Shown here: piece by piece, positions 1 to 64,000 of the stretch | Layout of the letters: every line of letters begins with the position of its first letter | Position numbering within the stretch: position 1 is the stretch's first letter | NCBI GenBank assembly: GCA_040388535.1 | Contig: JAZKBR010000002.1 | Coordinates: 774,838 to 838,837 of the forward strand | Length of the DNA: 64,000 bases | Origin: Gemmatimonadota bacterium | GTDB taxonomy: Bacteria; Gemmatimonadota; Gemmatimonadetes; Gemmatimonadales; GWC2-71-9 | Direction: 5' to 3' | Made by a program: the position numbers and the translations under genes | Notes under the pieces: generated by a model | What the model was told of the DNA's origin: nothing | The model's input: the letters and a program-made list of their open reading frames with translations, nothing else | Databases searched by the model: none

Positions 1-2695
1 CTTCGGCCGGCGTCAGCACCTTGATCACCCGAGTGCTCGTGCCGCTGGCATCGTCATCCGCGACGCGCACACTCACCGTGAACGAGCCCGCGCTGGAGTA
101 AAGGTGCGAAAGCGCGAAGGTCTTGCCGGAGAGCGCCAGCGGCTGGATGCCGGAGCCATCACCATAATCCACCGTGGCGTTCCAGCTGTCGGCACCGGGA
201 TCGGTGAAACTGCCGCTACTGGTGAAGATCTCGCCGGGGAGCAGGGTGGCACCGGCGAAGGTGCTCACCGAAGGCGCGACGTTGCTCACCGTGGCGCTGG
301 CGAACACAGTGTCGGCGAGCCCGCGAATATCGGTGGCAATGAGCCGTACCGTGTACCCACCGTCCTGCGCATAGGTATGGCTGACGTTCACACCGGTCGC
401 CGTGGCGCCGTCACCGAAGCGCCAGGCATACGTCAGCGCATCGCCATCAGGATCACTCGAGCCGCTCGCACTCATCGCGACTGACGATCCCTCAGTGGCG
501 GCATACGGCCCGTTGAGCACCGCGACCGGGGGCTTCGTGTTGCTTTCGACGGCAATTTCGATGTCATTGCGCAGGAGGGCGAGGAGATCGTATCCGCTCA
601 ATGCCTCCACCGCATCGACGGTGGTCTTGTAGCTCTCCCAGTTGACGTTCCGGACGCCAGGCTCGTTGGGCATGATGACCGCAATCACCTGAAGGTCACT
701 GATGCTCTGGACATCGGCGAGTCCCTTATCGTGTGGCATGATGACCGCGACTTTCCACGTCTGCGCGGGAATGGTGATGATCCCCTGGTCCTTGATGGTG
801 CCCTTGCTCCCCGCGACACCAGCGATGACGTAGACCTCCTTGTTCTGGAGGCGGGCATAGTCACCCAGCACATTCTCGAAGTTCGCCCAGGGGCCCTGAT
901 TCAAGTCGGCGGCCTGTGGCACGATGTTGCTGAAGTAGAACGTGGTCGCGTTGTCGAGCGAGGCCGAGGTCCGGTCGAAGGAACGGGCGAGGTGGCCGCG
1001 ATCGATGCCGTAACCGTGATAGGCCCCGGCCCCGGTGTAATCCGCCGTGGTGTAGCGGGTGTAGGCTGCGGGGAGCGCGGGATCGTACGTGAAACAGTCG
1101 CAGCGATCCTCGGCGCCGAACTGCGTAACGTCGATGTCGTAGGCGACCCAGTTCGGGGTCCCGCGGTTCTTGTTGAACGAGAGAGTGTACTGATCCCGGC
1201 GAATGATGAAGTCGTCGCTGGCGTCGGCATCGGTTGGCTCGCCGAATTCGGCATTGCCGGCATATAGCGCCGTCGCACTCGCCACCGCGATCCTGGTGGG
1301 GAGCGAGGTGGTGCCGGTGGTGATGCCGTCGGCAGCCGTCGCACGGATGACCGCCATCCCGGGTGCCAGTGCGGTCATCACGCCATTCTGGTCGATGGAC
1401 GCGATCGCCGGCGTATCGGAGGACCAGGTCACGGTGGTGTTGATCACGGTCCCGGAGCCGTTGCGCACGGTGGCGAAGATCTGGTCCTGGAAGCCGACCG
1501 GGAGGGCCGGATCGGAAGAGATCCTGCCGCTGAAGGCGATGGTGTTCGCCGGCGGCGGCACGACGCCCCCGCTGTTGCAAGCCCCGAAGGTCGCGGTCGC
1601 GGGCGCCTGCCACGCGCCGGCCGCGGTGCGCTGGAGCGATTGCCCAACTGGTGACGAAGTGGCCTCGCTGACGACGATATCAGTCGAGGTGATGCCGTTT
1701 GCAGGTCCGGTGGTCGCGGCGAAGGCCCCCTCATAAGAGAGGAATTCGACAATCTGTCCGAGATTGTTGACGAGGGCCATCCCATCGGGCGACCCGTTCT
1801 GCACGCCATTGACGGGATACGTCACGACCACGACACCACGGGTGGAGCAGGTGGCGGGAATCGTGCCGGTGAGTGCCGTCGTGTTGTACGCCGCACCCCC
1901 GTTGCCATCATAGAGCACGATGCTCCAGCCCGTCAGCGACGTGCCCGCAGGACCTTCGATCTCGATGGCCTCGTTGGCATCGGTGCCGACGTTGTCATAG
2001 TGCAGCTCGCTGAAGCGGACTTCGGGCGGGCCGGGTGGTGGCGGTGGTGGCGGTGGGGGTGGGGGTGGCGGCGGTGGTGGAGGCGGCGGGGCGATCACGT
2101 CCTCGTCGTTGCAACTGCCAAAGGACGAAGCGCCTGGCCCGCTCCACGCCCCGGTGCCATCGCGCTTGAGCGACATTCCGAGGGGCTCGGTTCCGGCTTC
2201 GGTCACACCGACATCGGTCGAGGTCACTCCATTCGCGGCCCCACCGACGCCGGCGAAGACGCCCTCGTAGGAGAGGAACTCGACCAGCACTCCTCCCGGA
2301 CCGACGAGGGCGATGCCGTCGGGGGAACCATTCTGGATGCCGTTGGCGGGATAGGTCGTCACCACGACGCCGCGTGCATTGCACCCGACCGGAATGGTGC
2401 CGCTCAGCGCCGTGGTGTTGTACACGGCGCCGCCGGTGCCGTTGTAGAGTACCAGCGAGTAGCCGGTGAGATCAGTGCCGGCTGGCCCGGAGACTTCAAT
2501 CGCCTCGCCCGCATCGGTGCCGACATTGTCATAGTGGAATTCGCTGATGCGCACCGAGGGCATCACGACGCGAGCGACGCCGCCTGGTGCGAGCTCGGTC
2601 GGCGAGGTGCCGGTAATCGCCGGGGCGCGATCACTGCAAGAACCAGTGAGGAAGGTCAGCGCCAGCAGCGCGAGACTTCCGTGGCGAACACGCAT
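1..2695 (-). CDS. Secreted DNA/RNA non-specific endonuclease, multidomain (signal/lipobox-like - LTD - polyPro - LTD - Big_2 - Endonuclease_NS - PKD repeats); 3' end lies beyond window start
   Basis: Absent from the ORF track because the frame stays open to nt 1. My own minus-strand translation from ATG 2695 gives MRVRHGSLALLALTFLTGSC; RISEFHYDNVGTDAGEAIEV and RFSELHYDNVGTDANEAIEI (lamin-tail domains); TVTWSSDTPAIASIDQNG (Big_2); YGIDRGHLARSFDR (DRGH catalytic motif, ~nt 1012-971); SSDPDGDALTYAWRFGDG (PKD, ~nt 460-400). Confidence 0.85.
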   Translation of the reverse strand, partial: MRVRHGSLALLALTFLTGSCSDRAPAITGTSPTELAPGGVARVVMPSVRISEFHYDNVGTDAGEAIEVSGPAGTDLTGYSLVLYNGTGGAVYNTTALSGTIPVGCNARGVVVTTYPANGIQNGSPDGIALVGPGGVLVEFLSYEGVFAGVGGAANGVTSTDVGVTEAGTEPLGMSLKRDGTGAWSGPGASSFGSCNDEDVIAPPPPPPPPPPPPPPPPPPPGPPEVRFSELHYDNVGTDANEAIEIEGPAGTSLTGWSIVLYDGNGGAAYNTTALTGTIPATCSTRGVVVVTYPVNGVQNGSPDGMALVNNLGQIVEFLSYEGAFAATTGPANGITSTDIVVSEATSSPVGQSLQRTAAGAWQAPATATFGACNSGGVVPPPANTIAFSGRISSDPALPVGFQDQIFATVRNGSGTVINTTVTWSSDTPAIASIDQNGVMTALAPGMAVIRATAADGITTGTTSLPTRIAVASATALYAGNAEFGEPTDADASDDFIIRRDQYTLSFNKNRGTPNWVAYDIDVTQFGAEDRCDCFTYDPALPAAYTRYTTADYTGAGAYHGYGIDRGHLARSFDRTSASLDNATTFYFSNIVPQAADLNQGPWANFENVLGDYARLQNKEVYVIAGVAGSKGTIKDQGIITIPAQTWKVAVIMPHDKGLADVQSISDLQVIAVIMPNEPGVRNVNWESYKTTVDAVEALSGYDLLALLRNDIEIAVESNTKPPVAVLNGPYAATEGSSVAMSASGSSDPDGDALTYAWRFGDGATATGVNVSHTYAQDGGYTVRLIATDIRGLADTVFASATVSNVAPSVSTFAGATLLPGEIFTSSGSFTDPGADSWNATVDYGDGSGIQPLALSGKTFALSHLYSSAGSFTVSVRVADDDASGTSTRVIKVLTPAE

Positions 2696-2897
2696 GAGAG
2701 GTTCCGGGTCGGATGGTGACGCAGGCCGCGCCGTCGCAGTGCGACGGCTGGTGGCTGATGCAGCAGATTGTCGGGGAATCGTGACTGGAGAAAGCTAACG
2801 TCGAATGTTGACGAATCGCCAGCAGAATGCATCGAGCGGGTCACAGTCGAGCGTTGCAGCGGCGCCACACTTTGGCGACACGATCTCGTGCCGTGCG

Positions 2898-3401
2898 TTA
2901 CTCCCCGATCATCGGCTCGATCATCTCCCGTTCGCGCGGCGCGATGTGCGGTGAATCATTGAGGAGCCGGGCGCAGCTGTTCCAGCGCAGAATGGCGTCG
3001 TCGTCGTCGACCGGGCGGATCGCTTCGGCTCGCTCGTAGAGCGCCATCGCCTCGGTCAGCCATTCGTGCGCGTTCTGGCTCGCTCCCGGGGTGCGCTTTT
3101 CCAGTTGCGCCCGGGCGCGGCGTTCGCAGATGATCCCGCCGTAGTAGGCGCGCTCATACTCGCCAGTAAAGTGCGAGAGGGTCTCCCGCGCCCGGCTTGC
3201 CGCCCCTGCCGATTCCGACCCGAACTGATCGGTGCGCGCGAGCAGCAGGACCTGCAACGCCTTCTGGTTGCCGGGGTCGGTGTTGAGAATGTCGAGGCAG
3301 ATGCTCTCGGCCGCCCACGGCTGGTTGAGCAGCCGATACCGTTCGGCCTTGTCGAGCGCCAGCGGAATCGCGGCAGCGGAAAGCAGTTTCAGTGCGAGCA
3401 T
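2898..3401 (-). CDS. Hypothetical helical (TPR-like) protein
   Basis: 167-aa ORF, 28 nt downstream of sdhB on the same strand. Helical repeat-like composition (ERAYYGGIICERRARAQLE, EWLTEAMALYERAEAIRP). No catalytic motif recognised. Confidence 0.55.
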   Translation of the reverse strand: MLALKLLSAAAIPLALDKAERYRLLNQPWAAESICLDILNTDPGNQKALQVLLLARTDQFGSESAGAASRARETLSHFTGEYERAYYGGIICERRARAQLEKRTPGASQNAHEWLTEAMALYERAEAIRPVDDDDAILRWNSCARLLNDSPHIAPREREMIEPMIGE

Positions 3402-3429
3402 GGGACGCTCCGGAAACGGTTCGGACTAC

Positions 3430-4182
3430 TCATGAAGTCGACGAGCCACGGACCAGGCGCACCAGCGCCCGGAGCGGATCGTAGAAGCGATCCACCACCC
3501 GCTCCTTGAGCGGAATGATCGCGTTATCGGTGATCGCAATCCCTTCGGGACAGACCTTGGTGCAGCACTTGGTGATGTTGCAGTAGCCCACCCCGTCGGC
3601 TTCCCGGAGTTCGTCCATCCGGTCGGCGGTGTCAAGCGGGTGCATCTCGAGCGCCGCGATATAGGTCAGGTACCGCGGGCCGACGAAGCTCTCGTGCTTC
3701 TGGTGATCCCGCAGGACGTGACAGACATCCTGGCAGAGGAAGCATTCGATGCACTTGCGAAACTCCTGCACCCGGTCGACATCGGCCTGCTGCATTCGCC
3801 AGGTGCCGTCCGGGGCGTCGGGCGCGCGCGGCGTGAATTTGCGGATCTTCTTCTTGACCCGGAAATTCCAGCTCACATCGGTCACCAGGTCGCGCACGTG
3901 CGGGAAGGCGCGCATCGGTTCGACCGTGACGGGCTTGCTCATATCGAGCTCGTTGAGCCGGGTCATGCACATCAGCCGCGGCTTGCCGTTGATCTCGGCC
4001 GAGCAGGAACCGCACTTGCCGGCCTTGCAGTTCCAGCGAACGGCGAGGTCATTGGCCTGGTCGGCCTGGATGCCGTGGACGGCATCGAGCACCACCATCC
4101 CCTCGGAGACCTCGGTCGGGTAGTCGACGAATGCGCCGCCGCCGTCGGCGCCGCGCCAGATGCGGAAGGTGGCCTGTGCCAT
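3430..4182 (-). CDS. sdhB: Succinate dehydrogenase/fumarate reductase iron-sulfur subunit
   Basis: 250 aa. 2Fe-2S motif CKAGKCGSCSAEINGKPRLMC and 4Fe-4S/3Fe-4S motifs CIECFLCQDVC and CTKVCP. Start overlaps the sdhA stop at 4182. Confidence 0.93.
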   Translation of the reverse strand: MAQATFRIWRGADGGGAFVDYPTEVSEGMVVLDAVHGIQADQANDLAVRWNCKAGKCGSCSAEINGKPRLMCMTRLNELDMSKPVTVEPMRAFPHVRDLVTDVSWNFRVKKKIRKFTPRAPDAPDGTWRMQQADVDRVQEFRKCIECFLCQDVCHVLRDHQKHESFVGPRYLTYIAALEMHPLDTADRMDELREADGVGYCNITKCCTKVCPEGIAITDNAIIPLKERVVDRFYDPLRALVRLVRGSSTS

Positions 4183-5996
4183 TACTTCTGCTCCTCGATG
4201 ATGCGGGCCTGTTCGGTGGTGAGCGGGGTAACGGGTTCGCGCGACAGGACCATGGCGCCATCGGCCCCCTGGCGTACGACAATGTTGAAGCGCGCCGCCG
4301 CGGGATCCTTGTCAGGGTAGTCCTCGCGGAAATGCCCGCCGCGACTCTCCTTCCGTTCAATAGCAGATCGGGCAATGGCTTCCGAGATGGTGAGCAGGTT
4401 GCCGAGATCCATCGCGGTGTGCCAGCCGGGGTTGTACTCGCGGTTGCCGATCGCGCCGACCTTCGCCGCGCGGGTTCGCAGTTGCTGGAGGTGGGCAAGT
4501 GCCTCCTGCATCTCGTCTTCGCGACGCACGATCCCCACCAGGTCCTGCATCATCGACTGCAAGTCGTGCTGCACATGGTAGGCACCCTCGGCGTCAACGC
4601 CACGTTCGAAGGGCGCCAGCGCGTTCGCCGCGGCACGTTCGACGGCCGCGCTGTCGATGCTGCCGGCGCCCTGCTCCCGGGCGAAGCGCGCCGCATATTC
4701 GCCGGCGCGACGGCCGAACACCAGCAGATCGGAGAGCGAGTTGCCGCCGAGACGATTGGCGCCGTGCAGCCCGGCGGCGCACTCGCCGGCGGCGAAGAGA
4801 CCCGGAACCGACGTCATCTGCGAATCGCCGTCGACCCGAATGCCACCCATGATGTAGTGCGTGGTGGGGCCGACTTCCATCGGCTCCTTCGTGATATCGA
4901 TATCGGCAAGTTGCTTGAACTGGTGATACATGCTGGGGAGCTTCTTCTTGATGTGCTCCGCGGCGTTCGGCAGGCGATCCTTGATCCAGGAGATATCGAG
5001 GAAGACGCCGCCGTGGGGCGAGCCGCGGCCGGCGCGCACTTCGCGCATGATGCAGCGCGCCACGTGATCGCGCGTGAGCAGCTCCGGTGGACGACGCGCC
5101 GTCTTGTCGCCCTGGGTGTAGCGCCACCCTTCTTCTTCGGTGTCGGCGGTCTGGGCGCGGTAGTTCTCCGGAATGTCGTCGAACATGAAGCGACGCCCTT
5201 CCTTGTTGCGCAACACACCGCCTTCGCCGCGCACACCCTCGGTGACCAGAATGCCTTTCACGCTCGGCGGCCACACCATGCCGGTCGGGTGGAACTGCAC
5301 GAACTCCATATCCTGCAGCTCGGCCCCGGCCGCATAGGCAAGCGACTGGCCATCGGCCGTGTACTCCCAGCTATTGCTGGTGATGGAGAACGCGCGCCCG
5401 ACACCGCCGGTCGCCAGGACGACGGCCTTGCACTTGAAGAGCCGGAAGCGGCCGCGTTCGCGATCGTAGCCGAACGCACCCACCACCCGGTTGCCATCCT
5501 TCAGCAGCGAAATGATGGTCACTTCCATATGGACATCGATGCCCTGATGGATCGCGTGATCCTGCAGCGTGCGAATCATCTCGAGTCCGGTCCGATCACC
5601 CACGTGCGCCAGGCGCGGGTAGCGATGGCCGCCGAAATTGCGCTGCAGGATACGGCCGTCGCTGGTGCGATCGAAGACCGCGCCCCACGATTCCAGCTCG
5701 ATGATGCGGGCCGGTGCCTCCTGGGCGTGCAGTTCGGCCATCCGGGCGTTGTTGACGTACTGCCCGCCGCGCATCGTATCGGCGAAGTGCACCATCCAGT
5801 TGTCGCGGTCATCCACGTTGCCCATCGCGGCCGCGGCACCGCCCTCCGCCATCACGGTGTGGGCCTTGCCGAGCAGCGACTTGCAGACGAGCCCCACGCG
5901 CACGCCAGCCGCCGCGGCTTCGATCGCGGCGCGCAGCCCTGCGCCGCCGGCACCAATGATGAGGACATCGTGTTCGTGCGTTTCGTACTCCGCCAT
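4182..5996 (-). CDS. sdhA: Succinate dehydrogenase/fumarate reductase flavoprotein subunit
   Basis: 604 aa. N-terminal FAD fold HDVLIIGAGGAGLRAA; RNFGGHRYPRLAHVGDRTG; HYIMGGIRVD; ESRGGHFRED. Confidence 0.95.
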   Translation of the reverse strand: MAEYETHEHDVLIIGAGGAGLRAAIEAAAAGVRVGLVCKSLLGKAHTVMAEGGAAAAMGNVDDRDNWMVHFADTMRGGQYVNNARMAELHAQEAPARIIELESWGAVFDRTSDGRILQRNFGGHRYPRLAHVGDRTGLEMIRTLQDHAIHQGIDVHMEVTIISLLKDGNRVVGAFGYDRERGRFRLFKCKAVVLATGGVGRAFSITSNSWEYTADGQSLAYAAGAELQDMEFVQFHPTGMVWPPSVKGILVTEGVRGEGGVLRNKEGRRFMFDDIPENYRAQTADTEEEGWRYTQGDKTARRPPELLTRDHVARCIMREVRAGRGSPHGGVFLDISWIKDRLPNAAEHIKKKLPSMYHQFKQLADIDITKEPMEVGPTTHYIMGGIRVDGDSQMTSVPGLFAAGECAAGLHGANRLGGNSLSDLLVFGRRAGEYAARFAREQGAGSIDSAAVERAAANALAPFERGVDAEGAYHVQHDLQSMMQDLVGIVRREDEMQEALAHLQQLRTRAAKVGAIGNREYNPGWHTAMDLGNLLTISEAIARSAIERKESRGGHFREDYPDKDPAAARFNIVVRQGADGAMVLSREPVTPLTTEQARIIEEQK

Positions 5997-6796
5997 CAGA
6001 AGAGCCTCCAGTCATGCCAGATACCCATCGAACAGAGGCGGATGTAGATGTCGGAGAAGGCAACCATCACCAGCGAGCACCACGCCCACTTCATATGAGC
6101 GCGGTTGAGGCAGCTCGAGCAGTCATAGAGTGTCTTCCGCACCGGGCGCTCGGAGAGGCGATCCATCAGGCCACCCACCGCATGGCGGAACGAATGGCAA
6201 CCGAGGGTGTAGCCGCCCAGCAGCACGAGATTCGTGGCGAGGATGAGGGTCCCGACTCCGACGCCGAATTCCCGGGTGCCCGCGGCGTTGACGAACCAGA
6301 ACGCCTCGTACAGATCCTTCGCCAGGAAAAGCAGGAAGGGGATGGCGATGAAGAGAAAGAAGCGATGCAGGTTCTGGAGGATGAGCGGGAAGGAGTGCTC
6401 GCCCCAGTAGCTCTTGCGCGGTTCGCCCACGGCACAGTTGACCGGATCGGCCCAGAGTGCCTTGTAGTAGGCGCCGCGATAGTAGTAACAGGTGAAACGG
6501 AAGCCGCCTGGCGCCCAGAGAATCAGCAGCGCCGGCGAGAACTTCATCCATCCCGGCCACCATCCCGGCTTCGGTCCGAAGAGCGCGTGAGGCGACGCTC
6601 CGAAGATTTCAGGCGAATAGAATGGCGAGATGTAGGAGCCGAAGTAGTAATGGTCGCCCTGAAAGGCAGACCAGGTGGCGTAGACGATGAAGGACGAAAG
6701 GATCAGGAAAGTGATCAGTGGCTGAATCCACCACGCGTCCGTCCGCATAGTTTCGCCGAATCGGCGAGGAGCGAGAGGAAGCGGCGCGTGAGCCAT
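5996..6796 (-). CDS. sdhC: Single large membrane-anchor subunit of SDH (mycobacterial Sdh1 / Rv0249c-like type)
   Basis: 266 aa with multiple hydrophobic helices. Stop/start coupled to sdhA (5996); gene order C-A-B. Cys/His cluster GCHSFRH ... DCSSC near the C-terminus. Confidence 0.6.
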   Translation of the reverse strand: MAHAPLPLAPRRFGETMRTDAWWIQPLITFLILSSFIVYATWSAFQGDHYYFGSYISPFYSPEIFGASPHALFGPKPGWWPGWMKFSPALLILWAPGGFRFTCYYYRGAYYKALWADPVNCAVGEPRKSYWGEHSFPLILQNLHRFFLFIAIPFLLFLAKDLYEAFWFVNAAGTREFGVGVGTLILATNLVLLGGYTLGCHSFRHAVGGLMDRLSERPVRKTLYDCSSCLNRAHMKWAWCSLVMVAFSDIYIRLCSMGIWHDWRLF

Positions 6797-6909
6797 CGGA
6801 ACACTCCCGTGCGGGTTTGCCGACGAACTGACTTGTCTGGGGATGCCACTGACGAGCGGATACCTGCTCTATAACTAATGCGTCTCGCCGGGAATCGCCG
6901 CAAGGGCGC

Positions 6910-7488
6910 TCAGAGCATCCGGAGCATCAGGAAGTCGTCGTCGAGGCGCGCACCGAAGCGAAAGGTTGCCGACCCGGCCACCTCGAACCCGGACTTCCGG
7001 TAGAAGGCAATCGGCCGGGGAGCCTCTTGCCAGACCTGGAGATAGATCCGATCGGCACCGGCGGCACGGGCCGTGTCACAGCAGGCCGTCATCAGCGCGT
7101 CGGCGATGCCGCGTCCGTGCCACCTGCCGTCGAGGTAGAAGCGTTCTATTCCGGTCGCCCGGCTGCCGCCCACGCCGTCGGGAAACGGGGCATCGCCGGT
7201 GGCGGTGTGGGCGTAGCCGATCAGCGTGCCATCGTCGCCTTCAACCAGCAACACCACCACACCTGGTCGTGCCAGCGCCTCGGCCACCAGGTCCGACGCG
7301 AAGGCGTGCTCGAGGTACGGGGTGAGGTCGGGCTCGGGATGAGTCGGACCATATGCCTCAACGAAGAGGCGGGCGCCGAGTGCGGCAACCAGGTCGGCGT
7401 CGGCAACGGTCGCGCGGCGGATTCGGGTGGTGGGATTCACGGGCTCAATAATAGGAGAAGACTGGCACGGTCTCCACCACTTCTGCAC
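6910..7488 (-). CDS. GNAT family N-acetyltransferase
   Basis: 192 aa. Acetyl-CoA binding region RWHGRGIADALMTACCDTARAAGADRIYLQVWQEAPRPIAFYRKSGFEV. True start may be an internal GTG (VNPTTRIRRATVADADL). Confidence 0.8.
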   Translation of the reverse strand: MQKWWRPCQSSPIIEPVNPTTRIRRATVADADLVAALGARLFVEAYGPTHPEPDLTPYLEHAFASDLVAEALARPGVVVLLVEGDDGTLIGYAHTATGDAPFPDGVGGSRATGIERFYLDGRWHGRGIADALMTACCDTARAAGADRIYLQVWQEAPRPIAFYRKSGFEVAGSATFRFGARLDDDFLMLRML

Positions 7489-7533
7489 ATCTCGGCCCTA
7501 GCCCCATCGATACGGCGGGGCCACCTTCACGGT

Positions 7534-9234
7534 ATGCGTCGTGATTCGACCTCTCCCCGCATCGGGTGGCCGCTCCTCTTTCTGCTCGCCGGGCTCGGCT
7601 GTATCGGGCTGGCCCTGGCGGAGGCGCAGCGCAGCGCGCGCTCCAACGAAGCGGTCGCGCGGAATGCGCTCTGGGGGTACTCCACCTTCGTGATCTGGAG
7701 TTACCGCGAACATCTCACCGAGGCGTTGCGTGCCATGGCGCGTGAGGCCCTCGGCGCCGTGAATCACGGCAACGAACTGCATCTCTCGATGCGGATCCCC
7801 AATGCGCCTGAACTTGGGCACTATCTGCCCTGGGATCCCGCCTGTAATTGTCACGTGACGCGCGCTGGTCCGTTGCCGATGGCATTTCTCGGCTTCAAGC
7901 TGGGGACTGACACGCTGAACGTGGGGCGAAATCGCGCGACCTCCCCCGATTCCGGCTGGCTGGTCGACCGGCCGCGAGAGCAGTACATCACCGCTGATTC
8001 GGGGTACAGTGTTGCCGAGCGGCGGTGGCTGCTGGACACGCTGACCGTGGTCGCGCGCTCCCCGCGCTCTCCCTGGGGATACCAGCTGATTGCCATGGGG
8101 CGCGAGGGCGACAGCACCCGGTTGATCGTCAGCACCCTGATGCCGACGGCACGCGGTGACACGATGGTGTATGCGGCCGAATACTCCGGCGAAATGCTGG
8201 CAGCGCTGCTCGCGAATGTGCTCGATGCGCCGGGCCTGCTTCCCGAGGCACTCTCGTCGAAGGGGAGCAATCGCGACATTCTGTCGGTGCAGGTGCGTGA
8301 CACGCGAGGGAAGGCGCTCTTCGGCTGGAACGTGCCGGCGCAATGGCGCATTCCGGCGCAGGCCACGCTGCCGCTGAGCTACGGCCAGATGGTAATCCAG
8401 CTGCAGATTCGACCGGAGCTGACCGACAAGCTCACGATCGGCGGTCTGCCGCGTTCGCGGCTGCCGCTGCTGCTGGCCCTGCTGCTGCTGGCGGCCGGAC
8501 TCACCGTGGTCGCGATGGTGCAATTGCGGCGTGAAGCGCGATTTGCACGCGATCGCGCCACCTTCGTGGCCAATGTCTCGCACGAATTGCGCACGCCGCT
8601 GACCCAGATCCGGCTGGTGACCGACATGCTCCGCCTCGGACGCGAAGCCGATCCTGCCCGACGCGAAGCGGCGCTGGCCCTGGTGGATCGTGAGGTGACG
8701 CGGCTGCAGCATCTGGTGGAAGGCGTACTGCGCTTCTCTCGCGGTGAGCGCCCCGACGACGCGACACCACGCGAGCCGGTCGATGTGGCCGCCGAGGTCC
8801 GCAGTGTGGTGGCCGAGTTCGCACCGCTGGCGGCACCACGCCGAGTCAGCATCGAGGTGGCTGTCGAAGGAGACGCGGTTGCCGCGCTGCGCGCCGGCGC
8901 GCTGCGTCAGGTGCTGCTCAATCTGCTCGACAACGCGGTGAAGTACGGACCGGACGGGCAGACGGTGCGGGTCAAGGTGCAGGCGATGGCTGGTGGTGGT
9001 GCGCGACTCGTGGTGGCCGATCAGGGGCCGGGGGTGTCGCGGCAGGAGCAGGACCGGATCTGGCAACCCTTCCAGCGCGGGGGCGAGGCCGTGACGCGCG
9101 CGGCTGGTGGCAGCGGCATCGGCCTCACCGTGGTGCGCGAGATTGCCGAACGCCACGGCGGTACCGCACGGGTGGCAGAGAATACCGGTGGCGGGGCGAC
9201 CTTCATCGTGACATTCCCCGGTGGGCACGCCTGA
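7534..9234 (+). CDS. Sensor histidine kinase (periplasmic sensing domain, HisKA + HATPase_c)
   Basis: ORF 7027..9234 trimmed to ATG 7534 (MRRDSTSPRIGWPLLFLLAGLGCIGLAL = TM1); the upstream part is antisense to the GNAT gene. Second TM LPLLLALLLLAAGLTVVAMV; H-box VSHELRTPLTQI; N/G boxes LLNLLDNAVKYG, DQGPGV, GSGIGLTVV. Confidence 0.85.
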   Translation: MRRDSTSPRIGWPLLFLLAGLGCIGLALAEAQRSARSNEAVARNALWGYSTFVIWSYREHLTEALRAMAREALGAVNHGNELHLSMRIPNAPELGHYLPWDPACNCHVTRAGPLPMAFLGFKLGTDTLNVGRNRATSPDSGWLVDRPREQYITADSGYSVAERRWLLDTLTVVARSPRSPWGYQLIAMGREGDSTRLIVSTLMPTARGDTMVYAAEYSGEMLAALLANVLDAPGLLPEALSSKGSNRDILSVQVRDTRGKALFGWNVPAQWRIPAQATLPLSYGQMVIQLQIRPELTDKLTIGGLPRSRLPLLLALLLLAAGLTVVAMVQLRREARFARDRATFVANVSHELRTPLTQIRLVTDMLRLGREADPARREAALALVDREVTRLQHLVEGVLRFSRGERPDDATPREPVDVAAEVRSVVAEFAPLAAPRRVSIEVAVEGDAVAALRAGALRQVLLNLLDNAVKYGPDGQTVRVKVQAMAGGGARLVVADQGPGVSRQEQDRIWQPFQRGGEAVTRAAGGSGIGLTVVREIAERHGGTARVAENTGGGATFIVTFPGGHA

Positions 9235-9920
9235 TGTCGCGGATCCTGGTGGTCGAAGACCAGCGCGAACTGGCCGAGCTGCTGGCGCAGAATCTCGGCA
9301 TGGAAGGCTTCGATGTTCGCACGGTGGCCGATGGCCGCGAGGTGGTGCCGCTGGTCCGCGCGTGGCGGCCCCACCTTGTGATTCTCGATCTGATGCTTCC
9401 CGGCATCGATGGTTTCGAGGTCCTGCGCGCCCTGCGGGGTATTCATCGTCACCTGCCCGTGATCATCCTGTCGGCGCGCGGCGAGGAGGCCGACAAGATC
9501 CGCGGCTTCCGCCTCGACGCCGACCAGTATGTCACCAAGCCGTTCGGCCTCGTGGAGCTGCTGGAGCGCGTCCATGCGCTCCTGCGTCGCGCCGCGACGG
9601 CCGAGTCGCCGGGGGCGATCGAGCGGATCACCTTCGGCGATGTGGAGATTGTTCCAGCAGCGCACTCGGTGACACGAGCCGGTGAGGCGGTCACGCTCTC
9701 GCCCAAGGCCTTCGCGCTGCTGCTGGCTCTGGTGCGCCGCGAGGGAGCCGTCGCCCAGCGCTCGGTGCTGTTGCGCGAGGTCTGGGGCTATCAGGCGCTC
9801 GTGCTCTCTCGCACGGTGGATTCGCACGTCGCCGAACTCCGCCGGAAGCTGGAAGTCGACCCGGCCAACCCGCGCCACATCCACACCGTGTTCAAGACGG
9901 GATACCGTTTCACAGCCTGA
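9234..9920 (+). CDS. OmpR/PhoB-family response regulator
   Basis: 228 aa. Receiver ILVVEDQ ... LVILDLMLPGIDG, plus a winged-helix C-terminus (HIHTVFKTGYRF). ATG overlaps the kinase stop (TGATG at 9232-9236). Confidence 0.92.
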   Translation: MSRILVVEDQRELAELLAQNLGMEGFDVRTVADGREVVPLVRAWRPHLVILDLMLPGIDGFEVLRALRGIHRHLPVIILSARGEEADKIRGFRLDADQYVTKPFGLVELLERVHALLRRAATAESPGAIERITFGDVEIVPAAHSVTRAGEAVTLSPKAFALLLALVRREGAVAQRSVLLREVWGYQALVLSRTVDSHVAELRRKLEVDPANPRHIHTVFKTGYRFTA

Positions 9921-10054
9921 ACGTCTGCCGGTCCGCACAACTCCTGCACGACTCCCACACCGTAGCACCACCACGCAGAGCGCACCCCAGCGCACCATTC
10001 AATGCGTGTCCGCCGCACTCGCGCAGCGGACCAGTCACTGTCGTGGAGCGTCTC

Positions 10055-10975
10055 ATGTCTTCGATCGCCTTTCCCGTTGCACTCGTCGGCTTCGCGCTGG
10101 TGGTGGGGGCCGCGCTTCCCGTGGTGGCCCAGCTTCCCACCGGGCAGCAGCTGGTGATCTCGCCGCAAGCTGCGGCGAAGTTCGTGAACGATGGCAAGAC
10201 CGTATTCCTGCAGGTGGGAGAGAAGGGCAGCTACGACAAGGAGCATGTGCCGGGGGCGCAGTTCGTGAATATGCAGATCCTCGCCGCGCCGCGGACTCCG
10301 GGTGGACTGGCGCTGGAAGTTCCGCCGGTGGATTCACTCAAGGCCGCGATTGAGCGTCTCGGCATTTCCGACCAGTCGCGGGTGGTGGTGATGTTCAGCG
10401 ACGAGTGGGGCACCCCATCCACTCGTCTGCTCTTTACCCTCGGCTACGCCGGCCTCGGCGCGAATGCATTCCTGATGGATGGCGGCGTCGAGGGATGGAA
10501 GCGTGCGGGCCTACCGCTCACCACCGCAGTGGTGGTGCCCAAGTCGGGCCACTTCACCCCCAGGCCGTTGCCGTCACTCATTGTCGATCACGCGTACGTC
10601 GAAGCGATGCGACCCACCGGCCGGGCCCGTCTCGTCGACGCGCGTGATTCCGTCTTCTTCTTCGGACCGTCCACCGACCGGGTCAAGGCGGGACACATCC
10701 CCGGCGCCGTCTCGCTTCCCTTCGGCACCTTCACCGACGATTCGATGCGGATCCTGCCGAAGGCCCGGATCGAACAGATCTTTGCCGCCGCCGGCATCGC
10801 ACCAGGCGACACGGTCGTGGCGTACTGTCATATCGGTCAGCAGGGAACGATGGTGCTCTGGGCCGCGCGCATCGCCGGCCATCCGGTGAAGCTCTACGAT
10901 GGCTCGATGAACGACTGGACCAATCGCAAACTGCCGCTCGACAGCACCGCGACTCCCGTCGCCAGGAAGGGGTGA
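10055..10975 (+). CDS. Secreted tandem-rhodanese sulfurtransferase (thiosulfate/3-mercaptopyruvate sulfurtransferase family), copy 1
   Basis: ORF 10043..10975. ATG 10055 is preferred because GGAG lies 7 nt upstream. Signal peptide MSSIAFPVALVGFALVVGAALPVVAQ; two rhodanese domains; active-site loop VAYCHIGQQGT. Confidence 0.85.
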   Translation: MSSIAFPVALVGFALVVGAALPVVAQLPTGQQLVISPQAAAKFVNDGKTVFLQVGEKGSYDKEHVPGAQFVNMQILAAPRTPGGLALEVPPVDSLKAAIERLGISDQSRVVVMFSDEWGTPSTRLLFTLGYAGLGANAFLMDGGVEGWKRAGLPLTTAVVVPKSGHFTPRPLPSLIVDHAYVEAMRPTGRARLVDARDSVFFFGPSTDRVKAGHIPGAVSLPFGTFTDDSMRILPKARIEQIFAAAGIAPGDTVVAYCHIGQQGTMVLWAARIAGHPVKLYDGSMNDWTNRKLPLDSTATPVARKG

Positions 10976-10978
10976 GCG

Positions 10979-11878
10979 ATGCGACAGATCCGACTGCTCG
11001 TCGGGGCGCTGCTGGCCGGTGTCGCTGCTGCCGGTGCGCAGCTCCCCACCGGTGAACAGCTGCTGGTCACCTCCGCGTGGTTGAGCGCGCACCTCAACGA
11101 TCGCGACCTGGTGCTCCTGCATGTCGGTCGTCCGGAAGAGTATGCCACCGCTCATATCGCCGGGGCCCGCTTCGCCGAGCAGCGGGATTTCGCCTCGGAC
11201 GAAATGCCGATGCTCGAGATGCTCCCCGAAGCGCAGTTGCGGCAGAACCTCGAACGGAATGGCATCGGCGACCAGACTCGGGTCGTGGTGGTCTTTGGTC
11301 CGGGTTCGGTCGACAATGCGACCCGGCTCTACTTCACGCTCGGGTATGCCGGACTCGGCACCCGCGCGCTCTTCCTCGACGGCGGGCTGGCGGCCTGGCA
11401 ACGCGCCGGCAATCCGGTGACCGCGGTCGTGCCACCAGCTCCGACAGCGGCCCACTACACCGGCAAGATGCTCCCGGCCGCCGTCGTGAATTCGCAGCAG
11501 GTTGTTGCGCTGCAACACGCGGTGCAGCCCCGCCTTATCGATGCGCGCGCAAGCGTCTACTTCAGCGGACCGAAGACAGCAATGATGGCGCAGGGGCATA
11601 TCCCCGGTGCGATCAATATTCCCTACAGCAGCCTGGTGGACGACGCCGAACAACTCCTGCCGCGCGCCGCACTGCTGGAGAAGTTCACCGCGGCGGGCGT
11701 GCGCCCGGGAGACAGTCTGGTGGTCTACTGCCACATCGGGCAGCAGGCCACGGTGGTATTGCTCGCAGCGCGGGTACTCGGACATCCGGTCCAGCTCTAC
11801 GACGGCTCGTTCCACGACTGGTCCAATCGCAAACTCCCCACCGACAACGCTTCGGCCAGCGCGAAGCGCGCGCCGTGA
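10979..11878 (+). CDS. Secreted tandem-rhodanese sulfurtransferase, copy 2 (paralog of upstream gene)
   Basis: 299 aa. Signal peptide MRQIRLLVGALLAGVAAAGAQ; active-site loop VVYCHIGQQAT; colinear similarity to copy 1 (LPTGEQLLV.., GYAGLG.., LYDGS..DW.NRKLP). Confidence 0.85.
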   Translation: MRQIRLLVGALLAGVAAAGAQLPTGEQLLVTSAWLSAHLNDRDLVLLHVGRPEEYATAHIAGARFAEQRDFASDEMPMLEMLPEAQLRQNLERNGIGDQTRVVVVFGPGSVDNATRLYFTLGYAGLGTRALFLDGGLAAWQRAGNPVTAVVPPAPTAAHYTGKMLPAAVVNSQQVVALQHAVQPRLIDARASVYFSGPKTAMMAQGHIPGAINIPYSSLVDDAEQLLPRAALLEKFTAAGVRPGDSLVVYCHIGQQATVVLLAARVLGHPVQLYDGSFHDWSNRKLPTDNASASAKRAP

Positions 11879-12408
11879 CTTTGCGTCGTCCCTACGCGGA
11901 TCCGATCATCGCCGGCGTTCTGCTGGGCCTGGTCCTGCTCGTCACCCTGGTGGTGACGGGTCGCGGCCTCGGAGCGTCCGGTGCGTTCGCCAGCGCGGCT
12001 GCTGCCACCGTGCACGCGGTGGCGCCAGCGCACGCCCAGTCGGGTACCTACATCGCCGACCGGATCCCCGATGGCCCGGCGGGGCTGCTCGGAGACTGGC
12101 TGGTGGTGGAGTTGCTCGCCGTCGCGGTTGGTGCCTGGCTCTCGGCACGTTTCGCAGGCCGGCTTCGTGGCGCAGGAGCTGCGGGTGACCCGGACCAGAG
12201 TCGTTCTCGATTGCTTCGCGCCCTCTCGGGTGGCGCACTGATGGGCGCGGGCGCACGCCTCGCTCATGGCTGCACCAGTGGACTCGCGCTCACCGGTGGT
12301 GCGATGCTTTCGACCGGGGCATGGCTGTTCATCCCGGTGGCCTTCGGGAGTGCCTTTGCCGCCGCGTTCGTGATGCGACGCCTCGCCGCTTCGCGCGTGA
12401 TCCCGTGA
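11875..12408 (+). CDS. YeeE/YedE (TsuA-like) sulfur-transport membrane protein, half-size subunit 1
   Basis: ORF 11077..12408 trimmed to GTG 11875, which overlaps the rhodanese stop (GTGA); the upstream 266 codons overlap the rhodanese gene out of frame. TM-rich; motif ARLAHGCTSGLALTGG, typical of the Sulf_transp family. Confidence 0.75.
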   Translation: MTLRRPYADPIIAGVLLGLVLLVTLVVTGRGLGASGAFASAAAATVHAVAPAHAQSGTYIADRIPDGPAGLLGDWLVVELLAVAVGAWLSARFAGRLRGAGAAGDPDQSRSRLLRALSGGALMGAGARLAHGCTSGLALTGGAMLSTGAWLFIPVAFGSAFAAAFVMRRLAASRVIP

Positions 12409-13526
12409 TGGCGCCGCTTTTCGAGGTCGCTCCCGCCGTCACGGCCGTTCCTGTCGGGCTCGCCTTCGGCGCCGCCCTCGAACGGGCCGGCTTCGGTGTG
12501 CCACGCACCATCGCGGCGCAACTCGCCGGCCGCGACTTCACCGTGATGAAGGTGATGTTCTCGGCGATCATCACCGCGATGCTTGGTCTCTTCTGGGCCG
12601 GTCGATTCGGCTGGCTCGATCTCTCCCGGCTGGCGCTCCCGCCGACGGACCTGCAGCCACAGCTGATCGGCGCGGTGATCTTCGGGGCGGGCTTCGCCAT
12701 CGCATCGCTCTGCCCAGGGACCGCGTGCGTTGCCGCCGGCACCGGTCGCCGTGACGGGCTCGCGACGATCGCCGGTCTCTTTGCTGGCACGCTCGTCACT
12801 GCCGAACTATGGCCGCTGCTCGGGCGCGTCGCCGAGAACAGACTCCGCGCCGATGCCACGCTGCCCCACGACCTGGGGCTCTCGAGCGGCGTGACCGTTG
12901 CCCTGCTGGTCCTGATCGCCTTTGGGGCGCTTGGTGTGGGCGGGTACATCGAACGACGCGTCGGGACCGAGCGCAATCCGGTACGACACAGCGCGCACGT
13001 GGTGCTGACCACGATCGCCGCGGTGCTGGCGCTGTTCGCGGCGGTGCCACTCGGTGCGGACGAGGCCCCGCGCACTGGCAGTTCGGTGAGCGACGTCGCG
13101 CCACTCGATCTCGCAAGGTGGATCCACGATCGTCGCGCCGGGCTGCGAGTCATCGAGGTGTCCGACCAGGTCGACACCATGCTTTACCAGATTCCCGGCG
13201 CCATTCACCTCGCGTCGACCGACGTCGACACACTGTCGTTCTCGCCCGACGAGACGATTGTGCTCTACAGCAAGGCGACAACACTCTCGAGTGATGCGCT
13301 CACGCGTCTGCAGCGTCGCGGGGCAATCGGCGCACGACAACTGCGCGGCGGACTCTCGGCCTGGGAACAGGAAGTGCTTTCGCCAGTGATTCCACCAGCC
13401 ACGGACAGCGCCGGAAACGCGGACTTTGCACGGATCCGCAGCCTGAGCAACTATTTCGGTGGCCGACCGGTGGCGCAACGAATCCCGGGCGAAGGCCGGC
13501 GGCAGCGGCGGCGGAATACGTGCTGA
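12408..13526 (+). CDS. YeeE/YedE half-size subunit 2 fused to a C-terminal rhodanese-homology domain lacking the catalytic Cys
   Basis: ORF 12321..13526 trimmed to ATG 12408 (TGATG overlap with the upstream stop). TM region carries ASLCPGTACVAAG. C-terminal ~100 aa reads IPGAIHL...DETIVLYSKATTLSSDALTRLQRRG...LRGGLSAWEQ, with Ser where the rhodanese Cys normally sits. Confidence 0.75.
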   Translation: MAPLFEVAPAVTAVPVGLAFGAALERAGFGVPRTIAAQLAGRDFTVMKVMFSAIITAMLGLFWAGRFGWLDLSRLALPPTDLQPQLIGAVIFGAGFAIASLCPGTACVAAGTGRRDGLATIAGLFAGTLVTAELWPLLGRVAENRLRADATLPHDLGLSSGVTVALLVLIAFGALGVGGYIERRVGTERNPVRHSAHVVLTTIAAVLALFAAVPLGADEAPRTGSSVSDVAPLDLARWIHDRRAGLRVIEVSDQVDTMLYQIPGAIHLASTDVDTLSFSPDETIVLYSKATTLSSDALTRLQRRGAIGARQLRGGLSAWEQEVLSPVIPPATDSAGNADFARIRSLSNYFGGRPVAQRIPGEGRRQRRRNTC

Positions 13527-14869
13527 CAGAAGTCGAAGTCACCTCCGATCGCTGGTTCAGCGAGTGGCGCGGGCGTGAGCTGTCACGCGTGGATGCGGCC
13601 GGGCTCACCTATCTCGACTATGGCGGCGCGGCGCTGCACCCGGCGTCGCTCCTCCGCGATGACCTCGCCCGGCTCGATCGCACGGTGCTCGGCAATCCCC
13701 ATTCGCAGCATGCCGCCTCACGCGGTGCCACGCATGATCTCGACGCTGCGCGCGAGGCAATCCTTGCCTTCCTCAACGCCGATCCGGACGAATACGCCGT
13801 GGTCCTGGTGGCGAATGCGTCGGCGGCGTGCCGCGTGGTGGGCGAAGCGTACCCGTTCGACGCAGCGACACCGCTGCTACTCACGGCCGACAACCACAAT
13901 TCGGTCAACGGTATTCGCGAGTTCGCGACCGGGCGTGGTGCCCTGGTTACCACCATTCCACTCGATGATGAATTGCAGTTGCTGGATCCGGTAGAGGTAC
14001 TGGCGCAGTCTAGCGGAGGGTATGGTGGCCTCCTCGGCTTTCCCGCGCAGTCGAACTTCTCGGGCGTGAGGCACTCCCTCGAACTCATCGACGTGGCACA
14101 CCAGCTCGGCTATCGCGTGCTGCTCGATGCAGCCGCCTATCTGCCGACGATGTCACTCGATCTCTCGGCGGTTCGCCCCGACTTTGTGGTGCTCTCGATC
14201 TACAAGATTGCCGGTTACCCGGCGGGGCTTGGCGCGCTGGTGGCCCGTCGTGACGCTCTTGCTGCGTTGCAGCGCCCCTGGTTCGCTGGCGGCACAGTGG
14301 AGTGGGCATCCGTGCAGAGCGGCGTGCACCGGTTGCGCCACGGCGCCGAAGGCTTCGAGGATGGGACGCCGCCGTTTCTCGCGGCCGGGGCGGTGCCGCC
14401 GGCACTTGCGATGGTACGTGGGCTGCAACCGCGGCTGCGCCGTCAGCTCGCCTCGCTCACCACCAGTATGCTCGACGGTCTCGGCGCACTGCGGCACGAG
14501 AATGACGCACCGCGGGTGTCAATCCACGGCCCGCGCAGTTGCGCCGACCGCGGCGCCACGGTGGCGTTTACCCTGCTTGAGGCCACCGGCGACGTGGTGC
14601 CGTTCTGGGAAGTGGAAGCGAAGGCATCCGACGCGGGCCTGGCGCTGCGTGGCGGCTGCTTCTGCAATCCTGGATGTGCCGAGCGGGCGCTCGACTTTCC
14701 GACCGATGCCGCATCCCGCTTCGCGGCGATCGGGCCGGCCTTCGATTATCCCCACGCGGCCGCAGCGCTCGGTCGGCGCGCCGTCGGGGCGTTGCGCGCC
14801 TCGCTCGGCCTCGGCAGCGTGCAGCGCGATGTGGACCGGCTGATGGAGTTTCTGCGGAACTACGGGTGA
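13520..14869 (+). CDS. Aminotransferase class V-fold PLP enzyme, MOCOS/NifS-like (putative cysteine desulfurase/sulfurase)
   Basis: 449 aa. GTG start overlaps the upstream gene by 7 nt. YLDYGGAAL, GNPHSQH, and the PLP-lysine context VVLSIYKIAGYPAGLGALVARRD, which resembles the N-terminal domain of molybdenum cofactor sulfurase. Confidence 0.75.
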   Translation: MLTEVEVTSDRWFSEWRGRELSRVDAAGLTYLDYGGAALHPASLLRDDLARLDRTVLGNPHSQHAASRGATHDLDAAREAILAFLNADPDEYAVVLVANASAACRVVGEAYPFDAATPLLLTADNHNSVNGIREFATGRGALVTTIPLDDELQLLDPVEVLAQSSGGYGGLLGFPAQSNFSGVRHSLELIDVAHQLGYRVLLDAAAYLPTMSLDLSAVRPDFVVLSIYKIAGYPAGLGALVARRDALAALQRPWFAGGTVEWASVQSGVHRLRHGAEGFEDGTPPFLAAGAVPPALAMVRGLQPRLRRQLASLTTSMLDGLGALRHENDAPRVSIHGPRSCADRGATVAFTLLEATGDVVPFWEVEAKASDAGLALRGGCFCNPGCAERALDFPTDAASRFAAIGPAFDYPHAAAALGRRAVGALRASLGLGSVQRDVDRLMEFLRNYG

Positions 14870-14937
14870 TGGGTGATGGGTGACGGGTCGGAGTGTCATC
14901 CTGCACTCCCCATCACCCGTGACCCATCACCCGTCCC
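14864..14937. repeat. (GGGTGAT)n heptamer array and its inverted complement forming a hairpin between convergent genes
   Basis: Left arm 14864-14891: gggtgat gggtgat gggtgac gggtcgg. Centre: ggagtgtcatcctgcactcc. Right arm 14912-14939: atcaccc gtgaccc atcaccc gtccccc. The TGA stop of the PLP gene (14867-14869) lies inside the array. Confidence 0.8.
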
Positions 14938-14945
14938 CCTTCGAC

Positions 14946-16694
14946 CTACTGCTGGCAGGCGCCGTGCGGGTCGGGCTTCGGCTTGTCGACCAGCGGACGA
15001 TGGTCGAGGTTCGCGACGCGGGTGCCCATATCGGCCACGAAGCGTGCGACCCGGGCCATGTGGGTGTAGTTGATGTACTGCGGCTCGTCGGTCACCTGGT
15101 GATAGTCGGCGTGACCACCGGTGGTGAAGAAGATGATCGGAATGCCGTAGCGCGCGTACTCGTAGTGATCGCTGCGGCAATAGATGTTTTGCGGATGGCC
15201 GTCAGCGTCGAGTTCGTAGTCAAACTTCAATCCGTGCTTGCCCACCGTGTTGGTCTTCACCGCCAGATCGCCCAGTTCGGTGGAGAGGCGCCGCGAGCCG
15301 ATCAGCTGCAGGTAGTCGGGACCGCCCGTGACCACGCCACCAGCCTTGCGCTGACCGGTGACATCGGTCGCGTCACCGCGCCCGATCATGTCGATGTTGA
15401 GCTGGGCGACGACCGATTCCCGCGGCACGGTCGGGTGATCGGTGAAGTACTGCGACCCGTAGAGTCCTTCCTCTTCACCCACGTGCCAGACAAAAAGGAG
15501 CGAGCGCTTCGGGCGAACCTTCAGGGAGGCGAAGTACTGCGCGATCTCCAGCACGCTCATCGACCCCGAACCGTCGTCGTCGGCACCGTTGTAGATCGAG
15601 TCGGGTCGCGCCGAGGCACCGTGGGTCTGTTTGCGGATCGCTGCGAGCGCGGCGTTGACCTTTGCAGCGTCGGCCGGCGTCAGGGTCGGCGGCGGATCAT
15701 CCGCGCCGCTCTTCCGGAAGAGATGGTTCACGATGTACATCGAGTCGTGCGCGACCGGAGAGTTGTCGGTGCCGATGTGGTCGTTGTGCGCACCGATGGC
15801 GACGAATTCGTTGCGCAGGGCAGGGTCGGAGCCACGGAGGATGCCGACGACATTGCGGCCGGGGAACTGCATCGGGCGATTCGCGAATCGGAGGGTGCCG
15901 CTCACCGTCTTGCCCGCGGCGCCGAGGGTAGCCGACGCGACCGGTGCGCCGAGGAGCAGGTCGGCGACTCGCGTCGTGATGTAGGCGTAGCTCGGCGTCT
16001 CCGGGCCGCTACCATCGACGAAGGTCTGACTGGGGACCTTGTAGATCGCGAGCCCCTCGGGAGTAATCCGGTCGAGACCGACCACGAGGATTCCCGCGGC
16101 GGTGGCGTACTGGGCCGTGAGAGCGCCGCGGTTGGCGGTGCCGGGCGGGTTCCCCGGTACCGGCTGACCAGCAATGACCATCACGACCTTTCCGGCAGCC
16201 TGCGCCGCCGGGAGCATCGTCGCCGGGTCACCCACGGTGCCGCCAAATACGATCGCGGCTCCATCAATCGACCGGGCCTTCTCTCCCTGGTCGCGCGGGG
16301 CGTAGTCGGACCAGAGTGTGAGCCGGGTGCCATCGACGCTGATGGTGCTGGTGGTATCGAAGGTCCGGTCGTAGACCGGTATGGTCTGGAAGAAAGTGCC
16401 GTTATCGCCGGCCGGCTCGAAGCCGTACTTCCTGATCTCGCTCGCGATGTACTCGACGCCCTTGTAGTTCCCTTCCTCCCCGAGCAACCGGCCGCGCATC
16501 GAATCGTCGGCGAAGCGGTAGAGGCGGGTCATCAGGTCTGCGGAGGTGATTGCCGAAGTCGTGGGGCGCGGCGCAAGCTTTCTCGGGCGGCCGAGCGGGG
16601 TCCAGGGCGAGGGGGCCTGGGCGGCGAGGAGTGCCGGCGCGAAGAGCAGCAGCGCGGCAGTGAGGCGGTATGGGGTGTTTTTCATCCTGCGCAC
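14946..16694 (-). CDS. Secreted M28 family metallopeptidase with PA domain
   Basis: 582 aa. Signal MRRMKNTPYRLTAALLLFAPALLAAQA; EFVAIGAHNDHIG, NGADDDGSGSMSVLEIA, LLFVWHVGEEEGLYGSQYF. Confidence 0.88.
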   Translation of the reverse strand: MRRMKNTPYRLTAALLLFAPALLAAQAPSPWTPLGRPRKLAPRPTTSAITSADLMTRLYRFADDSMRGRLLGEEGNYKGVEYIASEIRKYGFEPAGDNGTFFQTIPVYDRTFDTTSTISVDGTRLTLWSDYAPRDQGEKARSIDGAAIVFGGTVGDPATMLPAAQAAGKVVMVIAGQPVPGNPPGTANRGALTAQYATAAGILVVGLDRITPEGLAIYKVPSQTFVDGSGPETPSYAYITTRVADLLLGAPVASATLGAAGKTVSGTLRFANRPMQFPGRNVVGILRGSDPALRNEFVAIGAHNDHIGTDNSPVAHDSMYIVNHLFRKSGADDPPPTLTPADAAKVNAALAAIRKQTHGASARPDSIYNGADDDGSGSMSVLEIAQYFASLKVRPKRSLLFVWHVGEEEGLYGSQYFTDHPTVPRESVVAQLNIDMIGRGDATDVTGQRKAGGVVTGGPDYLQLIGSRRLSTELGDLAVKTNTVGKHGLKFDYELDADGHPQNIYCRSDHYEYARYGIPIIFFTTGGHADYHQVTDEPQYINYTHMARVARFVADMGTRVANLDHRPLVDKPKPDPHGACQQ

Positions 16695-16721
16695 GACGGA
16701 AGGTACCGGGGTTCGGTTTCC

Positions 16722-17582
16722 TCAATAGCGTTCGAGGTCGTGCCCGATGACGGTTCGGCCGGTGAAGCCGCCGCGCCTCACACCAGCCAGCAATTCTGCG
16801 TCCGTCCCCTGCATCCGCACCAGGTGGTGGAGGATCAGCAACTTCGGCTGCGCGACCGCGGCGAGCCGCCCGACCTCGACATCCGATGTGTGGAAGGCGC
16901 GCATGTACGCCGGCCACGACTCCCCGCCGGGCCGCTTCTCAGGTGCCAGCCGCACTTCGGGGTAGGCCTCATGGACGAGAATGTCGGCGCCGCGCGTGGC
17001 GGCCTGGAGCGCCGCACTGTAGCGCGTGTCGCCCGATATCACGATGACGCGCCCCGGGGTCTCGATCCGGAAACCATAGGCCTCGGGCCAGTCACCATGC
17101 TCGACCGGAATGGCGATGATGCGAACGCCGGCACTGTCGTAGAGCACCCGCGTGCTGATTTCGTGGACATCGAGGCGATAGCCACCAGGCGCCTCCTGTT
17201 CGAGGCCGTGCTCGCGGATATCGATGTCATCTTTCCACGCCGCGACAAGATGATCGGTCATCGCCTGCAATCCGTGTGGTCCGAATGCCACCATCGGAGT
17301 GCGCCGCCCCATCACCCACGAGGTCAGCATCAGGTCGGGGAGACCTAGTGTGTGATCGCTGTGGAGGTGAGTGATGAACAGCGCCGTCACACCATTGATC
17401 GGGAGCTTTGCGGCGGCCAGCTGGCGCATCACGCCGGCACCGGCATCGAAGAGAAAGGTCCGCGTTCCTACCACGACCGCGGTTGCCGGCCCGGATGCCT
17501 CCGGGTTGGGCCGCGGCATCCCGGTACCGAGGAGCACGAGCGAGGTTCCCGATGCGGCGAGTTGACATAGCAGATGCAGCAC
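16722..17582 (-). CDS. MBL-fold metallo-hydrolase (RNase Z/ElaC-like fold)
   Basis: 286 aa. HxHxDH motif ITHLHSDHTLG; downstream His/Asp ligands (VHEAY, HH). Confidence 0.8.
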   Translation of the reverse strand: MLHLLCQLAASGTSLVLLGTGMPRPNPEASGPATAVVVGTRTFLFDAGAGVMRQLAAAKLPINGVTALFITHLHSDHTLGLPDLMLTSWVMGRRTPMVAFGPHGLQAMTDHLVAAWKDDIDIREHGLEQEAPGGYRLDVHEISTRVLYDSAGVRIIAIPVEHGDWPEAYGFRIETPGRVIVISGDTRYSAALQAATRGADILVHEAYPEVRLAPEKRPGGESWPAYMRAFHTSDVEVGRLAAVAQPKLLILHHLVRMQGTDAELLAGVRRGGFTGRTVIGHDLERY

Positions 17583-17597
17583 TAGCGGGCTCCTCGA

Positions 17598-18365
17598 TCA
17601 CTCATACATCGCCTCCGGATCCGCCTGCGCGAGTTGGTGCAGGAAGTCGCCGAAGCGCCGGGTGACCTCGGCGAAATAGCGTGCTCCGCGCTCCGCCGTC
17701 GCGTGTGCGGGATTTCCGACACCGGTGTCGTCGGTCACCTTGCTCCATTCCCGTTGCGCCCAGACCCACCCTTCCCGCAGGCCACCGATCGCGAACGATC
17801 GCGCGGCACCAGGTCCGGCCTCCGAGAGCGGTCGCACCAGCGCCGGCTCGAGATGGAGCATCACCGAAGTTTCGAGTTCGCCTGCGTGGTCTCCCGGTTC
17901 GGTGAAGAACGGCGCCGGATTCACGATGGTGTACCAGTGCGCCTGGCAGAGGAGGATCGTGGTCCGCGGTTGCAGCTCCCGGAGGATCTGCCGGAAGTCG
18001 TTGCCGCCGTGACCATTGAGCACGACGAATTTCCGCACGCCGTGGCGCGCGAGCGTCTCGACGATGTCGGCGAGAATCGCGGCCTGCGTGGACGGGTTGA
18101 GATTGATGCAGAACGGAATATCACGTTGGCCGGTGTTGACGCCGAACGGTATCGCAGGAAGCACCACCACCCGCGACCCCGCCTGCCACGCAAGTCGGGC
18201 CGACTCGGCGGCAACCGCGTCGGCCTGGATGGTGTCGGTGGCGTAGGGAAGGTGGGTGTTGTGGGCCTCGGTCGCGCCCCACGGCAGCACCGCCACTTCG
18301 TATTGCTGCTCGCGCACGGTGGGCCAGACCGAATGCGCGAGCAGCCAGGGGGTGGCAGCGCTCAC
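17598..18365 (-). CDS. Creatininase family amidohydrolase
   Basis: 255 aa. LPWGATEAHNTHLPYATD and VVLNGHGGN motifs typical of the creatininase family. Confidence 0.8.
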   Translation of the reverse strand: MSAATPWLLAHSVWPTVREQQYEVAVLPWGATEAHNTHLPYATDTIQADAVAAESARLAWQAGSRVVVLPAIPFGVNTGQRDIPFCINLNPSTQAAILADIVETLARHGVRKFVVLNGHGGNDFRQILRELQPRTTILLCQAHWYTIVNPAPFFTEPGDHAGELETSVMLHLEPALVRPLSEAGPGAARSFAIGGLREGWVWAQREWSKVTDDTGVGNPAHATAERGARYFAEVTRRFGDFLHQLAQADPEAMYE

Positions 18366-18376
18366 TGGGAGTTCCT

Positions 18377-19057
18377 TCAGCTCGCGAGCAGGTAGGCGCA
18401 GCCGCCCTGCTGCGCCCGGAGCGCAGCGAAGACGCCGGACGGTTGCAGGATCACCCCGGGAATGAGCTGCTCGAGCGCCTTCTTCCGCGCTTCATCACGC
18501 TTGAGCTTGTCGGCCTTCATGAACGCGCCGACGATCTCGGAGAACGCCATGTTGCAGGCCAGTACGATGCCACCGTTCGCGAGGAACGTCTCGAGCGTGT
18601 ACTTCGACGCGGCGGGTGGCGACCCTGCGGGCGCCGCACGGATCGGATTGACCTTGGTCCACTTCTTACCCTTCGCATCACGAATCTTGGTTTCCTTGCC
18701 CACCTCGAAACGCTCCCAGTAGGCATCGTTCATCACCAGCGGGATGGCAGCGTGCCGGAAAACCACGACCGGCGTCATCTCCTTGGGGTCGGTACCGTAG
18801 ACCGCCTTGTAGTGATCCTGCCAGACGATGGCCCGGAAGAGTGCCGCGCCTTCGGATGCCTCCGGTGAGTCGAACACCGCGCGGTACTTGCCCGTCAGTT
18901 TGTCGGTCCAGGTCATGTCGTAATCGACCGCGAGTGCGCGCGGGTCCGACTCGCTCGGTGGTGCGCTGGCTCCCAGCGGTGAAGCGGTCGCGCCAAGGAG
19001 CGCGCTGGCACCGAGCCAGCCGAGGAAGTCGCGTCGTGGATTGTTGCTCATCGTCAA
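18377..19057 (-). CDS. Tat-exported hypothetical protein
   Basis: 226 aa. Twin-arginine signal MTMSNNPRRDFLGWLGASALLGATASP. No motif recognised. Confidence 0.6.
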   Translation of the reverse strand: MTMSNNPRRDFLGWLGASALLGATASPLGASAPPSESDPRALAVDYDMTWTDKLTGKYRAVFDSPEASEGAALFRAIVWQDHYKAVYGTDPKEMTPVVVFRHAAIPLVMNDAYWERFEVGKETKIRDAKGKKWTKVNPIRAAPAGSPPAASKYTLETFLANGGIVLACNMAFSEIVGAFMKADKLKRDEARKKALEQLIPGVILQPSGVFAALRAQQGGCAYLLAS

Positions 19058-19494
19058 ACCCTCATGTAGTCGGGACGCCAGGTACGGATCAGGGCCTTGA
19101 TGGTCTTCTGATCGGTGATCTTCTCGTCGAGCACCTTGCGCGCAAGCTCCGGAAGCTCGGTATCGGAGGCAAACCGCAGCGCGATGTACTGCTGCCTGGT
19201 GAACTCGTTGATGCGTACGAGGAGTGCGGCGGGAAAGAGTCGCTGGAAGCGGAGCTGCTCCTCAAGGCGAATGACCCGGTCCTGCACTCGCAAAGCAAAC
19301 CAGCGGGCGAATACCAGCACAATCAGCAGCGCGAACTGGAGTAGGGCATCGCCGATCGAATCCGCCGACGGATTCCTGACGAGACGAATCACTGCCCAGA
19401 CAAAGAGTCCGAAGAGGATCGGCCACGCCACGAAGTGCCAGGCCGGGACAAAGCGCGCGTGGTTCTCTCGGGTCTGGGGCATCGGTTCGGCCAT
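19054..19494 (-). CDS. Hypothetical 2-TM membrane protein
   Basis: ORF 19054..19602; ATG 19494 (MAEPMPQTRENHARFVPAWHFVAWPILFGLFVWAVIRL) is the more plausible start. Stop overlaps the start of the downstream Tat protein. Confidence 0.5.
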   Translation of the reverse strand: MAEPMPQTRENHARFVPAWHFVAWPILFGLFVWAVIRLVRNPSADSIGDALLQFALLIVLVFARWFALRVQDRVIRLEEQLRFQRLFPAALLVRINEFTRQQYIALRFASDTELPELARKVLDEKITDQKTIKALIRTWRPDYMRV

Positions 19495-19648
19495 GAGCTC
19501 TCGCGGGTGGGTGGCAGGCGAATCAGCAGAATGCAGAATACTGCTTCGCTCGGCGCGGGATGCAACTGCCGGCGGGGCTGCGGGCCTTGCGGAGGAGGTC
19601 AATCCGGCGGATTGTCTGGGATTGCCTTCCTCCCTCCGGAGTCCGCCT

Positions 19649-20941
19649 GTGCGCTGTCACGCCATTGCTGCCGCGTTCCTGATTGTCGGGGCCTCCCCGG
19701 TGTGTTCACAGGCCTTGCCTCACGCGGCTCCGGCAGTGGAAGGCTTTTCGGCTGCCCGGCTCACGCGCCTGCAACACTTCTTCGAGCAGGCCGTCGATAG
19801 CAACAGGGTCGCCGGGATGACCGCCATGGTGACCCGGCACGGGAAAGTGATCTTCGAGGGCGCGTGGGGGATGGCCGACCGTGAGAGCAAGCACCCAATG
19901 CAACTCGCGACCCGCTTCAGGATCGCGTCGCAGAGCAAGGCGGTGACCTCGGTCGCGGCGATGCTGCTGATCGAAGAGGGCCGACTCGGGCTCAGCGACC
20001 GCGTCTCGCGCTTCATTCCGGCTTTCGCGACCACCACCGTGTCGGCGATGGTGGATTCGGCCGGCACAAAGGTTCGCCGGATTGTCCCGGCCAAGCGGCA
20101 GATCACTGTGCGCGACCTGCTGACCCAGACCTCCGGCTATTCCTATGGCACCGACGCGGCCGTGAGCGCGGCCTACGCCCAGGAGGAACTCGGCCCGAAG
20201 GCGGGCTACGGCTGGTACTTCGCCGACAAGCACGAGCCGATCTGTCAGAGCATCGAACGCATCGCCCGGCTCCCTGCGGTCGCCCAGCCAGGTGAGGCGT
20301 GGGTCTACGGCTACAACTCCGACATCCTCGGTTGTGTCATCGAGCGCGCGTCGGGCATGTCGCTCAGCGACTTCTTCCAGCAACGCATCTTCGCCCCGCT
20401 CAAGATGTTCAACACATCGTTCTGTGTGAAGCAGGCCGATGCCGCAATGCTCGCGACGGTTTACTCCCTCGACGGTGGCACGCTGACGCGCGCGGCCGAA
20501 GGCCCCCGTGGTCAGGGCGATTACGTCGGCGGGCCGTGCCTCTCGTTCTCGGGTGGCGCTGGCCTGATTTCCACGGCTGGTGACTACACCAGGTTTCTGC
20601 AGATGCTTGCCAACAACGGAGAACTCGAGGGAACCCGGCTGCTCTCGCCGAATTCGGTGGCGCTGATGTCCAGCAATCAGGTCGGCACGCTCTACGGCGG
20701 CAGCGAGAGCGGCTTCGGTCTCGGTTTCTCCGTCCTGCTCGATCCGGGGCGTGCCGGTGTCTATGGCAACGCCGGACTCTACGGCTGGGGTGGCGCCTAT
20801 CACTCCACCTACTGGATCGATCCTGCCGACGGGATCGTCGCGGTCCTGATGACCAACCTGCTTCCCGCCAACGGCTCCCAGCTGCACGATCGTTTCCGGA
20901 CGCTGCTCTACCAGGCGAGGACGACCAGCGCGGGACGCTAA
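19649..20941 (+). CDS. Serine hydrolase, beta-lactamase/PBP4-like (class C fold)
   Basis: ORF 19115..20941 trimmed to GTG 19649 (VRCHAIAAAFLIVGASPVCSQA signal); the 5' part is antisense to the neighbouring gene. SxxK motif RIASQSKAVT; YGWGGAY near the C-terminus. Confidence 0.8.
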   Translation: MRCHAIAAAFLIVGASPVCSQALPHAAPAVEGFSAARLTRLQHFFEQAVDSNRVAGMTAMVTRHGKVIFEGAWGMADRESKHPMQLATRFRIASQSKAVTSVAAMLLIEEGRLGLSDRVSRFIPAFATTTVSAMVDSAGTKVRRIVPAKRQITVRDLLTQTSGYSYGTDAAVSAAYAQEELGPKAGYGWYFADKHEPICQSIERIARLPAVAQPGEAWVYGYNSDILGCVIERASGMSLSDFFQQRIFAPLKMFNTSFCVKQADAAMLATVYSLDGGTLTRAAEGPRGQGDYVGGPCLSFSGGAGLISTAGDYTRFLQMLANNGELEGTRLLSPNSVALMSSNQVGTLYGGSESGFGLGFSVLLDPGRAGVYGNAGLYGWGGAYHSTYWIDPADGIVAVLMTNLLPANGSQLHDRFRTLLYQARTTSAGR

Positions 20942-20963
20942 AGCCATTAGCTTTCCCTCCGGG

Positions 20964-21590
20964 ATGGACAACTACACGCTGGTACTCCTGCTTGGCGGGA
21001 TCGGCCTCGTCGCGATGGCGCTGACGGGGCTTGGTCGTCACGGGCACGATAGCGGGGCGCACGGCCACGGTATCGGCCATGGCCACTCCGGCCACACCGG
21101 GGGCGGCGGGCACCACGGTCACAGCGGCCATCATGCCGGCGCTGCCCACTCGCCGGGCGGCCATCTCTCTCCCGTATGGCAACTGATGTCCCCGCGGATC
21201 ATCTTCTCCGTGCTCCTCGGCGTGGGCGTCAGCGGCAAGCTCTTCCAGCCCCTGCTCGGTGGTCTGCCGCTCCTGCTGCTCGCGATTGCCGGTGGCTTCG
21301 CGTTCGAACGATTCCTGGTCGTCCCGATCTGGAATTTCGTGATGCGATTCGGCTCCAACCCCGCGATGACGCTCGAATCCACCGTCACTGGCGAGGCGAC
21401 CGTCGTGTCGAATTTCGATGCGAAGGGCAACGGAATGGTCGCCATCGAGATGGATGGTCACGTGGTGCAGCTGCTGGCCACGCTACCCGCGGCCGAGCGC
21501 CTCGCGGGTGACCGCGTTCGCGCGGGCGATCGTGTTCGCATCGAGGAGATCGACGCCGAACGAAATCGCTGCACCGTTACCCGGCTGTAG
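20964..21590 (+). CDS. NfeD-like membrane protein with His-rich loop
   Basis: 208 aa. TM1, then 14 His in 44 residues (HGHDSGAHGHGIGHGHSGHTGGGGHHGHSGHHAGAAHSPGGH, ~nt 21039-21164), then 2-3 TM helices. C-terminal OB-like segment GEATVVSNFDAKGNGMVAIEMDGHVVQLLA...GDRVRIEEID. Sits immediately upstream of the flotillin gene. Confidence 0.7.
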   Translation: MDNYTLVLLLGGIGLVAMALTGLGRHGHDSGAHGHGIGHGHSGHTGGGGHHGHSGHHAGAAHSPGGHLSPVWQLMSPRIIFSVLLGVGVSGKLFQPLLGGLPLLLLAIAGGFAFERFLVVPIWNFVMRFGSNPAMTLESTVTGEATVVSNFDAKGNGMVAIEMDGHVVQLLATLPAAERLAGDRVRAGDRVRIEEIDAERNRCTVTRL

Positions 21591-21623
21591 TATCCCGAAC
21601 GAATCCCCTTAGTGGAGTCTGAT

Positions 21624-22931
21624 ATGCCGTCGTTTTTGTCGACAGGTGTGCTGATTGCTGGTGGAGTACTGGTCTTCACGTTCGTCGTGATGCCATTCGT
21701 GGTAGCGTCCTTCCTCAAGAACGTCGAGGCCGGCACCATCCGGATGGTCAGCTGGCTCAACGGTGGCACCGTGATCTATCGCGGACCGGGGAAGTCAAAG
21801 GAGATCCCGCTGCTGACGACGGGCACCACCATCAGCAGCAAGGTCATCAACGTCGATCTTGATATCACCGACCAGACGGCCGACATCGACGAGTTCAGCA
21901 CGCCGCGTCCGATCAAGGTGCGGGTGCTCGCGAGTGCGATCGTCTCGGTGGGCGACAGCGACGTGTTGATCCGTACCGCGGCGAACCGCTTCTTCTCGAA
22001 GAACGACGCCGATCAGCTCAACACCCTCACCGACCTGCTGTCGAGCTCGGGCCGTCGCGCCATCAACCTGCTCACGCACGATCAGCTCTTCAGCGCCAAG
22101 GCGACACCGAGTGCGATGCGCTCGCTGCTTCCCGGCGAAGGGCAGCAGATGCAGGTGGCGACGGCGGTACCGCAGACCGCCGCGATGGTACGCGAAGGCG
22201 ACATGATCGAAGATGAAGACGATCCGCTCGCCGTCATCATCCGCAAGGCCTGTTCGCGCGAACTGACCGACCTTGGCCTGATCTTCAATTCGCTCAACAT
22301 CAAGATCGTGCAGTCCGAAGTGGCCGAGGCGCGTCGGCGCCAGTCTGCCGCCGAAGCCCAGGCCAACGCCGAGATCGTGTCGGCGATGCAGTCGCGTCGC
22401 GCCAAGGAAGCGCAGATCGATGCCGAGCGGGTGATTTCCGACAAGCAGCGTGAACTCGAACAGACCAAGGCGGCCAACGCGGCGCTGATCGCGACGGCCG
22501 AGGCGAAGCGGCAGGAGGCCGCCGGCCTGCAGCGCACGGCCGAGCTCGATGCCACGCAGATCGCGCAGGCGCGCGCCGATGCCGCCCGCGTCCGCCTCGA
22601 GGCCGAGGCGAGTGCCGATGCCGAAGCGATCCGCATCCGGCGAGTGGCAGATGCAACGGCCGAGAGCATCCAGAAGGTGAATGCCGCGATCCAGGCGGGT
22701 GGTGAGAGCTACTTCCGCTACCGCCAGATCGAAATGCTGCCGGAGATCGCCCCGGCCATTGCCGCGGCGCTCTCGACTGCCAAGCTGATCACGATTTCAG
22801 GGAATGGCACCGGCGCGGGGGAGACGGCCACCAACAATATCGCCAGTGTGATTCAGACGGTGCTGGCGGCGCAGCTGGTGACGCGTGGCGGAATGCTCGA
22901 CAGCGGCAACCGGGAGCCGGAAGGGAAGTGA
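21624..22931 (+). CDS. Flotillin-like SPFH/band-7 protein
   Basis: ORF 21612..22931; ATG 21624 has GGAG 6 nt upstream. N-terminal TM, SPFH domain, then a long Ala/Glu/Gln-rich flotillin-type coiled coil (EAQANAEIVSAMQSRRAKEAQIDAERV..). Confidence 0.85.
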   Translation: MPSFLSTGVLIAGGVLVFTFVVMPFVVASFLKNVEAGTIRMVSWLNGGTVIYRGPGKSKEIPLLTTGTTISSKVINVDLDITDQTADIDEFSTPRPIKVRVLASAIVSVGDSDVLIRTAANRFFSKNDADQLNTLTDLLSSSGRRAINLLTHDQLFSAKATPSAMRSLLPGEGQQMQVATAVPQTAAMVREGDMIEDEDDPLAVIIRKACSRELTDLGLIFNSLNIKIVQSEVAEARRRQSAAEAQANAEIVSAMQSRRAKEAQIDAERVISDKQRELEQTKAANAALIATAEAKRQEAAGLQRTAELDATQIAQARADAARVRLEAEASADAEAIRIRRVADATAESIQKVNAAIQAGGESYFRYRQIEMLPEIAPAIAAALSTAKLITISGNGTGAGETATNNIASVIQTVLAAQLVTRGGMLDSGNREPEGK

Positions 22932-22940
22932 TGCAGGAGG

Positions 22941-22969
22941 GGTGATGGGTGATGGGTGATGGATGATGG
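22941..22969. repeat. (GGTGATG)4 heptamer tandem array
   Basis: ggtgatg ggtgatg ggtgatg gatgatg, starting 10 nt after the flotillin stop (TGA 22929-22931). Same unit as at 14864. Confidence 0.85.
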
Positions 22970-22973
22970 AGTT

Positions 22974-23138
22974 GTCACCCTGAGCAACGCGAGGGGGCGG
23001 AGCACCGTTTTTGTGACGGCGCTCCGCCCCCTCACTTCGTTCAGGGTGACAGCAATTCAGGAGAGCTCCGCCCCCTCACTTCGTTCAGGGTGACAGCGCG
23101 GGCGCCGGACTCCGCCCCCTCGCTTTGCTCAGGGCGAC
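22974..23138. repeat. Four copies of a 30-nt REP-like unit (1 forward, 3 reverse); the first pair forms a hairpin
   Basis: 22974-23003 gtcaccctgagcaacgcgagggggcggagc. 23021-23050 and 23065-23094 both read gctccgccccctcacttcgttcagggtgac (identical). 23110-23138 ctccgccccctcgctttgctcagggcgac. Lies between convergent genes. Confidence 0.85.
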
Positions 23139-23154
23139 GAGTGCCCGATATCAG

Positions 23155-24081
23155 TTAGTGCTGCGTCACCCGCGGTCGCTCGAGAAACGAAACGATCGCC
23201 GCGATGAACGATGCGTGGGTGTCTTCCAGCAGAGCAGCGTGATCGCTGCCGGGGAGGATCACCCACGTCTTGTCTGCGGTGGCGAGCTTGCTGAAGATGT
23301 TGCGGCTCGCGTCGAAGGGTGCGACCGGATCGTGTTCGCCCTGAATCAGCAGCGTCGGCGTGGTGACCTTGGCCGGGTCGAGCGCGCCCCACTGGTATTG
23401 CGCCGTCCACATCGCCCGAATGGTGTCGGCCTTGAGCGCCGCCTTGACGTAGAGGTCAATCACCCGCTTCGGCGTGATGTCGGGAGAGATGAAGTCGCTC
23501 GCCGCGGCCTCGGCGGTGTTGGCGCGATGCGGTGAGGCGGTGGTGGGAAACGGCGTTGGCGCGGCCTGAGTCGCGGGCATCGCCGGCGCGCCGTAGAGCA
23601 CCAGCCGCGAGATGAAGTCGGGGTGCCGCTGCGCCAGCAGCTGACCGACCCGCGCACCATTGGACCACCCGACGAGATACGGCTTCGGCAGCTTCGGGTT
23701 TTTCGTTGCGACCCACGCGAGCACACCGGCGAGGTCTTCGGTGGCGCGATCGGGGGTGTTCCACCCCAGCGAGTCCCGCGGCGTGGCACCGTAGCCGCGC
23801 AAGTCGAGTGCGTAGGTTGCGTAGCCGCGCGTGGCAAGGGAAACCATCACCGAGCGATTGTCGCCCGGGACTTGCAAGTCGAAGTCGGGCAGCGAGCTCC
23901 AGGTCGAGCCGTGCTGCAGGAGAATGACGCCCTTGGGATGGAGCGGTCGGCGCGCCCAGACGGCGAAGGGGTGGCCGTCGACGGTCACCGTGAAGTGTTC
24001 GAGCCGTGGCGCTTGCTGCGCCGTGAGGGGAGTCGCGGCAAGCGTGAGTGCGACGAGCAACTGCCGCGCCCCGCCGCTCAT
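23155..24081 (-). CDS. Secreted alpha/beta hydrolase
   Basis: ORF 23155..24225 trimmed to ATG 24081 (MSGGARQLLVALTLAATPLTAQQ), which overlaps the FKBP stop (ATGA). Nucleophile elbow LVGWSNGARVG. Confidence 0.8.
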   Translation of the reverse strand: MSGGARQLLVALTLAATPLTAQQAPRLEHFTVTVDGHPFAVWARRPLHPKGVILLQHGSTWSSLPDFDLQVPGDNRSVMVSLATRGYATYALDLRGYGATPRDSLGWNTPDRATEDLAGVLAWVATKNPKLPKPYLVGWSNGARVGQLLAQRHPDFISRLVLYGAPAMPATQAAPTPFPTTASPHRANTAEAAASDFISPDITPKRVIDLYVKAALKADTIRAMWTAQYQWGALDPAKVTTPTLLIQGEHDPVAPFDASRNIFSKLATADKTWVILPGSDHAALLEDTHASFIAAIVSFLERPRVTQH

Positions 24082-24527
24082 TGTGCCGACACCACTTCGA
24101 CGTTGAACACCAGAACCGAGTTGCCGGGGATCGGCCCGTTCGTCCTCGAGCCGTAGCCGAGTGCGGGTGGGATAACGAGCTGACGCTTGCCGCCGACCTT
24201 CATCCCCGCGACACCCTGGTCCCATCCGGCGATGACCTGGCCGCTGCCGAGGCGGAACTGGAATGGTGGCTTGGTGCCGGTGGCATCGAATTGCGTCCCG
24301 TTGGCAAGCCAGCCCGTGTAGCGCATCGAGAGCAATTGCCCATTGGCGACCGCGGTACCGGTGCCGACGTCGAGGTCGCGAATGTACATCCCCGATGGCA
24401 GCTTGGTTGAGCCGGCGAGATTGACGCCGAGCGCGGTTGCGAAATTGGTCGCTTCAATGGCAATCACGGGACTCTCTCCGGTGGGACTTGAGCAGGCAGC
24501 CAGCACGAGTGAGGCCGGGAGCAGCAT
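24078..24527 (-). CDS. FKBP-type peptidyl-prolyl cis-trans isomerase (lipoprotein)
   Basis: ORF 24078..25022 trimmed to ATG 24527 (MLLPASLVLAACSS lipobox). YTGWLANGTQFD, GSGQVIAGWDQGVAGMKVGGKRQLVIPPALGYG. Confidence 0.88.
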   Translation of the reverse strand: MLLPASLVLAACSSPTGESPVIAIEATNFATALGVNLAGSTKLPSGMYIRDLDVGTGTAVANGQLLSMRYTGWLANGTQFDATGTKPPFQFRLGSGQVIAGWDQGVAGMKVGGKRQLVIPPALGYGSRTNGPIPGNSVLVFNVEVVSAQ

Positions 24528-24550
24528 TCTGCTGATGTTGCGCAGCAGCA

Positions 24551-25075
24551 CTACTTCGCCCCAAGCAGTTCGACTGTGAAGAACAGCGGAGTGTTCGGCC
24601 CGATCTCCCCTCGTCCCGACTGGCCATACGCGAGTGCCGACGGCACGATGAGCTGGCGGGTTCCGCCGACCTTCATCCCCACCAATCCCTCGTTCCAGCC
24701 GGCGATGATTCCCTGGGTACCCAGCGTGAAGGTGATCGGCGGCCCCTTGTCGTTGGTCTCGATCAGCTTGCCGTCGGTGAAGTAGACCGCGTAGTTGGCG
24801 CTCACCTGCATCCCGGTCTTCGCGGCTGGACCCTTGCCGACCTTGAGATCGCGGATGTACATGCCGGACGGGAGCTTGGTCGAGGCTGCAAGATCGATGT
24901 TCAGCGCTGGGGCGTAGCTGATCGTCTCGAGGGTTGCGCTGTCCTTGGCGACAGCGACTGGTGCCGGCGCCACGGCCACCGCAGTGGTATCCGTGGCGGC
25001 CTTGGTGTCGGCCTTGGCACACGCTGCAAGCAGTGCGATCGCGACGAAGCGGGATCGGGAGAGAATGCGCATCAT
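24551..25075 (-). CDS. FKBP-type peptidyl-prolyl cis-trans isomerase (lipoprotein), paralog
   Basis: 174 aa. MMRILSRSRFVAIALLAACA lipobox. YAVYFTDGKLIE, GTQGIIAGWNEGLVGMKVGGTRQLIVPSALAYG. Confidence 0.9.
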   Translation of the reverse strand: MMRILSRSRFVAIALLAACAKADTKAATDTTAVAVAPAPVAVAKDSATLETISYAPALNIDLAASTKLPSGMYIRDLKVGKGPAAKTGMQVSANYAVYFTDGKLIETNDKGPPITFTLGTQGIIAGWNEGLVGMKVGGTRQLIVPSALAYGQSGRGEIGPNTPLFFTVELLGAK

Positions 25076-25108
25076 GGTTGACTCCTGAGGGAAAATGCCT
25101 GCCCGAAT

Positions 25109-25891
25109 CTAATCGCCCAGCGCCATCTCGAATGGGTCGGTGATGAGCTGCAGCCGATGCGGATCGAAGCCCTGTTCGAGGGTCGGCTTGATGATCTCGA
25201 AATAGGGGGAGACGTCGAAGTCGCGCGGCGTGAAGAGCGCGTGATGCCGGATATGGAGCGCTTCCTTGTGGTCAGCCAGGGCGATCGGGTCGGCCGGCGG
25301 CAGCAAGCGCGCGGTCGGCAGGATCGGGTAGCCGACCGTGTGAAACGCCTCGGCGATGAGCGCGGAACAGATGGCACGCGTCGGGTCGCCGCTGCCGATG
25401 GCCAGCAGCCGACGCCGGTAGCGCACTGGCACCGGCGGGTTCGGGATCAGGAAGCGGGCGAGGTCGAAGATGTGCTTCATGTCGTACTGATGTCCGACAC
25501 GGTGGATCGCGAACTCGATGACGGCGCCGATTTCCTGCGCCGTGAGCCCGACCGGGCGGCAGATCCTGGTGTGCAGCGAGGAGTAGTTGGAGAGCGGGAC
25601 CAGCTGCACGCCGCGTGACACATCGGCCTCGAGGAGTACCGAGGGTTCGAGTCCGGGCTTTGCGGTCAGGTCGGGTGGCGCAATGCAGAGGGTCGCGTGC
25701 GACCAGGTCGACTGCGTCAGGTACTTGATGGCCGACGAGATCCGCGAACTTCCTTCGATCAGCAGGACATCGCCGGGGCGCAACGCGGCCGCGAGCGCCG
25801 TCGGTGGGGCGGTCGTCGAGTGGACACGATCGTGTCGTGGTTTGGTGAGGTAGCGGGCGAGCCGTCGGCCAGCGACATCGAGAAGAAACAT
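25109..25891 (-). CDS. YiiX/YaeF-like permuted papain-fold (NlpC/P60 superfamily) enzyme
   Basis: ORF 25109..26200 trimmed to ATG 25891, which overlaps the upstream stop (TGATG). GDVLLIEGSSRISSAIKYLTQSTWSHATLCI (His-first half) followed by AICSALIAEAFHTVG (Cys half). Confidence 0.65.
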   Translation of the reverse strand: MFLLDVAGRRLARYLTKPRHDRVHSTTAPPTALAAALRPGDVLLIEGSSRISSAIKYLTQSTWSHATLCIAPPDLTAKPGLEPSVLLEADVSRGVQLVPLSNYSSLHTRICRPVGLTAQEIGAVIEFAIHRVGHQYDMKHIFDLARFLIPNPPVPVRYRRRLLAIGSGDPTRAICSALIAEAFHTVGYPILPTARLLPPADPIALADHKEALHIRHHALFTPRDFDVSPYFEIIKPTLEQGFDPHRLQLITDPFEMALGD

Positions 25892-27060
25892 CAGTAGCCG
25901 CCGCCGCCTCCACCGCCGCTGCTCGACCCCGACCCGCCGAAGGACGAGCCGCCACCACCGCCCGACGAGCCACCGCTGCTCGACGATTCGCTGATGCGCG
26001 GCAGCGTCACGCTGACAACCCACGACGCGTGGCACGATGCACAGACGTAGGTGTCGTGGGCGAGCCCGCTCGAGGATGTCGTCGCGTGCTGGAGCACCTG
26101 GCGCGTCGACTTTGCCGTCCGGCGATGGCACTCCCGGCATTCGGAATAGCTGCTGAAGATCGCCTTGTAGGGAAGCACGAGGTGTTCGCCGCAGACGCAC
26201 TCCCAGACATCGTAATCAACGCTCTTGAGCTGCTCCTCGAGCTGCTGCCCGGGCACCAGCTGGGAGTCGTCGGCGCTTTCGCTCATTCGCGTCATCTGCC
26301 GACCGCAGCGAGGGCACTTCCGCGGCCGATTTCGCCGCCAGCGCCGGACACCAAAGAGCGAGGCAAGTGTGGCACCGATCCCGCCCGGAATGAACCAGAG
26401 GGGCGACGGCCCGTGGCGCTCCTCGCTCGGGGCCCCGGCGATCGGCATCGCGGTACTCGTGGATTCCGCGAGTCCCACGTCGCCCTGGAGCTTCAGGGCA
26501 ATTGCGTTCACACCGGCGGTGAGCGCCATGGGGTAATCGCGGGTCTTGAGAAACGGGATGATGGCGTCACGGCAGATCGATGCACTGGTGGCGTCGGTGA
26601 GAATCCCCTCGGCGCCTGTGCCTGGGGCGATGTAGCACTGCCCCTTCTTGTTCGGCGCGAGTTCCTTGGGCACGATCAGCAGCAGCACGCCGACATCGCG
26701 ATGCGCCGAACCGATCGCGGCAACACTGCCGACCTTCCAGTTCCGGTAGATCGCGACCGAGACCTGGTTGGGCGAGTAATCGCCGATGTCGGCGATGATC
26801 GCGACAGCAATGTCACCGAACCCGGCTCCCTGCAATTCGCGGATGCGCGCATCGAGCGCCGCGTGCGCGTCAGGGGTGAGCACGTGATTCGCGTCGGAGA
26901 CGAAGGACTCCGGCGTCGGCACCGGCGGGATGATCTTGCGGAGGGCAGGCGGGACATTGGTCTGCGTCTGGGCGATCAAGGGGTGCGCCGCACCAAAGAG
27001 GTGCGAGTGCGCTGCCAGCGGCGCACCTACGAGCCAAAGCGCGAGGGCGAAGCGAATCAC
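25891..27060 (-). CDS. TPM-domain (YgcG-like) membrane protein with cytoplasmic Cys-pair zinc-ribbon-like region and Gly/Ser tail
   Basis: 389 aa. Signal peptide; TPM motif [37 protein letters not shown]; [21 protein letters not shown] followed by [10 protein letters not shown]; then CPRC..CVC..CREC..CASC; C-terminal [31 protein letters not shown]. Confidence 0.75.
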
Positions 27061-27476
27061 CGTGCGAAGACCTGACTCGGATCCTTGAAGGCCTTGAACT
27101 CGAGTGCATTGCCGGCGGGGTCGAGAAAGAACATCGTCGCCTGCTCACCGACCTGACCGACGAACCGAATCCCCGGCTCGATGATGAAGACGATACCGAG
27201 ACTGCGCAGGCGGTCGGCCATCGCGTGCCAGGCGTTCCACTCGAGGATCACGCCGAAGTGCCGGACCGGCACCGCGTGCCCATCCACCTGATTGGCAGCG
27301 CTGCGGTGTACGTCGTTGGGGGAGAGGTGGGCCACGATCTGGTGACCGTGGAAGTCGAAATCGATCCACTGATCGGAACTGCGCCCTTCGCGACAGCCCA
27401 GCAGGCCGGCATAGAAGGCGCGCGCCGCGGCGAGGTCATCCACAGGAAAGGCGAGGTGGAACGGGGCAACGGACAC
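27057..27476 (-). CDS. VOC (glyoxalase/bleomycin resistance/dioxygenase) family protein
   Basis: 139 aa. [44 protein letters not shown]. Stop overlaps the start of the TPM gene. Confidence 0.8.
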
Positions 27477-27538
27477 GTCACGGGCTCCGGAGCGATGAGT
27501 CCTAAAAGGTACTCACCCCCGGCGGCGGGACCTACGGG

Positions 27539-28837
27539 CTACGGCACCGTCCGCACGGGCGCCGCTGCGGGATCGCTGCTGCGCCGGATGACGAATCGCG
27601 ACACGCCACCGAGCGGCAGCCAGGCACCGTCGGGGCCGGTGCGCAGCGTCTCGCCGGTGGGATGAAGGAACAACCCGCTGGCATCAACGGTGTCGATGGC
27701 GATCACCGCGGAGAGATCGCCCACTTCGCGTAGCCGCGGATTGGTGTGCAGCAGGAGATCGTCGAAGGTGAGTGAAAGGTCCGCGCGGAACGGAGCCTGG
27801 CCCGGGAGCACCAGCATCCCGCCGCGAATGAGCAGATCGACTGCCCCACCGGAATTGGGTGGCAAAGCGTCGTAAGCGAGTGATGTGCCGCTCGCACCGC
27901 GGCTGGTTGCGATGGCGTCGAGTGCCACGAGGAGCGCGGCGCCGTTCATGCCACGCAGTCGCTGCTTGTCGGGGTCGCCGGGAAGCGCACCACTCTCGAT
28001 CAGCACCGTGCTGGTGCCCCAGGTCTGCATCAGGTCGCCGAAGGCCCGCGGGTTGAACCCCTCGTCATACTTCGCCACTCGCCCCGGAATCGAATCGGCG
28101 AGTGCGCGGGCGATCGTCGCAGCGATCCGGCGCGCGGTGCTGCGGACCGCGTCGTAGCGGCCGGTCGCGTCGATCGCCGGTGCGAGCAATGCGATCGCGG
28201 CTTGCGGCCCGGTGGTGCCAGCGCGCGTGCGGGCGCCCTGATCGTGCAGGTTGAAGCCGAACGCCGGCTTCAGCGAGTCGTGCAGCGCCTTGAGCGCGCG
28301 GGCTTCCGGCGTCGACAACCGCCGCGCATCGCGGTTGACGTCAATGCCCGCCGCATTCTCGCGCTGGAATCGCTCGGCGCCATCGGGGTTGAGCATCGGG
28401 ACAATGGTGATGGTGAGGGCTCGGCTGAGCCGTTCACGCAGCGGATCAGCTGCAGGGTCGGCGAGCCACGCGAGTATGTCAGCAAGCGCCATCGTCGCGG
28501 TGGACTCGTCGCCGTGCATCTGCGACCAGAGCAGGACGCGCGTGCTCCCCTTGCCGAAGGTCACGGCGCGGAGTTCGCGGCCGAGCATGGATGTGCCGAT
28601 CGGAGTCACCGAGAGCGCGGGCGATGCAAGTGATGGTGCTACGGCACGCCAGTATGCCGCGTGGCCGATGCGGCGGCTGTCGACTGCCGTAACTCGATAC
28701 GGGGCAAGCGTGCGGAACCCATCGGTGAGTGAGGTCGCGACGCCCGGCGCCGGGGTACTGCCAACCGGAATCCTTCGCCCGCTGGCGCAGGCCGCCACCA
28801 GGAGCAGTCCGGGGAGCAGCGAGACGCGGGGTTTCAC
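27539..28837 (-). CDS. M14 family zinc carboxypeptidase (secreted/lipoprotein)
   Basis: 432 aa. MKPRVSLLPGLLLVAACA lipobox; zinc motif LWSQMHGDESTATMAL (HxxE); NPDGAERFQRENA. Confidence 0.82.
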   Translation of the reverse strand: MKPRVSLLPGLLLVAACASGRRIPVGSTPAPGVATSLTDGFRTLAPYRVTAVDSRRIGHAAYWRAVAPSLASPALSVTPIGTSMLGRELRAVTFGKGSTRVLLWSQMHGDESTATMALADILAWLADPAADPLRERLSRALTITIVPMLNPDGAERFQRENAAGIDVNRDARRLSTPEARALKALHDSLKPAFGFNLHDQGARTRAGTTGPQAAIALLAPAIDATGRYDAVRSTARRIAATIARALADSIPGRVAKYDEGFNPRAFGDLMQTWGTSTVLIESGALPGDPDKQRLRGMNGAALLVALDAIATSRGASGTSLAYDALPPNSGGAVDLLIRGGMLVLPGQAPFRADLSLTFDDLLLHTNPRLREVGDLSAVIAIDTVDASGLFLHPTGETLRTGPDGAWLPLGGVSRFVIRRSSDPAAAPVRTVP

Positions 28838-29307
28838 TCCGGTGAAGACTCCGGGCGCTCGGCCCGCAGGGTCCGCGCCAGCAGTGTGGTCATCTCATCG
28901 ACGGTGAACGGCTTGGCCAGAAAGGCATCCACCTCGAGCGACGCGACAAGTTCGGCCGTGCTCTCGTCGGAGAGTCCGCTCACGGCGATGACCAGGATGT
29001 CGGGGTTGATCACGCGCAGGGCGGCCACGGTCGCCGCACCATCCATCACCGGCATCATCATGTCGGTCAACACGAGGGCGATGTCGCTCCCGTGCTCGCG
29101 ATAGAGTGCGACCGCTTCGGCACCGTGTTCGGCGGTGAGGACGCGGTAGCCGAAGAACTCGAGCGTTTTCGCGGTGACCTGCCGCAGCCCCGCTTCATCC
29201 TCGACAATCAAGATCAGTTCGCCGTTGCCGCGGGTCGGCCTGGTCACTGCCGGCCGCGGCGCCGCGCGGCGAATGGCGGTGCGACGACCGGAATCGTGAA
29301 CTGTCAT
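28834..29307 (-). CDS. Stand-alone receiver (CheY-like) response regulator
   Basis: ORF 28834..29439 trimmed to ATG 29307, which overlaps the msrB stop. ILIVEDEAGLRQV, VLTDMMMPVMDG, AFLAKPF. No output domain. Confidence 0.8.
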   Translation of the reverse strand: MTVHDSGRRTAIRRAAPRPAVTRPTRGNGELILIVEDEAGLRQVTAKTLEFFGYRVLTAEHGAEAVALYREHGSDIALVLTDMMMPVMDGAATVAALRVINPDILVIAVSGLSDESTAELVASLEVDAFLAKPFTVDEMTTLLARTLRAERPESSPE

Positions 29308-29789
29308 TCCGCTGCCGGATCGGCCAGCGACGCGAGGTCGCTCGCTTCGGTGAACGCGAGCGATTCCGAATTGAGGCAGTGCCGCTGGCGAGTGGGCGCC
29401 GGGCCATCGTCGAAAACGTGTCCGAGATGCGCCTTGCATCGCGAGCAGCAGATCTCGGTGCGGATCATCCCGTGTGTCGCGTCCATGATCGTCAAGATGT
29501 TTTCCCGCGCGATCGGCCGCACGAACGACGGCCAGCCGGTGCCGGAATCGAATTTGTCACTCGACGCAAAGAGGGGGAGGTGGCAACAGACGCAGGTATA
29601 GACTCCCTCCTTCTTGTTGTCGAGCAGGGTACCGCAGAACGGTGCCTCGGTCCCGCGTGAGCGGGCGACGCGATACTGCTCTTCGGTAAGCTGGGCGCGC
29701 CACTCGGCATCGGTCTTGACGACGGAGGAGACAGGGATCGGGCCGACCAGTTGGCCGGCCCGATTGAAGACTCGGAGTGAAAGAGGCAT
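29304..29789 (-). CDS. msrB: Peptide-methionine (R)-S-oxide reductase
   Basis: 161 aa. GVYTCVCCHLPLFASSDKFDSGTGWPSF, CSRCKAHLGHVFDDGP, RHCLNS. Confidence 0.92.
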   Translation of the reverse strand: MPLSLRVFNRAGQLVGPIPVSSVVKTDAEWRAQLTEEQYRVARSRGTEAPFCGTLLDNKKEGVYTCVCCHLPLFASSDKFDSGTGWPSFVRPIARENILTIMDATHGMIRTEICCSRCKAHLGHVFDDGPAPTRQRHCLNSESLAFTEASDLASLADPAAE

Positions 29790-29832
29790 TTCCTAAGGTA
29801 GCCCCGGCCGCAAGGGGTCCGCTTCCGGAGGA

Positions 29833-32229
29833 CTACTGACGCTTCCCGGGGCAGTCGATGAGGGCGCCGCGGTGACGCTGAATGAGCGGCAGCAACTGGG
29901 TTTCGGTGAAGGTCATCGCCGCATCATTGGTGGAGTTCCGAAACCGGAAGTAGACCACGGCCATCACGCCGCAGCGCGCGGCGGCACCGCGGAAGCCATT
30001 GGCGGGCACCAGCCCCATCACCAGCGTCTTCGCAAAGACCCGGTCATCGCTATCACCGAGTGTGCCGGTCTTGCCGAGTGGACGGACCTCGTGGTTGAAG
30101 CGCTGGCGGACCGCGTCACCCACCACGCGTCCGGTCCCTCCCGCCTGGAAGACATCGGTGAGGCCACCCATCAGCTCCGGGTACCATCCTTCACGAGCGA
30201 ACCGCATCACCGGCATCCGCTCGATCGACCGCTCCACCGGGGATGCCACCAGCGAGATGCTCACCTGCCGATCGGTGATGATGCGCAGATACGCCTCGCC
30301 GAGCCGAAAGAGCGAGATGCGATTCTCACCGGCACCGATGGCGTAGGTCGCGAGTCCCCGCACCGGCTCGCGCTGCTGACCCCACGGGAGCAGGTCGAGT
30401 CGCGATGGGAGAATTTCCGCCACCGACCCAGGGTTCACTGCCGTCAGCGATGGATTGGCGCCGTTCGAGACAAAGCCGACGGCGACCGAATCCCACGGCC
30501 GGCTCTCACGCTGGGCGCGCGCGAGCTCCGCGCTGGCGGTGAGATCGAAGGTCCGATCGAGTCCGGCGCGCAGGGTACTCGCGTGGAAGAGCTGCTCGGA
30601 GATGCCGCCGGCAGGGAGCGAGCTCACGAATAGCCGATTGCCACTCGACCCCTGGCGCATCGCGCCGGTCTGCATCCCGCTCGGCGCTACACTCGGCGAG
30701 CGCTCCTCGGCGCTGCGCATCCCGAGCGCCGTGAGCGACGCCGCATACAGGTTGCTCGAGCAGGTGAGGAAGAGCCGCAAGCCGACCCAGGTGTGCTTCG
30801 GGCAGGCATGGCCCACCTCGAACGCGGCATCACCGAACGACGCCGTGCCGAGGGAATTCACGACATCCTCGCCGCCGTGGTAGACCTCGAGTGAACCGAG
30901 TTCCGGCCACTGACTCAGGATCGATGCCGCGAGGATCGGCTTGATCGCCGAGCCCACGGTCACCGGCTGCCGGAGCCAACTGAGGCCGTCGCGCGCGCGG
31001 CCGACTTCGCCTATTGCACGAACTTCACCGGTCGCGATGTCGAGCAGCAGCACCGAGGCGAAGCGCAGATCGCTGCGAACCACTTTCGCATTGCCGGCCA
31101 CGAAGGCATTGAGCCGGGCGTTGAGCTCGGTCGTGAGTTCGGGGTCGATGGTAAGCCGCAGGAAACGGTCTGCACCTGATTTGGCGACCAGCGAATCGGG
31201 GAGTAGTGCCCCCGCGCCCAGCGCATCGTGCAGATAGATCGGCAATCCGGGGAGCATCGGAACCCACTGCAGGCGGCCGTTGATCCAGCGCACGCCACCG
31301 AGCGGCTTGCCGGGTGTCCGCGACACCACGGCCGGCTCGATGAGCGCACTGTCACCGAGGCGCAGGTCGACCAGGGCACCGCGCGGCAACGCCACCTCCT
31401 TGCCGGGCGGCACCAGCACGCCATCGAGGCGCAGCTTGAGTTTCGCAGGAATCACCTTGATGGAGAGTGCGCCGAGTCGCCCGCCTTCGGTGATGTTCAC
31501 CTCTTTCGCCGGGCCACCACGCTCGAGACACTGCAGCGCCGTGAGCCCGGCCGGTTGCATCGCGCGGAGCAGGCAGCCCGTGGGCGGAAGCGAGTCGCGA
31601 CCACCAATGAGTGCCATCGCCTTGCGTGACGTGAGACTGTACTTCCCCGCAATGGAACCACGACCGAGCACGCCGAAAGTGGTTGACGCGACCGGCGCCC
31701 GTACGCGGAGATTCTCGATCGCCACCCGCGAGGAGAGTCGCAGCGTGTCGGGGCCGTCATCACCGGCGAGCAGAATTGACGGTGTCGGCGAGCCGCAGAT
31801 TTCCTCGAGATCAAGTTGCCCCAGGCGAGCGAGGCGCACCTGCTTGCGACGGATGCCGTTGTACGCCTGCACCTGATCGGCGAGGAAGCCGCCATCGCGC
31901 AAGGCCGGGTAGCGGCCACGCTCCGCCGGATCGACGCGGAGCGTGTCGGCACAGAGTGGCGCGCCAGTCGGTCCCGAGACCGCGAAGCGATCGACTGTGA
32001 CGCCACGCGCCAGCGGATTGCGATCGCGCTTCGCGCCGAGAATTGTCTCCATCCGGCTCTCGAGCGTCGCATACGCGACCGCGAACGGTCGCTTGGCGCC
32101 GAGCGATGTGCTCCAGAGTCGGATGCCGACGTAGAGGAAGCCGCAGAGGTTCAGCACGATGATCGCCGTGATCACCGCGCGGATGTCGAAGGAGCGCGAG
32201 CCGGGCTTGAGCTGCAGGGGTTCACTCAT
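29833..32229 (-). CDS. Divergent class-B-PBP-like transpeptidase-domain protein (N-terminal TM anchor + ~440-aa unrecognised domain)
   Basis: ORF 29833..32403 trimmed to ATG 32229, which overlaps the stop of the SEDS-like gene. TM AVITAIIVLNLCGFLYVGIRLW; SxxK VTVGSAIKP; SxN LTCSSNLY; KTG LGKTGTLGD. Confidence 0.75.
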   Translation of the reverse strand: MSEPLQLKPGSRSFDIRAVITAIIVLNLCGFLYVGIRLWSTSLGAKRPFAVAYATLESRMETILGAKRDRNPLARGVTVDRFAVSGPTGAPLCADTLRVDPAERGRYPALRDGGFLADQVQAYNGIRRKQVRLARLGQLDLEEICGSPTPSILLAGDDGPDTLRLSSRVAIENLRVRAPVASTTFGVLGRGSIAGKYSLTSRKAMALIGGRDSLPPTGCLLRAMQPAGLTALQCLERGGPAKEVNITEGGRLGALSIKVIPAKLKLRLDGVLVPPGKEVALPRGALVDLRLGDSALIEPAVVSRTPGKPLGGVRWINGRLQWVPMLPGLPIYLHDALGAGALLPDSLVAKSGADRFLRLTIDPELTTELNARLNAFVAGNAKVVRSDLRFASVLLLDIATGEVRAIGEVGRARDGLSWLRQPVTVGSAIKPILAASILSQWPELGSLEVYHGGEDVVNSLGTASFGDAAFEVGHACPKHTWVGLRLFLTCSSNLYAASLTALGMRSAEERSPSVAPSGMQTGAMRQGSSGNRLFVSSLPAGGISEQLFHASTLRAGLDRTFDLTASAELARAQRESRPWDSVAVGFVSNGANPSLTAVNPGSVAEILPSRLDLLPWGQQREPVRGLATYAIGAGENRISLFRLGEAYLRIITDRQVSISLVASPVERSIERMPVMRFAREGWYPELMGGLTDVFQAGGTGRVVGDAVRQRFNHEVRPLGKTGTLGDSDDRVFAKTLVMGLVPANGFRGAAARCGVMAVVYFRFRNSTNDAAMTFTETQLLPLIQRHRGALIDCPGKRQ

Positions 32230-35200
32230 GCGCTGCTCCCCGGCGCCGCGAGGGCCATCACTTCGCCTCGCCCGATGAACGCGGCTCCCTGCGCCGCCAG
32301 CCCGCCATAGAGCAGCACGTCGACCCAGGAGTTGAGCCCGAGGAAGGGAATGTTCTGGCCGGTGAGTGGGAAGACACCGAGGTTGGCGCCCGCCACGTAC
32401 CACGCCGGAATCGAGATGAGCAACGCCGCGGCGAAGAGGAAGGCGGCGTCGTGCGTCTCGACCCCTCTGCGCCGGAGCAACGGCAAGAGCATCAGCGTGG
32501 GGAGTGCCGCGTAGAGCAGCAGCACCGCGAGTCCACCGATCAGCCCGTGCTCCTGCAGCACGAAGACGTCAAAGGTGTTTTCGGCGTATGCGACCGCGGT
32601 GGGCACGCCACGGCCGAGCGGTGCGGGCGAGACGAGGCCTTCACCACTCCACCCTGCGACCGCGTATGCGAGTCCACCCTGCACCTGTTCCACCGAGCGG
32701 ATGATCTCCTCTCGCGCGGCCGAGGGTCCCGCGGTCAGGAGCATCGCCTCGAGGTAGTCGGGATCGTGTGCCGCAATGCCACGGACCAGTGCGCGGGACG
32801 ACGACGGCCAGAAGCGGAGCGGACCGCCGAGACCGCGGAAGGCCTGGTCCTGTTCGACGGCCGAACTGCCGTTGCGGATCGCCACCTTGAGCCGTTCGGT
32901 GCGCGGGAAGAAGACCGGCAACAGGAGCAGCAGCGCGACGAGTCCTCCAACGCCGTAGGTCACGAGCAGTCGCTTGCGCCACGCCGACGCTCCCGGCGGG
33001 ATGGCGAGGAGGAAGGCGAGCGTCAGCGGAATACCCGCGACGAGGGCGAGGCCGGTATCGGCGCGCGCCATCAGCACCACGAGCACCGCCGGCATCGCGG
33101 CCCAGAGCCAGCGTGATCGCTCCGGAATCCGGAAGTTGTCGACCAGCGATTCGAAGGCGCGACCGCGGCGGGCGAAGAGATTGAGCGCGACGAGGATGCT
33201 CGCAAAGAGCGCCATCCGGCCGAGGCGAGAGGCGGGCGAGACCACGACGACAAGGAAAGTTGCTGTCGTGATGAACATCATCAGTGCGCGCTGCCACTTC
33301 ACGGCCCAGGAACCAAGACCGCGTAGCGCCACGCTCCAGCCCAGCGACGCTCCTGCGGCGATCGTGGCGTAGGCGAGCACGCGGGCGAGCACATCGATCG
33401 GTACCCGCGCCCCTTCGCCCGATATGCCGGCGAAGAGCACCGTGACCGTACCACCGATGAGGGTGAGCATCGGCAGGCGCTCGCGGAGCTGGTCGCGATT
33501 GGTCCCTTCCCGTGCGAGGAAAGCGAGGAGCGCCACGGCACTGACGACCAGAAGTCCCGACGGGAGCGGGGCACGCGTCGGGTTGAACCAGTAGAGCGGG
33601 GCCAGCACCACCGCGACGGCAACGGCGATCATCAGTGCGTGGCGACGACCGAAGCGGTCGAGCCACGCGATGAGCTGTTCGCCGCGGATGACGAGCACGA
33701 ATCCGACGATCACGACACACCACATCGCGAAGGCGGTGTTGCGCCCGCTCTCGACATACGGATTGGCCTCGGCGATGCGCAGCCCGAGGATCAGGCGCAG
33801 CCCGAGAATCGCGAGCACGACCATGCCCAGCACCATCGCGTCGGCACCACGGATGACCGGGATGCTTTCATCGGCATCACTGCGACTGCCGCGCCGCGCG
33901 ATCCCGATCGTGCCGAACACCATCAACAGGAGGCCGATGCACGCCACGATGATGCGCGCACCATCGGAGGCAGTAAGGTGGGTGAAGCGCAGCAGGTAGC
34001 CTGCAGCGGCGCGGGTCGGAAAGGCGGTGACCAGCGCTTCTTCGCCGAACGACATCGAGTCACGCAGTGCGACGTGGGTCACGAACTCGACCCCGTCCTT
34101 GCTCTCGACCGCTCGGCCCACCGCGAAATATCGGGAGGTGTCGAGACCGAGTCCGGCGAAATAGAGCAGCGGCGAGGTACCCGGAATCAGGTGGCTCGAG
34201 ACGATGCCGCATTCGCCATCGGTGACGCCATTGGATACGCAGACCGAGCGCGGCGGGAGCGCCGAGAGCAGCGGACGCGGATTCCGGACGAAGCGCACGA
34301 CGGCGAGCTGAGTGTCTTCGTCCTGCACGCCGCGCGATTCGAGGGCGAACTCCCAGCGCCTGCCGCTGCTCATCACTTCGACCGTGTCGCCTGGAGCAAC
34401 CTGTGCCGAGGTGGTGGTGCCGGTGATGGCCGCGCCAAGCGCAGATGGCGTGATGACCAGGTCGCGCTGCGCGCGCAGGTGGCTGAAGCGGAGCGCGCGA
34501 TCGAGATAGCCGGCATCGGGAAGCGAGGCCGAGAATGAGGCGGCCCAGCGCGGCGGCGGGCGCGACCAGAGCAACCGGTCGAGCGTGATGCCGGCGTGCA
34601 GGTCGCGCTCGCGCCGGTGGTCCAGCACCGGATCGGCATCGTCCCGGCCACCAGGCGAGAGGAACGCGGTGTCGGGAGTGGCCACGAGGACGAGGTTGCC
34701 GGCCGCGTCGCGCCGGAGCGCCATCGATGCCGTGGTGGTGTTGGAGCCGCGATCGGTGAGGGTGATTGCGCTGCCGCCGATGGCGAGCGCGGCTCCGCGC
34801 AACGGCCCCCCGCCACGTTCGGGTCGGGTTGCGATCGCGTCGACGCCATCGAGCGAATCGAGGCGGAAGGCGCCGCTGTCGCCGCGGGTAAGAAAGAGCT
34901 GCCAGCCAGGGACTGAATCGCCTGGTGTGGCGAGCCGTGCGGAAACACCGGGCACCGTGCCCACGCTGAAGTGTCCCTGGCGCGTGGGAAAGGCGACGCC
35001 GCGCAGCTCGAGGCGAGTCTGGCTGGCCTGATTCATCAGCGCGAAATACGACGCGATGACACCGATCAGGACGACGCAGAGGAAGGCGGGAATCACGCCG
35101 GTCGGAAGATGTTCGCGGCGCAGCACGCGCCACGCTGCGCCGACAATCCAGCAGAGTTCGAGCAGCAGGGCGGCGGAGAGCACGCGCGGCGGAGCGGTCC

Positions 35201-35291
35201 GCGCTACGACCAGGATGATGACGCCAGACAGGATCGCGAGACCGGGGAGCGACAGAAGCGTCTGACGCAGCGCCTGCAGGAGCCGGCTCAC
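32226..35291 (-). CDS. Giant (1021 aa) polytopic membrane protein with C-terminal SEDS (FtsW/RodA/SpoVE)-like domain
   Basis: C-terminal motifs ENTFDVFVLQEHGLIGG and GVFPLTGQNIPFLGLNSWVD resemble the SEDS signatures (TDFIF..GEELG..G; P.TG..LPF.SYGGSS). More than 12 predicted TM helices. N-terminal TM hairpin plus ~370-aa soluble insert of unknown fold. Confidence 0.7.
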   Translation of the reverse strand: MSRLLQALRQTLLSLPGLAILSGVIILVVARTAPPRVLSAALLLELCWIVGAAWRVLRREHLPTGVIPAFLCVVLIGVIASYFALMNQASQTRLELRGVAFPTRQGHFSVGTVPGVSARLATPGDSVPGWQLFLTRGDSGAFRLDSLDGVDAIATRPERGGGPLRGAALAIGGSAITLTDRGSNTTTASMALRRDAAGNLVLVATPDTAFLSPGGRDDADPVLDHRRERDLHAGITLDRLLWSRPPPRWAASFSASLPDAGYLDRALRFSHLRAQRDLVITPSALGAAITGTTTSAQVAPGDTVEVMSSGRRWEFALESRGVQDEDTQLAVVRFVRNPRPLLSALPPRSVCVSNGVTDGECGIVSSHLIPGTSPLLYFAGLGLDTSRYFAVGRAVESKDGVEFVTHVALRDSMSFGEEALVTAFPTRAAAGYLLRFTHLTASDGARIIVACIGLLLMVFGTIGIARRGSRSDADESIPVIRGADAMVLGMVVLAILGLRLILGLRIAEANPYVESGRNTAFAMWCVVIVGFVLVIRGEQLIAWLDRFGRRHALMIAVAVAVVLAPLYWFNPTRAPLPSGLLVVSAVALLAFLAREGTNRDQLRERLPMLTLIGGTVTVLFAGISGEGARVPIDVLARVLAYATIAAGASLGWSVALRGLGSWAVKWQRALMMFITTATFLVVVVSPASRLGRMALFASILVALNLFARRGRAFESLVDNFRIPERSRWLWAAMPAVLVVLMARADTGLALVAGIPLTLAFLLAIPPGASAWRKRLLVTYGVGGLVALLLLLPVFFPRTERLKVAIRNGSSAVEQDQAFRGLGGPLRFWPSSSRALVRGIAAHDPDYLEAMLLTAGPSAAREEIIRSVEQVQGGLAYAVAGWSGEGLVSPAPLGRGVPTAVAYAENTFDVFVLQEHGLIGGLAVLLLYAALPTLMLLPLLRRRGVETHDAAFLFAAALLISIPAWYVAGANLGVFPLTGQNIPFLGLNSWVDVLLYGGLAAQGAAFIGRGEVMALAAPGSSA

Positions 35292-36223
35292 TGGATCACG
35301 AAGACGAGGCAGGTCGAGGCCTGCCAGAAGCGTTCCGGATCGTCGATCGAGAAGAGCATCGACTGATCGTCGAACGACCAGACGCGTTCGCCCTGCTGCT
35401 GCATCTCCTGCAGGTCGGCGCGACCGATCAGGTTGAATCCCTTGCGGGCGCGCGGCAGCCGGATCTGCACCGGGTGTTCGCGGTCGATGGCGATTGACCC
35501 TGCTGGCATTCGCTCGCAGACGAGATCTTCGTCATCGTCGAGCAGGTTCATCCGCTTCACCTCGTCACGCGTGAGCACCACGTAGGCAGCGGTGCGTGCG
35601 GCCGCGCGGGCCGGTTCCACGGCCACGTGCCCGAGCGCACTGAGGCTGTCGACGCGCCGTCGCAGGCCGAAGATGGTGTCGCGGAGGACCACGATGGTAT
35701 CGCGCAGTTCCGCATTGGACTCGACCAGAATCCCGTTGGCACGCATCAGCGAATCGACCTGCGCTTCGAGCTGGACGATCCGCTGTTCACGCAGCACCAG
35801 CAGCGACTCGAGTGAACTGATGTGCTGGCGCGCCACGCGCAGGGAATCGTTGACGAACTTGACGCCTGGTCCGAGGGCGTCGAGCTGCCGGCGCAGGTGG
35901 GTGATGGTGACCAGGCGAGCGCGATTGAGCGCGCGGAGCGAATCGACTGTGGTGCGGTACCGGGTGAGCGAGTCCACCGGCGTGTCGCCTTGCTCACCGC
36001 GGTCGGATCCCGAGCGGTCGACCAGCTGGATCGCGGCTTCGTCGCGGACCATTGCCCGGGAGATGCTGTCGGAGGCCTTCACGATGCTGTTGGCGGCTTC
36101 GAGCTGTTTTTTCTGGTGCGAGGCCAGGACGGCAGGGTCGGAGAGGTCCATCGCACGACCATCCGCCCCGCCGCATCCGAGGAGCGGCAGAAGGAGAATC
36201 GCGAGTCGCAGGGCCCTGAGCAT
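35288..36223 (-). CDS. Coiled-coil lipoprotein, first gene of the SEDS/PBP-like train
   Basis: ORF 35288..36463 trimmed to ATG 36223 (MLRALRLAILLLPLLGCGG lipobox); the upstream part is translated from the C-rich strand of the G-tract. Heptad-like LRRQLDALG...LESLLVLREQRIVQLEAQVDSLMRANGILVESNAELRDTIVVLRDTIFGLRRRVDSL. Confidence 0.65.
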   Translation of the reverse strand: MLRALRLAILLLPLLGCGGADGRAMDLSDPAVLASHQKKQLEAANSIVKASDSISRAMVRDEAAIQLVDRSGSDRGEQGDTPVDSLTRYRTTVDSLRALNRARLVTITHLRRQLDALGPGVKFVNDSLRVARQHISSLESLLVLREQRIVQLEAQVDSLMRANGILVESNAELRDTIVVLRDTIFGLRRRVDSLSALGHVAVEPARAAARTAAYVVLTRDEVKRMNLLDDDEDLVCERMPAGSIAIDREHPVQIRLPRARKGFNLIGRADLQEMQQQGERVWSFDDQSMLFSIDDPERFWQASTCLVFVIQ

Positions 36224-36337
36224 CTCTCTTCCCCCGTCCGGGCGGGCCGGTGGGTGGGTGGTCTCTGTTGGAATGGGGCTCCGTACGAGGGGAATGTTCC
36301 AGAGGTTGCAAAGTGCGACAAAGCCGAAAAGCGAGAA

Positions 36338-36388
36338 GGGGGAAGGGGGAAGGGGGGAAGGGAGGAGGGGAAGGGGGCAGGGGGCAGG
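36338..36388 (+). repeat. Polypurine tract with seven G3-6 runs (G-quadruplex-capable) in the divergent lipoprotein/thiC control region
   Basis: gggggaagggggaaggggggaagggaggaggggaagggggcagggggcagg, read directly. Lies ~27 nt upstream of the TPP riboswitch and 115 nt upstream of the lipoprotein ATG on the other strand. Confidence 0.85.
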
Positions 36389-36414
36389 CGGCGAGGCTAC
36401 CCCGTATCTTTTCG

Positions 36415-38212
<1,798 letters not shown>

Positions 38213-38285
38213 CCCCCTGCCGCAGGCAGGGCATCACCTGACGCGGACGAGTGATTTCGCCCGCCCACCCGGCTGACGCGCCGGC

Positions 38286-40550
38286 GTGGGAGAATTCACC
38301 ACCCTCGAGATTGTCGGCGTGCTGGTCCAGTGGACCAGCGCGCTCGTCCTGCTGGGTCTCTTCCGTCAGCTCGCCCGGCTCGGCGCACAGCAACGACTGC
38401 TGACGACCTGGTCGATCGCTTGGGGCTCACTGCTCATCGGCCTCACCGGCTACCTCGTCGCCCCACTCGCCAGCGGACTGGGGTGGTCGGTGCCGCCGAT
38501 CCTCGCGGCGTTCGCGGCATCCCTCTATGCCCCCGCGAAGTTCGTCTTCCTCGCGATGGTTGCCCTGGGCGCGATCCAGGCGGCGGGTATTCCCGTCGCT
38601 CGCGTCACCGAGCGCCGGGTGGCCTTCGCCGCCGCGGTGCTCGGCCTCGTGATGAGCCTGCTGTTGCCACAGGGACGGATCATTCAGGTACAGGTGATCG
38701 TCACGCCGCTGCTCTTCCTGGCCTGTGCCGTCCTGATCCTGCGCCGGGTGCACGCGCCCTACCGCCGGGCACCGAGTTTCCTCGCGGTGGCCCTGGCCTG
38801 CTACGCCGCGCTCTGGCTGATCTACTTCCTCGCGGTCTTCTTCGGATCGGTGCTCCGCGAGAGCGCCCCCTGGATCGATGCCATTGCCCGCGCGTCGGGA
38901 TATGGTGATGCGCTCGTTGCCACGCTGCTTGGTGCTGCCGTCGTCGCCTGTGTGGTGCAGGCCTCGTTCATCGATCTCGCCGCCGAACGTGAAGGGCGCC
39001 TCAACGATCTCGCGACCTCCGAAGCGCGACTTCTCGGCATCATCGAGGCGGCCGAAGAAGCGATCATCACACTCGACGCCGAAGGGCGTGTCGATCTCGG
39101 GAATTCCGCGACCGAGCGGATGTTCGGTACGACGATGCCGGCAATGCTCGGCCGCTCGCTTGAATCATTCGTCGTGATCAGCGAGACACTCCCGGGGCAG
39201 GTTACCACCCAGTCGATTGCTGCGCGACTCGGCGTTCAGCTCGAGGGGCCGCTCACACTGCGCGGCGACGGTGTTCGCAGTGACGGGAGTGAGTTTCCGC
39301 TGGAATTCTCCGTCGGCGTGCTGCGGAGCACCGAACGCACCGGCAGCGTGGTGATTCTCCGTGACCTGACGCAGCAGCGGAGCGCGGAGGCTGAGCGGGA
39401 GCAGTTCGAGCGTCGCGTGGCGGATTCCGAGAAGATGCTGGCGATCGGACGGCTGGTGTCGGGCGTTGCGCACGAGCTGAACAACCCGCTCGCCGTGGTG
39501 CTCGGGCAGAGTGAGCAATTGCTGCAGGAGACGCGCGACGCCGAGACGCGCGGATCGCTGCAACTCATCTACGAGCAGGCGCACCGGGCCCGTCACATCG
39601 TGAAGGACCTGCTCGCGTTTGTCCGTCAACGCGAGAAGCGCCGTGATCCGGTCGACCTGGCCGTGCTGGTACAGCGGGTCGTGGCCGGGCACGCGGCGGA
39701 GCAGCGGGCCAGTGGCGTGACGGTGACGCTCGATTTGCCGGAGGCGATGCCGCGGGCTCTTGCCGATCGCCTCGCCATCGAGCAGGTGGTAGTCAACCTG
39801 CTCGACAACGCCTGCGCTGCCGCGGGCAATGGCGGCTTGGTACGGCTTCACTGCTGGGACGTCGGCGACATGGTGATGCTCGCGGTGGAGGACAACGGGC
39901 CGGGCGTCCCGGCGGAGGAAGTCGGCCGGATCTTCGAGCCGTTCTTCACGACCAAGCCTGTCGGGCAGGGGACCGGGCTCGGGCTCTCGGTGTCGCTCGG
40001 CATTGTCGAACAGCACGGCGGAACGCTGCGGCTCGAGAATCGTCCGGCGCCGGGGGTGGGCGCCCGGTTCGTCCTCGCGCTGCCGATCGCGACAGCTGAC
40101 GAGGTCGCCTGGACCCCGTCGACCGCGACCACTTTGCGGGCGATTCCACGGCCGGCGGCGGCGTACGGGAGCGGCGCGACGGTGCTGATCATCGATGATG
40201 AGAGCTCGGTTCGGTCGACGCTCTCCCGCCTGTTGCACCGGAGCGGCTGGCTGGTGCGCGAAGCGGTGTCGGGCGAGGAGGGGTTGGCGATATTGCTGCA
40301 CGCGAGCGATGCCGAACTTCCTGTCCTCGTGCTCTGCGACCTGAAGATGCCCGGCATCGGGGGACGCGAACTCTTCGCCCGCTTGCGCGCCGAGCGGCCG
40401 GTGCTGCTGGGCCGCCTGATGTTCGTGACGGGCGACGTGGTCGAGCCAGCCACGGCGGCGTTCATCGCCGAGAGTGGCTGCGAGGTGGTCGAGAAGCCGT
40501 ACACCGTGGCGGAACTTGCGCGCGCGATGGAGCGGGTGCTCCGCCGGTAG
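38286..40550 (+). CDS. Hybrid sensor histidine kinase (multi-TM sensor, PAS, HisKA, HATPase_c, receiver)
   Basis: 754 aa. ~6-7 N-terminal TM helices; PAS-like region (LLGIIEAAEEAIITLDAEGRV); H-box VAHELNNPLAVV; LLDNACAA, DNGPGV, GTGLGLSV; receiver VLIIDDE ... VLCDLKMPGIGG. Confidence 0.88.
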   Translation: MGEFTTLEIVGVLVQWTSALVLLGLFRQLARLGAQQRLLTTWSIAWGSLLIGLTGYLVAPLASGLGWSVPPILAAFAASLYAPAKFVFLAMVALGAIQAAGIPVARVTERRVAFAAAVLGLVMSLLLPQGRIIQVQVIVTPLLFLACAVLILRRVHAPYRRAPSFLAVALACYAALWLIYFLAVFFGSVLRESAPWIDAIARASGYGDALVATLLGAAVVACVVQASFIDLAAEREGRLNDLATSEARLLGIIEAAEEAIITLDAEGRVDLGNSATERMFGTTMPAMLGRSLESFVVISETLPGQVTTQSIAARLGVQLEGPLTLRGDGVRSDGSEFPLEFSVGVLRSTERTGSVVILRDLTQQRSAEAEREQFERRVADSEKMLAIGRLVSGVAHELNNPLAVVLGQSEQLLQETRDAETRGSLQLIYEQAHRARHIVKDLLAFVRQREKRRDPVDLAVLVQRVVAGHAAEQRASGVTVTLDLPEAMPRALADRLAIEQVVVNLLDNACAAAGNGGLVRLHCWDVGDMVMLAVEDNGPGVPAEEVGRIFEPFFTTKPVGQGTGLGLSVSLGIVEQHGGTLRLENRPAPGVGARFVLALPIATADEVAWTPSTATTLRAIPRPAAAYGSGATVLIIDDESSVRSTLSRLLHRSGWLVREAVSGEEGLAILLHASDAELPVLVLCDLKMPGIGGRELFARLRAERPVLLGRLMFVTGDVVEPATAAFIAESGCEVVEKPYTVAELARAMERVLRR

Positions 40551-40556
40551 GTGCTC

Positions 40557-40577
40557 GCGCCGCGCCTCGCGCGGCGC
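40557..40577 (+). terminator. GC-rich stem-loop after the hybrid kinase gene (no U-tract)
   Basis: gcgccgcg-cctcg-cgcggcgc: an 8-bp stem starting 7 nt after the stop (TAG 40548-40550). Confidence 0.3.
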
Positions 40578-40838
40578 AGATCCTTCCAGCGACGGAACTG
40601 CCGGAATTTTGCTGCTCGGGCTCGGCACGGGAGGCCGCGGTCGTCGGATCAGGATCCGCGCGTCCGCGATTCGGTCGCGTCCGGCGGCGGGCGCTCCCGC
40701 CCGCTCGGCGGACGCTCCTGCGAATCGCCCGCCGGCGCATGGTGCGCCGGCCAAGGACGCGCTCCCTACTGATTCTCCTCCCGCGGCCCCCCGCGCCGAA
40801 CGCCCACCGACTCAATGCCGTCTAGCACTTCCTCGAAA

Positions 40839-40976
40839 GGATTCGCGGGCGTTGAGTCGTGGGTGCCTCGGAGCGGCCTTTACAGCCGTCGCTCACGATG
40901 GCTGGTATCGCTAGCGCGATCGCGGGCGGCTGTAACAGACGCGGAGAGGCAGCCCACGAGCAACGCTAGCGAATCC
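40839..40976. repeat. 138-bp palindromic (MITE-like) element, copy L
   Basis: Termini ggattcgcgggcgttgagtcgtgggtgcctc (40839-40869) and gaggcagcccacgagcaacgctagcgaatcc (40946-40976) are imperfect inverted repeats. The inner part also pairs (ttacagccg...cggctgtaa). Confidence 0.75.
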
Positions 40977-41076
40977 GTGGCTCGTGAGGCGCGCGCGGAG
41001 AGGGAGCCGACGGCGTAACGCCCTGCGCAGCGAGACCCGCGCTACCTTTGCTGCACTCTTTTTCGGGAGCCCGCCC

Positions 41077-42834
41077 GTGGTTCGTCGCCTCGCGCCATTC
41101 GCCTGCCTCTGCCTCCTCGCGATGCCGCTCGCCGCCCAGTCGCGCGATGCCAGCGTTCCCGACCTGGTTGCACTGATGGCACAGCCCAAGAGCGAGATCG
41201 CCCAGGTGCTCGACCGCTGGCAGAGTGACCGCGGCGCGCTGAGCCGGCGCTACACGACCGAATATTCCACGGTGAGGCGTGAGCGGTTCCGGAGCTTCAA
41301 CACCACCTGGCGCGCCCAACTCAAGGCGCTGCCCTTCGAGAAGCTGTCGCGACCCGCGCAGGTGGACTACCTGCTGCTCGACAACAAGCTCCGTTACGAA
41401 CTCGGCCTCCTCGACCGCGAGGCAAAGCTGGCCGGTGAGATGACGGCACTGTTGCCCTTCGCGGACACCCTCGCGGCACTGCTCGAGGCACGCCGGACCC
41501 TGCAGCGCCCCGATCCGGCCACTACGGCGCGAACCATCGCATGGATGACGAGCCAGATCGACAAGACGAGCAAGGGCCTCGGCAACACCGATGGCGTGCC
41601 GACCGGCGTCAAGGCGACGAAGATCGTGGCCTACCGCGCCGCCGATGCGATCGCCGGATACAAGCGGCAGTTCGCGGCCTGGCTCCGCTTCTATCAGGGC
41701 TATGACGCGCAGATCACCTGGTGGATCGCCGATCCCGCGAAGAAGTTCGACGCGGCGCTCGACAGCTATCGCAAGGCACTGCGTGAGAAGGTTGTGGGCG
41801 CCAGGGAAGGACAGGATGAACCGATCGTCGGCGACCCGATCGGCGCCGACGGACTCGCGGTGGACCTCGCGGGCGAGATGATTCCCTACACTCCGGCCGA
41901 ACTGATCGCCATCGCCGAAAAGGAGTATGCCTTTCTCGAAACCGAGGCGAAGCGCGCCGCGCGAGAGATGGGTTTTGGTGATGACTGGAAGGCCGCACTC
42001 GAGAAGGTGAAGACCGAGTATCCACCCGTCGGCGAGCAGGTCACTGCCGTGCGTGACATGGCCTGGGAGGCCACCCGATACGTCGAAGAGCACAACCTCG
42101 TCACCGTACCGGCGCTCGCCAAGGAAGTCTGGCGGATGGAGATGATGACGCCGGAGGCGCAGAAAACCAATCCGTTCTTCCTCGGCGGCGAAGTGATCCA
42201 GGTCTCATCACCGACTGATGCGATGAGTGAAGAGGAGAAGGTGCAGGCGCTGCGCGCGAACAATGCGCCGATGTCCCGCGCCACCGTGCAGCACGAGCTG
42301 ATCCCCGGACATCACCTGCAAGGGTTCATGGCCGATCGCAACAACACCCAGCGCGGCATCTTCGACACTCCATTCTATGTGGAAGGGTGGTCGCTCTGGT
42401 GGGAACTCCATCTCTGGGACCTCGGCTTCCACTCCACCCCCGACCAGCGCATGGGGGCACTCTTCTGGCGGATGCATCGCGCGGCGCGGATCATCTTTTC
42501 CCTCAAGTTCCACCTCGGCGAGTGGACGCCGCAGCAGTGCATCGACTTCCTCGTCGACAAGGTGGGCCACGAGCGCGCCTCAGCCACTGGCGAGGTGCGA
42601 CGCTCCTTCAACGGCAACTATTCGCCGCTTTACCAGGCGGGCTACCTGCTTGGCGGGATGCAGCTGCGGTCGCTCTATGGCGATGTGGTGAAGGGGAAGA
42701 AGATGACCGAACGGCAGTTCCACGACGCGGTTCTCGCGACCGGACCGATGCCGATCGAGATGGTGCGCGCACTGCTGAAGCCCGAGGTCCCGCTCAAGCG
42801 CGACTACGTGGCGAACTGGCGCTTTTCGGACTAG
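41077..42834 (+). CDS. DUF885 family protein (putative secreted metallopeptidase-like)
   Basis: ORF 40984..42834 trimmed to GTG 41077 (VVRRLAPFACLCLLAMPLAAQ signal). HELIPGHHLQ motif characteristic of DUF885. Confidence 0.8.
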   Translation: MVRRLAPFACLCLLAMPLAAQSRDASVPDLVALMAQPKSEIAQVLDRWQSDRGALSRRYTTEYSTVRRERFRSFNTTWRAQLKALPFEKLSRPAQVDYLLLDNKLRYELGLLDREAKLAGEMTALLPFADTLAALLEARRTLQRPDPATTARTIAWMTSQIDKTSKGLGNTDGVPTGVKATKIVAYRAADAIAGYKRQFAAWLRFYQGYDAQITWWIADPAKKFDAALDSYRKALREKVVGAREGQDEPIVGDPIGADGLAVDLAGEMIPYTPAELIAIAEKEYAFLETEAKRAAREMGFGDDWKAALEKVKTEYPPVGEQVTAVRDMAWEATRYVEEHNLVTVPALAKEVWRMEMMTPEAQKTNPFFLGGEVIQVSSPTDAMSEEEKVQALRANNAPMSRATVQHELIPGHHLQGFMADRNNTQRGIFDTPFYVEGWSLWWELHLWDLGFHSTPDQRMGALFWRMHRAARIIFSLKFHLGEWTPQQCIDFLVDKVGHERASATGEVRRSFNGNYSPLYQAGYLLGGMQLRSLYGDVVKGKKMTERQFHDAVLATGPMPIEMVRALLKPEVPLKRDYVANWRFSD

Positions 42835-42858
42835 CGCGATCTCCCCGGCGAGTGGTGA

Positions 42859-42876
42859 TGCCGCGCTCGCGCGGCA
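42859..42876 (+). terminator. Short GC stem-loop after the DUF885 gene (no U-tract)
   Basis: tgccgcg-ctcg-cgcggca: a 7-bp stem, 25 nt after the stop. Confidence 0.3.
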
Positions 42877-42925
42877 CCGATCCTCGAGACGCCGGACGCC
42901 CCGAGCAACACCGCTGACTCCGTCC

Positions 42926-43076
42926 GGATTCGCCGGCGTTGCTCGTGGGCTGCCTCTCCGCAGCCCAACGGAGTCCCGACGGCGGTTCGAGCTGGCGACA
43001 TTAGAGCTGGTGCGCGGCGCCTCCGAGTCTGCTACGAGGCACCCACGACTCAACGCCTGCGAATCCCCTTCTCCAG
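42926..43076. repeat. 151-bp palindromic (MITE-like) element, copy R, inverted relative to copy L
   Basis: Termini ggattcgccggcgttgctcgtgggctgcctc (42926-42956) and gaggcacccacgactcaacgcctgcgaatcc (43046-43076). The reverse complement of the right terminus matches the left terminus of copy L at 30/31 positions. Central ~90 nt are unrelated to copy L. Confidence 0.75.
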
Positions 43077-43083
43077 TCTCTAG

Positions 43084-43118
43084 TCTCTAGTCTCTAGTCT
43101 CTGCTCTGTCGATCTGAC
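43084..43118. repeat. (GTCTCTA)n heptamer array, single arm, upstream of hsp20
   Basis: cag tctcta gtctcta gtctcta gtctctg ctctg: three perfect units plus degenerate units. Abuts copy R of the palindromic element. Confidence 0.85.
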
Positions 43119-43181
43119 ACCGCCTCTGTCGCAATGACTGGCCGGCGTCGATGCAATCTGCCGACGTTGGCAGGCCCAGGC

Positions 43182-43196
43182 TGGCACGCCCGATGC
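43182..43196 (+). promoter_or_regulatory. Possible sigma-54 (-24/-12) promoter upstream of hsp20
   Basis: TGGCAC-gcccg-ATGC versus consensus TGGCAC-N5-TTGC (one mismatch), ~80 nt upstream of the hsp20 ATG. Confidence 0.25.
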
Positions 43197-43276
43197 CCCT
43201 CTCCTGGTCGTCGGCGGGGAACAGCTTCCGCCGCACTGTCCCAACCAGCGCCCCGCAAGGGGAGGAGCTTGCAGCC

Positions 43277-43660
43277 ATGATGTCCCGCCATCAGATGCCC
43301 CGTTTTGCCGGCCGTAACGGCTTCGCCCTTGAGCCGTCGATTGATCGTTTCATCGCCCGCGCCTTCGATGTGCCGGTGTGGAGTGGCGGTGCCGACGTGC
43401 AGGAACTCGCCGATCAGGCAGTGATCACTCTCGATGTGCCTGGTGTGAAGCCGGAGCAGCTCAAGGTCTCGGCCGAGAATCGGACGATCACCGTGAACGT
43501 CGAGCGCGAAGGGCGCGGCAACTTCACTCGCCAGTACACCATCGGCAGCAAGTACGATCTTGCCGGCCTGAATGCGAAGCTCGAGCTGGGCGTGCTCACG
43601 CTGACGCTCCCGGTTGCCACTGAGGCGATGTCGCGGGAAGTGCCTGTTACCGTCGCGTAG
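43277..43660 (+). CDS. Small heat-shock protein, Hsp20/alpha-crystallin family
   Basis: ORF 43151..43660 trimmed to ATG 43277 (GGAGGA 10 nt upstream). ITLDVPGVKPEQLKVSAENRTITVNVERE ... AKLELGVLTLTLP. Confidence 0.88.
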   Translation: MMSRHQMPRFAGRNGFALEPSIDRFIARAFDVPVWSGGADVQELADQAVITLDVPGVKPEQLKVSAENRTITVNVEREGRGNFTRQYTIGSKYDLAGLNAKLELGVLTLTLPVATEAMSREVPVTVA

Positions 43661-43673
43661 CGACCAAGTACTG

Positions 43674-43794
43674 GAGACTAGAGACTAGAGGCTAGAGACT
43701 AGAGACGGCAGTCCGGGCAGTCGGTCCGCAATAGAGCTTCCGGATGACCCCCTCTAGTCTCTAGTCTCTAGTCTCTAGTCTCTAGTCTCCTCTC
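43674..43794. repeat. Inverted heptamer arrays (GAGACTA)4.7 - 46-nt spacer - (TCTAGTC)5 forming a long hairpin after hsp20
   Basis: 43674-43706 gagacta gagacta gaggcta gagacta gagac. 43753-43787 tctagtc x5, then tcctctc. The arms are reverse complements. Confidence 0.9.
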
Positions 43795-43834
43795 AGGGGC
43801 TGGCGTTCCGCCTCGTCCGGTAGCATCCTCACGG

Positions 43835-46600
43835 ATGCCCAAGACCCCCGCCGCCCTTGTTGCCGCACTACTCCTGCTCACCAGCTGTTCGCCTTCGTCC
43901 GCTCCCGCGAACCACCCTGTTCCCGTCGCGCGAGATCAAGCCCTGGTGCTGATCTCGCTCGACGGCTTTCGCGCGGATTACCTCGACCGACCGGTCGCGA
44001 GGAATCTCCAGGCACTGGCGCGCGGAGGCGTGCGCGCGGAGTGGATGACGCCGTCGTTCCCGAGCAAGACCTTCCCGAATCACTACTCCATCGTCACCGG
44101 CCTCTATCCGGAGCACCACGGCATCGTTGCGAACAACATCCGCGATCCGTTGCTTGGCTCATTCACCATGGCCGATTCGATGGCCGTGCGCGACGGTCGC
44201 TGGTGGGGTGGCGAGCCGATCTGGGTCACGGCCGAGAAGCAGGGGAAGCGTGCGGCCAATTTCTTCTGGCCCGGTTCCGAAGCCGAGATTGGTGGCGTTC
44301 GCGCGACGATCTACAAGCGCTTCGAGGACACCTTTCCGAATGCGGCCCGTGTCGATTCGGTGCTGACCTGGCTGTCGCGGCCCAAGGGGCAGGCGCCATC
44401 GCTGGTGACGCTCTACTTCAGTGATGTCGACCACGCCGGGCACACCTTCGGCCCCGGCGCACCGGAGACTGACGCCGCGATCGCCCGGGTGGACTCGATG
44501 ATCGGCCGCCTGATGACCGGTCTCGCGGCGCGTGGCCAGCTCGACCGCGTCAACGTGATCGTGGTGGCGGACCACGGCATGCAGTCGACGCCGAAGAACC
44601 AGCTCATCGCGCTCGACGACTACATCTCGCTCGATGACGTCGACGTGATCGACTGGACTCCGGTGGGCGCGATTGCGCCGAAGCCCGGCAAGCTTGAAGC
44701 AGTGTACGCGAAGCTGAAGGGAGCGAACCCGCACCTGCAGGTCTACCGCAAGGGAGAAGTCCCGGCACGATTCCACTTCAATGACAACCCGCGAATCACG
44801 CCGCTGGTGCTGATTGCCGATGAGGGGTGGAGTATCACGCGTCGCGGAAAGGTCGACGCCTGGTCGGCCGCGAGTGCGTCGCACGGCTGGGACAACACCC
44901 TCCCGTCAATGCGAGCCCTCTTCGTGGCAGCCGGGCCGGCCTTCCGGCGCGGCTATGTGGCCCACTCCTTCCAGAACATCCACGTCTACGCCCTGATGTG
45001 CGCCATCCTCGGCCTGAAGCCAGCCGCAAACGACGGCTCGCTCGACTCGACCCGCGCGATGTTGCGCTCGGAGACGGGCGACGCGGCCGAGGCGAGCGCC
45101 GCGCGGATGATGCATCAGATCGAGATCCTCGCCTCGGATTCGTTCGAGGGTCGCGGCCCCGGCACTCGCGGCGACACGCTCACCGTGCGCCACATCAGTG
45201 AGGAGTTTCGCAAACTCGGCCTCCGGCCGATGGGGGCGAACGGCTCGTTTCTGCAGCCGGTAGAGATGGTGCGGATCAAGGGGGGCGGCACCTTCGCGCT
45301 GCAACGTGACGGGGTGATGCTGGACTCGGGAAACCAGGTGGTGCTGGCTCCAGGCGTTGACAGCGCTCGCAGTGTCAGCGGGGAGATGGTTTTCGTCGGT
45401 TACGGCATCGCGACGCTGGATCATCGCTGGGACGATTACAAGAATGTTGACGTGCGCGGCAAGATCGTCGTCCAGCTCGCAGGCCTGCCGAGTGGTCCGG
45501 AGTGGGATGCGTTGTCGGTCAACATCCCGACGAGCCTGAAGGCGGAAGCGGCGATGGATCGCGGCGCGGCAGGAATCGTCGTGGTGACTTCGGACCTCGC
45601 GGTACGCGCCAATCAGTCGGCCCGCCCGGTTACCGGACTCGCGCGTGATGCAGCTGCGCCGCCGGTGGCGACAACCCTGCTGGTGGGCCCCGAAGCGGGA
45701 GCACGCCTGCTCTCGCCGGCTGGCGCCCTTGAGGCGCTCCGTGCGACGGCTCGAAGCAAGTCGTTCTCTCCGGTCGCCGTTCCGGGTCGTCTCTCGATTC
45801 ACTACGCGCCAACTGTAATGCGCTTCACCACGCACAACGTTGTGGCGCTGGTGGCGGGCACCGACCCGGCCGCCCGAGACGAGTACGTCATCGTCTCGGC
45901 GCATCACGATCATCTCGGCCGTGACACCACGCTCAAGGGTGATCAGATCTTCAACGGTGCGCTCGACAATGCCGGCGGCATTGCGCAGTTGCTCGAGATG
46001 GCGCGTGCGGCGGCCGCCAGCCCGGCTCGGCGCTCGGTGCTCTTCGTGGCAACGGCCGTCGAAGAACTCGGGCTCCTCGGTGCCGAATGGTATGTGCGCC
46101 ATCCGGCGGTGCCGCTGGCGAAGACGGCCGGCGTCATTAACCTCGATTTCATGACGCCCTGGGGACGGACTCGCGATGTGATCTCGATCGGCGACGGGAT
46201 GAGTACGCTCGATACCCTGGTCCGCAACGCGGCGGCGGCGCAGGGGCGGGTGATGACGCGCGACCCGTATCCGGAACAGAATTTCTATGTGCGCTCCGAT
46301 CATTATGCCTTCGCGAAGGCCGGCATCCCCGGGCTCTTCGTGGGTTCGGGGATGGACTATGTCGGCAGGCCCGCAGGGTGGGGAAAGCAGCGCAGCGACG
46401 CCTACCTCGCGCGCGAGTATCACCGCGTGAACGATGATGTGCGCGCCGACTGGGACCTCAGTGGCGCGGTGGAAGATGCCGCGATGCTCTCCGACGTGGT
46501 GCGTCGGCTCGCCAATGACAGCGCCTGGCCCAGCTGGACATCACGCCCCGCCACCGCCAACTATCAGCGTGCCCTGAAGCGCCTCCGCGGTACTCTGTAG
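43835..46600 (+). CDS. Fusion protein: ectonucleotide pyrophosphatase/phosphodiesterase (NPP, alkaline-phosphatase superfamily) + PA-domain M28 peptidase
   Basis: 921 aa, single frame. Lipobox LLLLTSCS. NPP part: LISLDGFRADYL, FPSKTFPNHYSIVTGLYPEHHGI, DHAGHTFGP, ADHGM, HGWDN. After ~aa 410, M28 part: ILASDSFEGRGPGTRG, VIVSAHHDHLG, NGALDNAGGIAQLLEMA, VLFVATAVEELGLLGAEWY. Confidence 0.85.
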   Translation: MPKTPAALVAALLLLTSCSPSSAPANHPVPVARDQALVLISLDGFRADYLDRPVARNLQALARGGVRAEWMTPSFPSKTFPNHYSIVTGLYPEHHGIVANNIRDPLLGSFTMADSMAVRDGRWWGGEPIWVTAEKQGKRAANFFWPGSEAEIGGVRATIYKRFEDTFPNAARVDSVLTWLSRPKGQAPSLVTLYFSDVDHAGHTFGPGAPETDAAIARVDSMIGRLMTGLAARGQLDRVNVIVVADHGMQSTPKNQLIALDDYISLDDVDVIDWTPVGAIAPKPGKLEAVYAKLKGANPHLQVYRKGEVPARFHFNDNPRITPLVLIADEGWSITRRGKVDAWSAASASHGWDNTLPSMRALFVAAGPAFRRGYVAHSFQNIHVYALMCAILGLKPAANDGSLDSTRAMLRSETGDAAEASAARMMHQIEILASDSFEGRGPGTRGDTLTVRHISEEFRKLGLRPMGANGSFLQPVEMVRIKGGGTFALQRDGVMLDSGNQVVLAPGVDSARSVSGEMVFVGYGIATLDHRWDDYKNVDVRGKIVVQLAGLPSGPEWDALSVNIPTSLKAEAAMDRGAAGIVVVTSDLAVRANQSARPVTGLARDAAAPPVATTLLVGPEAGARLLSPAGALEALRATARSKSFSPVAVPGRLSIHYAPTVMRFTTHNVVALVAGTDPAARDEYVIVSAHHDHLGRDTTLKGDQIFNGALDNAGGIAQLLEMARAAAASPARRSVLFVATAVEELGLLGAEWYVRHPAVPLAKTAGVINLDFMTPWGRTRDVISIGDGMSTLDTLVRNAAAAQGRVMTRDPYPEQNFYVRSDHYAFAKAGIPGLFVGSGMDYVGRPAGWGKQRSDAYLAREYHRVNDDVRADWDLSGAVEDAAMLSDVVRRLANDSAWPSWTSRPATANYQRALKRLRGTL

Positions 46601-46624
46601 CTCTCCTCTCCCCCGAGGCAGCAC

Positions 46625-47737
46625 ATGCGTCATCTGTGGCTCCCACTGGTAGTCATCGCGGTTCCGGTTGCAGCGCAAACCCCGGCGAAATGGCGGCTGG
46701 TGCCGGAAGTGACGTACGGTGCTGCCGATGAGTCGGCTGGGGAGCTCTCGGATGTGCGGGGGATCGAGGTCGCCAAGAACGGCAATGTGCTGGTGCTCGA
46801 CTACAAGGCGCAGGCGGTGAAGCTGTTTGCACCCGATGGCAAGTTCATCAGGAACATTGGCCGGGGCGGCGGCGGACCAGCGGAGTACGAGACCCCTAAT
46901 GGTTTTACGCGCGCCCCCGACGGTACCATCTGGATCAACGACCCGGGAAACAACCGCGTGACTATTCTTCGCGAAGATGGCACGCTGGTCAAGACAATGC
47001 CGCGCGACGTCCATACCTACGGTTTCATCTGGGATGGCAAGTTCGATCGTCAGGGTCGGCTGATGCAGGGCGTCTCCGCCCCCCCGCCGCGAGGTTATCG
47101 CCTTCAGCGAACGAACTACCTGACGGGGCAGGCCGACAGCCTGGTCCCTCGCGGATGTGTGCCGCCCGAGGTGGTCGCAGACACGAGGCCTTCCTCGTAC
47201 AGCTTCCGCAGCAAAACTGGCGGAGGGACCACCATGGGGATCCCGTTCACGCCGGACATGATGAAGGTGGTCCATCCGGCAGGATACATCTGGTGCGCCT
47301 ACGGATCGACCTACACGGTATACCGGATTGGACTGGAGAAGGGCGATACCCTTGGAGTCATTCGCGGAGAGGCGCCGGCGCTTCCGATCCCAGCCAGTGT
47401 ACGCGATGCGGCCATCGCCAACATCAAGGAGATCGCCTCGAAGTACGGCGAGCCGAATTACTCGCCGGCCGGGATACCCACCAGCTATCCGCGCCTCCAC
47501 GAACTGCAGATCGACGATCGCGACAGGATCTGGGTTGGCCTCACTCCCGTTGGCACACCGGAAGCGCGATACGATGTCTACAGCGCCGATGGAAAGCTGG
47601 TGGCGAAGGCTTCGATTCCCTCGAGGCTCAAGGGGTATCTCTCCTTTGTGTTCCGTGGCGACAAGCTCTATGCGCTCGCCCAGGATGCCGATGATGTGCC
47701 ATTGGTCATGCGCTTTCGCATCGAGGTCGTGAAATGA
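46625..47737 (+). CDS. Secreted 6-bladed beta-propeller (NHL/TolB-like) protein, paralog 1
   Basis: 370 aa. Signal MRHLWLPLVVIAVPVAAQ. Motif FIRNIGRGGGGPAEYETP (G.GPGE-type). Repeated D/N-G blade segments. Confidence 0.7.
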   Translation: MRHLWLPLVVIAVPVAAQTPAKWRLVPEVTYGAADESAGELSDVRGIEVAKNGNVLVLDYKAQAVKLFAPDGKFIRNIGRGGGGPAEYETPNGFTRAPDGTIWINDPGNNRVTILREDGTLVKTMPRDVHTYGFIWDGKFDRQGRLMQGVSAPPPRGYRLQRTNYLTGQADSLVPRGCVPPEVVADTRPSSYSFRSKTGGGTTMGIPFTPDMMKVVHPAGYIWCAYGSTYTVYRIGLEKGDTLGVIRGEAPALPIPASVRDAAIANIKEIASKYGEPNYSPAGIPTSYPRLHELQIDDRDRIWVGLTPVGTPEARYDVYSADGKLVAKASIPSRLKGYLSFVFRGDKLYALAQDADDVPLVMRFRIEVVK

Positions 47738-49083
47738 CACCACTCTCCCGCCGCACCTTCGTCGCCACGGCCGGCCTCGCCGTGCCGGCGCTGCAGCGCA
47801 TTCGCCCCGCGATCGCGGTTGCCGGTAGCGACGACCGGATGGCCTGGTGGCGCGAGGCACGCTTCGGGCTCTTTCTGCACTGGGGCCTCTATTCGATTCT
47901 CGCCGGAAAGTGGAAGGACGACGGGCGGTGGGCCGAATGGATCCGCAACAATGCCCAGATTCCGGTCAAGGAATACGACGAACTCCTGAAGCAGTGGAAC
48001 CCCACCGCGTTCGATCCCGACGAATGGGCCTCGCTCGCCAAGCGCGCGGGAATGAAATACGCCGTGCTCACCACCAAGCATCACGACGGCTTCTGCCTCT
48101 GGGACTCCCCGCTCGGCGATTTCGATGTGATGGCGACGCCGAGCCAGCGGGATATCTGTCGCGATCTGGCGAAGGCGCTCCGCAAGCGAGACATCCGGGT
48201 GGGATGGTATCACTCGATCATGGACTGGCATCACCACGATTACCTGCCGCGCCGCGACTGGGAACTCGCCACGCGGCCGGTGGGTGATGCGCGTTTTGAC
48301 CGCTACGTGACCTACCTGCACACCCAGGTCGACGAACTGCTCAGCAACTATGGCCCGATCGACATCCTCTGGTTCGATGGCCAGTGGGAAGCGACCTGGA
48401 CTCACAAGCTCGCCCTCGCGCTCGAGGCGCAGATCCGCGAGAAGGCGCCGAAGCTCCTGATCAACAACCGGATTGACGGCAGCGGCGCGCCGAAGGGGAG
48501 TGAACTCGGCGACTTCGGCACCCCGGAGCAAAAGATTCCGGCGACCGGCATCCCTGGCGAAGACTGGGAATCGTGCATCACGATGAACGACAACTGGGGC
48601 TACAAGGCGAGCGACCAGAACTGGAAGACGCCGCGCAAGCTCGTCGAGATCCTGGTGGAGACCGCGTCGAAGGGCGGCAATCTGCTGCTGAATGTTGGCC
48701 CGATGGGTGATGGCCGTTTTCCACCGGAGGCCGTCACCCGGATGGAGGCGATCGGCGCCTGGATGCGAGTCCACGGCAAGGCGATCTACGGCACCACGGC
48801 GTCACGCTTCGCCGACCCGAAGGGATTTCTCTCGACCACCGCCGGCGAGCGGCAGCTGCACCTCTTCGTGCTCGACTGGAAGCCGGGGCCGCTGGCGTTG
48901 CCGGGGTTGCAGAGCCGTCCGGAGAAGGCGCTCCTTCTCGGCGCGAAGGACATTCCCTTGCCGGTAGCGGTCGCCAACGGAGTGATGTCGGTGATGCTCC
49001 CCGAGGTCGCGCCCGATTCGCTGCTGCCGGTGATCACGCTTCGGTTCGAGGAGCCGATCCGGTTCGAGGCGGCGGCGAAGTAA
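47734..49083 (+). CDS. Alpha-L-fucosidase (GH29), Tat-exported
   Basis: 449 aa. Tat signal SRRTFVATAGLAVPAL; RFGLFLHWGLYS, AGMKYAVLTTKHHDGFCLWDS, WFDGQWE, NVGP. ATG overlaps the upstream stop. Confidence 0.9.
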   Translation: MTPLSRRTFVATAGLAVPALQRIRPAIAVAGSDDRMAWWREARFGLFLHWGLYSILAGKWKDDGRWAEWIRNNAQIPVKEYDELLKQWNPTAFDPDEWASLAKRAGMKYAVLTTKHHDGFCLWDSPLGDFDVMATPSQRDICRDLAKALRKRDIRVGWYHSIMDWHHHDYLPRRDWELATRPVGDARFDRYVTYLHTQVDELLSNYGPIDILWFDGQWEATWTHKLALALEAQIREKAPKLLINNRIDGSGAPKGSELGDFGTPEQKIPATGIPGEDWESCITMNDNWGYKASDQNWKTPRKLVEILVETASKGGNLLLNVGPMGDGRFPPEAVTRMEAIGAWMRVHGKAIYGTTASRFADPKGFLSTTAGERQLHLFVLDWKPGPLALPGLQSRPEKALLLGAKDIPLPVAVANGVMSVMLPEVAPDSLLPVITLRFEEPIRFEAAAK

Positions 49084-49137
49084 GCTTTGCTCCGCGCGGC
49101 GCGTTCTGTGGGGTCCCCCGCTCAGTCGAGGTCATTG

Positions 49138-50211
49138 ATGAAGGGTCGCACCCTGATTGCCGTGCTGATCGTGGCTGCCGTTCCCATGTCAGTGCATGGG
49201 CAGGCCCCTCCTCGTTGGCCAGTGATGGCCACGCCGGTGACCAGTATTGGTGACGCCAGCGATGACGAGCGGCAAGAGCTCCTTCGCGTAGGTGGCGCGA
49301 GACGCCTTTCCGATGGTCGAGTGCTGGTTTCCAATGGCAAACCGCACGAACTGCGGGTCTACAACGCTCAGGGGAAGTTTCTCTCCCGGATCGGACGGAG
49401 CGGCGGTGGACCGGGTGAGTTCCAGGGGCGCATCGACATCCTCTCGGTGCGGGGCGACACGGTGGTGCTCTTCGATCAGGGCAGCATGCGCTGGTCCGAA
49501 TTTCTGGTCAGTGGCAAGCTGCTGCAGGAATCGAAGGCCGGGCCGGGCACGGCGCCGGCACAGGTCGCCCTCTATCGCCGGACGCTGGTTCGCGACCTGC
49601 CGAATGCCCTCAATCACTGCGCGGTCGAGCTGCTCGATGCGCTTGTGGCCGTGCCGCCGCCAGCATTGCGAGAAGCCTTGCCCGATGGCGCAGGTCGATT
49701 CTGGGTGCGGCTCGATACCTCGCCGGTCTGGTCCGTCTACTCGCCCGCCGGGCGGCCGGTGGCATCCGTTCAGCTTCCTGCGGGCCTGGAACTCTTTCAG
49801 GTCACCGACGGCTTTGTCGTTGGCCGCCTCAAGGACCGCGACGATGTCGAGCGCGTTGTGGTCCTTCGGGTGAACTCGCCCCGCGCCGTTGGCAGCAGGG
49901 CGCGGTGCGAGGGAGTGAAGGACACGCTCCCCGCTGCCACCGGGCCCCGACTCGCCGAGCTCAAGGGCGTGATGCGAAGCGCGATGACGGCTGCTGAGAT
50001 GGCCTACTCCGACGTCGGCCACTACGTCTCGACTGCCGATTCGCTGCAGCTGAAGCTTCCAGCCGATGTCAGATTCAGGATTCTCCGGTCGACCGCGGCG
50101 GGGTGGGCGGCCGTCGTTTTCGACCTTCGCTCGACGCTGGCATGCACCTTTGGTATTGGTGACGCGGCCCCGCTGGGCTGGCCGGAAGGGATGCTGCGCT
50201 GCGGCCCCTGA
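49138..50211 (+). CDS. Secreted 6-bladed beta-propeller protein, paralog 2
   Basis: ORF 49087..50211 trimmed to ATG 49138 (MKGRTLIAVLIVAAVPMSVHGQ). FLSRIGRSGGGPGEFQG motif. Confidence 0.7.
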   Translation: MKGRTLIAVLIVAAVPMSVHGQAPPRWPVMATPVTSIGDASDDERQELLRVGGARRLSDGRVLVSNGKPHELRVYNAQGKFLSRIGRSGGGPGEFQGRIDILSVRGDTVVLFDQGSMRWSEFLVSGKLLQESKAGPGTAPAQVALYRRTLVRDLPNALNHCAVELLDALVAVPPPALREALPDGAGRFWVRLDTSPVWSVYSPAGRPVASVQLPAGLELFQVTDGFVVGRLKDRDDVERVVVLRVNSPRAVGSRARCEGVKDTLPAATGPRLAELKGVMRSAMTAAEMAYSDVGHYVSTADSLQLKLPADVRFRILRSTAAGWAAVVFDLRSTLACTFGIGDAAPLGWPEGMLRCGP

Positions 50212-50313
50212 CCCCGCGCGTCACGGAACCGGCAATCTGACCGGTGGGGTGTGCAAAGAACGGGCGCTCGCCCGTCCCGTCAGCCACACTCACCCCAGGT
50301 TGCGGAGTACCCG

Positions 50314-50889
50314 ATGGCTACCAATCGCAAGAAAGTTCCTGCCGGCAAGAAGGCCCCGGCCCGGCGTACCGCGTCCGCCGAAGCGGCGACGCCACTGCTC
50401 TATCCCACCAAGAACGACCTGCCGTCGGCCACGCGCTCGGAGGTCGTCGCCCTCCTCAACCAGCGTCTCGCCGAATGCATCGAGTTGCAGACGCAATGCA
50501 AGCAGGCCCACTGGAATGTGAAGGGGCGCGACTTCATCGCCCTGCACAAGCTCTTCGATGAGATCAACGAGTCAGTTGAGGAATACATCGACGAAATCGC
50601 CGAACGGATCGTGCAGCTCGGCGGGATCGCCGAAGGCACGGTGCGGATCGTGGCCGCGCGTTCGGACCTGATTGATTACCCGTTGGTACTCACCTCCGGG
50701 GACGAGCACGCCGCGGCGCTTTCCGATTCGCTTTCGTCGTTCGCTCGCTCGACGCGCATGGGGATCGAGGAGATGGACGACCTCCACGACGCCGTGAGCC
50801 AGGACATGCTCACCGAGATTACCCGCGGGACCGACCAATGGCTCTGGTTCGTGGAATCACACCTCGTGGACCGCGGCCCCAAGGGGTGA
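50314..50889 (+). CDS. dps: Dps (DNA-binding ferritin-like protein) with Lys/Ala-rich N-terminal tail
   Basis: ORF 50251..50889 trimmed to ATG 50314 (MATNRKKVPAGKKAPARR). Ferroxidase-site context QAHWNVKGRDFIALHKLFDE ... DEIAERI. Confidence 0.9.
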   Translation: MATNRKKVPAGKKAPARRTASAEAATPLLYPTKNDLPSATRSEVVALLNQRLAECIELQTQCKQAHWNVKGRDFIALHKLFDEINESVEEYIDEIAERIVQLGGIAEGTVRIVAARSDLIDYPLVLTSGDEHAAALSDSLSSFARSTRMGIEEMDDLHDAVSQDMLTEITRGTDQWLWFVESHLVDRGPKG

Positions 50890-50928
50890 TACCTTAGGGA
50901 GTCTGCCGCCTCGACCCGGGAGTGTGCC

Positions 50929-51306
50929 ATGCGTGTCGCCGCGCTTCTCCTCGCTGCTCTTGTCGCACCGCTCCCACTGCTCGCGCAGTATCCGGAGCCA
51001 GGGACCTATTCGGCGGGCGCTACGCCCGCCGGATCGTCCCAGATCATTCCGCTCAAACTCATCGTGGAAAAGCGGGGCGACTCGACCCTGGTGCATATGT
51101 CGCAGCCCGGCGACAAGGGCGACAACCAGCTGCCAATGGTCGATCAGCGTGCCTACAAGTCCGGGTTCGAGATCGTCCTCGGCGTCGTCGATGGCGGGCT
51201 CGCCTGCCGGTTTGCTCCCCCCAACAAGGACGGACGATGGGAGGCGAACTGCGAGGACCCGGACCATACCGCGCTCTACCAGTTCTTTTTCAAGAAGGGC
51301 TCCTGA
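50929..51306 (+). CDS. Small secreted hypothetical protein
   Basis: 125 aa. Signal MRVAALLLAALVAPLPLLAQ. No motif recognised. Confidence 0.45.
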   Translation: MRVAALLLAALVAPLPLLAQYPEPGTYSAGATPAGSSQIIPLKLIVEKRGDSTLVHMSQPGDKGDNQLPMVDQRAYKSGFEIVLGVVDGGLACRFAPPNKDGRWEANCEDPDHTALYQFFFKKGS

Positions 51307-51906
51307 GTGGGCGCGCCGGCGCGGCACCGGATTCGATTCGGTGATGGCGATGTGCTGCAATTCCGGATCGAACTCGATGGCATCCTGCCCGTCGTCTGGC
51401 GACGGGTGGCTGTCTCGGGTCGCGCTTCGCTGCAGGAGCTGCACGGGGTAATCCAGCGGGCGATGGGGCGCGCGGCCGACGGCGCCTATGCCTTCGACGT
51501 CGACGGCGTCCGGTATCACGATCCGATGGACGATCCGCAGCCCGGACACGAAGCCGACGAGATCTCGCTCGAAATGCTCGAGCTGCACCCTGGCGCGGTC
51601 GCCTTTCACATCGCCGAACATCACGGCGAACCGTGGCACGACCGGATCATTCTCGAACTGGTCTCCCCGCGGATGGTCGGGCAGCGCCTGCCGACCTGCC
51701 TCGCCGGCGGACGTGCCGCTCCACCAGATGATTGCGATGGCGCCACCGAGTATCGCGAGATGCTCGCCTCGCTCGCCGAGCCGCTCGACCCGAGATCGGC
51801 CGAGCTGCGCTCCTGGCTGCCCGAGGAATTCGATCCGGAGTACGTCGACCTGATTGCCATCAACGCGTCGCTCGCGAGGACGCCGAAACACCGCCCTGCT
51901 GCGTGA
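51307..51906 (+). CDS. pRiA4b ORF-3-like (PRiA4_ORF3 family) protein
   Basis: 199 aa. GTG start directly after the upstream stop. LQFRIELDGILPVVWRRVAVSGRASLQELHGVIQRAMG matches the family's N-terminal signature (..PPIWRR..VP....L.DLH..IQ.AMGW). Confidence 0.6.
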   Translation: MGAPARHRIRFGDGDVLQFRIELDGILPVVWRRVAVSGRASLQELHGVIQRAMGRAADGAYAFDVDGVRYHDPMDDPQPGHEADEISLEMLELHPGAVAFHIAEHHGEPWHDRIILELVSPRMVGQRLPTCLAGGRAAPPDDCDGATEYREMLASLAEPLDPRSAELRSWLPEEFDPEYVDLIAINASLARTPKHRPAA

Positions 51907-51911
51907 AGCGC

Positions 51912-52058
51912 AGAGACTTGAGATGAGAGACTAGCGACTAGAGACTAGAGACTAGAGACTAGAGACTAGAGACTAGAGGGTGTGTTGCCGGTATATTTTT
52001 CCACTTGGCTGCGACACCACTGTTCTCTAGTCTCTAGTCTCTCATCTCTAGTCTCTCT
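51912..52058. repeat. Inverted heptamer arrays: (TAGAGAC)~9 - 45-nt spacer - (TCTCTAG)5, asymmetric arms
   Basis: 51912-51978 agagacttgagatgagagac tagcgac (tagagac)x5 tagag. 52024-52058 tctctag tctctag tctctca tctctag tctctct. The variant unit gagatga is mirrored in both arms. Ends 11 nt before the amidohydrolase ATG (52070). Confidence 0.9.
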
Positions 52059-52069
52059 GCAGGTACCCC

Positions 52070-53734
<1,665 letters not shown>

Positions 53735-53747
53735 GCGCGTCGCGCGC

Positions 53748-54962
53748 CTACTTCATGGCAGGGAGGGTGTAGCGCCGCAGGTACTGCAGGTCATCCTCAT
53801 CCATCCGCATCGTATAGATCGTGCCGCGACCCCAGCCCACGAGTGACTCGCCCGACGCGAGTTGCACGTGGGCGAGGAGCGCTCCGGCGCCGCTGAGTAC
53901 GTCGAAGCGCTGGGTACGCGATCCGGTCGGACTGGAGAGCGAGACCCAAAGCAGGCCGTCGGGCGAACTGGTAATACCAGTATATGCCGCCTTCGCCGTG
54001 GCCCATTTCGCCGGCTCCAGCACGACCGCCTCGAACTTCGGCGGTGCCTTGCCGCTTGCTCCTGCGGCTGCGCTGAATGCCTTTCGTGACGCCGTCATCA
54101 TTCGGTCCGTCGCGGCTCGCATCGAATCGACGATGGCCTTCCGTTCGGTGGCGGTGATCGGCACGGCGACATACGGAATCACCGGCCCTAGTACCTCCTT
54201 CCCGCCATCAGCCACCAAATGCACCCGGTACACGCCGTCACGCAACACGGCGACCCGCCCATCGGGGAGCACCGTCCAGGCATCCATGGCCTGACCATCT
54301 GGCGCGGTCATCGTGAGCTTCATCCCGGCACCGTCCGGCTCGATCTTCGGCTTCATCTGTGACGTGACGTTGCGAATGCGCGTGAGCGTGGCGGTCTTGC
54401 CGGTTTTTCGGTCAAGGCGCTGGATCTCGACCGTATCGGCGATGTTCGGCATCGCGCGGTTCGCCCCGCCTGTCGCCATCGAGAATCCGGTGGTGGCACC
54501 ATAAACGCGGCCACGCGAATCCATCGCCGTGGGCATTATGCCCGAAAGATTCGCTCCGGTCTCCGCGCTGCCGAAGCGTGCCGTTCCGAGCGGGGTCGCG
54601 GTGGACGACAGCAGCAGGAAGCGCCCCTGCATCATGTCGAGATAGAGCAGCGTGTCGGCCACGCTCCCGAGCAGGATGCCGGGCGACCGGTATTCGAGCG
54701 GGCCAGCGCCCTGTCGCGACACCTTGGCAGAGCTCTTCCGGGTCAGGTCTACAACGAGCAGATCGCCTTCGCCGCTGTCGAGCAGCAAGACGCGGCCATC
54801 GCGCAGCTCGATGACCTGGGAAACCTTCGAGAAGCTTTCCTGATACTCCACGGCACCCTTGTCGAGCACGAGCGTAGGCCGGGTCTGGGCGGGGAGGGCG
54901 GCGATCGCGGTTGCACTGGCGGCGGCAGCGAGGGCGAACGAGTGAATGGCACGTGACCGCAT
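53748..54962 (-). CDS. Secreted 6-bladed beta-propeller protein, paralog 3
   Basis: 404 aa. Signal MRSRAIHSFALAAAASATAIAALPAQ. SRQGAGPLEYRSPG motif. Start coupled to the stop of the NarL-type regulator at 54962. Confidence 0.65.
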   Translation of the reverse strand: MRSRAIHSFALAAAASATAIAALPAQTRPTLVLDKGAVEYQESFSKVSQVIELRDGRVLLLDSGEGDLLVVDLTRKSSAKVSRQGAGPLEYRSPGILLGSVADTLLYLDMMQGRFLLLSSTATPLGTARFGSAETGANLSGIMPTAMDSRGRVYGATTGFSMATGGANRAMPNIADTVEIQRLDRKTGKTATLTRIRNVTSQMKPKIEPDGAGMKLTMTAPDGQAMDAWTVLPDGRVAVLRDGVYRVHLVADGGKEVLGPVIPYVAVPITATERKAIVDSMRAATDRMMTASRKAFSAAAGASGKAPPKFEAVVLEPAKWATAKAAYTGITSSPDGLLWVSLSSPTGSRTQRFDVLSGAGALLAHVQLASGESLVGWGRGTIYTMRMDEDDLQYLRRYTLPAMK

Positions 54963-55618
54963 CAGCTGCGCTCCCCGTGCAACCCTTCTTCCATGGCCAG
55001 CTTGGTGAGCCCGGCCACGGTGCGGATGCCGAGCTTGTCCATCAGCGACTCGCGATGGGTCTCCACGGTGCGGTGGGAGATGCCAAGCTGCGAGGCGATC
55101 TGCTTGTTGGTGTCGCCACGCGTGATGCCGACAAGCACATCGCGTTCGCGCGGAGTGAGCAGCGTGAGCGGTGAAGGCGGCGCCGAATCGGCGCGCATCG
55201 CCGCCGTGAGCCGGGCCGCGACCGCCGGAGGGAAGTAGCTCTCACCCCCGAACACGGTGCGCACGGCGCGGCGGAGTTCGGCCGGCGCAGAGTCCTTGAG
55301 CAAATAGCCGCGCGCGCCGGCCTTCACGCTCTCGAGCACATACTCCGGCTGATCATACATCGAGAGCATCAGCACCCGGGTGCTGCTGTTGCGACGGTGA
55401 AGTTCGGCAGCCACCGAGAGCCCGGTACGTCCCGGCATCGCCACATCCATCACCAGCACATCGACCGTCGTGTTGGCGACCAGGGTCAGCGCCTCTTCGG
55501 CGTTCTTTCCCTCGCCGACAACGGTCACGCCCGGCTCGCCTTCGAGTACGCGGCGAATTCCTTCGCGCACCACGGCATGATCATCGACGACGGCAACCCG
55601 GATCACCTGGGTGTTCAT
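54962..55618 (-). CDS. NarL/LuxR-family response regulator
   Basis: 218 aa. VAVVDDHAVVREG, VLVMDVAMPG. HTH LTPRERDVLVGITRGDTNKQIASQLGISHRTVETHRESLMDKLG. Confidence 0.93.
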   Translation of the reverse strand: MNTQVIRVAVVDDHAVVREGIRRVLEGEPGVTVVGEGKNAEEALTLVANTTVDVLVMDVAMPGRTGLSVAAELHRRNSSTRVLMLSMYDQPEYVLESVKAGARGYLLKDSAPAELRRAVRTVFGGESYFPPAVAARLTAAMRADSAPPSPLTLLTPRERDVLVGITRGDTNKQIASQLGISHRTVETHRESLMDKLGIRTVAGLTKLAMEEGLHGERS

Positions 55619-56973
55619 GTTGACTGCTCCTGAAATTCGACTGGCAGGGTCACCACGACATGCACGCCATTCGTGGATTCGACCCGCACGGTACCACCGA
55701 GGCCGACCATCCGCTCGCGCATCCCCGCGAGCCCCAGATGTCCCTCACGCTCGAAGGTGGCGAGATCGCGGCCGGGAGGGAAGCCGCGACCATCGTCCTT
55801 CACCGAGAGCGTCACCATCGTGCGGTCCGCACGAATACGGAGGGTGACGCGCGTTGCGCCCGAGTGTCGGACCGTGTTGGCGAGCGCTTCCTGTGCCGCG
55901 CGGAAGAGCGCGAGTTCCGCATCGTGCGTCAACAACGGCGCCTCTTCGGGGAGGTCGGTCTCGACCTGGAGCGGCCCGCGTTCGCGTACATCCTCGGCCA
56001 GTGACCGGATCGCCGGCAGCAGGCCGAGGTCGTCGAGCAGGGCAGGGCGGAGATCGTTCATCACACGGCGGATCCCGCGGATGCCGTTGTCGACGAGGTG
56101 AAGGATCTGGTCGAGTCGTTCGTGGGCGACTTCACCGCCGCTCTCGCGCAGCATGCCGACCTCGAGCTTCACGGCCGAGAGGGTCTGCGCTGTCTCGTCG
56201 TGGAGGTCGCGCGAGAGCCGTCGCCGTTCGGCCTCGTGCTGCCGGACCATCAGGCCGGAGAGTCGGGCGAGATCGTCAGTGCGCCCCGCAAGCCTGGCGG
56301 CAAAATCGGAGAGCACCATCAGTCCGAAACCCACACCGACGGAGAGCTCGAAGAGGATGTCGAGGTAGTAGCCCCACGGCGTCCACGCCCCGCGCGCGCG
56401 GAGGAAGGGGTAGTCGAGGTGGTGGAGTCCCCAGAGGAGAAAGGCGAGCGCGACGAACTTTGCGCCACCCGAGTTTGCCGTTCGCCCGTAGCGCCAGAAG
56501 ACCCACGACGTCCAGAGCGTCGCCCCCGAGATGAGCGCCACCATCGGAATCGCGACCACCATGAACTGATCGAGCGAATTGACGGCGAGCCACGCACCGA
56601 CCAGCGGCACCAGTGCGAACCCGGCGTAGCGATTCCGCCACGGCGTGCCCCGCGAGAAGACCAGTGCGGCCCAGAGAATCGTGAGTGCCACCCAGCCAGT
56701 GATGACCTGGTGCCAGAAGAGCCAGGTGAGATTCCCCGTGGCGAGGAACGCCATGATGGCGCCGAGGCGGATGAGGTAGAACCCCCACGCGGCGACCCAC
56801 CACGCGAGCCATCGTTCGCGCACGCGGCGATAGAGGACCAGCGCGAAGGCGGCAAGACCGGCAGTGATCGTGGCCTGGAAGATCACGTCGGCGAGTTCGG
56901 AGCCGACGGCGAGCGGCATGGCTTCCTGCATCAGGGAAACGTGCCGGGGTGGGTGCGCCGGGGGTAGGGGCAC
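55615..56973 (-). CDS. Membrane sensor histidine kinase (HisKA_3/NarX-DesK type)
   Basis: 452 aa. ~6 N-terminal TM helices; H-box LSRDLHDETAQTLSAVKLE; HATPase (ALANTVRHSGAT, DDGRGF, GHLGLAGMRER). Start uncertain (alternatives at 56931 and 56919). Confidence 0.85.
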   Translation of the reverse strand: MPLPPAHPPRHVSLMQEAMPLAVGSELADVIFQATITAGLAAFALVLYRRVRERWLAWWVAAWGFYLIRLGAIMAFLATGNLTWLFWHQVITGWVALTILWAALVFSRGTPWRNRYAGFALVPLVGAWLAVNSLDQFMVVAIPMVALISGATLWTSWVFWRYGRTANSGGAKFVALAFLLWGLHHLDYPFLRARGAWTPWGYYLDILFELSVGVGFGLMVLSDFAARLAGRTDDLARLSGLMVRQHEAERRRLSRDLHDETAQTLSAVKLEVGMLRESGGEVAHERLDQILHLVDNGIRGIRRVMNDLRPALLDDLGLLPAIRSLAEDVRERGPLQVETDLPEEAPLLTHDAELALFRAAQEALANTVRHSGATRVTLRIRADRTMVTLSVKDDGRGFPPGRDLATFEREGHLGLAGMRERMVGLGGTVRVESTNGVHVVVTLPVEFQEQST

Positions 56974-56989
56974 GGTAGCTTCTCATTCT

Positions 56990-58093
56990 GTGACTGCGCC
57001 TCCCGTCCTCTCTCTCGAACAGGTATCCCGTCGCTTCGGCGACGTCACGGCGGTCGACCGCGTCTCGTTCGAGGTCGCGCAGGGCGAGTTCTTCTCGCTC
57101 CTCGGCCCTTCCGGGTGCGGCAAGACCACCACGCTGCGGCTCATCGCCGGCTTCGAGCAACCCGAGGGCGGCATCCTCCGGATGCTGGGCGAGGAGATGA
57201 CCGGGCGCCGCCCCTACCAGCGCCCGATCGGGATGGTCTTCCAGAATTACGCCCTCTTCCCGCATCTCCGGGTGGCCGCGAACGTCGCGTTCGGCCTCGA
57301 GGAGCGACGCGTCCCGAGGCACGAGATCACCACGCGCGTCAACCGCGCTCTCGAGCTGGTCCGGCTCGATCCGGCCGTCTATGCCACACGCAGACCGAGC
57401 GAACTCTCCGGTGGCCAGCGGCAGCGGGTTGCGCTCGCCCGCGCCCTGGTGCTCGAGCCGCCGATCCTGCTGCTCGACGAGCCGCTCGGCGCCCTTGATC
57501 TGCAACTGCGCAAGCAGATGCAACTCGAACTCAAGGAGCTGAACCGCACGCTCGGCATCACCTTCATTCTGGTGACGCACGACCAGGAAGAAGCGCTCGC
57601 GATGAGCGACCGGATCGCGGTGATGCACGAAGGACGGGTCGTCCAGGTCGGCACGCCGGAGGCGATCTACGAGACCCCTCGCACGGAGTTCGTCGCGTCG
57701 TTCATCGGCGAGGCGAATTTCTTTGCGGGGACGGTGGTGCAGGTCGTTGATGGTGTCGCCGAGGTGGCTGGCAGCGATGGCAACCGGTGGCAGATACCGG
57801 TCACGAGCGGGATGGCGGCAGGCAACGCGGTGCGCGTCGCCGTTCGACCGGAATGGCTTGCGCTGCATCGTGATGATGGTCGTGAGGTGTCAGGCAATGC
57901 ATTCGCTGGCGCGGTGCGCGAAATCATCTTTCTTGGTGAGACGCTCCACGTCCTCGTGTCCTTGCGCGATGGCAGCACGGTGCGGGTCGCCCTGCGCAAC
58001 GAAGGTGTCCTCGCGAATCCCCTGGCCTGGCGAACAGGCGATCCGGTGCGGGTGGTGTGGGCACCGCACGATGCGCAGGTGCTCGAGGGATGA
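56990..58093 (+). CDS. potA: Spermidine/putrescine ABC transporter ATP-binding protein
   Basis: ORF 56864..58093 trimmed to GTG 56990 (VTAPPVLSLEQVSRRFG); the upstream part is antisense to the kinase gene. Walker A GPSGCGKTT; signature LSGGQRQRVALARAL; Walker B LLLDEP. Confidence 0.88.
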   Translation: MTAPPVLSLEQVSRRFGDVTAVDRVSFEVAQGEFFSLLGPSGCGKTTTLRLIAGFEQPEGGILRMLGEEMTGRRPYQRPIGMVFQNYALFPHLRVAANVAFGLEERRVPRHEITTRVNRALELVRLDPAVYATRRPSELSGGQRQRVALARALVLEPPILLLDEPLGALDLQLRKQMQLELKELNRTLGITFILVTHDQEEALAMSDRIAVMHEGRVVQVGTPEAIYETPRTEFVASFIGEANFFAGTVVQVVDGVAEVAGSDGNRWQIPVTSGMAAGNAVRVAVRPEWLALHRDDGREVSGNAFAGAVREIIFLGETLHVLVSLRDGSTVRVALRNEGVLANPLAWRTGDPVRVVWAPHDAQVLEG

Positions 58094-58968
58094 AGGGCAT
58101 CCGGCGACGAATCCTCGCCACGATGCACCGGCGTCCTGCGCTCGGCGCCGGATTCCTGCTCCTCCCGGCAGCTCTCTGGCTCGCGATCTTCTTCGCAGTC
58201 CCCCTCGGCATCATGGCGAGTTATGCCTTCCGCCCGCGGCACATTCTCGGTGGCGTCTACGGCGGCTGGACGACGGCGCACATCTCCCGGCTCTGGGAGC
58301 CGCTGTACCTGCAGATCCTCGGGCGCAGTGTGCTCCTCTCGCTGGTCGCCACGCTGCTGGCGCTGGCGGTGAGCTATCCGATGGCGCTGGTCATCGCCCG
58401 GGCCACACGCTGGCGGGCGCTGTTGCTCTTCCTGGTGGTGCTGCCGTTCTGGACCTCGTTCCTGGTGCGGACCTACGCGACGATCTTCCTGCTGCGTGAT
58501 ACCGGCCTCGTCAATCAGGCACTGATGGGGCTCGGCCTGATCAGCGCGCCACTGCAGCTGCTCTACACGCCAGGTGCCGTGCTGTTCGGGCTCGTCACCG
58601 GCTACATCCCGTTCATGGTGTTGCCGATCTACGGATCGCTCGAGAAGCAGGATCCGGCGCTGCTTGAGGCCGCCGAGGCACTTGGCGCACGCAGCTGGCG
58701 CCGATTCTGGCGAGTCACCTGGCCGCTCTCGCTGCCCGGCGTGGTGGCGGGGTCGCTGCTGGTGTTCATCCCCGCGCTGGGATCGTTCCTCACCAGCGAC
58801 CTGCTGGGTGGGGCCAAGGTGATGCTCATCGGCAACCTGATCCAGAACCAGTTCACCACCTCGCGCAACTGGCCCTTCGGTTCGGCGCTGTCGTTCCTGC
58901 TGCTGAGCTTCGTCTTGCTTGGCATGGTGCTGCGCGCGCGTAGCCGGGGCGACGAGGTGGCATCGTGA
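58090..58968 (+). CDS. potB: Spermidine/putrescine ABC transporter permease
   Basis: ORF 58057..58968 trimmed to ATG 58090 (ATGA overlap with the potA stop). 6 TM helices; EAA loop LLEAAEALGARSWRRFWRVTWPLSLPG. Confidence 0.85.
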   Translation: MKGIRRRILATMHRRPALGAGFLLLPAALWLAIFFAVPLGIMASYAFRPRHILGGVYGGWTTAHISRLWEPLYLQILGRSVLLSLVATLLALAVSYPMALVIARATRWRALLLFLVVLPFWTSFLVRTYATIFLLRDTGLVNQALMGLGLISAPLQLLYTPGAVLFGLVTGYIPFMVLPIYGSLEKQDPALLEAAEALGARSWRRFWRVTWPLSLPGVVAGSLLVFIPALGSFLTSDLLGGAKVMLIGNLIQNQFTTSRNWPFGSALSFLLLSFVLLGMVLRARSRGDEVAS

Positions 58969-59777
58969 GGCGCCGACTGATACCGGCCATTGCCGCTATC
59001 GGCTACCTCTCCGTTCACGTGCCGCTGCTGCTCCTCGTGCTCTGGAGCTTCAATGCCTCGCGGAGTGGCGCTCGCTGGGACGGATTCTCGTTCGTCTGGT
59101 ACCAGCGGCTGCTCGAGCGGGCGGACCTGCTGATCGCGCTGCGGACTTCGCTCGTCGTCGGACTCTCGGCAACCCTTCTCGCTACCGCGTTCGGGACCCT
59201 CGCCGCACTCGCGCTCGCCCGCGGGCGCCTGCGCCGTGCCGCGTGGCTCGAAGGGTCGCTCGCCCTCTCGATCGTGACCCCTGAAGTCATTGCCGGCATT
59301 TCGCTGCTGATTCTCTTCGGGGCTTTCGGGCTGCCGCTGGGATACCTCTCGCTCATCGTCGCGCACACCGCGTTTGCGCTGCCCTTCACGATCCTTGTGG
59401 TGCTCGCGCGGCTGCGTGGCATGGACGAAACGCTCGAAGAGGCGGCTCTCACGCTCGGTGCCGATGAGCTCACCACCTTTCGTCGCGTCACCGTGCCACT
59501 CCTGATGCCGGGAATCGTTGGGGCAGCGTTGCTGGCCTTCACGCTTTCGTTCGACGATTTCGTCATCACCTTTTTCACCGCTGGCCCAGGCACCAGCACC
59601 TTGCCGCTGCTGGTCTACGGCATGGTACGCCGCACCGTGGAGCCGTCTGTGAATGCGCTCTCGGCGATTCTGGTGGTCGTGACCACTCTGCTGCTGCTCC
59701 TCGCGCAGAAGGCGCTCGGTGTGACGCGAGGAGCCCCTGGTGGTGCCGCCCTTGAGCGGCACACGAATTCGCCGTGA
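58965..59777 (+). CDS. potC: Spermidine/putrescine ABC transporter permease
   Basis: 270 aa. Start overlaps the potB stop. EAA loop LEEAALTLGADELTTFRRVTVPLLMPG. Confidence 0.85.
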   Translation: MRRRLIPAIAAIGYLSVHVPLLLLVLWSFNASRSGARWDGFSFVWYQRLLERADLLIALRTSLVVGLSATLLATAFGTLAALALARGRLRRAAWLEGSLALSIVTPEVIAGISLLILFGAFGLPLGYLSLIVAHTAFALPFTILVVLARLRGMDETLEEAALTLGADELTTFRRVTVPLLMPGIVGAALLAFTLSFDDFVITFFTAGPGTSTLPLLVYGMVRRTVEPSVNALSAILVVVTTLLLLLAQKALGVTRGAPGGAALERHTNSP

Positions 59778-59839
59778 AGGACGTGCAGGGGTTCGAGGTT
59801 GCCGAAGATCCGCGCGGCGCACGCGCCGCGCGTACGGGT

Positions 59840-60913
59840 ATGATGCGACGAGATTTCCTGCGGATGGGTTTGTCCGCCGCGACCGCATCAATGCTTGCTG
59901 CCTGCATCACCAGGCGGAAGGCGCCACCCCCCAACGAACAGCCACTCTCGGCCGCGGGCCCGCTCGAGGGCGAGTTGCGGATCTTCAACTGGTCGGACTA
60001 CATCGCGGCCGAGACGATCGCCCGCTTCGAACGCGAATTCCGGGTGCGTGTGAGCTACGACACCTTCGAGAGCAACGAGGAGATGGTCGCCAAGCTGGTT
60101 GCCGGCGGCGATGGGTATGACCTCGTTGGGCCGACATCGTATCTCGTCCCGGTGCTCGCGGAAGGCGGGTTGCTCGCGCCGCTCGATCACGCCGTGCTGA
60201 GTCGATGGCATAACCTGCTTCCCGCCTTTCTCGATGCTCCGTCCGATCGCGGCGGGCGCTATGCCATGCCCTATCAGTGGGGAACCACCGGCATCGCCTA
60301 CCGCGAAGATCTCGTCGCCGCGTCACTCACGACCTGGGGTGTCTTTGCCGATGCCTCACTGGCCGGGAAGATGACGATGCTGGACGACGGACGCGAAGTG
60401 ATCGGAACGATGCTCAAATGGCGTGGCCGATCGATCAACAGCACGGACGGGTCCGAGCTGACGGCGGCCAAGCGCGACGCGATTGCCGTGAAGCCACACC
60501 TCCGCGCCTACATTTCGGCACCGGTCAAGGGACAACTCGTGAGTGGCGATGTGCAGGTGGCACAGCTCTTCTCCCCTGATGCGCGCCAGGCCCAGTTGGA
60601 GGAGCCGCGAGTGCAGTATGTTATCCCGGCAGAAGGAAGCGAGATCTATCTCGACACCCTCGCCATTCCCCGGGATGCGCCGCATCGACGGGCCGCGCAC
60701 GCCTTTCTCGACTATCTCCTGCGCCCTGAAGTGGCCGCCGAGATCGCCGAGCAGACCGGCGGTGGCCCCGTCAACGGAGCCGCGATTCCACTCATGCGTC
60801 ATCCGGTGGCGCCCCCCGATCCGGCGCAGCTCGCACGCCTCGAATACCAGCGCGACCTCGGCCCGGCAACCGATCAATGGGATCGGCTGTGGACCGAGAT
60901 CAAGTCGGCCTGA
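59840..60913 (+). CDS. potD: Polyamine ABC transporter substrate-binding protein
   Basis: ORF 59774..60913; ATG 59840 (MMRRDFLRMGLSAATASMLAAC, Tat/lipobox-like) is preferred. LRIFNWSDYIAAETIARFEREFRVRVSYDTFESNEEMVAKL, YQWGTTGIAYR. Confidence 0.85.
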   Translation: MMRRDFLRMGLSAATASMLAACITRRKAPPPNEQPLSAAGPLEGELRIFNWSDYIAAETIARFEREFRVRVSYDTFESNEEMVAKLVAGGDGYDLVGPTSYLVPVLAEGGLLAPLDHAVLSRWHNLLPAFLDAPSDRGGRYAMPYQWGTTGIAYREDLVAASLTTWGVFADASLAGKMTMLDDGREVIGTMLKWRGRSINSTDGSELTAAKRDAIAVKPHLRAYISAPVKGQLVSGDVQVAQLFSPDARQAQLEEPRVQYVIPAEGSEIYLDTLAIPRDAPHRRAAHAFLDYLLRPEVAAEIAEQTGGGPVNGAAIPLMRHPVAPPDPAQLARLEYQRDLGPATDQWDRLWTEIKSA

Positions 60914-60938
60914 GACCCTGATTCTTCCGGAGTTCCCT

Positions 60939-63458
60939 ATGCGTGTTACCCGCCTGCTGATCGCTGCGCTCCTGCTCCCTCTCTCGCTGCGGGCCCAACG
61001 TGCGCCCGTTCCCAGGGCGGCGGTCGCGGTGGACAGCGGCAGTTACCGGGTCGCGGCACTCGCCTGGGAGCACGGCGATTTCATTGGCGCGCTCGATGGC
61101 TTTGCCCGGATCATGGCAACTCCGCTCAAGGAAACGTTCCGCGACTCGATCGCGCTGGTGACCGGCGAACTCTACCAGACCAGGGAACTCACGCAGGATG
61201 GCAGCCGGCCCGCCTTCTCGCCGAAGGGCACCTTCGCCAGCTACGAGACGGGGCCGATCACCAATCGCGTGACCCGCATCGTGCGCTCGGCACCTGGGCT
61301 CACGCCGGTGCGAGAGGTCGGCGGGGCCGCTGCGGCGATCTCCCCAAGCGACACACTGGTCGCATTCCTCGCGCAACGCGGTAGCGGACCCGCACAACTG
61401 GTGGTGCAGCAACTGGTGAGTGGCGCCACGGTGCCGGTCGCCGGAATGGAATCGTGGCGCCCAACCGGCGTCGTGTTCGGTGCCACCGATGCGATGCTCT
61501 TTGTGGTCGCCGCGCCGGAGGGCGACAACAGTCGCAATGAGATCCTGCGGCTCGAGCGGCGCGACGCCGGCTATGCCGTTATCGGCCCCGTGGCGGCGAT
61601 GAACGGCTTCAAGTCCGCGCCGCTTCCGCTTCCTGGTGGGCGATACCTGGTGCATGCCGTGGTGGCGGGAAATCCGGTACGGCTTCCGAGTGGTGCCGCA
61701 GGAATCAAGGCCGCCGCGTCGTTCGCGATTGTCGATCTGGTGGCCGGAACGTCGCGGTGGGTCAACGGGTCGTCCGCGTCGGTCTCGGCCGATGGTTCGG
61801 CGGTGACCTACCTGGTCAAGGCCGACAACGGTCAAAACTCCGTCGTGGTGGAGCCGATTGCCGGCGGCGCCCCGGTGGTAGTGAAGCGCGCGACGGAACA
61901 ACTCGCCAACCCGGCGCTCTCGCCCGACGGCAGCCGCGTCGTCTTCCAGATGATGCCGACCTACGACTGGGAGTTGTACCTGATCGGAGCCGACGGGAAG
62001 AACGAGGTGCGCCTCACTCGCGAGATCCAGCACGACCTTTTCCCGGTCTGGCTCAACCAGAACAAGCTCCTTGCCGTGATCGGCGAAGCGCGGCACCGTC
62101 GCAGCTACATCTACGATGCGACCACGCTGCAGCGGACGCGGCTCTTCCACAACAACACCGTACGGACGATCGCCCCGGAATACGAATGGGTGGTCAGCGC
62201 CGATGGCTGTCGGGTACTGATCGTGGCCGAGCGAGACGGCAACACGGTCTCTCCTGAGCGTGGCGTCTATCTCACCGACCTCGACCTCACGGTGAGCGAT
62301 GCCGATCTGCTGGCGCGGATTCGCGGCAACCGCGCTGCCGAGGTGTCGTTGCGCGACCGCGGCCTGGCGACGTTCAAGCCGATTGCGGCCCAGGTCCGGC
62401 AGGTCACCTCGCAGGTCGACGTGGCGCGGATCTTCGGATACGAAAAGTCGCTCTTCGATTTCGATTCGAAGCACATCAGTCAGCCCGGCAACGCCAAGGC
62501 AATCGACTACCTCCTCAAGACCTACCGCACCTTCGGTTACGTGGCGGGGCCGCAGTGGTTCTCGCCACCGGGTGCGCTCGGGGGCAAGAGTGCCAACGTG
62601 CTCGCGGTGCTCAAGGGCACCGAACACCCGGAGCTCGTCTATGTCGTGTCATCGCACTTCGACTCCCGCGCCGAGGGACCTGGCGCCGATGACAACACCT
62701 CTGGCACGGCCGCGCTGCTCGAAGCCGCGCGCGTGCTTGCGGCGCACCCGCAACCCGCGACCATCATCTTCGCGTCGTTCACGGGCGAGGAAGCCGGGCT
62801 GCTGGGGAGTCGGGAGTTTGTGCGTCGGGCCGTCGCGGACAGCGTGCAGGTCGTCGGCGCGCTCAACAATGACATGCTCGGCTGGACCAACGACGGTCGA
62901 CTCGACAACACCATCCGCTATTCCAATCCCGGGATCCGTGACATCCAGCACGCCGCCGCCCAGCAATTTTCGCAGATGATTACCTATGACGCGCTCTACT
63001 ACAAGAGCACCGATGCGGCGGCGTACTACGAGGCGTATGGCGACATCGTCGGCGGGATCGGGTCGTACCCCGTGCTGGGGAATCCCCACTACCATATGTC
63101 CCACGATGTACTCGAATTCGAGAACCATCAGCTCATCGCCGAGGCCAGCAAGACCACAGTGGCGACCCTGATGCTGCTGGCCTCCTCCCCGTCACGGCTG
63201 GGCGGGCTGGCCCTCGACCGGCTGGCCGGTGGCACCGCCGAGATCCACTGGAATCCGAGCCGGGAGGGGGGGGTGGCGCGGTACGAGGTGACCTGGGGCC
63301 CGGAATCGGACCCGATGGCCCACCGGTTGACCACGCTTAGCCCCAAGGCGCGTCTGGTCGGGGCCGCCCCAGGGATGGTGGTGCAGGTTCGGGCGGTAAA
63401 CCGCCGGGGGCTGGCCGGCTGGGACTGGGCGCGGTTGCGGCTCAACCCGTTGCCGTGA
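60939..63458 (+). CDS. Secreted TolB-like beta-propeller (PD40 repeats) + M28 peptidase + C-terminal FN3 domain protein
   Basis: ORF 60543..63458 trimmed to ATG 60939 (MRVTRLLIAALLLPLSLRAQ); the upstream part overlaps potD. PD40-like NPALSPDGSRVVFQ. M28: VVSSHFDSRAEGPGADDNTSGTAALLEAA, IIFASFTGEEAGLLGSREF. FN3-like AEIHWNPSREGGVARYEVTWG. Confidence 0.85.
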   Translation: MRVTRLLIAALLLPLSLRAQRAPVPRAAVAVDSGSYRVAALAWEHGDFIGALDGFARIMATPLKETFRDSIALVTGELYQTRELTQDGSRPAFSPKGTFASYETGPITNRVTRIVRSAPGLTPVREVGGAAAAISPSDTLVAFLAQRGSGPAQLVVQQLVSGATVPVAGMESWRPTGVVFGATDAMLFVVAAPEGDNSRNEILRLERRDAGYAVIGPVAAMNGFKSAPLPLPGGRYLVHAVVAGNPVRLPSGAAGIKAAASFAIVDLVAGTSRWVNGSSASVSADGSAVTYLVKADNGQNSVVVEPIAGGAPVVVKRATEQLANPALSPDGSRVVFQMMPTYDWELYLIGADGKNEVRLTREIQHDLFPVWLNQNKLLAVIGEARHRRSYIYDATTLQRTRLFHNNTVRTIAPEYEWVVSADGCRVLIVAERDGNTVSPERGVYLTDLDLTVSDADLLARIRGNRAAEVSLRDRGLATFKPIAAQVRQVTSQVDVARIFGYEKSLFDFDSKHISQPGNAKAIDYLLKTYRTFGYVAGPQWFSPPGALGGKSANVLAVLKGTEHPELVYVVSSHFDSRAEGPGADDNTSGTAALLEAARVLAAHPQPATIIFASFTGEEAGLLGSREFVRRAVADSVQVVGALNNDMLGWTNDGRLDNTIRYSNPGIRDIQHAAAQQFSQMITYDALYYKSTDAAAYYEAYGDIVGGIGSYPVLGNPHYHMSHDVLEFENHQLIAEASKTTVATLMLLASSPSRLGGLALDRLAGGTAEIHWNPSREGGVARYEVTWGPESDPMAHRLTTLSPKARLVGAAPGMVVQVRAVNRRGLAGWDWARLRLNPLP

Positions 63459-63505
63459 TAGGTTTTCCGCCCTGTGTCAGGGGCTTGCGCCCCAGGAGAA
63501 ACGCG

Positions 63506-63658
63506 ATGCTCTACTACTTCGGAATGGTGATGGCGGGTGTCGGCGCGGGCGTGCTGATCACGGCGCTCACGTTCGTGACCCTGATGCTCACAGCCGTCAT
63601 CTTCTCGATGTTCGCGTTCACCGCTTCGCCGATCCTCGACAAGATCTTCAAGGACTGA
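63506..63658 (+). CDS. Small (50 aa) hydrophobic membrane protein, hypothetical
   Basis: ORF 63455..63658 trimmed to ATG 63506 (AGGAGA 7 nt upstream). MLYYFGMVMAGVGAGVLITALTFVTLMLTAVIFSMFAFTASPILDKIFKD gives two TM helices. Confidence 0.4.
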   Translation: MLYYFGMVMAGVGAGVLITALTFVTLMLTAVIFSMFAFTASPILDKIFKD

Positions 63659-64000
63659 CTTTGCCGGTCTCCTCATCCTCCGCGCCGGGCTCTGGCGTGG
63701 AGGCGGAGCGATAGGCACCCTCGAAGTTGATCTTGGCGCCGGCAAGCAGCTCTCGCAGCCCGCGGACCTTGACCTCATGTCCCCCCGTCCGCCGCATCAA
63801 CATCCCCATGAATCCGAAGTTGTCGGCGAGGGCGCCGAGGCCGAGTCCGGCGGCCTGGGCCTTCATCTCGTCGAGTTGTCGGCGGAGCGCCCGCATCTGG
63901 GTGTCGTCGGCGTGATGGGTCGACATCATCTCGATGATCTTGGTGGCCTTTTCGAGCCGCGCCGGAACGAGCTCGAGCCACTGGAGCTGCGCCTGTTGCC
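63648..64000 (-). CDS. Hypothetical protein, probably 5'-truncated by the window end
   Basis: ORF 63648..63929. The frame remains open upstream to nt 63998 (..QQAQLQWLELVPARLEKATKIIEMMSTHH..), so the true start may lie outside the window. No motif recognised. Confidence 0.4.
   Translation of the reverse strand, partial: QQAQLQWLELVPARLEKATKIIEMMSTHHADDTQMRALRRQLDEMKAQAAGLGLGALADNFGFMGMLMRRTGGHEVKVRGLRELLAGAKINFEGAYRSASTPEPGAEDEETGKVSP

Follow-up and report, generated by a model that had tools for sequence, protein, structure and literature searches.

Inverted heptanucleotide arrays past gene ends around an hsp20 gene of Gemmatimonadota, probable members of a lineage-typical repeat population

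Among the described systems of seven-nucleotide repeats, the closest to the one reported here is found in Xanthomonas campestris and X. axonopodis, where the heptamer GGGAATC, present at 186 sites, gives each genome 70-75 inverted pairs of convergent arrays (Rehm et al., 2015, PMC4692102). Its arrays typically comprise about four units (range 2-26) and are intergenic in 89-93% of the cases; the preceding ORF ends on average 28 nt away, much nearer than the next start, and arrays are rare between divergent genes, with neighbouring genes belonging to all functional classes (PMC4692102). Both the length and the sequence of the arrays differ between related species, and their function is unknown (PMC4692102). 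From a broader perspective, Mrázek, Guo and Shah (2007, as cited in PMC4679880 and PMC4692102) reported heptanucleotides to be the dominant class of long simple sequence repeats (SSRs), present in excess, enriched in large high-GC genomes of non-pathogens and mostly non-coding, and proposed slippage linked to the polymerase footprint as their cause; in the account of this statistical survey given by the citing papers, inverted pairs and abutment on stop codons do not appear. A third group is made up of the cyanobacterial STRR (Calothrix/Nostoc) and the TAACTGA repeats of Beggiatoaceae, cyanobacteria and Bacteroidetes, the latter being mostly direct and placed just upstream of start codons, with one inverted case in 170 sets (MacGregor, 2015, PMC4679880).

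Here we describe heptamer arrays in a 64,000-nucleotide stretch of DNA (hereafter, the window) from a metagenome-assembled genome (MAG) of Gemmatimonadota. From a structural standpoint, they also call to mind the REP/BIME elements of enterobacteria, which occupy intergenic 3′ sites between co-directional or convergent genes in many dispersed copies, and whose transcripts form stable stem-loops able to protect the upstream mRNA. REPs, which RAYT transposases mobilise, share a conserved sequence some 35 nt long. In contrast, the arms found in the window are simple-sequence arrays of variable length without a conserved core.

The window arrays belong to the known class of 7-base repeats that occupy the gaps just past genes in many bacteria. 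As in the class defined by Mrázek and co-workers, they are made of at least three head-to-tail units beyond chance, they show an excess of period 7 and they are mostly non-coding. With the Xanthomonas repeats they share a high-GC non-cyanobacterial host, the 7-nt arrays and the close convergent inverted pairs near the 3′ terminus of the ORF that precedes them; the novelty that the original prediction attached to inverted heptamers in such hosts had thus been anticipated (PMC4692102). Nevertheless, the GAGACTA unit differs from that of Xanthomonas in being AT-rich, in containing CTAG, in having no G-tract and in being unable to form a G-quadruplex, and the phylum is Gemmatimonadota. The G3-tract type is resembled only by the GGGTGAT pair of the window (14864-14932), whose first arm carries four G3 tracts. 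The analogy with the cyanobacterial STRR heptamers, drawn from the beginning, is a sound one: genome-specific heptamer families, many intergenic sites, a distribution scattered over phyla and no known mechanism of spread are common to STRR, TAACTGA and the repeats analysed here. However, the host is not a heterocystous cyanobacterium, GAGACTA presumably differs from the STRR consensus units and, unlike TAACTGA repeats, window-type arrays lie just past stops and are often inverted.

Within the searchable literature, this is apparently the first documentation of the heptamer-array phenomenon in Gemmatimonadota, with GAGACTA as a recurrent unit; a search with a 14-mer of the array and with the REP-like motif described below retrieved no relevant paper. 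By itself, the finding matters little. Its interest lies rather in the comparative pattern seen in Gemmatimonadota, i.e., complete turnover of the unit at one orthologous site across five lineages, arrays that abut stop codons and close relatives that are virtually free of arrays, which offers a handle on the questions posed by the whole class: the preference for period 7, the spread of the units and the role of the hairpins.

Table 1. Positions of the repeat arrays and associated features in the window.
Feature	Position	Strand	Basis or remark
Inverted pair (GGGTGAT)3.6 / loop of 20-21 nt / (CCCATCA)3.4	14864-14888 / 14909-14932	.	TRF
Solo array (GGGTGAT)4.3	22937-22970	+	6 nt past stop codon; adjoins REP-like palindrome cluster
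Solo heptamer array	36335-36388		TRF
Solo array (TCTCTAG)4.7, upstream of hsp20	43070-43102	.	TRF and sequence
hsp20 gene, 130 aa, PF00011	43268-43660	+	Pfam E 1.7e-11
hsp20 pair, proximal arm (GAGACTA)5.3	43670-43706	+	TRF and sequence; one GAGGCTA variant unit
hsp20 pair, unique spacer, 46 nt	43707-43752	+	Short inner stem TCCGG/CCGGA
hsp20 pair, distal arm (TAGTCTC)5.4, perfect	43752-43789	+	TRF; reverse complement of proximal arm
Phosphodiesterase/M28 gene leader, conserved, about 40 nt	43796-43834	+	By-eye alignment with L122, L123, L124 and L125
Second pair, proximal arm (AGAGACT)9.6	51912-51978	+	Starts 6 nt past PRiA4_ORF3 gene stop
Second pair, distal arm (TCTCTAG)4.7	52024-52056	+	13 nt ahead of Amidohydro_3 start

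The existence of three arrays around hsp20, postulated from the letters alone, is confirmed by the sequence and by TRF (Table 1). Both downstream arms were correctly placed, at 43674-43706, 13 nt past the hsp20 stop, and at 43753-43787, with five perfect units and a spacer of 46 nt between them; depending on the delimitation, the proximal arm begins 10-13 nt past the TAG stop (43658-43660). As for the upstream arm, the three gtctcta units followed by gtctctg are present, but about 10 nt away from the location first assigned to them, at 43076-43103 and not at 43086-43113. This upstream array lies 236 nt past the DUF885 stop and 165 nt ahead of the hsp20 start, shows the polarity of the distal downstream arm and has no partner of its own, the fold of 42940-43130 giving a z of -1.6. 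The expected complementarity was also found, amounting to 97% over 34 nt between the proximal and distal downstream arms and to 91% over 35 nt between the upstream and proximal ones. A two-unit pattern with at most one mismatch has 17 matches in the window versus none in 100 shuffles, and the GAGACTA-type arrays of the window reach 4.7-9.6 copies with 84-100% matches in TRF. The composition is as had been noted: the unit has a GC content of 43% in a window of 66%, and the arrays present TAG in all frames and on both strands. Furthermore, CTAG sites are scarce in the window (31 versus about 201 expected) and 22 of those 31 are located inside arrays, which constitutes evidence of array youth.

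An additional layer of evidence comes from the Logan k-mer assembly, where contig L001 (SRR26324622) is 100% identical to positions 43760-51965 of the window and terminates within an array at both ends. A second assembler, which may have worked on the same reads, thus recovers the junctions between arrays and unique sequence, and the junctions only. Tandem repeats are error-prone in assembly and the short-read contig does break at both arrays, as would be expected of assembly artefacts; yet, given the recurrence of these junctions and the presence of the same architecture both in genomes of isolates and in numerous independent MAGs, the likelihood of an artefact is practically negligible. From a practical point of view, such arrays break short-read assemblies and invite mis-annotation.

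The unit does recur 8 kb away, as the original prediction had pointed out, in the form of a second inverted pair. The outer 33 nt of its proximal arm mirror the distal arm, including a variant unit, GAGATGA, that differs at 2 nt and keeps the same register, while the five inner proximal units are perfect and lack a distal counterpart, which suggests that the variant was mirrored and that the proximal arm expanded later. The GGGTGAT pair and the solo arrays at 22937-22970 and 36335-36388 had been overlooked. That pair takes up the 76 nt that separate an aminotransferase gene from a convergent M28 peptidase gene, and the TGA stop of the aminotransferase gene sits within the first GGGTGAT unit. 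Altogether, the window contains three inverted pairs (those of hsp20, of the second GAGACTA site and of GGGTGAT), with gaps of 46, 45 and about 20 nt and with arrays starting 10, 6 and -5 nt relative to the stop, and several unrelated heptamer units coexist in it with the same architecture. The location of the arrays at gene boundaries was rightly perceived, but a special link with hsp20 is not supported: the same architecture follows the aminotransferase gene and the PRiA4_ORF3-domain gene, the array upstream of hsp20 is partnerless, and no tie to a functional gene class was found among the annotated neighbours of the window arrays. hsp20 is a bystander gene, and the arrays are not a device specific to it.

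Several properties emerge when larger amounts of DNA are considered. Among the non-triplet periods, 7 is dominant: the window arrays number nine for period 7, two for 4 and one for 8, and in 0.92 Mb of contigs that were not chosen for their repeats there are 45 arrays of period 7, two of period 8 and 14 of period 5; the array-rich relatives L124, L125 and L220 show a predominance of period 7 like that of the window. Across 214 kb of Gemmatimonadota DNA, of which 84% is coding, coding sequence contains just 5 of the 51 arrays, and one half of the distances from stop to array lie between -11 and +9 nt. Neighbouring arrays are inverted in 25 cases and direct in 7 (a 3.6-fold excess), and the purine-rich arm comes first in 18 pairs and second in 7. 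Far from being restricted to the window, both the inverted and the gene-boundary arrangements recur in other genomes.

Other traits of GAGACTA do not extend to the class. Stop triplets in a set of 75 other heptamer units number 45 versus 42.7 expected from composition, so that all-frame stops were rejected as a class feature, and a translation insulator in all frames is not supported as the rationale of the arrays. Low GC was likewise rejected, since units are on average 4.6 points lower than their locus with a standard deviation of 16. Nor is GAGACTA a special cross-phylum unit: (GAGACTA)3 occurs in four viral contigs versus seven and nine for composition-matched shuffles, in a control made of DNA unlike bacterial chromosomes, and it represents none of the 45 arrays in the unbiased 0.92 Mb. 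Both Gemmatimonadota and Blastocatellia carry the GAGACTA/GAGGCTA family in one and the same architecture. Among the pairs of Blastocatellia, whose units are mixed, comparing G-U with A-C mismatches showed no clear pattern.

The orthologous sites of related genomes are particularly informative. In L124, the orthologous phosphodiesterase gene is immediately preceded by an hsp20 gene whose product is 66% identical to that of the window; across L124-L126, hsp20 has the same orientation as in the window, and the gap that separates it from the phosphodiesterase gene is array-free and 42-45 nt long. On the evidence of the sequences compared, the adjacency of hsp20 and phosphodiesterase genes is ancestral, and given the short array-free gap of the relatives the arrays of the window are a lineage-specific insertion, which downstream of hsp20 took place upstream of the conserved phosphodiesterase/M28 leader. 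Considering the array sites as a whole, intergenic gaps measure 42-51 nt in relatives versus 163-174 nt in the window. The closest relatives, L122 and L123, have no hsp20 between the DUF885 and phosphodiesterase genes, and no residual GAGACTA array was found at this junction. A metagenome scan based on alignment of the phosphodiesterase returned mostly single-domain relatives and a single full-length ortholog, L220, and in a look-up of the hsp20 protein for alternative junctions, neither of two start choices was on record.

These observations bear on the idea that the arrays rearrange the locus, a 0.57-kb hsp20 segment being inverted by recombination of the upstream array with the proximal arm or, alternatively, deleted by recombination with the distal arm, a direct repeat of that array. 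The 35-nt inverted match and the lack of hsp20 in L122 and L123 would fit such events; nevertheless, the homology is short, the junction in those two genomes holds no leftover array, and hsp20 keeps its orientation throughout L124-L126. Moreover, although inverted repeats like those of an invertible DNA switch are present, no recombinase was found among the annotated neighbour genes, and we regard both rearrangements as highly improbable.

Turnover of the unit is best seen in the gap between the PRiA4 and Amidohydro_3 genes, which is occupied by a GAGACTA pair in the window, a CCGAGGA pair in L124, a GCGAGAA pair in L220 and a single GTGAAAG array in L125 and L126, with a degenerate trace in L123, i.e., five lineages with five unrelated units at one site. 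L124, L125 and L220 harbour 7-13 heptamer arrays per 22.7 kb, including many inverted pairs that abut stop codons, and L122 and L123, the two closest relatives, are almost array-free, which indicates that the array-forming process is active in some lineages only. Since different genomes and sites use unrelated units, the identity of GAGACTA (its CTAG, low GC and all-frame stops) is, as far as sequence comparison can tell, incidental. This has consequences for the notion that the arrays are putative sites for a sequence-specific protein, be it iteron-type, nucleoid-associated or a cold-shock protein acting on single-stranded heptamers. One unit is indeed reused at several sites, and CspB can bind heptamer direct repeats with one protein per heptamer (reviewed in PMC4679880). 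However, completely different units at the same site in related genomes, several unrelated units within one genome and the lack of a link to any functional gene class make protein sites very unlikely.

Taking these data together, we consider it probable that the window arrays locally represent a population of heptanucleotide SSRs that extends over the genome and is typical of the lineage, and are not an hsp20 device. Replication slippage would first amplify a 7-nt unit; the resulting array would then be copied in inverted orientation across a small loop through intrastrand template switching or quasipalindrome correction, a step for which the evidence is partial, giving rise to two mirrored arms that would each grow or shrink on their own. 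The observed pattern suggests that arrays survive almost only in a small unconstrained zone 3′ of stops and ahead of the leader of the next gene, and in this zone the short ancestral gaps have been enlarged to those of the window. It is for the source genome that we infer slippage, as well as any effect at the RNA level; a difference in copy number at orthologous sites was seen in Vibrionaceae only, with arrays of 102 versus 26 nt between flanks that are 96-98% identical, and the search revealed no second strain of the source organism. As a counterpoint, local slippage alone leaves unexplained why a genome uses one unit again and again at sites that are not linked (three for GAGACTA in the window, four for GAAGCGA in L220, 186 for GGGAATC in Xanthomonas); inter-site copying or a factor with sequence specificity may play a part. 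Nor would a symmetric hairpin model lead one to expect the purine-first bias.

The same unit families at unlinked sites, which have also been described in Xanthomonas (PMC4692102), and the same orientation bias would be expected if the arrays spread actively by copy-and-paste or end-addition instead of slippage, either in a REP/RAYT-like manner or by templated addition of heptamers at broken or extruded palindromes. In this regard, a REP-like palindrome, GTCAYCCTGAGC..., adjoins heptamer arms or sits between them in all three of its copies in the Gemmatimonadota DNA, and the unit GGGTGAY corresponds to the end of its arm. Even so, such copies are three only, no transposase or reverse transcriptase is found among the genes of the annotated part of the window, and neither flank nor core is conserved between array copies. 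In an all-against-all BLAST of array flanks, no conserved non-array flank was found between genomes, and every match corresponded either to orthologous loci of Vibrionaceae or to the arrays as such. Unrelated spacers, in addition, separate the arms of the two GAGACTA pairs. A MITE or any other element with conserved flanks was rejected: mobile elements of the MITE or REP type, which are also marked by target-site duplications, share a core or flanks between copies, and these arrays share neither. Active spread in place of slippage is accordingly quite unlikely in our opinion. Also unlikely is that a genome-preferred unit is propagated past stops by an active process acting on hairpins, REP-linked or end-adding; if true, it would account for the unit families, the inverted excess, the purine-first bias and the burst-like presence in lineages, and the occurrence of GAGACTA/GAGGCTA in both Gemmatimonadota and Blastocatellia would reflect shared or transferred machinery.

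Whatever their origin, the inverted pairs have a marked folding potential. The long hairpin envisaged in the original prediction was recovered, with a predicted stem of about 35 bp and a loop of 46 nt for the arms downstream of hsp20, -90.4 kcal/mol for the RNA fold of 43655-43810 (z -8.0) and -41.5 kcal/mol for the DNA fold (z -6.0). The second GAGACTA pair folds with -83 kcal/mol (z -6.8) and the GGGTGAT pair with a dG of -56.8 (z -6.4). Spacers with z below -2 are 7 of 24, and structured spacers were thus rejected as a general rule. Like Rho-independent terminators, the hsp20 pair places a stem-loop directly past a gene; those terminators, however, have a stem of 5-15 bp, a loop of 3-8 nt and a U-tract, whereas the sequence following the distal arm, CCTCTCAGGGG, contains no U-tract, which argues against the suggestion of a canonical terminator. 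Consensus scans of 42700-44000 detected neither terminator-like sites nor promoters.

For the SSR population that we favour, a transcribed pair would form a stem of some 35 bp that may hold back read-through or 3′ exonucleases, by analogy with REP/BIME, and any such effect would hit whichever gene happens to be upstream. A different possibility is that the inverted pairs are selected 3′-end elements, working as U-tract-independent terminators or as mRNA-stabilising stem-loops that set the expression of hsp20 relative to that of the downstream gene, heptamer arrays being the way in which this lineage builds and tunes such stems. The great stability of the predicted hairpins, the start of the arrays within a few nt of stops, the excess of inverted over direct arrangements and the presence of a pair at the same intergenic site in three lineages despite full turnover of the unit are consistent with selection, as is the A to G variant of the hsp20 pair at 43691, whose pairing is kept as G-U in the sense transcript. 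Conversely, the U-tract is missing, many arrays are solo, arms are often unequal or mismatched in every unit (L003, L069), and relatives cope with their short gaps at the same sites. Moreover, no role in gene regulation was identified for the Xanthomonas repeats (Rehm et al., PMC4692102), and a survey of 3′ flanks in the window, made on a crude gene map with 100-nt windows that clip long pairs, suggested that most other gene ends lack strong hairpins. On balance, selected 3′-end elements seem to us possible, though rather doubtful. Finally, Rfam 15, in gathering and E-value modes, gave at the arrays sub-threshold matches to generic miRNA hairpins only (41.8 bits versus a gathering score of 90); its sole match at gathering score is a TPP riboswitch located elsewhere in the window.

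The heptamer arrays of this stretch are lineage-specific insertions lying directly past stop codons, whose units turn over and whose inverted arrangement is favoured. The three arrays that the original prediction described around hsp20 are indeed present in the sequence (see the table); the coordinates it gave for the two downstream arms are exact, while the upstream arm, although it exists, had been placed about 10 nt too high (43076-43103 is correct in that register). Over 34 nt the two downstream arms are 97% complementary to each other, and the upstream array is 91% complementary to the proximal arm over 35 nt. Searched with one mismatch allowed at most, a two-unit probe found 17 matches in the window and none in 100 shuffles. 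The hairpin expected of the downstream arms is upheld by folding of 43655-43810, both as RNA (-90.4 kcal/mol, z -8.0) and as DNA (-41.5 kcal/mol, z -6.0); neither a U-tract nor a sigma-70-like promoter was found in 42700-44000. Moreover, a short-read Logan contig (L001, from SRR26324622, possibly the same reads as the MAG) is 100% identical to the window over 43760-51965 and starts and stops within arrays, so that the junctions between arrays and unique sequence, copy numbers not included, are reproduced by a second assembler. The arrays are real and non-random. Heptamer arrays also fragment k-mer assemblies of these genomes, this contig being broken in an array at both ends.

Heptamer arrays and associated elements in the window and in related loci (window positions unless a locus is named)
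Feature	Unit and copies	Position	Source or remark
hsp20, upstream array	TCTCTAG, 4.7	43070-43102	Tandem Repeats Finder
hsp20, proximal downstream arm	5.3, one GAGGCTA variant unit	43670-43706	Tandem Repeats Finder
hsp20, distal downstream arm	5.4, perfect	43752-43789	Tandem Repeats Finder
Second pair, first arm	9.6	51912-51978	Tandem Repeats Finder
Second pair, other arm	4.7	52024-52056	Tandem Repeats Finder
Third inverted pair	(GGGTGAT)3.6 / 21-nt loop / (CCCATCA)3.4	14864-14932	
Solo array	GGGTGAT	22937-22970	6 nt past stop codon
Solo array, G-rich	(GAAGGGG)7.7	36335-36388	
PRiA4-to-Amidohydro_3 gap, window	GAGACTA inverted pair		second pair
Same gap, L124	CCGAGGA inverted pair		
Same gap, L220	GCGAGAA inverted pair		begins 2 nt past stop
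Same gap, L125 / L126	one (GTGAAAG)n array		fills gap
Same gap, L123	degenerate period-7 trace		51-nt gap
REP-like element		22974-23138; L124 3228-3366, 17523-17654	
Conserved phosphodiesterase/M28 leader		43796-43837; L122 2405-2452; L123 420-462; L124 and L125 9965-10003	

The recurrence of the unit 8 kb away, also predicted, is confirmed by an inverted pair in the gap between PRiA4_ORF3 and Amidohydro_3, with a fold of -83 kcal/mol. The 2-nt variant unit GAGATGA occurs in both of its arms, mirrored in the outer register, and five further perfect units extend the proximal arm, which points to inverted copying and a later expansion on one side. A third inverted pair, which the original prediction had missed, is unrelated to GAGACTA in its unit and alike in architecture. 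It occupies the entire 76-nt gap that separates an aminotransferase gene from a convergent M28 peptidase gene, and folds at -56.8 kcal/mol (z -6.4); the TGA stop of the aminotransferase gene falls within its first unit. With four G3 tracts and 4-nt loops, its (GGGTGAT/C)n arm (14864-14888) conforms to the canonical G-quadruplex motif, of the GGGNATC type found in Xanthomonas. Altogether, nine arrays of period 7 were counted in the window, against two of period 4 and one of period 8. The genes that adjoin arrays (Hsp20, DUF885, class-V aminotransferase, M28 peptidase, PRiA4_ORF3, Amidohydro_3 and ThiC) are functionally unrelated, which speaks against a special tie to hsp20; its bracketing is incidental. 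The G-rich solo array is separated by 25 nt from a downstream TPP riboswitch (36413-36516, 65.7 bits), which itself precedes thiC.

The phosphodiesterase/M28 protein encoded past hsp20 has an identical counterpart in a Gemmatimonadota MAG, on a contig of 1.33 Mb. In three related genomes (L124, L125 and L126; 52-55% identity), hsp20 lies directly upstream of the phosphodiesterase gene, across a 42-45 nt gap devoid of arrays, and this adjacency is therefore ancestral; the window Hsp20 shares 66% identity with the L124 protein. The approximately 135 nt of arrays and spacer between the hsp20 stop and the conserved leader, about 40 nt long (43796-43834), are accordingly a lineage-specific insertion just past the stop codon. 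The closest relatives (L122 and L123; 75-77% by phosphodiesterase identity) lack hsp20, DUF885 being followed directly by the phosphodiesterase gene; no GAGACTA remnant was found at that site, and their 13-15 kb hold almost no heptamer arrays. The more distant L124, L125 and L220 each have 7-13 arrays per 22.7 kb, with preferred units that differ by genome, so that the array load looks burst-like and lineage-specific. Expressed as density, the array-rich relatives hold 0.3-0.6 arrays per kb versus essentially none in the closest two. The most telling comparison among relatives is the PRiA4-to-Amidohydro_3 gap, where the unit turns over completely but period 7 and position are kept.

A small hairpin (CATCC-loop-GGATG) contains the phosphodiesterase/M28 start codon in its 3' half, and L125 and L126 bear an apparently compensatory version of it (CATCTTC/GAAGATG); this hairpin could be a translational control element. 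In L125, a 21-unit array (6389-6534) shows successive variant blocks, GAAGGGT, GAACGGT and GAAAGGT, a record of point mutation and then local expansion.

To what extent are such arrays general? One genome per bacterial species, searched for exact (GAGACTA)3, gave at least 120 matches, and among those listed were Vibrionaceae (many sites per genome), Flavobacteriia, Chloroflexota, Planctomycetota, Acidobacteriota, Gemmatimonadota and other phyla, solo arrays being the majority and inverted pairs about a tenth. In viral contigs the unit occurred 4 times, versus 7 and 9 for two composition-matched shuffles; since the shuffles are the commoner, the cross-phylum recurrence appears to reflect the general frequency of heptamer arrays and probably not a shared element, the control being viral and not bacterial DNA. 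At orthologous Vibrionaceae sites, with flanks 96-98% identical, the arrays measure 102 versus 26 nt. The GAGACTA/GAGGCTA family also exists, with the same architecture, in another phylum, in the Blastocatellia MAG BP_45 (L003 6514-6627, L069 2031-2126); there, between co-directional genes, the stop codon is followed by the purine-rich arm, a loop of some 20 nt and the complementary arm.

Across 0.92 Mb of contigs taken irrespective of repeats, 45 arrays have period 7, 2 period 8 and 14 period 5. Neighbouring arrays 3-200 nt apart are inverted in 25 cases, direct in 7 and unrelated in 33 (inverted versus direct, binomial p ~0.002, the pairs not all being independent), and among the 25 inverted pairs the purine-rich arm precedes its partner in 18 (p ~0.04, with the same dependence). 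Within 214 kb of Gemmatimonadota DNA, itself 84% coding, only 5 of 51 arrays are coding; half of the distances from stop codon to array are between -11 and +9 nt, and those to the following start codon vary widely. Furthermore, stop triplets in 75 other units (45 observed, 42.7 expected) follow composition and unit GC is only slightly under that of the locus, so CTAG, low GC and all-frame stops are traits of GAGACTA and not of the class. This argues against the proposed translation-insulator role, for which, as for inversion and iteron function, no evidence was found.

The novelty claimed for inverted heptamer arrays in a high-GC, non-cyanobacterial genome does not stand, because the same architecture has been published for Xanthomonas, which is both (Rehm et al. 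2015, PMC4692102). Two Xanthomonas genomes contain 186 and 183 GGGAATC-type arrays, 89-93% intergenic and with 70-75 convergent inverted pairs; their mean distance is 28 nt to the upstream ORF and 160 nt to the following one. Intervals between divergent genes contain fewer than expected, the arrays vary across species, and a role in gene regulation could not be identified (PMC4692102). TAACTGA heptamers are likewise scattered across phyla (MacGregor 2015, PMC4679880), and heptanucleotide repeats predominate according to Mrázek 2007 as summarised there. In the searchable literature, no paper contained the (GAGACTA)2 14-mer or linked heptamer repeats to Gemmatimonadetes. The window arrays belong to this already known class of heptamer repeats.

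As regards their origin, replication slippage is the textbook mechanism of tandem repeats, and quasipalindrome correction is an established model. The arrays would have expanded by the former, and intrastrand template switching, after the latter, would have produced the mirrored arms; purifying selection across the rest of the gap may explain why they abut stop codons. The modelled hairpins are candidate terminators or RNA-decay barriers. For heptamers, slippage had been put forward by Mrázek 2007, according to PMC4679880 and PMC4692102.

A REP-like palindromic element (GTCAYCCTGAGC...) directly follows the (GGGTGAT)4.3 array of the window, between convergent genes, as one forward arm and three tandem 44-nt reverse-arm copies. 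L124 has two copies, each about 130 nt long and placed exactly between the two arms of an inverted heptamer pair; these spacers fold at -79 kcal/mol (z -8 to -9). The arm of the element ends in the unit GGGTGAY, and GTCATCCTG occurs in the spacer 14889-14908 of the window GGGTGAT pair. REP-like elements may thus be linked to heptamer arrays; no relevant paper on the motif was found in the literature. The arrays might then propagate actively through hairpins, possibly tied to these palindromes; array flanks, when compared, showed no non-array sequence conserved from genome to genome, and we regard such propagation as improbable, preferring slippage with template switching.

CTAG occurs at 31 sites in the window, where base composition predicts about 201 (under-represented some 6.5-fold), and 22 of the 31 fall inside the 208 bp of the five GAGACTA arrays, a concentration that fits young, fast-expanding sequence which has evaded the usual compositional bias of the genome.

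Follow-up and report, generated by a model that had tools for sequence, protein, structure and literature searches.

An inverted pair of heptamer arrays between a PRiA4_ORF3-like gene and an amidohydrolase gene in a Gemmatimonadota genome

Two arrays of a 7-nt unit, arranged in inverted orientation around a 45-nt spacer, occupy an intergenic region (positions 51912-52058) in a 64,000-nt stretch of Gemmatimonadota DNA, hereafter called the window. The arrays are of the heptamer class with which the intergenic DNA of this Gemmatimonadales lineage, like that of many other bacteria, is filled, and the locus adds a new phylum and a new unit to the bacterial heptamer repeats already known. The reading that we favour, with modest confidence, is that of an inverted pair of simple sequence repeats of this general class, whose most likely effect would be that of a hairpin at an RNA 3' end or between two cistrons. 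Such a role is plausible as a prediction. A dedicated and conserved regulator of the amidohydrolase gene is unlikely.

Why units of 7 nt dominate the long tandem repeats of many bacterial genomes, and whether they have any role, is a question that has stood since 2007. Here, one syntenic spacer was followed over 14 lineages, which provides a well-resolved case from an under-studied phylum. Together with a strand rule that holds across phyla, this comparative series makes the question of 7-nt dominance somewhat more tractable. On the practical side, the arrays break short-read assemblies, and they can create or extend the ends of ORFs.

Anatomy and predicted fold of the locus

The two flanking genes lie on the plus strand within a co-directional run of genes (47734-53734). 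The upstream gene (51307-51906) encodes a PRiA4_ORF3-like protein (PF07929, E 1.6e-34) and ends with a TGA stop codon at 51904-51906. The left arm begins 5 nt further on, a proximity that the original prediction did not mention. The downstream gene (52070-53734) encodes an amidohydrolase of the Amidohydro_3 family (PF07969, E 7.6e-99) with a signal-peptide-like N-terminus, and the position of its ATG matches that of its orthologues. The nearest named homologues of this protein are annotated proteins from Gemmatimonadales and Gemmatimonadota MAGs, with a best identity of 92%. The taxonomic assignment draws on these names; random loci gave no information on it.

The left arm (51912-51978, plus strand) is an array of 9.6 AGAGACT units, equivalent to the CTAGAGA register, with a Tandem Repeats Finder score of 106 and 86% matches. 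More specifically, it consists of four outer variant units (AGAGACT, TGAGATG, AGAGACT and AGCGACT) followed by five perfect units. Its sense strand is purine-rich, and the array carries TAG in all three frames of both strands. The 45-nt spacer or loop (51979-52023, plus strand) has an AT-rich centre (ggtatatttttcc), and its flanks at 51979-51992 and 52003-52022 (ggtgt/acacc) extend the stem. The right arm (52024-52058, plus strand) holds about 4.7-5 units of TCTCTAG, among them one variant unit, TCTCTCA; Tandem Repeats Finder delimits it as 52024-52056, with period 7, 4.7 copies, a score of 52 and 84% matches. The right-arm unit is the reverse complement of the left-arm unit, and its sense strand is pyrimidine-rich. 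From the end of this arm at 52058 to the amidohydrolase ATG at 52070, the gap is 11 nt. This layout of the arrays, the AT-rich spacer with its stem-extending flanks and the distance to the ATG had all been described in the original prediction, and the sequence, Tandem Repeats Finder and the fold agree on them.

The same prediction had held that the outer part of the left arm is the inverted copy of the whole right arm. This part of the left arm (33 nt, 51912-51944) is indeed 94% complementary to the right arm, and a variant unit, TGAGAGA/TCTCTCA, is common to both arms at the matching unit position. The inner register (51947-51978 against 52025-52056) is likewise 94% complementary, though, and it is the register chosen by the minimum-energy fold; it is thus the shared variant alone that singles out the outer arm as the true copy. 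The same variant was also seen in arrays of other genomes (L089, L065). The broader claim, that the arms are related inverted copies of each other, holds up in the light of the shared variant unit and of unit changes that occur in both arms in three lineages.

The predicted main hairpin spans 51940-52056 on the plus strand and is made up of two helices, 51940-51951 paired with 52045-52056 (12 bp) and 51954-51972 paired with 52024-52042 (19 bp). A 2x2 internal loop at the variant unit parts them, which results in an imperfect stem of about 31 bp. As RNA, the plus strand folds at -83 kcal/mol (z -6.8), with none of 200 shuffles as stable, and the minus strand at -82.1 kcal/mol (z -7.25). With DNA parameters, the fold reaches -39 kcal/mol (z -6.6). 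Deletion of the five perfect inner units in silico leaves an outer-register stem of equal length (-71.5 kcal/mol), which fits an insertion-like expansion of those units. An independent short-read assembly (Logan SRR26324622; L001, L002) carries flanks and variant units identical to those of the window; both of its contigs break within the arms, and the exact unit count in the window is an assembly-derived figure.

A consensus scan of the locus, AT-rich spacer included, returned no sigma-70-like promoter. The hexamer TATATT at 51992-51997 was considered as a -10 element and rejected by eye, as no acceptable -35 hexamer lies 16-18 nt away. The original prediction had placed the structure in the 5' UTR or promoter of the amidohydrolase gene, a placement that is possible but gains no support here: no sigma-70-like promoter was found, the element abuts the upstream stop codon, and its class favours gene 3' ends.

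The consensus scan was also negative for hairpin-plus-U terminators at the locus, where the 3' tail reads CUCUCUGCAGG and contains no U-tract. The stem-loop required of an intrinsic terminator is present, but assignment to that class fails on the missing U-tract. In 60 kb of the window, canonical hairpin-plus-U terminators number 22 against about 25.6 expected and are not in excess, which weakly suggests that gene ends in the window rely on something else. The larger 3' intergenic gaps of the window are mostly filled by strong hairpin-forming repeats. The terminator shortfall and the hairpin-filled gaps are compatible with an RNA 3'-end role, for which they are weak evidence. With Rfam 15 at gathering thresholds, the whole window gave a TPP riboswitch elsewhere only, and the locus had no family match. 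A permissive Rfam scan of 51700-52300 returned only sub-threshold hits to eukaryotic miRNA precursor hairpins, the best of which scored 39.8 bits where the gathering score is 96.

Array turnover at one syntenic spacer

The synteny of the PRiA4_ORF3-like and amidohydrolase genes is kept in relatives at 72-92% protein identity. About 12 of the 14 syntenic spacers compared hold heptamer arrays, and both the units and their copy numbers vary. The spacer that follows the PRiA4_ORF3-like gene is a persistent array hotspot with complete unit turnover.

In the window, the spacer carries AGAGACT x9.6 and TCTCTAG x4.7 in inverted orientation. In L203, the closest relative found (92% protein identity), the spacer is 36 nt long and contains only three TCTCGTC units, which are degenerate. 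At 87% identity, L204 and L205 share GCGAGAC x2.4, followed by TTCTCCC in three (L204) or six (L205) copies, and L209/L210 and L211 carry TGGATGR in 5.7 and 4.7 copies, respectively. A direct array of GCGATGG x10 runs from the stop codon onward in L206 (86%), and a degenerate CCYTCGW x4 array is found in L208 (85%). Arrays of the CGATGRN type are present in L212, L213 and L214. Among the more distant relatives, L125 (75%) has GAGAGAC x3 together with a GTCTCTC arm that overlaps the ORF start, and L127 (72%) has GCGAGAA x4.7 and CGCTTCT x3.3, inverted around a loop of 19 nt. L126 (74%) carries GCGAACA x2.4, the spacer of L124 (74%) has degenerate content, L123 (76%) has no array, and AACGACT x8 stands at the contig end in L128 (69%). 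The repeat tract of the window is not kept across close species: the closest relative has its short spacer, and the others carry unrelated direct arrays or none.

At the orthologous spacer, near-identical strains were directly observed to differ in length by whole units. Over 6.4 kb, L204 and L205 share 99.47% nucleotide identity and are set apart by 13 SNPs and one gap of 21 nt, which corresponds to three TTCTCCC units. Their amidohydrolases are identical, and the array lies 15 nt before the ATG. Similarly, L210 and L211 have identical proteins and are one TGGATGR unit apart. Replication slippage, to which the original prediction had ascribed the surplus of left-arm units, gains support from these sister-species strains, which differ by three whole units (L204 and L205) or by one (L209/L210 and L211). 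The unit-number variation across strains that it had anticipated was likewise found, as whole-unit differences at the orthologous site in sister species. The window's own species is represented by a single sample (SRR26324622), the only one in which the two flanking proteins were found, with contigs broken in the arrays; variation was for this reason judged from sister species.

With a threshold of z -4 or lower, strong hairpins are confined to the window, L125 and L127 (z -4.5 to -6.1). The spacers of L204 and L205 fold with intermediate strength, and spacers with direct arrays only are less structured than their shuffles (z +1 to +2). The three hairpin lineages have matched arms, namely GAGACTA/TAGTCTC in the window, GAGACGA/TCGTCTC and GAGAAGC/GCTTCTC, and their left-arm units form a series of 1- or 2-base steps. 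This series suggests that the three lineages may descend from a common array with homogenisation of its units. Since the hairpin is missing in the closest relative and in most syntenic copies, any function it has must be dispensable or lineage-specific, and the hairpin does not qualify as a conserved regulator of the amidohydrolase gene.

Heptamer arrays in the window and across phyla

The locus is one of several of its kind in the window, which contains nine perfect period-7 runs against 0.08 expected by shuffling; otherwise, periods 4-12 account for zero or one run each. A sister locus on the plus strand (43670-43789) is made up of ACTAGAG x5.3 (43670-43706), a 45-nt spacer and CTCTAGT x5.4 (43752-43789). 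It begins 9 nt past the hsp20 stop codon, with co-directional genes on either side, and its spacer (43707-43751) is unrelated to the one at 51979-52023. About 175 nt upstream of hsp20, a solo array of TCTCTAG x4.7 was found on the plus strand (43070-43102), which begins 4 nt after a REPIN-like element. In total, the CTAGAGA unit accounts for three loci with five arrays per 64 kb.

Other units are present as well. An inverted plus-strand pair at 14864-14932, with GGGTGAT x3.6 (14864-14888), a 20-nt spacer and CCCATCA x3.4 (14909-14932), fills a 76-nt gap between convergent genes, and the TGA stop codon of the plus-strand gene lies inside its first unit. Further arrays of GGGTGAT (22940-22969) and GAAGGGG (36335-36396) were found. 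In 657 kb of related Gemmatimonadales-type metagenome and MAG sequence, period 7 is represented by 45 arrays and period 9 by 18, with at most four for any other period. The tetranucleotide CTAG occurs nine times outside the arrays in the window, compared with 105-129 occurrences of palindromes of equal composition.

A scan for (TAGAGAC)x3 with one genome per species returned at least 120 loci with a G+C content of 31%-71%, and the matches listed include Vibrionaceae, Bacteroidota, Planctomycetota, Chloroflexota, Acidobacteriota, Gemmatimonadota and others. Among these listed matches, the CTAGAGA unit stands at several loci within single genomes, for example in Vibrio albus and Gemmatimonadales bin.40, and about 18 loci are accompanied by an inverted array no more than about 130 nt away, in an architecture much like that of the window. 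A nucleotide similarity search gave no hit at E 1e-10 to Gemmatimonadales MAG loci with CTAGAGA arrays. In the literature searched, two consecutive CTAGAGA units in any rotation were not found printed.

The CTAGAGA unit itself is not special. In 838 kb from 120 loci among the matches listed, period-7 arrays number 191 against at most 16 for any other period, and the unit of 59 of the 191 is unrelated to CTAGAGA. In viral contigs, (TAGAGAC)x3 gave six matches, and four heptamers of the same composition gave 7, 2, 12 and 5. (Single period-8 and period-5 controls in viral contigs gave 2 and 12 matches; they are anecdotal and were not used.) The unrelated heptamers alongside and the similar frequency of the control heptamers argue against the idea of CTAGAGA as a special cross-phylum family, and the simplest explanation for the occurrence of the unit in so many phyla is independent amplification. 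The CTAGAGA loci, which had been presented in the original prediction as something of their own, are instances of a general heptamer-repeat phenomenon (PMC4692102).

To describe where such arrays lie, we collected 181 heptamer-array sites in about 1.5 Mb, using crude gene calls (longest ORFs with a GC3 filter for high-GC loci) and including 120 diverse loci that were chosen for carrying CTAGAGA arrays. Only 11 of the 181 sites are inside coding sequence. A gene 3' end stands next to an array in 151 cases and a 5' end in 98, at median distances of 13 nt and 64 nt, respectively. Convergent and divergent contexts stand at 26:6 for arrays, compared with 74:85 in the background (Fisher p 3.7e-4). 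Within 40 nt past a stop codon, the sense strand is the purine-rich one in 74 arrays versus 28 (p 6e-6), and the bias is also seen when CTAGAGA-like units are left out (23 versus 8). Arrays before start codons have no strand bias (25 versus 21). The 3'-end and purine-sense biases known from Xanthomonas hence recur in mixed phyla, which points to a general strand-specific cause.

The present locus follows both rules, with a purine-rich arm after the stop codon and a pyrimidine-rich arm before the next ORF. It has the tandem copies, the period-7 excess (over the 64-kb window) and the stop-codon and strand placement of heptamer LSSRs, and the length variation that goes with them was found at the orthologous site in sister species.

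Possible roles and known repeat systems

Under the reading that we favour, the five extra perfect units of the left arm would stem from a recent expansion by slippage, as suggested by the asymmetry of the arms (9.6 versus 4.7 units), and the units would be homogenised within each arm. Complementarity between the arms may be upheld by hairpin-templated (quasipalindrome) copying or by selection for pairing. Any transcript that runs through the element would form the imperfect stem of about 31 bp, extended by the spacer, and this hairpin might act as a terminator without a U-tract, as a block to 3' exonucleases or as an RNase III site. As a result, the amidohydrolase gene would be partly uncoupled from the upstream co-directional genes, with a strength that drifts with the number of units. 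For RNase III, an experimental precedent is the heptamer-repeat RNA hairpin of hmw1A in H. influenzae, which the enzyme cuts (PMC12721329). Several observations weigh against a 3'-end or intercistronic role. The stem has no U-tract after it, and it is absent from L203 and most syntenic copies. The 3'-end bias can be explained without any function, if arrays are tolerated where promoters and ribosome-binding regions are least disturbed, and template switching alone can maintain the complementarity of the arms.

These last points lead to the reading that we regard as the main competitor, if a clearly less probable one, namely that the locus is a neutral by-product. Here, slippage would create and resize the arrays, template switching would invert them, and they would be kept mainly in 3' flanks as the least harmful place. 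Nothing demands a function, which makes this a strong rival. At a single syntenic site, the unit, its copy number, the number of arms and even the presence of arrays turn over fast, and no more than three degenerate units stand in the 36-nt spacer of the closest relative found. Many unrelated units stand side by side, and heptamers of the same composition are about as frequent in viral contigs as CTAGAGA (7, 2, 12 and 5 versus 6). Likewise, Rehm et al. established no regulatory role for their repeats (PMC4692102). A purely neutral origin is harder to reconcile with the matched arm changes in three lineages and with the persistence of arrays at the site across lineages of only 72-92% protein identity. 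Furthermore, the purine-rich sense strand after stop codons (74 versus 28) needs a strand-specific cause, although a bias between replication strands could serve as one.

The proximity of the right arm to the amidohydrolase gene brings up phase variation, in which unit number would set expression from the promoter or 5' UTR, as for the (ATCTTTC)n hairpin of hmw1A. The right arm ends 11 nt from the ATG, the sister-species array 15 nt before the ATG has three or six units in 99.5%-identical strains, the right arm of L125 overlaps the ORF start, and the architecture resembles the hmw hairpin with about ten repeats in the left arm. We nevertheless consider this doubtful. No promoter-like site was found, the element can just as well be assigned to the 3' flank of the upstream gene, and the arrays lie outside any -35/-10 spacer, which leaves unit number without effect on promoter spacing. 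The product is an ordinary secreted amidohydrolase and not a surface antigen. In addition, the element is absent in the closest relative found and elsewhere replaced by direct arrays of unrelated units, and identical architectures stand between convergent genes, where this kind of regulation would have no target.

Even less probable is an element that acts at the DNA level, through sites for a sequence-specific protein, cruciforms or replication-pause sites. The recurrence of CTAGAGA at three loci (five arrays) in 64 kb and at several loci in other single genomes, the stability of the DNA hairpin (z -6.6) and the otherwise strong avoidance of CTAG in the window (9 versus 105-129) would suit such an element. 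A sequence-specific binder could not tolerate the unrelated units at orthologous sites, though, the 7-bp period is out of step with the helical repeat, and no candidate protein was identified. Insertion as a mobile unit of the MITE or REPIN type is the least credible of these alternatives. The shape is similar, with two inverted arms, a spacer, a length of about 150 nt and an intergenic position, and genuine REPIN-like doublets are found nearby in the window. Still, the two inverted CTAGAGA loci share only the heptamer, with unrelated spacers and flanks, no target-site duplication flanks 51912 or 52058, and the arms are variable-number tandem 7-mers in place of the fixed 20-40-nt palindromic unit of REPs and REPINs.

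Beyond the RNA 3'-end or intercistronic hairpin that we favour for this locus, a wider and speculative idea can be formulated by analogy, to which we give little credence at present. Instead of passive slippage products, heptamer arrays might constitute a cross-phylum, RNA-level 'evolvable gene-end module', in which the purine-rich sense arm after the stop codon and its complementary arm would be kept up, and altered in length, through a process reliant on transcription and the hairpin, as reported for the hmw repeat and RNase III. If true, unit number would tune termination or processing between neighbouring genes. One would recognise such a module by the strand rule, by arm changes that match in three lineages and by arrays that persist at one site although their units turn over completely.

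The locus shares traits with several well-characterized elements. Like REP, BIME and REPIN elements, it is an intergenic, inverted hairpin doublet of a kind often located at the 3' ends of genes. REP elements are known either to stabilise the mRNA upstream of them or to attenuate transcription. They are fixed palindromes of about 20-40 nt dispersed by RAYT transposases, whereas the arms described here consist of variable numbers of 7-mers around unrelated spacers. With intrinsic (Rho-independent) terminators, it has in common a stable stem-loop right after the stop codon, also between convergent genes. It departs from them in the lack of a U-tract, in a far longer stem (at least 31 bp) with only about 43% G+C and in a structured spacer of 45 nt. 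Duplexes of this length are more characteristic of RNase III substrates.

Among repeats with 7-nt units, the cyanobacterial STRR heptamers and the TAACTGA repeats of Beggiatoaceae, Cyanobacteria and Bacteroidetes (MacGregor 2015, PMC4679880) are also abundant and intergenic. They show a comparable scattered phylogeny, with one unit in distant phyla and no evident mechanism of transfer (PMC4679880). TAACTGA repeats are, in contrast, almost always direct (169 direct, 1 indirect) and located just upstream of start codons (PMC4679880), whereas inverted pairs are common here and the bias is toward stop codons.

In Haemophilus influenzae, changes in the repeat number of the (ATCTTTC)n arrays of hmw1A/hmw2A require transcription and a hairpin (Rapun-Araiz et al. 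2025, PMC12721329). RNase III cuts this hairpin, which lies at -175 to -54 in the 5' UTR, and expression depends on the number of units (PMC12721329). As in the hmw system, a heptamer simple sequence repeat stands upstream of a gene for a secreted protein, about ten repeats form the left arm of a long, imperfect predicted hairpin, and unit number, which varies in populations there (PMC12721329), was seen to vary here between sister-species strains. Differences are found in the right arm, a unique G-rich segment in hmw and an inverted array here, as well as in the setting: the present element abuts an upstream stop codon and is not conserved in the closest relative found, and its hairpin is a predicted one.

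According to Mrazek (2007), as cited in PMC4679880 and PMC4692102, in many genomes no long simple sequence repeats are more abundant than heptanucleotide repeats, and polymerase slippage was proposed as their origin. In Xanthomonas, GGGAATC arrays form 70-75 convergent (inverted) pairs per genome (Rehm et al. 2015, PMC4692102). These heptamers lie 0-50 bp from a stop codon or overlap it, with the G-rich strand as the coding strand, and are rare between divergent ORFs; their length varies among species, and the single or paired type is preserved (PMC4692102). Starts and ends of transcripts coincide with them at a higher rate than with controls, and no function has been established (PMC4692102).

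The present arrays resemble the GGGNATC repeats of Xanthomonas and Nostoc (PMC4692102) in most of these respects. Both are non-coding 7-nt tandems that occur singly or as inverted pairs able to form stem-loops, with the purine- or G-rich strand as the coding strand near stop codons and the complementary strand a short way ahead of ORFs. Neither is often found between divergent ORFs, and both vary in length and sequence at the same locus among related species. As CTAGAGA has no G-tract, the G-quadruplex reading of GGGNATC does not apply here. The present arrays differ in their phylum, Gemmatimonadota, in the many unrelated units within one genome and in the turnover of the unit between species. 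As a further difference, the present analysis documents near-identical strains that are whole units apart and arm changes that match each other.

CTAGAGA arrays and hsp20

The tetranucleotide CTAG is strongly avoided across the whole window, where it occurs only 31 times, while palindromes of the same composition are much more common (CATG 105, GTAC 129, and ACGT 122 occurrences). Five CTAGAGA arrays hold 22 of these 31 sites and only 9 lie elsewhere, indicating that the arrays concentrate a word that is otherwise rare in the window.

Such arrays stand on both sides of hsp20. The TCTCTAG array upstream of the gene (43067-43101) and, 572 nt away, the left arm of the downstream inverted pair (43674-43708) show 91% complementarity across 35 nt. 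Because of this complementarity, the 5' and 3' regions of the hsp20 mRNA could base-pair with each other and compete with the local 3' hairpin.

Transcription signals were also searched for in positions 1-60000 of the window. Sigma-70-type promoters numbered 5 against approximately 5.9 expected, and hairpin-plus-U terminators 22 against approximately 25.6; neither class exceeded shuffled controls, and the few matches lie mostly within genes. This organism probably uses transcription signals that differ in type from those of E. coli.

Arrays in related loci

In some relatives that share the PRiA4_ORF3-like/amidohydrolase synteny, arrays extend into the coding sequence of one or the other gene. 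In the orthologous locus L125, with 75% protein identity, the inverted array (CTCGTCTCT...GTCTCTCGTCTCT, 202-362) has its right arm within the beginning of the amidohydrolase ORF, where the arm codes for part of the signal peptide (MSHRVVLVSLLASLVS). In three further loci (L209 1410-1480, L210 94-152, and L212 1209-1258), the final codons and the stop of the PRiA4_ORF3-like gene are themselves array units (TCGATGT TCGATCA TCGATGA), giving a protein of 206 aa compared with 199. These array-built gene ends indicate that arrays can run into ORFs and reshape their 3' ends.

Two relatives have a short GC-rich hairpin on the 3' side of the amidohydrolase gene, enclosed by two arrays with different, non-complementary units: CGTGAGT and GTCGTAA in L126 (3186-3260), and CGAGAAG and TACGACC in L127 (5676-5755). 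Compound arrays mixing unrelated heptamers are also common in loci from other phyla (e.g., L017, L066, L111, and L116).

Short-read contigs repeatedly start or stop within heptamer arrays. More specifically, this was seen in the two contigs of sample SRR26324622 that share the flanks of the main locus (L001 1-44; L002 1-30 and 8153-8206) and in two further loci (L128 1-55 and L207 1-31). Heptamer arrays thus fragment assemblies, and array unit counts taken from assemblies are to be treated with caution.

Other repeats in the window

A gap between convergent genes (22940-23141) contains a GGGTGAT x4.3 array followed by three copies of a 33-nt unit, GCTCCGCCCCCTCACTTCGTTCAGGGTGACAGC, with a spacing of 44 nt; the unit also occurs in inverted orientation at 22973-23008. 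These 33-nt repeats are a second type of hairpin-forming repeat in the window. A TPP riboswitch (36413-36516; Rfam RF00059, 65.7 bits) has a purine-rich heptamer array, GAAGGGG x7.7 (36335-36396), immediately on its upstream side. The intergenic region that holds them appears to be divergent; the array is an exception to the rule that heptamer arrays cluster at gene 3' ends.

Furthermore, a large minus-strand ORF (2-2695) contains a 259-nt direct repeat, whose copies (1769-2027 and 2303-2561) are 71% identical and 534 nt apart, and a GGT/GGC-rich repeat of period 3/9/21 (2034-2093). Together they probably encode a repetitive protein region, glycine-rich or similar.

The DUF885 gene (40984-42834) is bracketed by mutually inverted elements of about 140 nt (40839-40977 and 42925-43066). 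A solo TCTCTAG array begins 4 nt past the right-hand element. The pair shares two blocks of about 40 nt with 90-95% complementarity, and each element is a quasi-palindrome made of the motif GGATTCGCnnGCGTTGnnTCGTGGG, on which basis we regard them as REPIN-like doublets.
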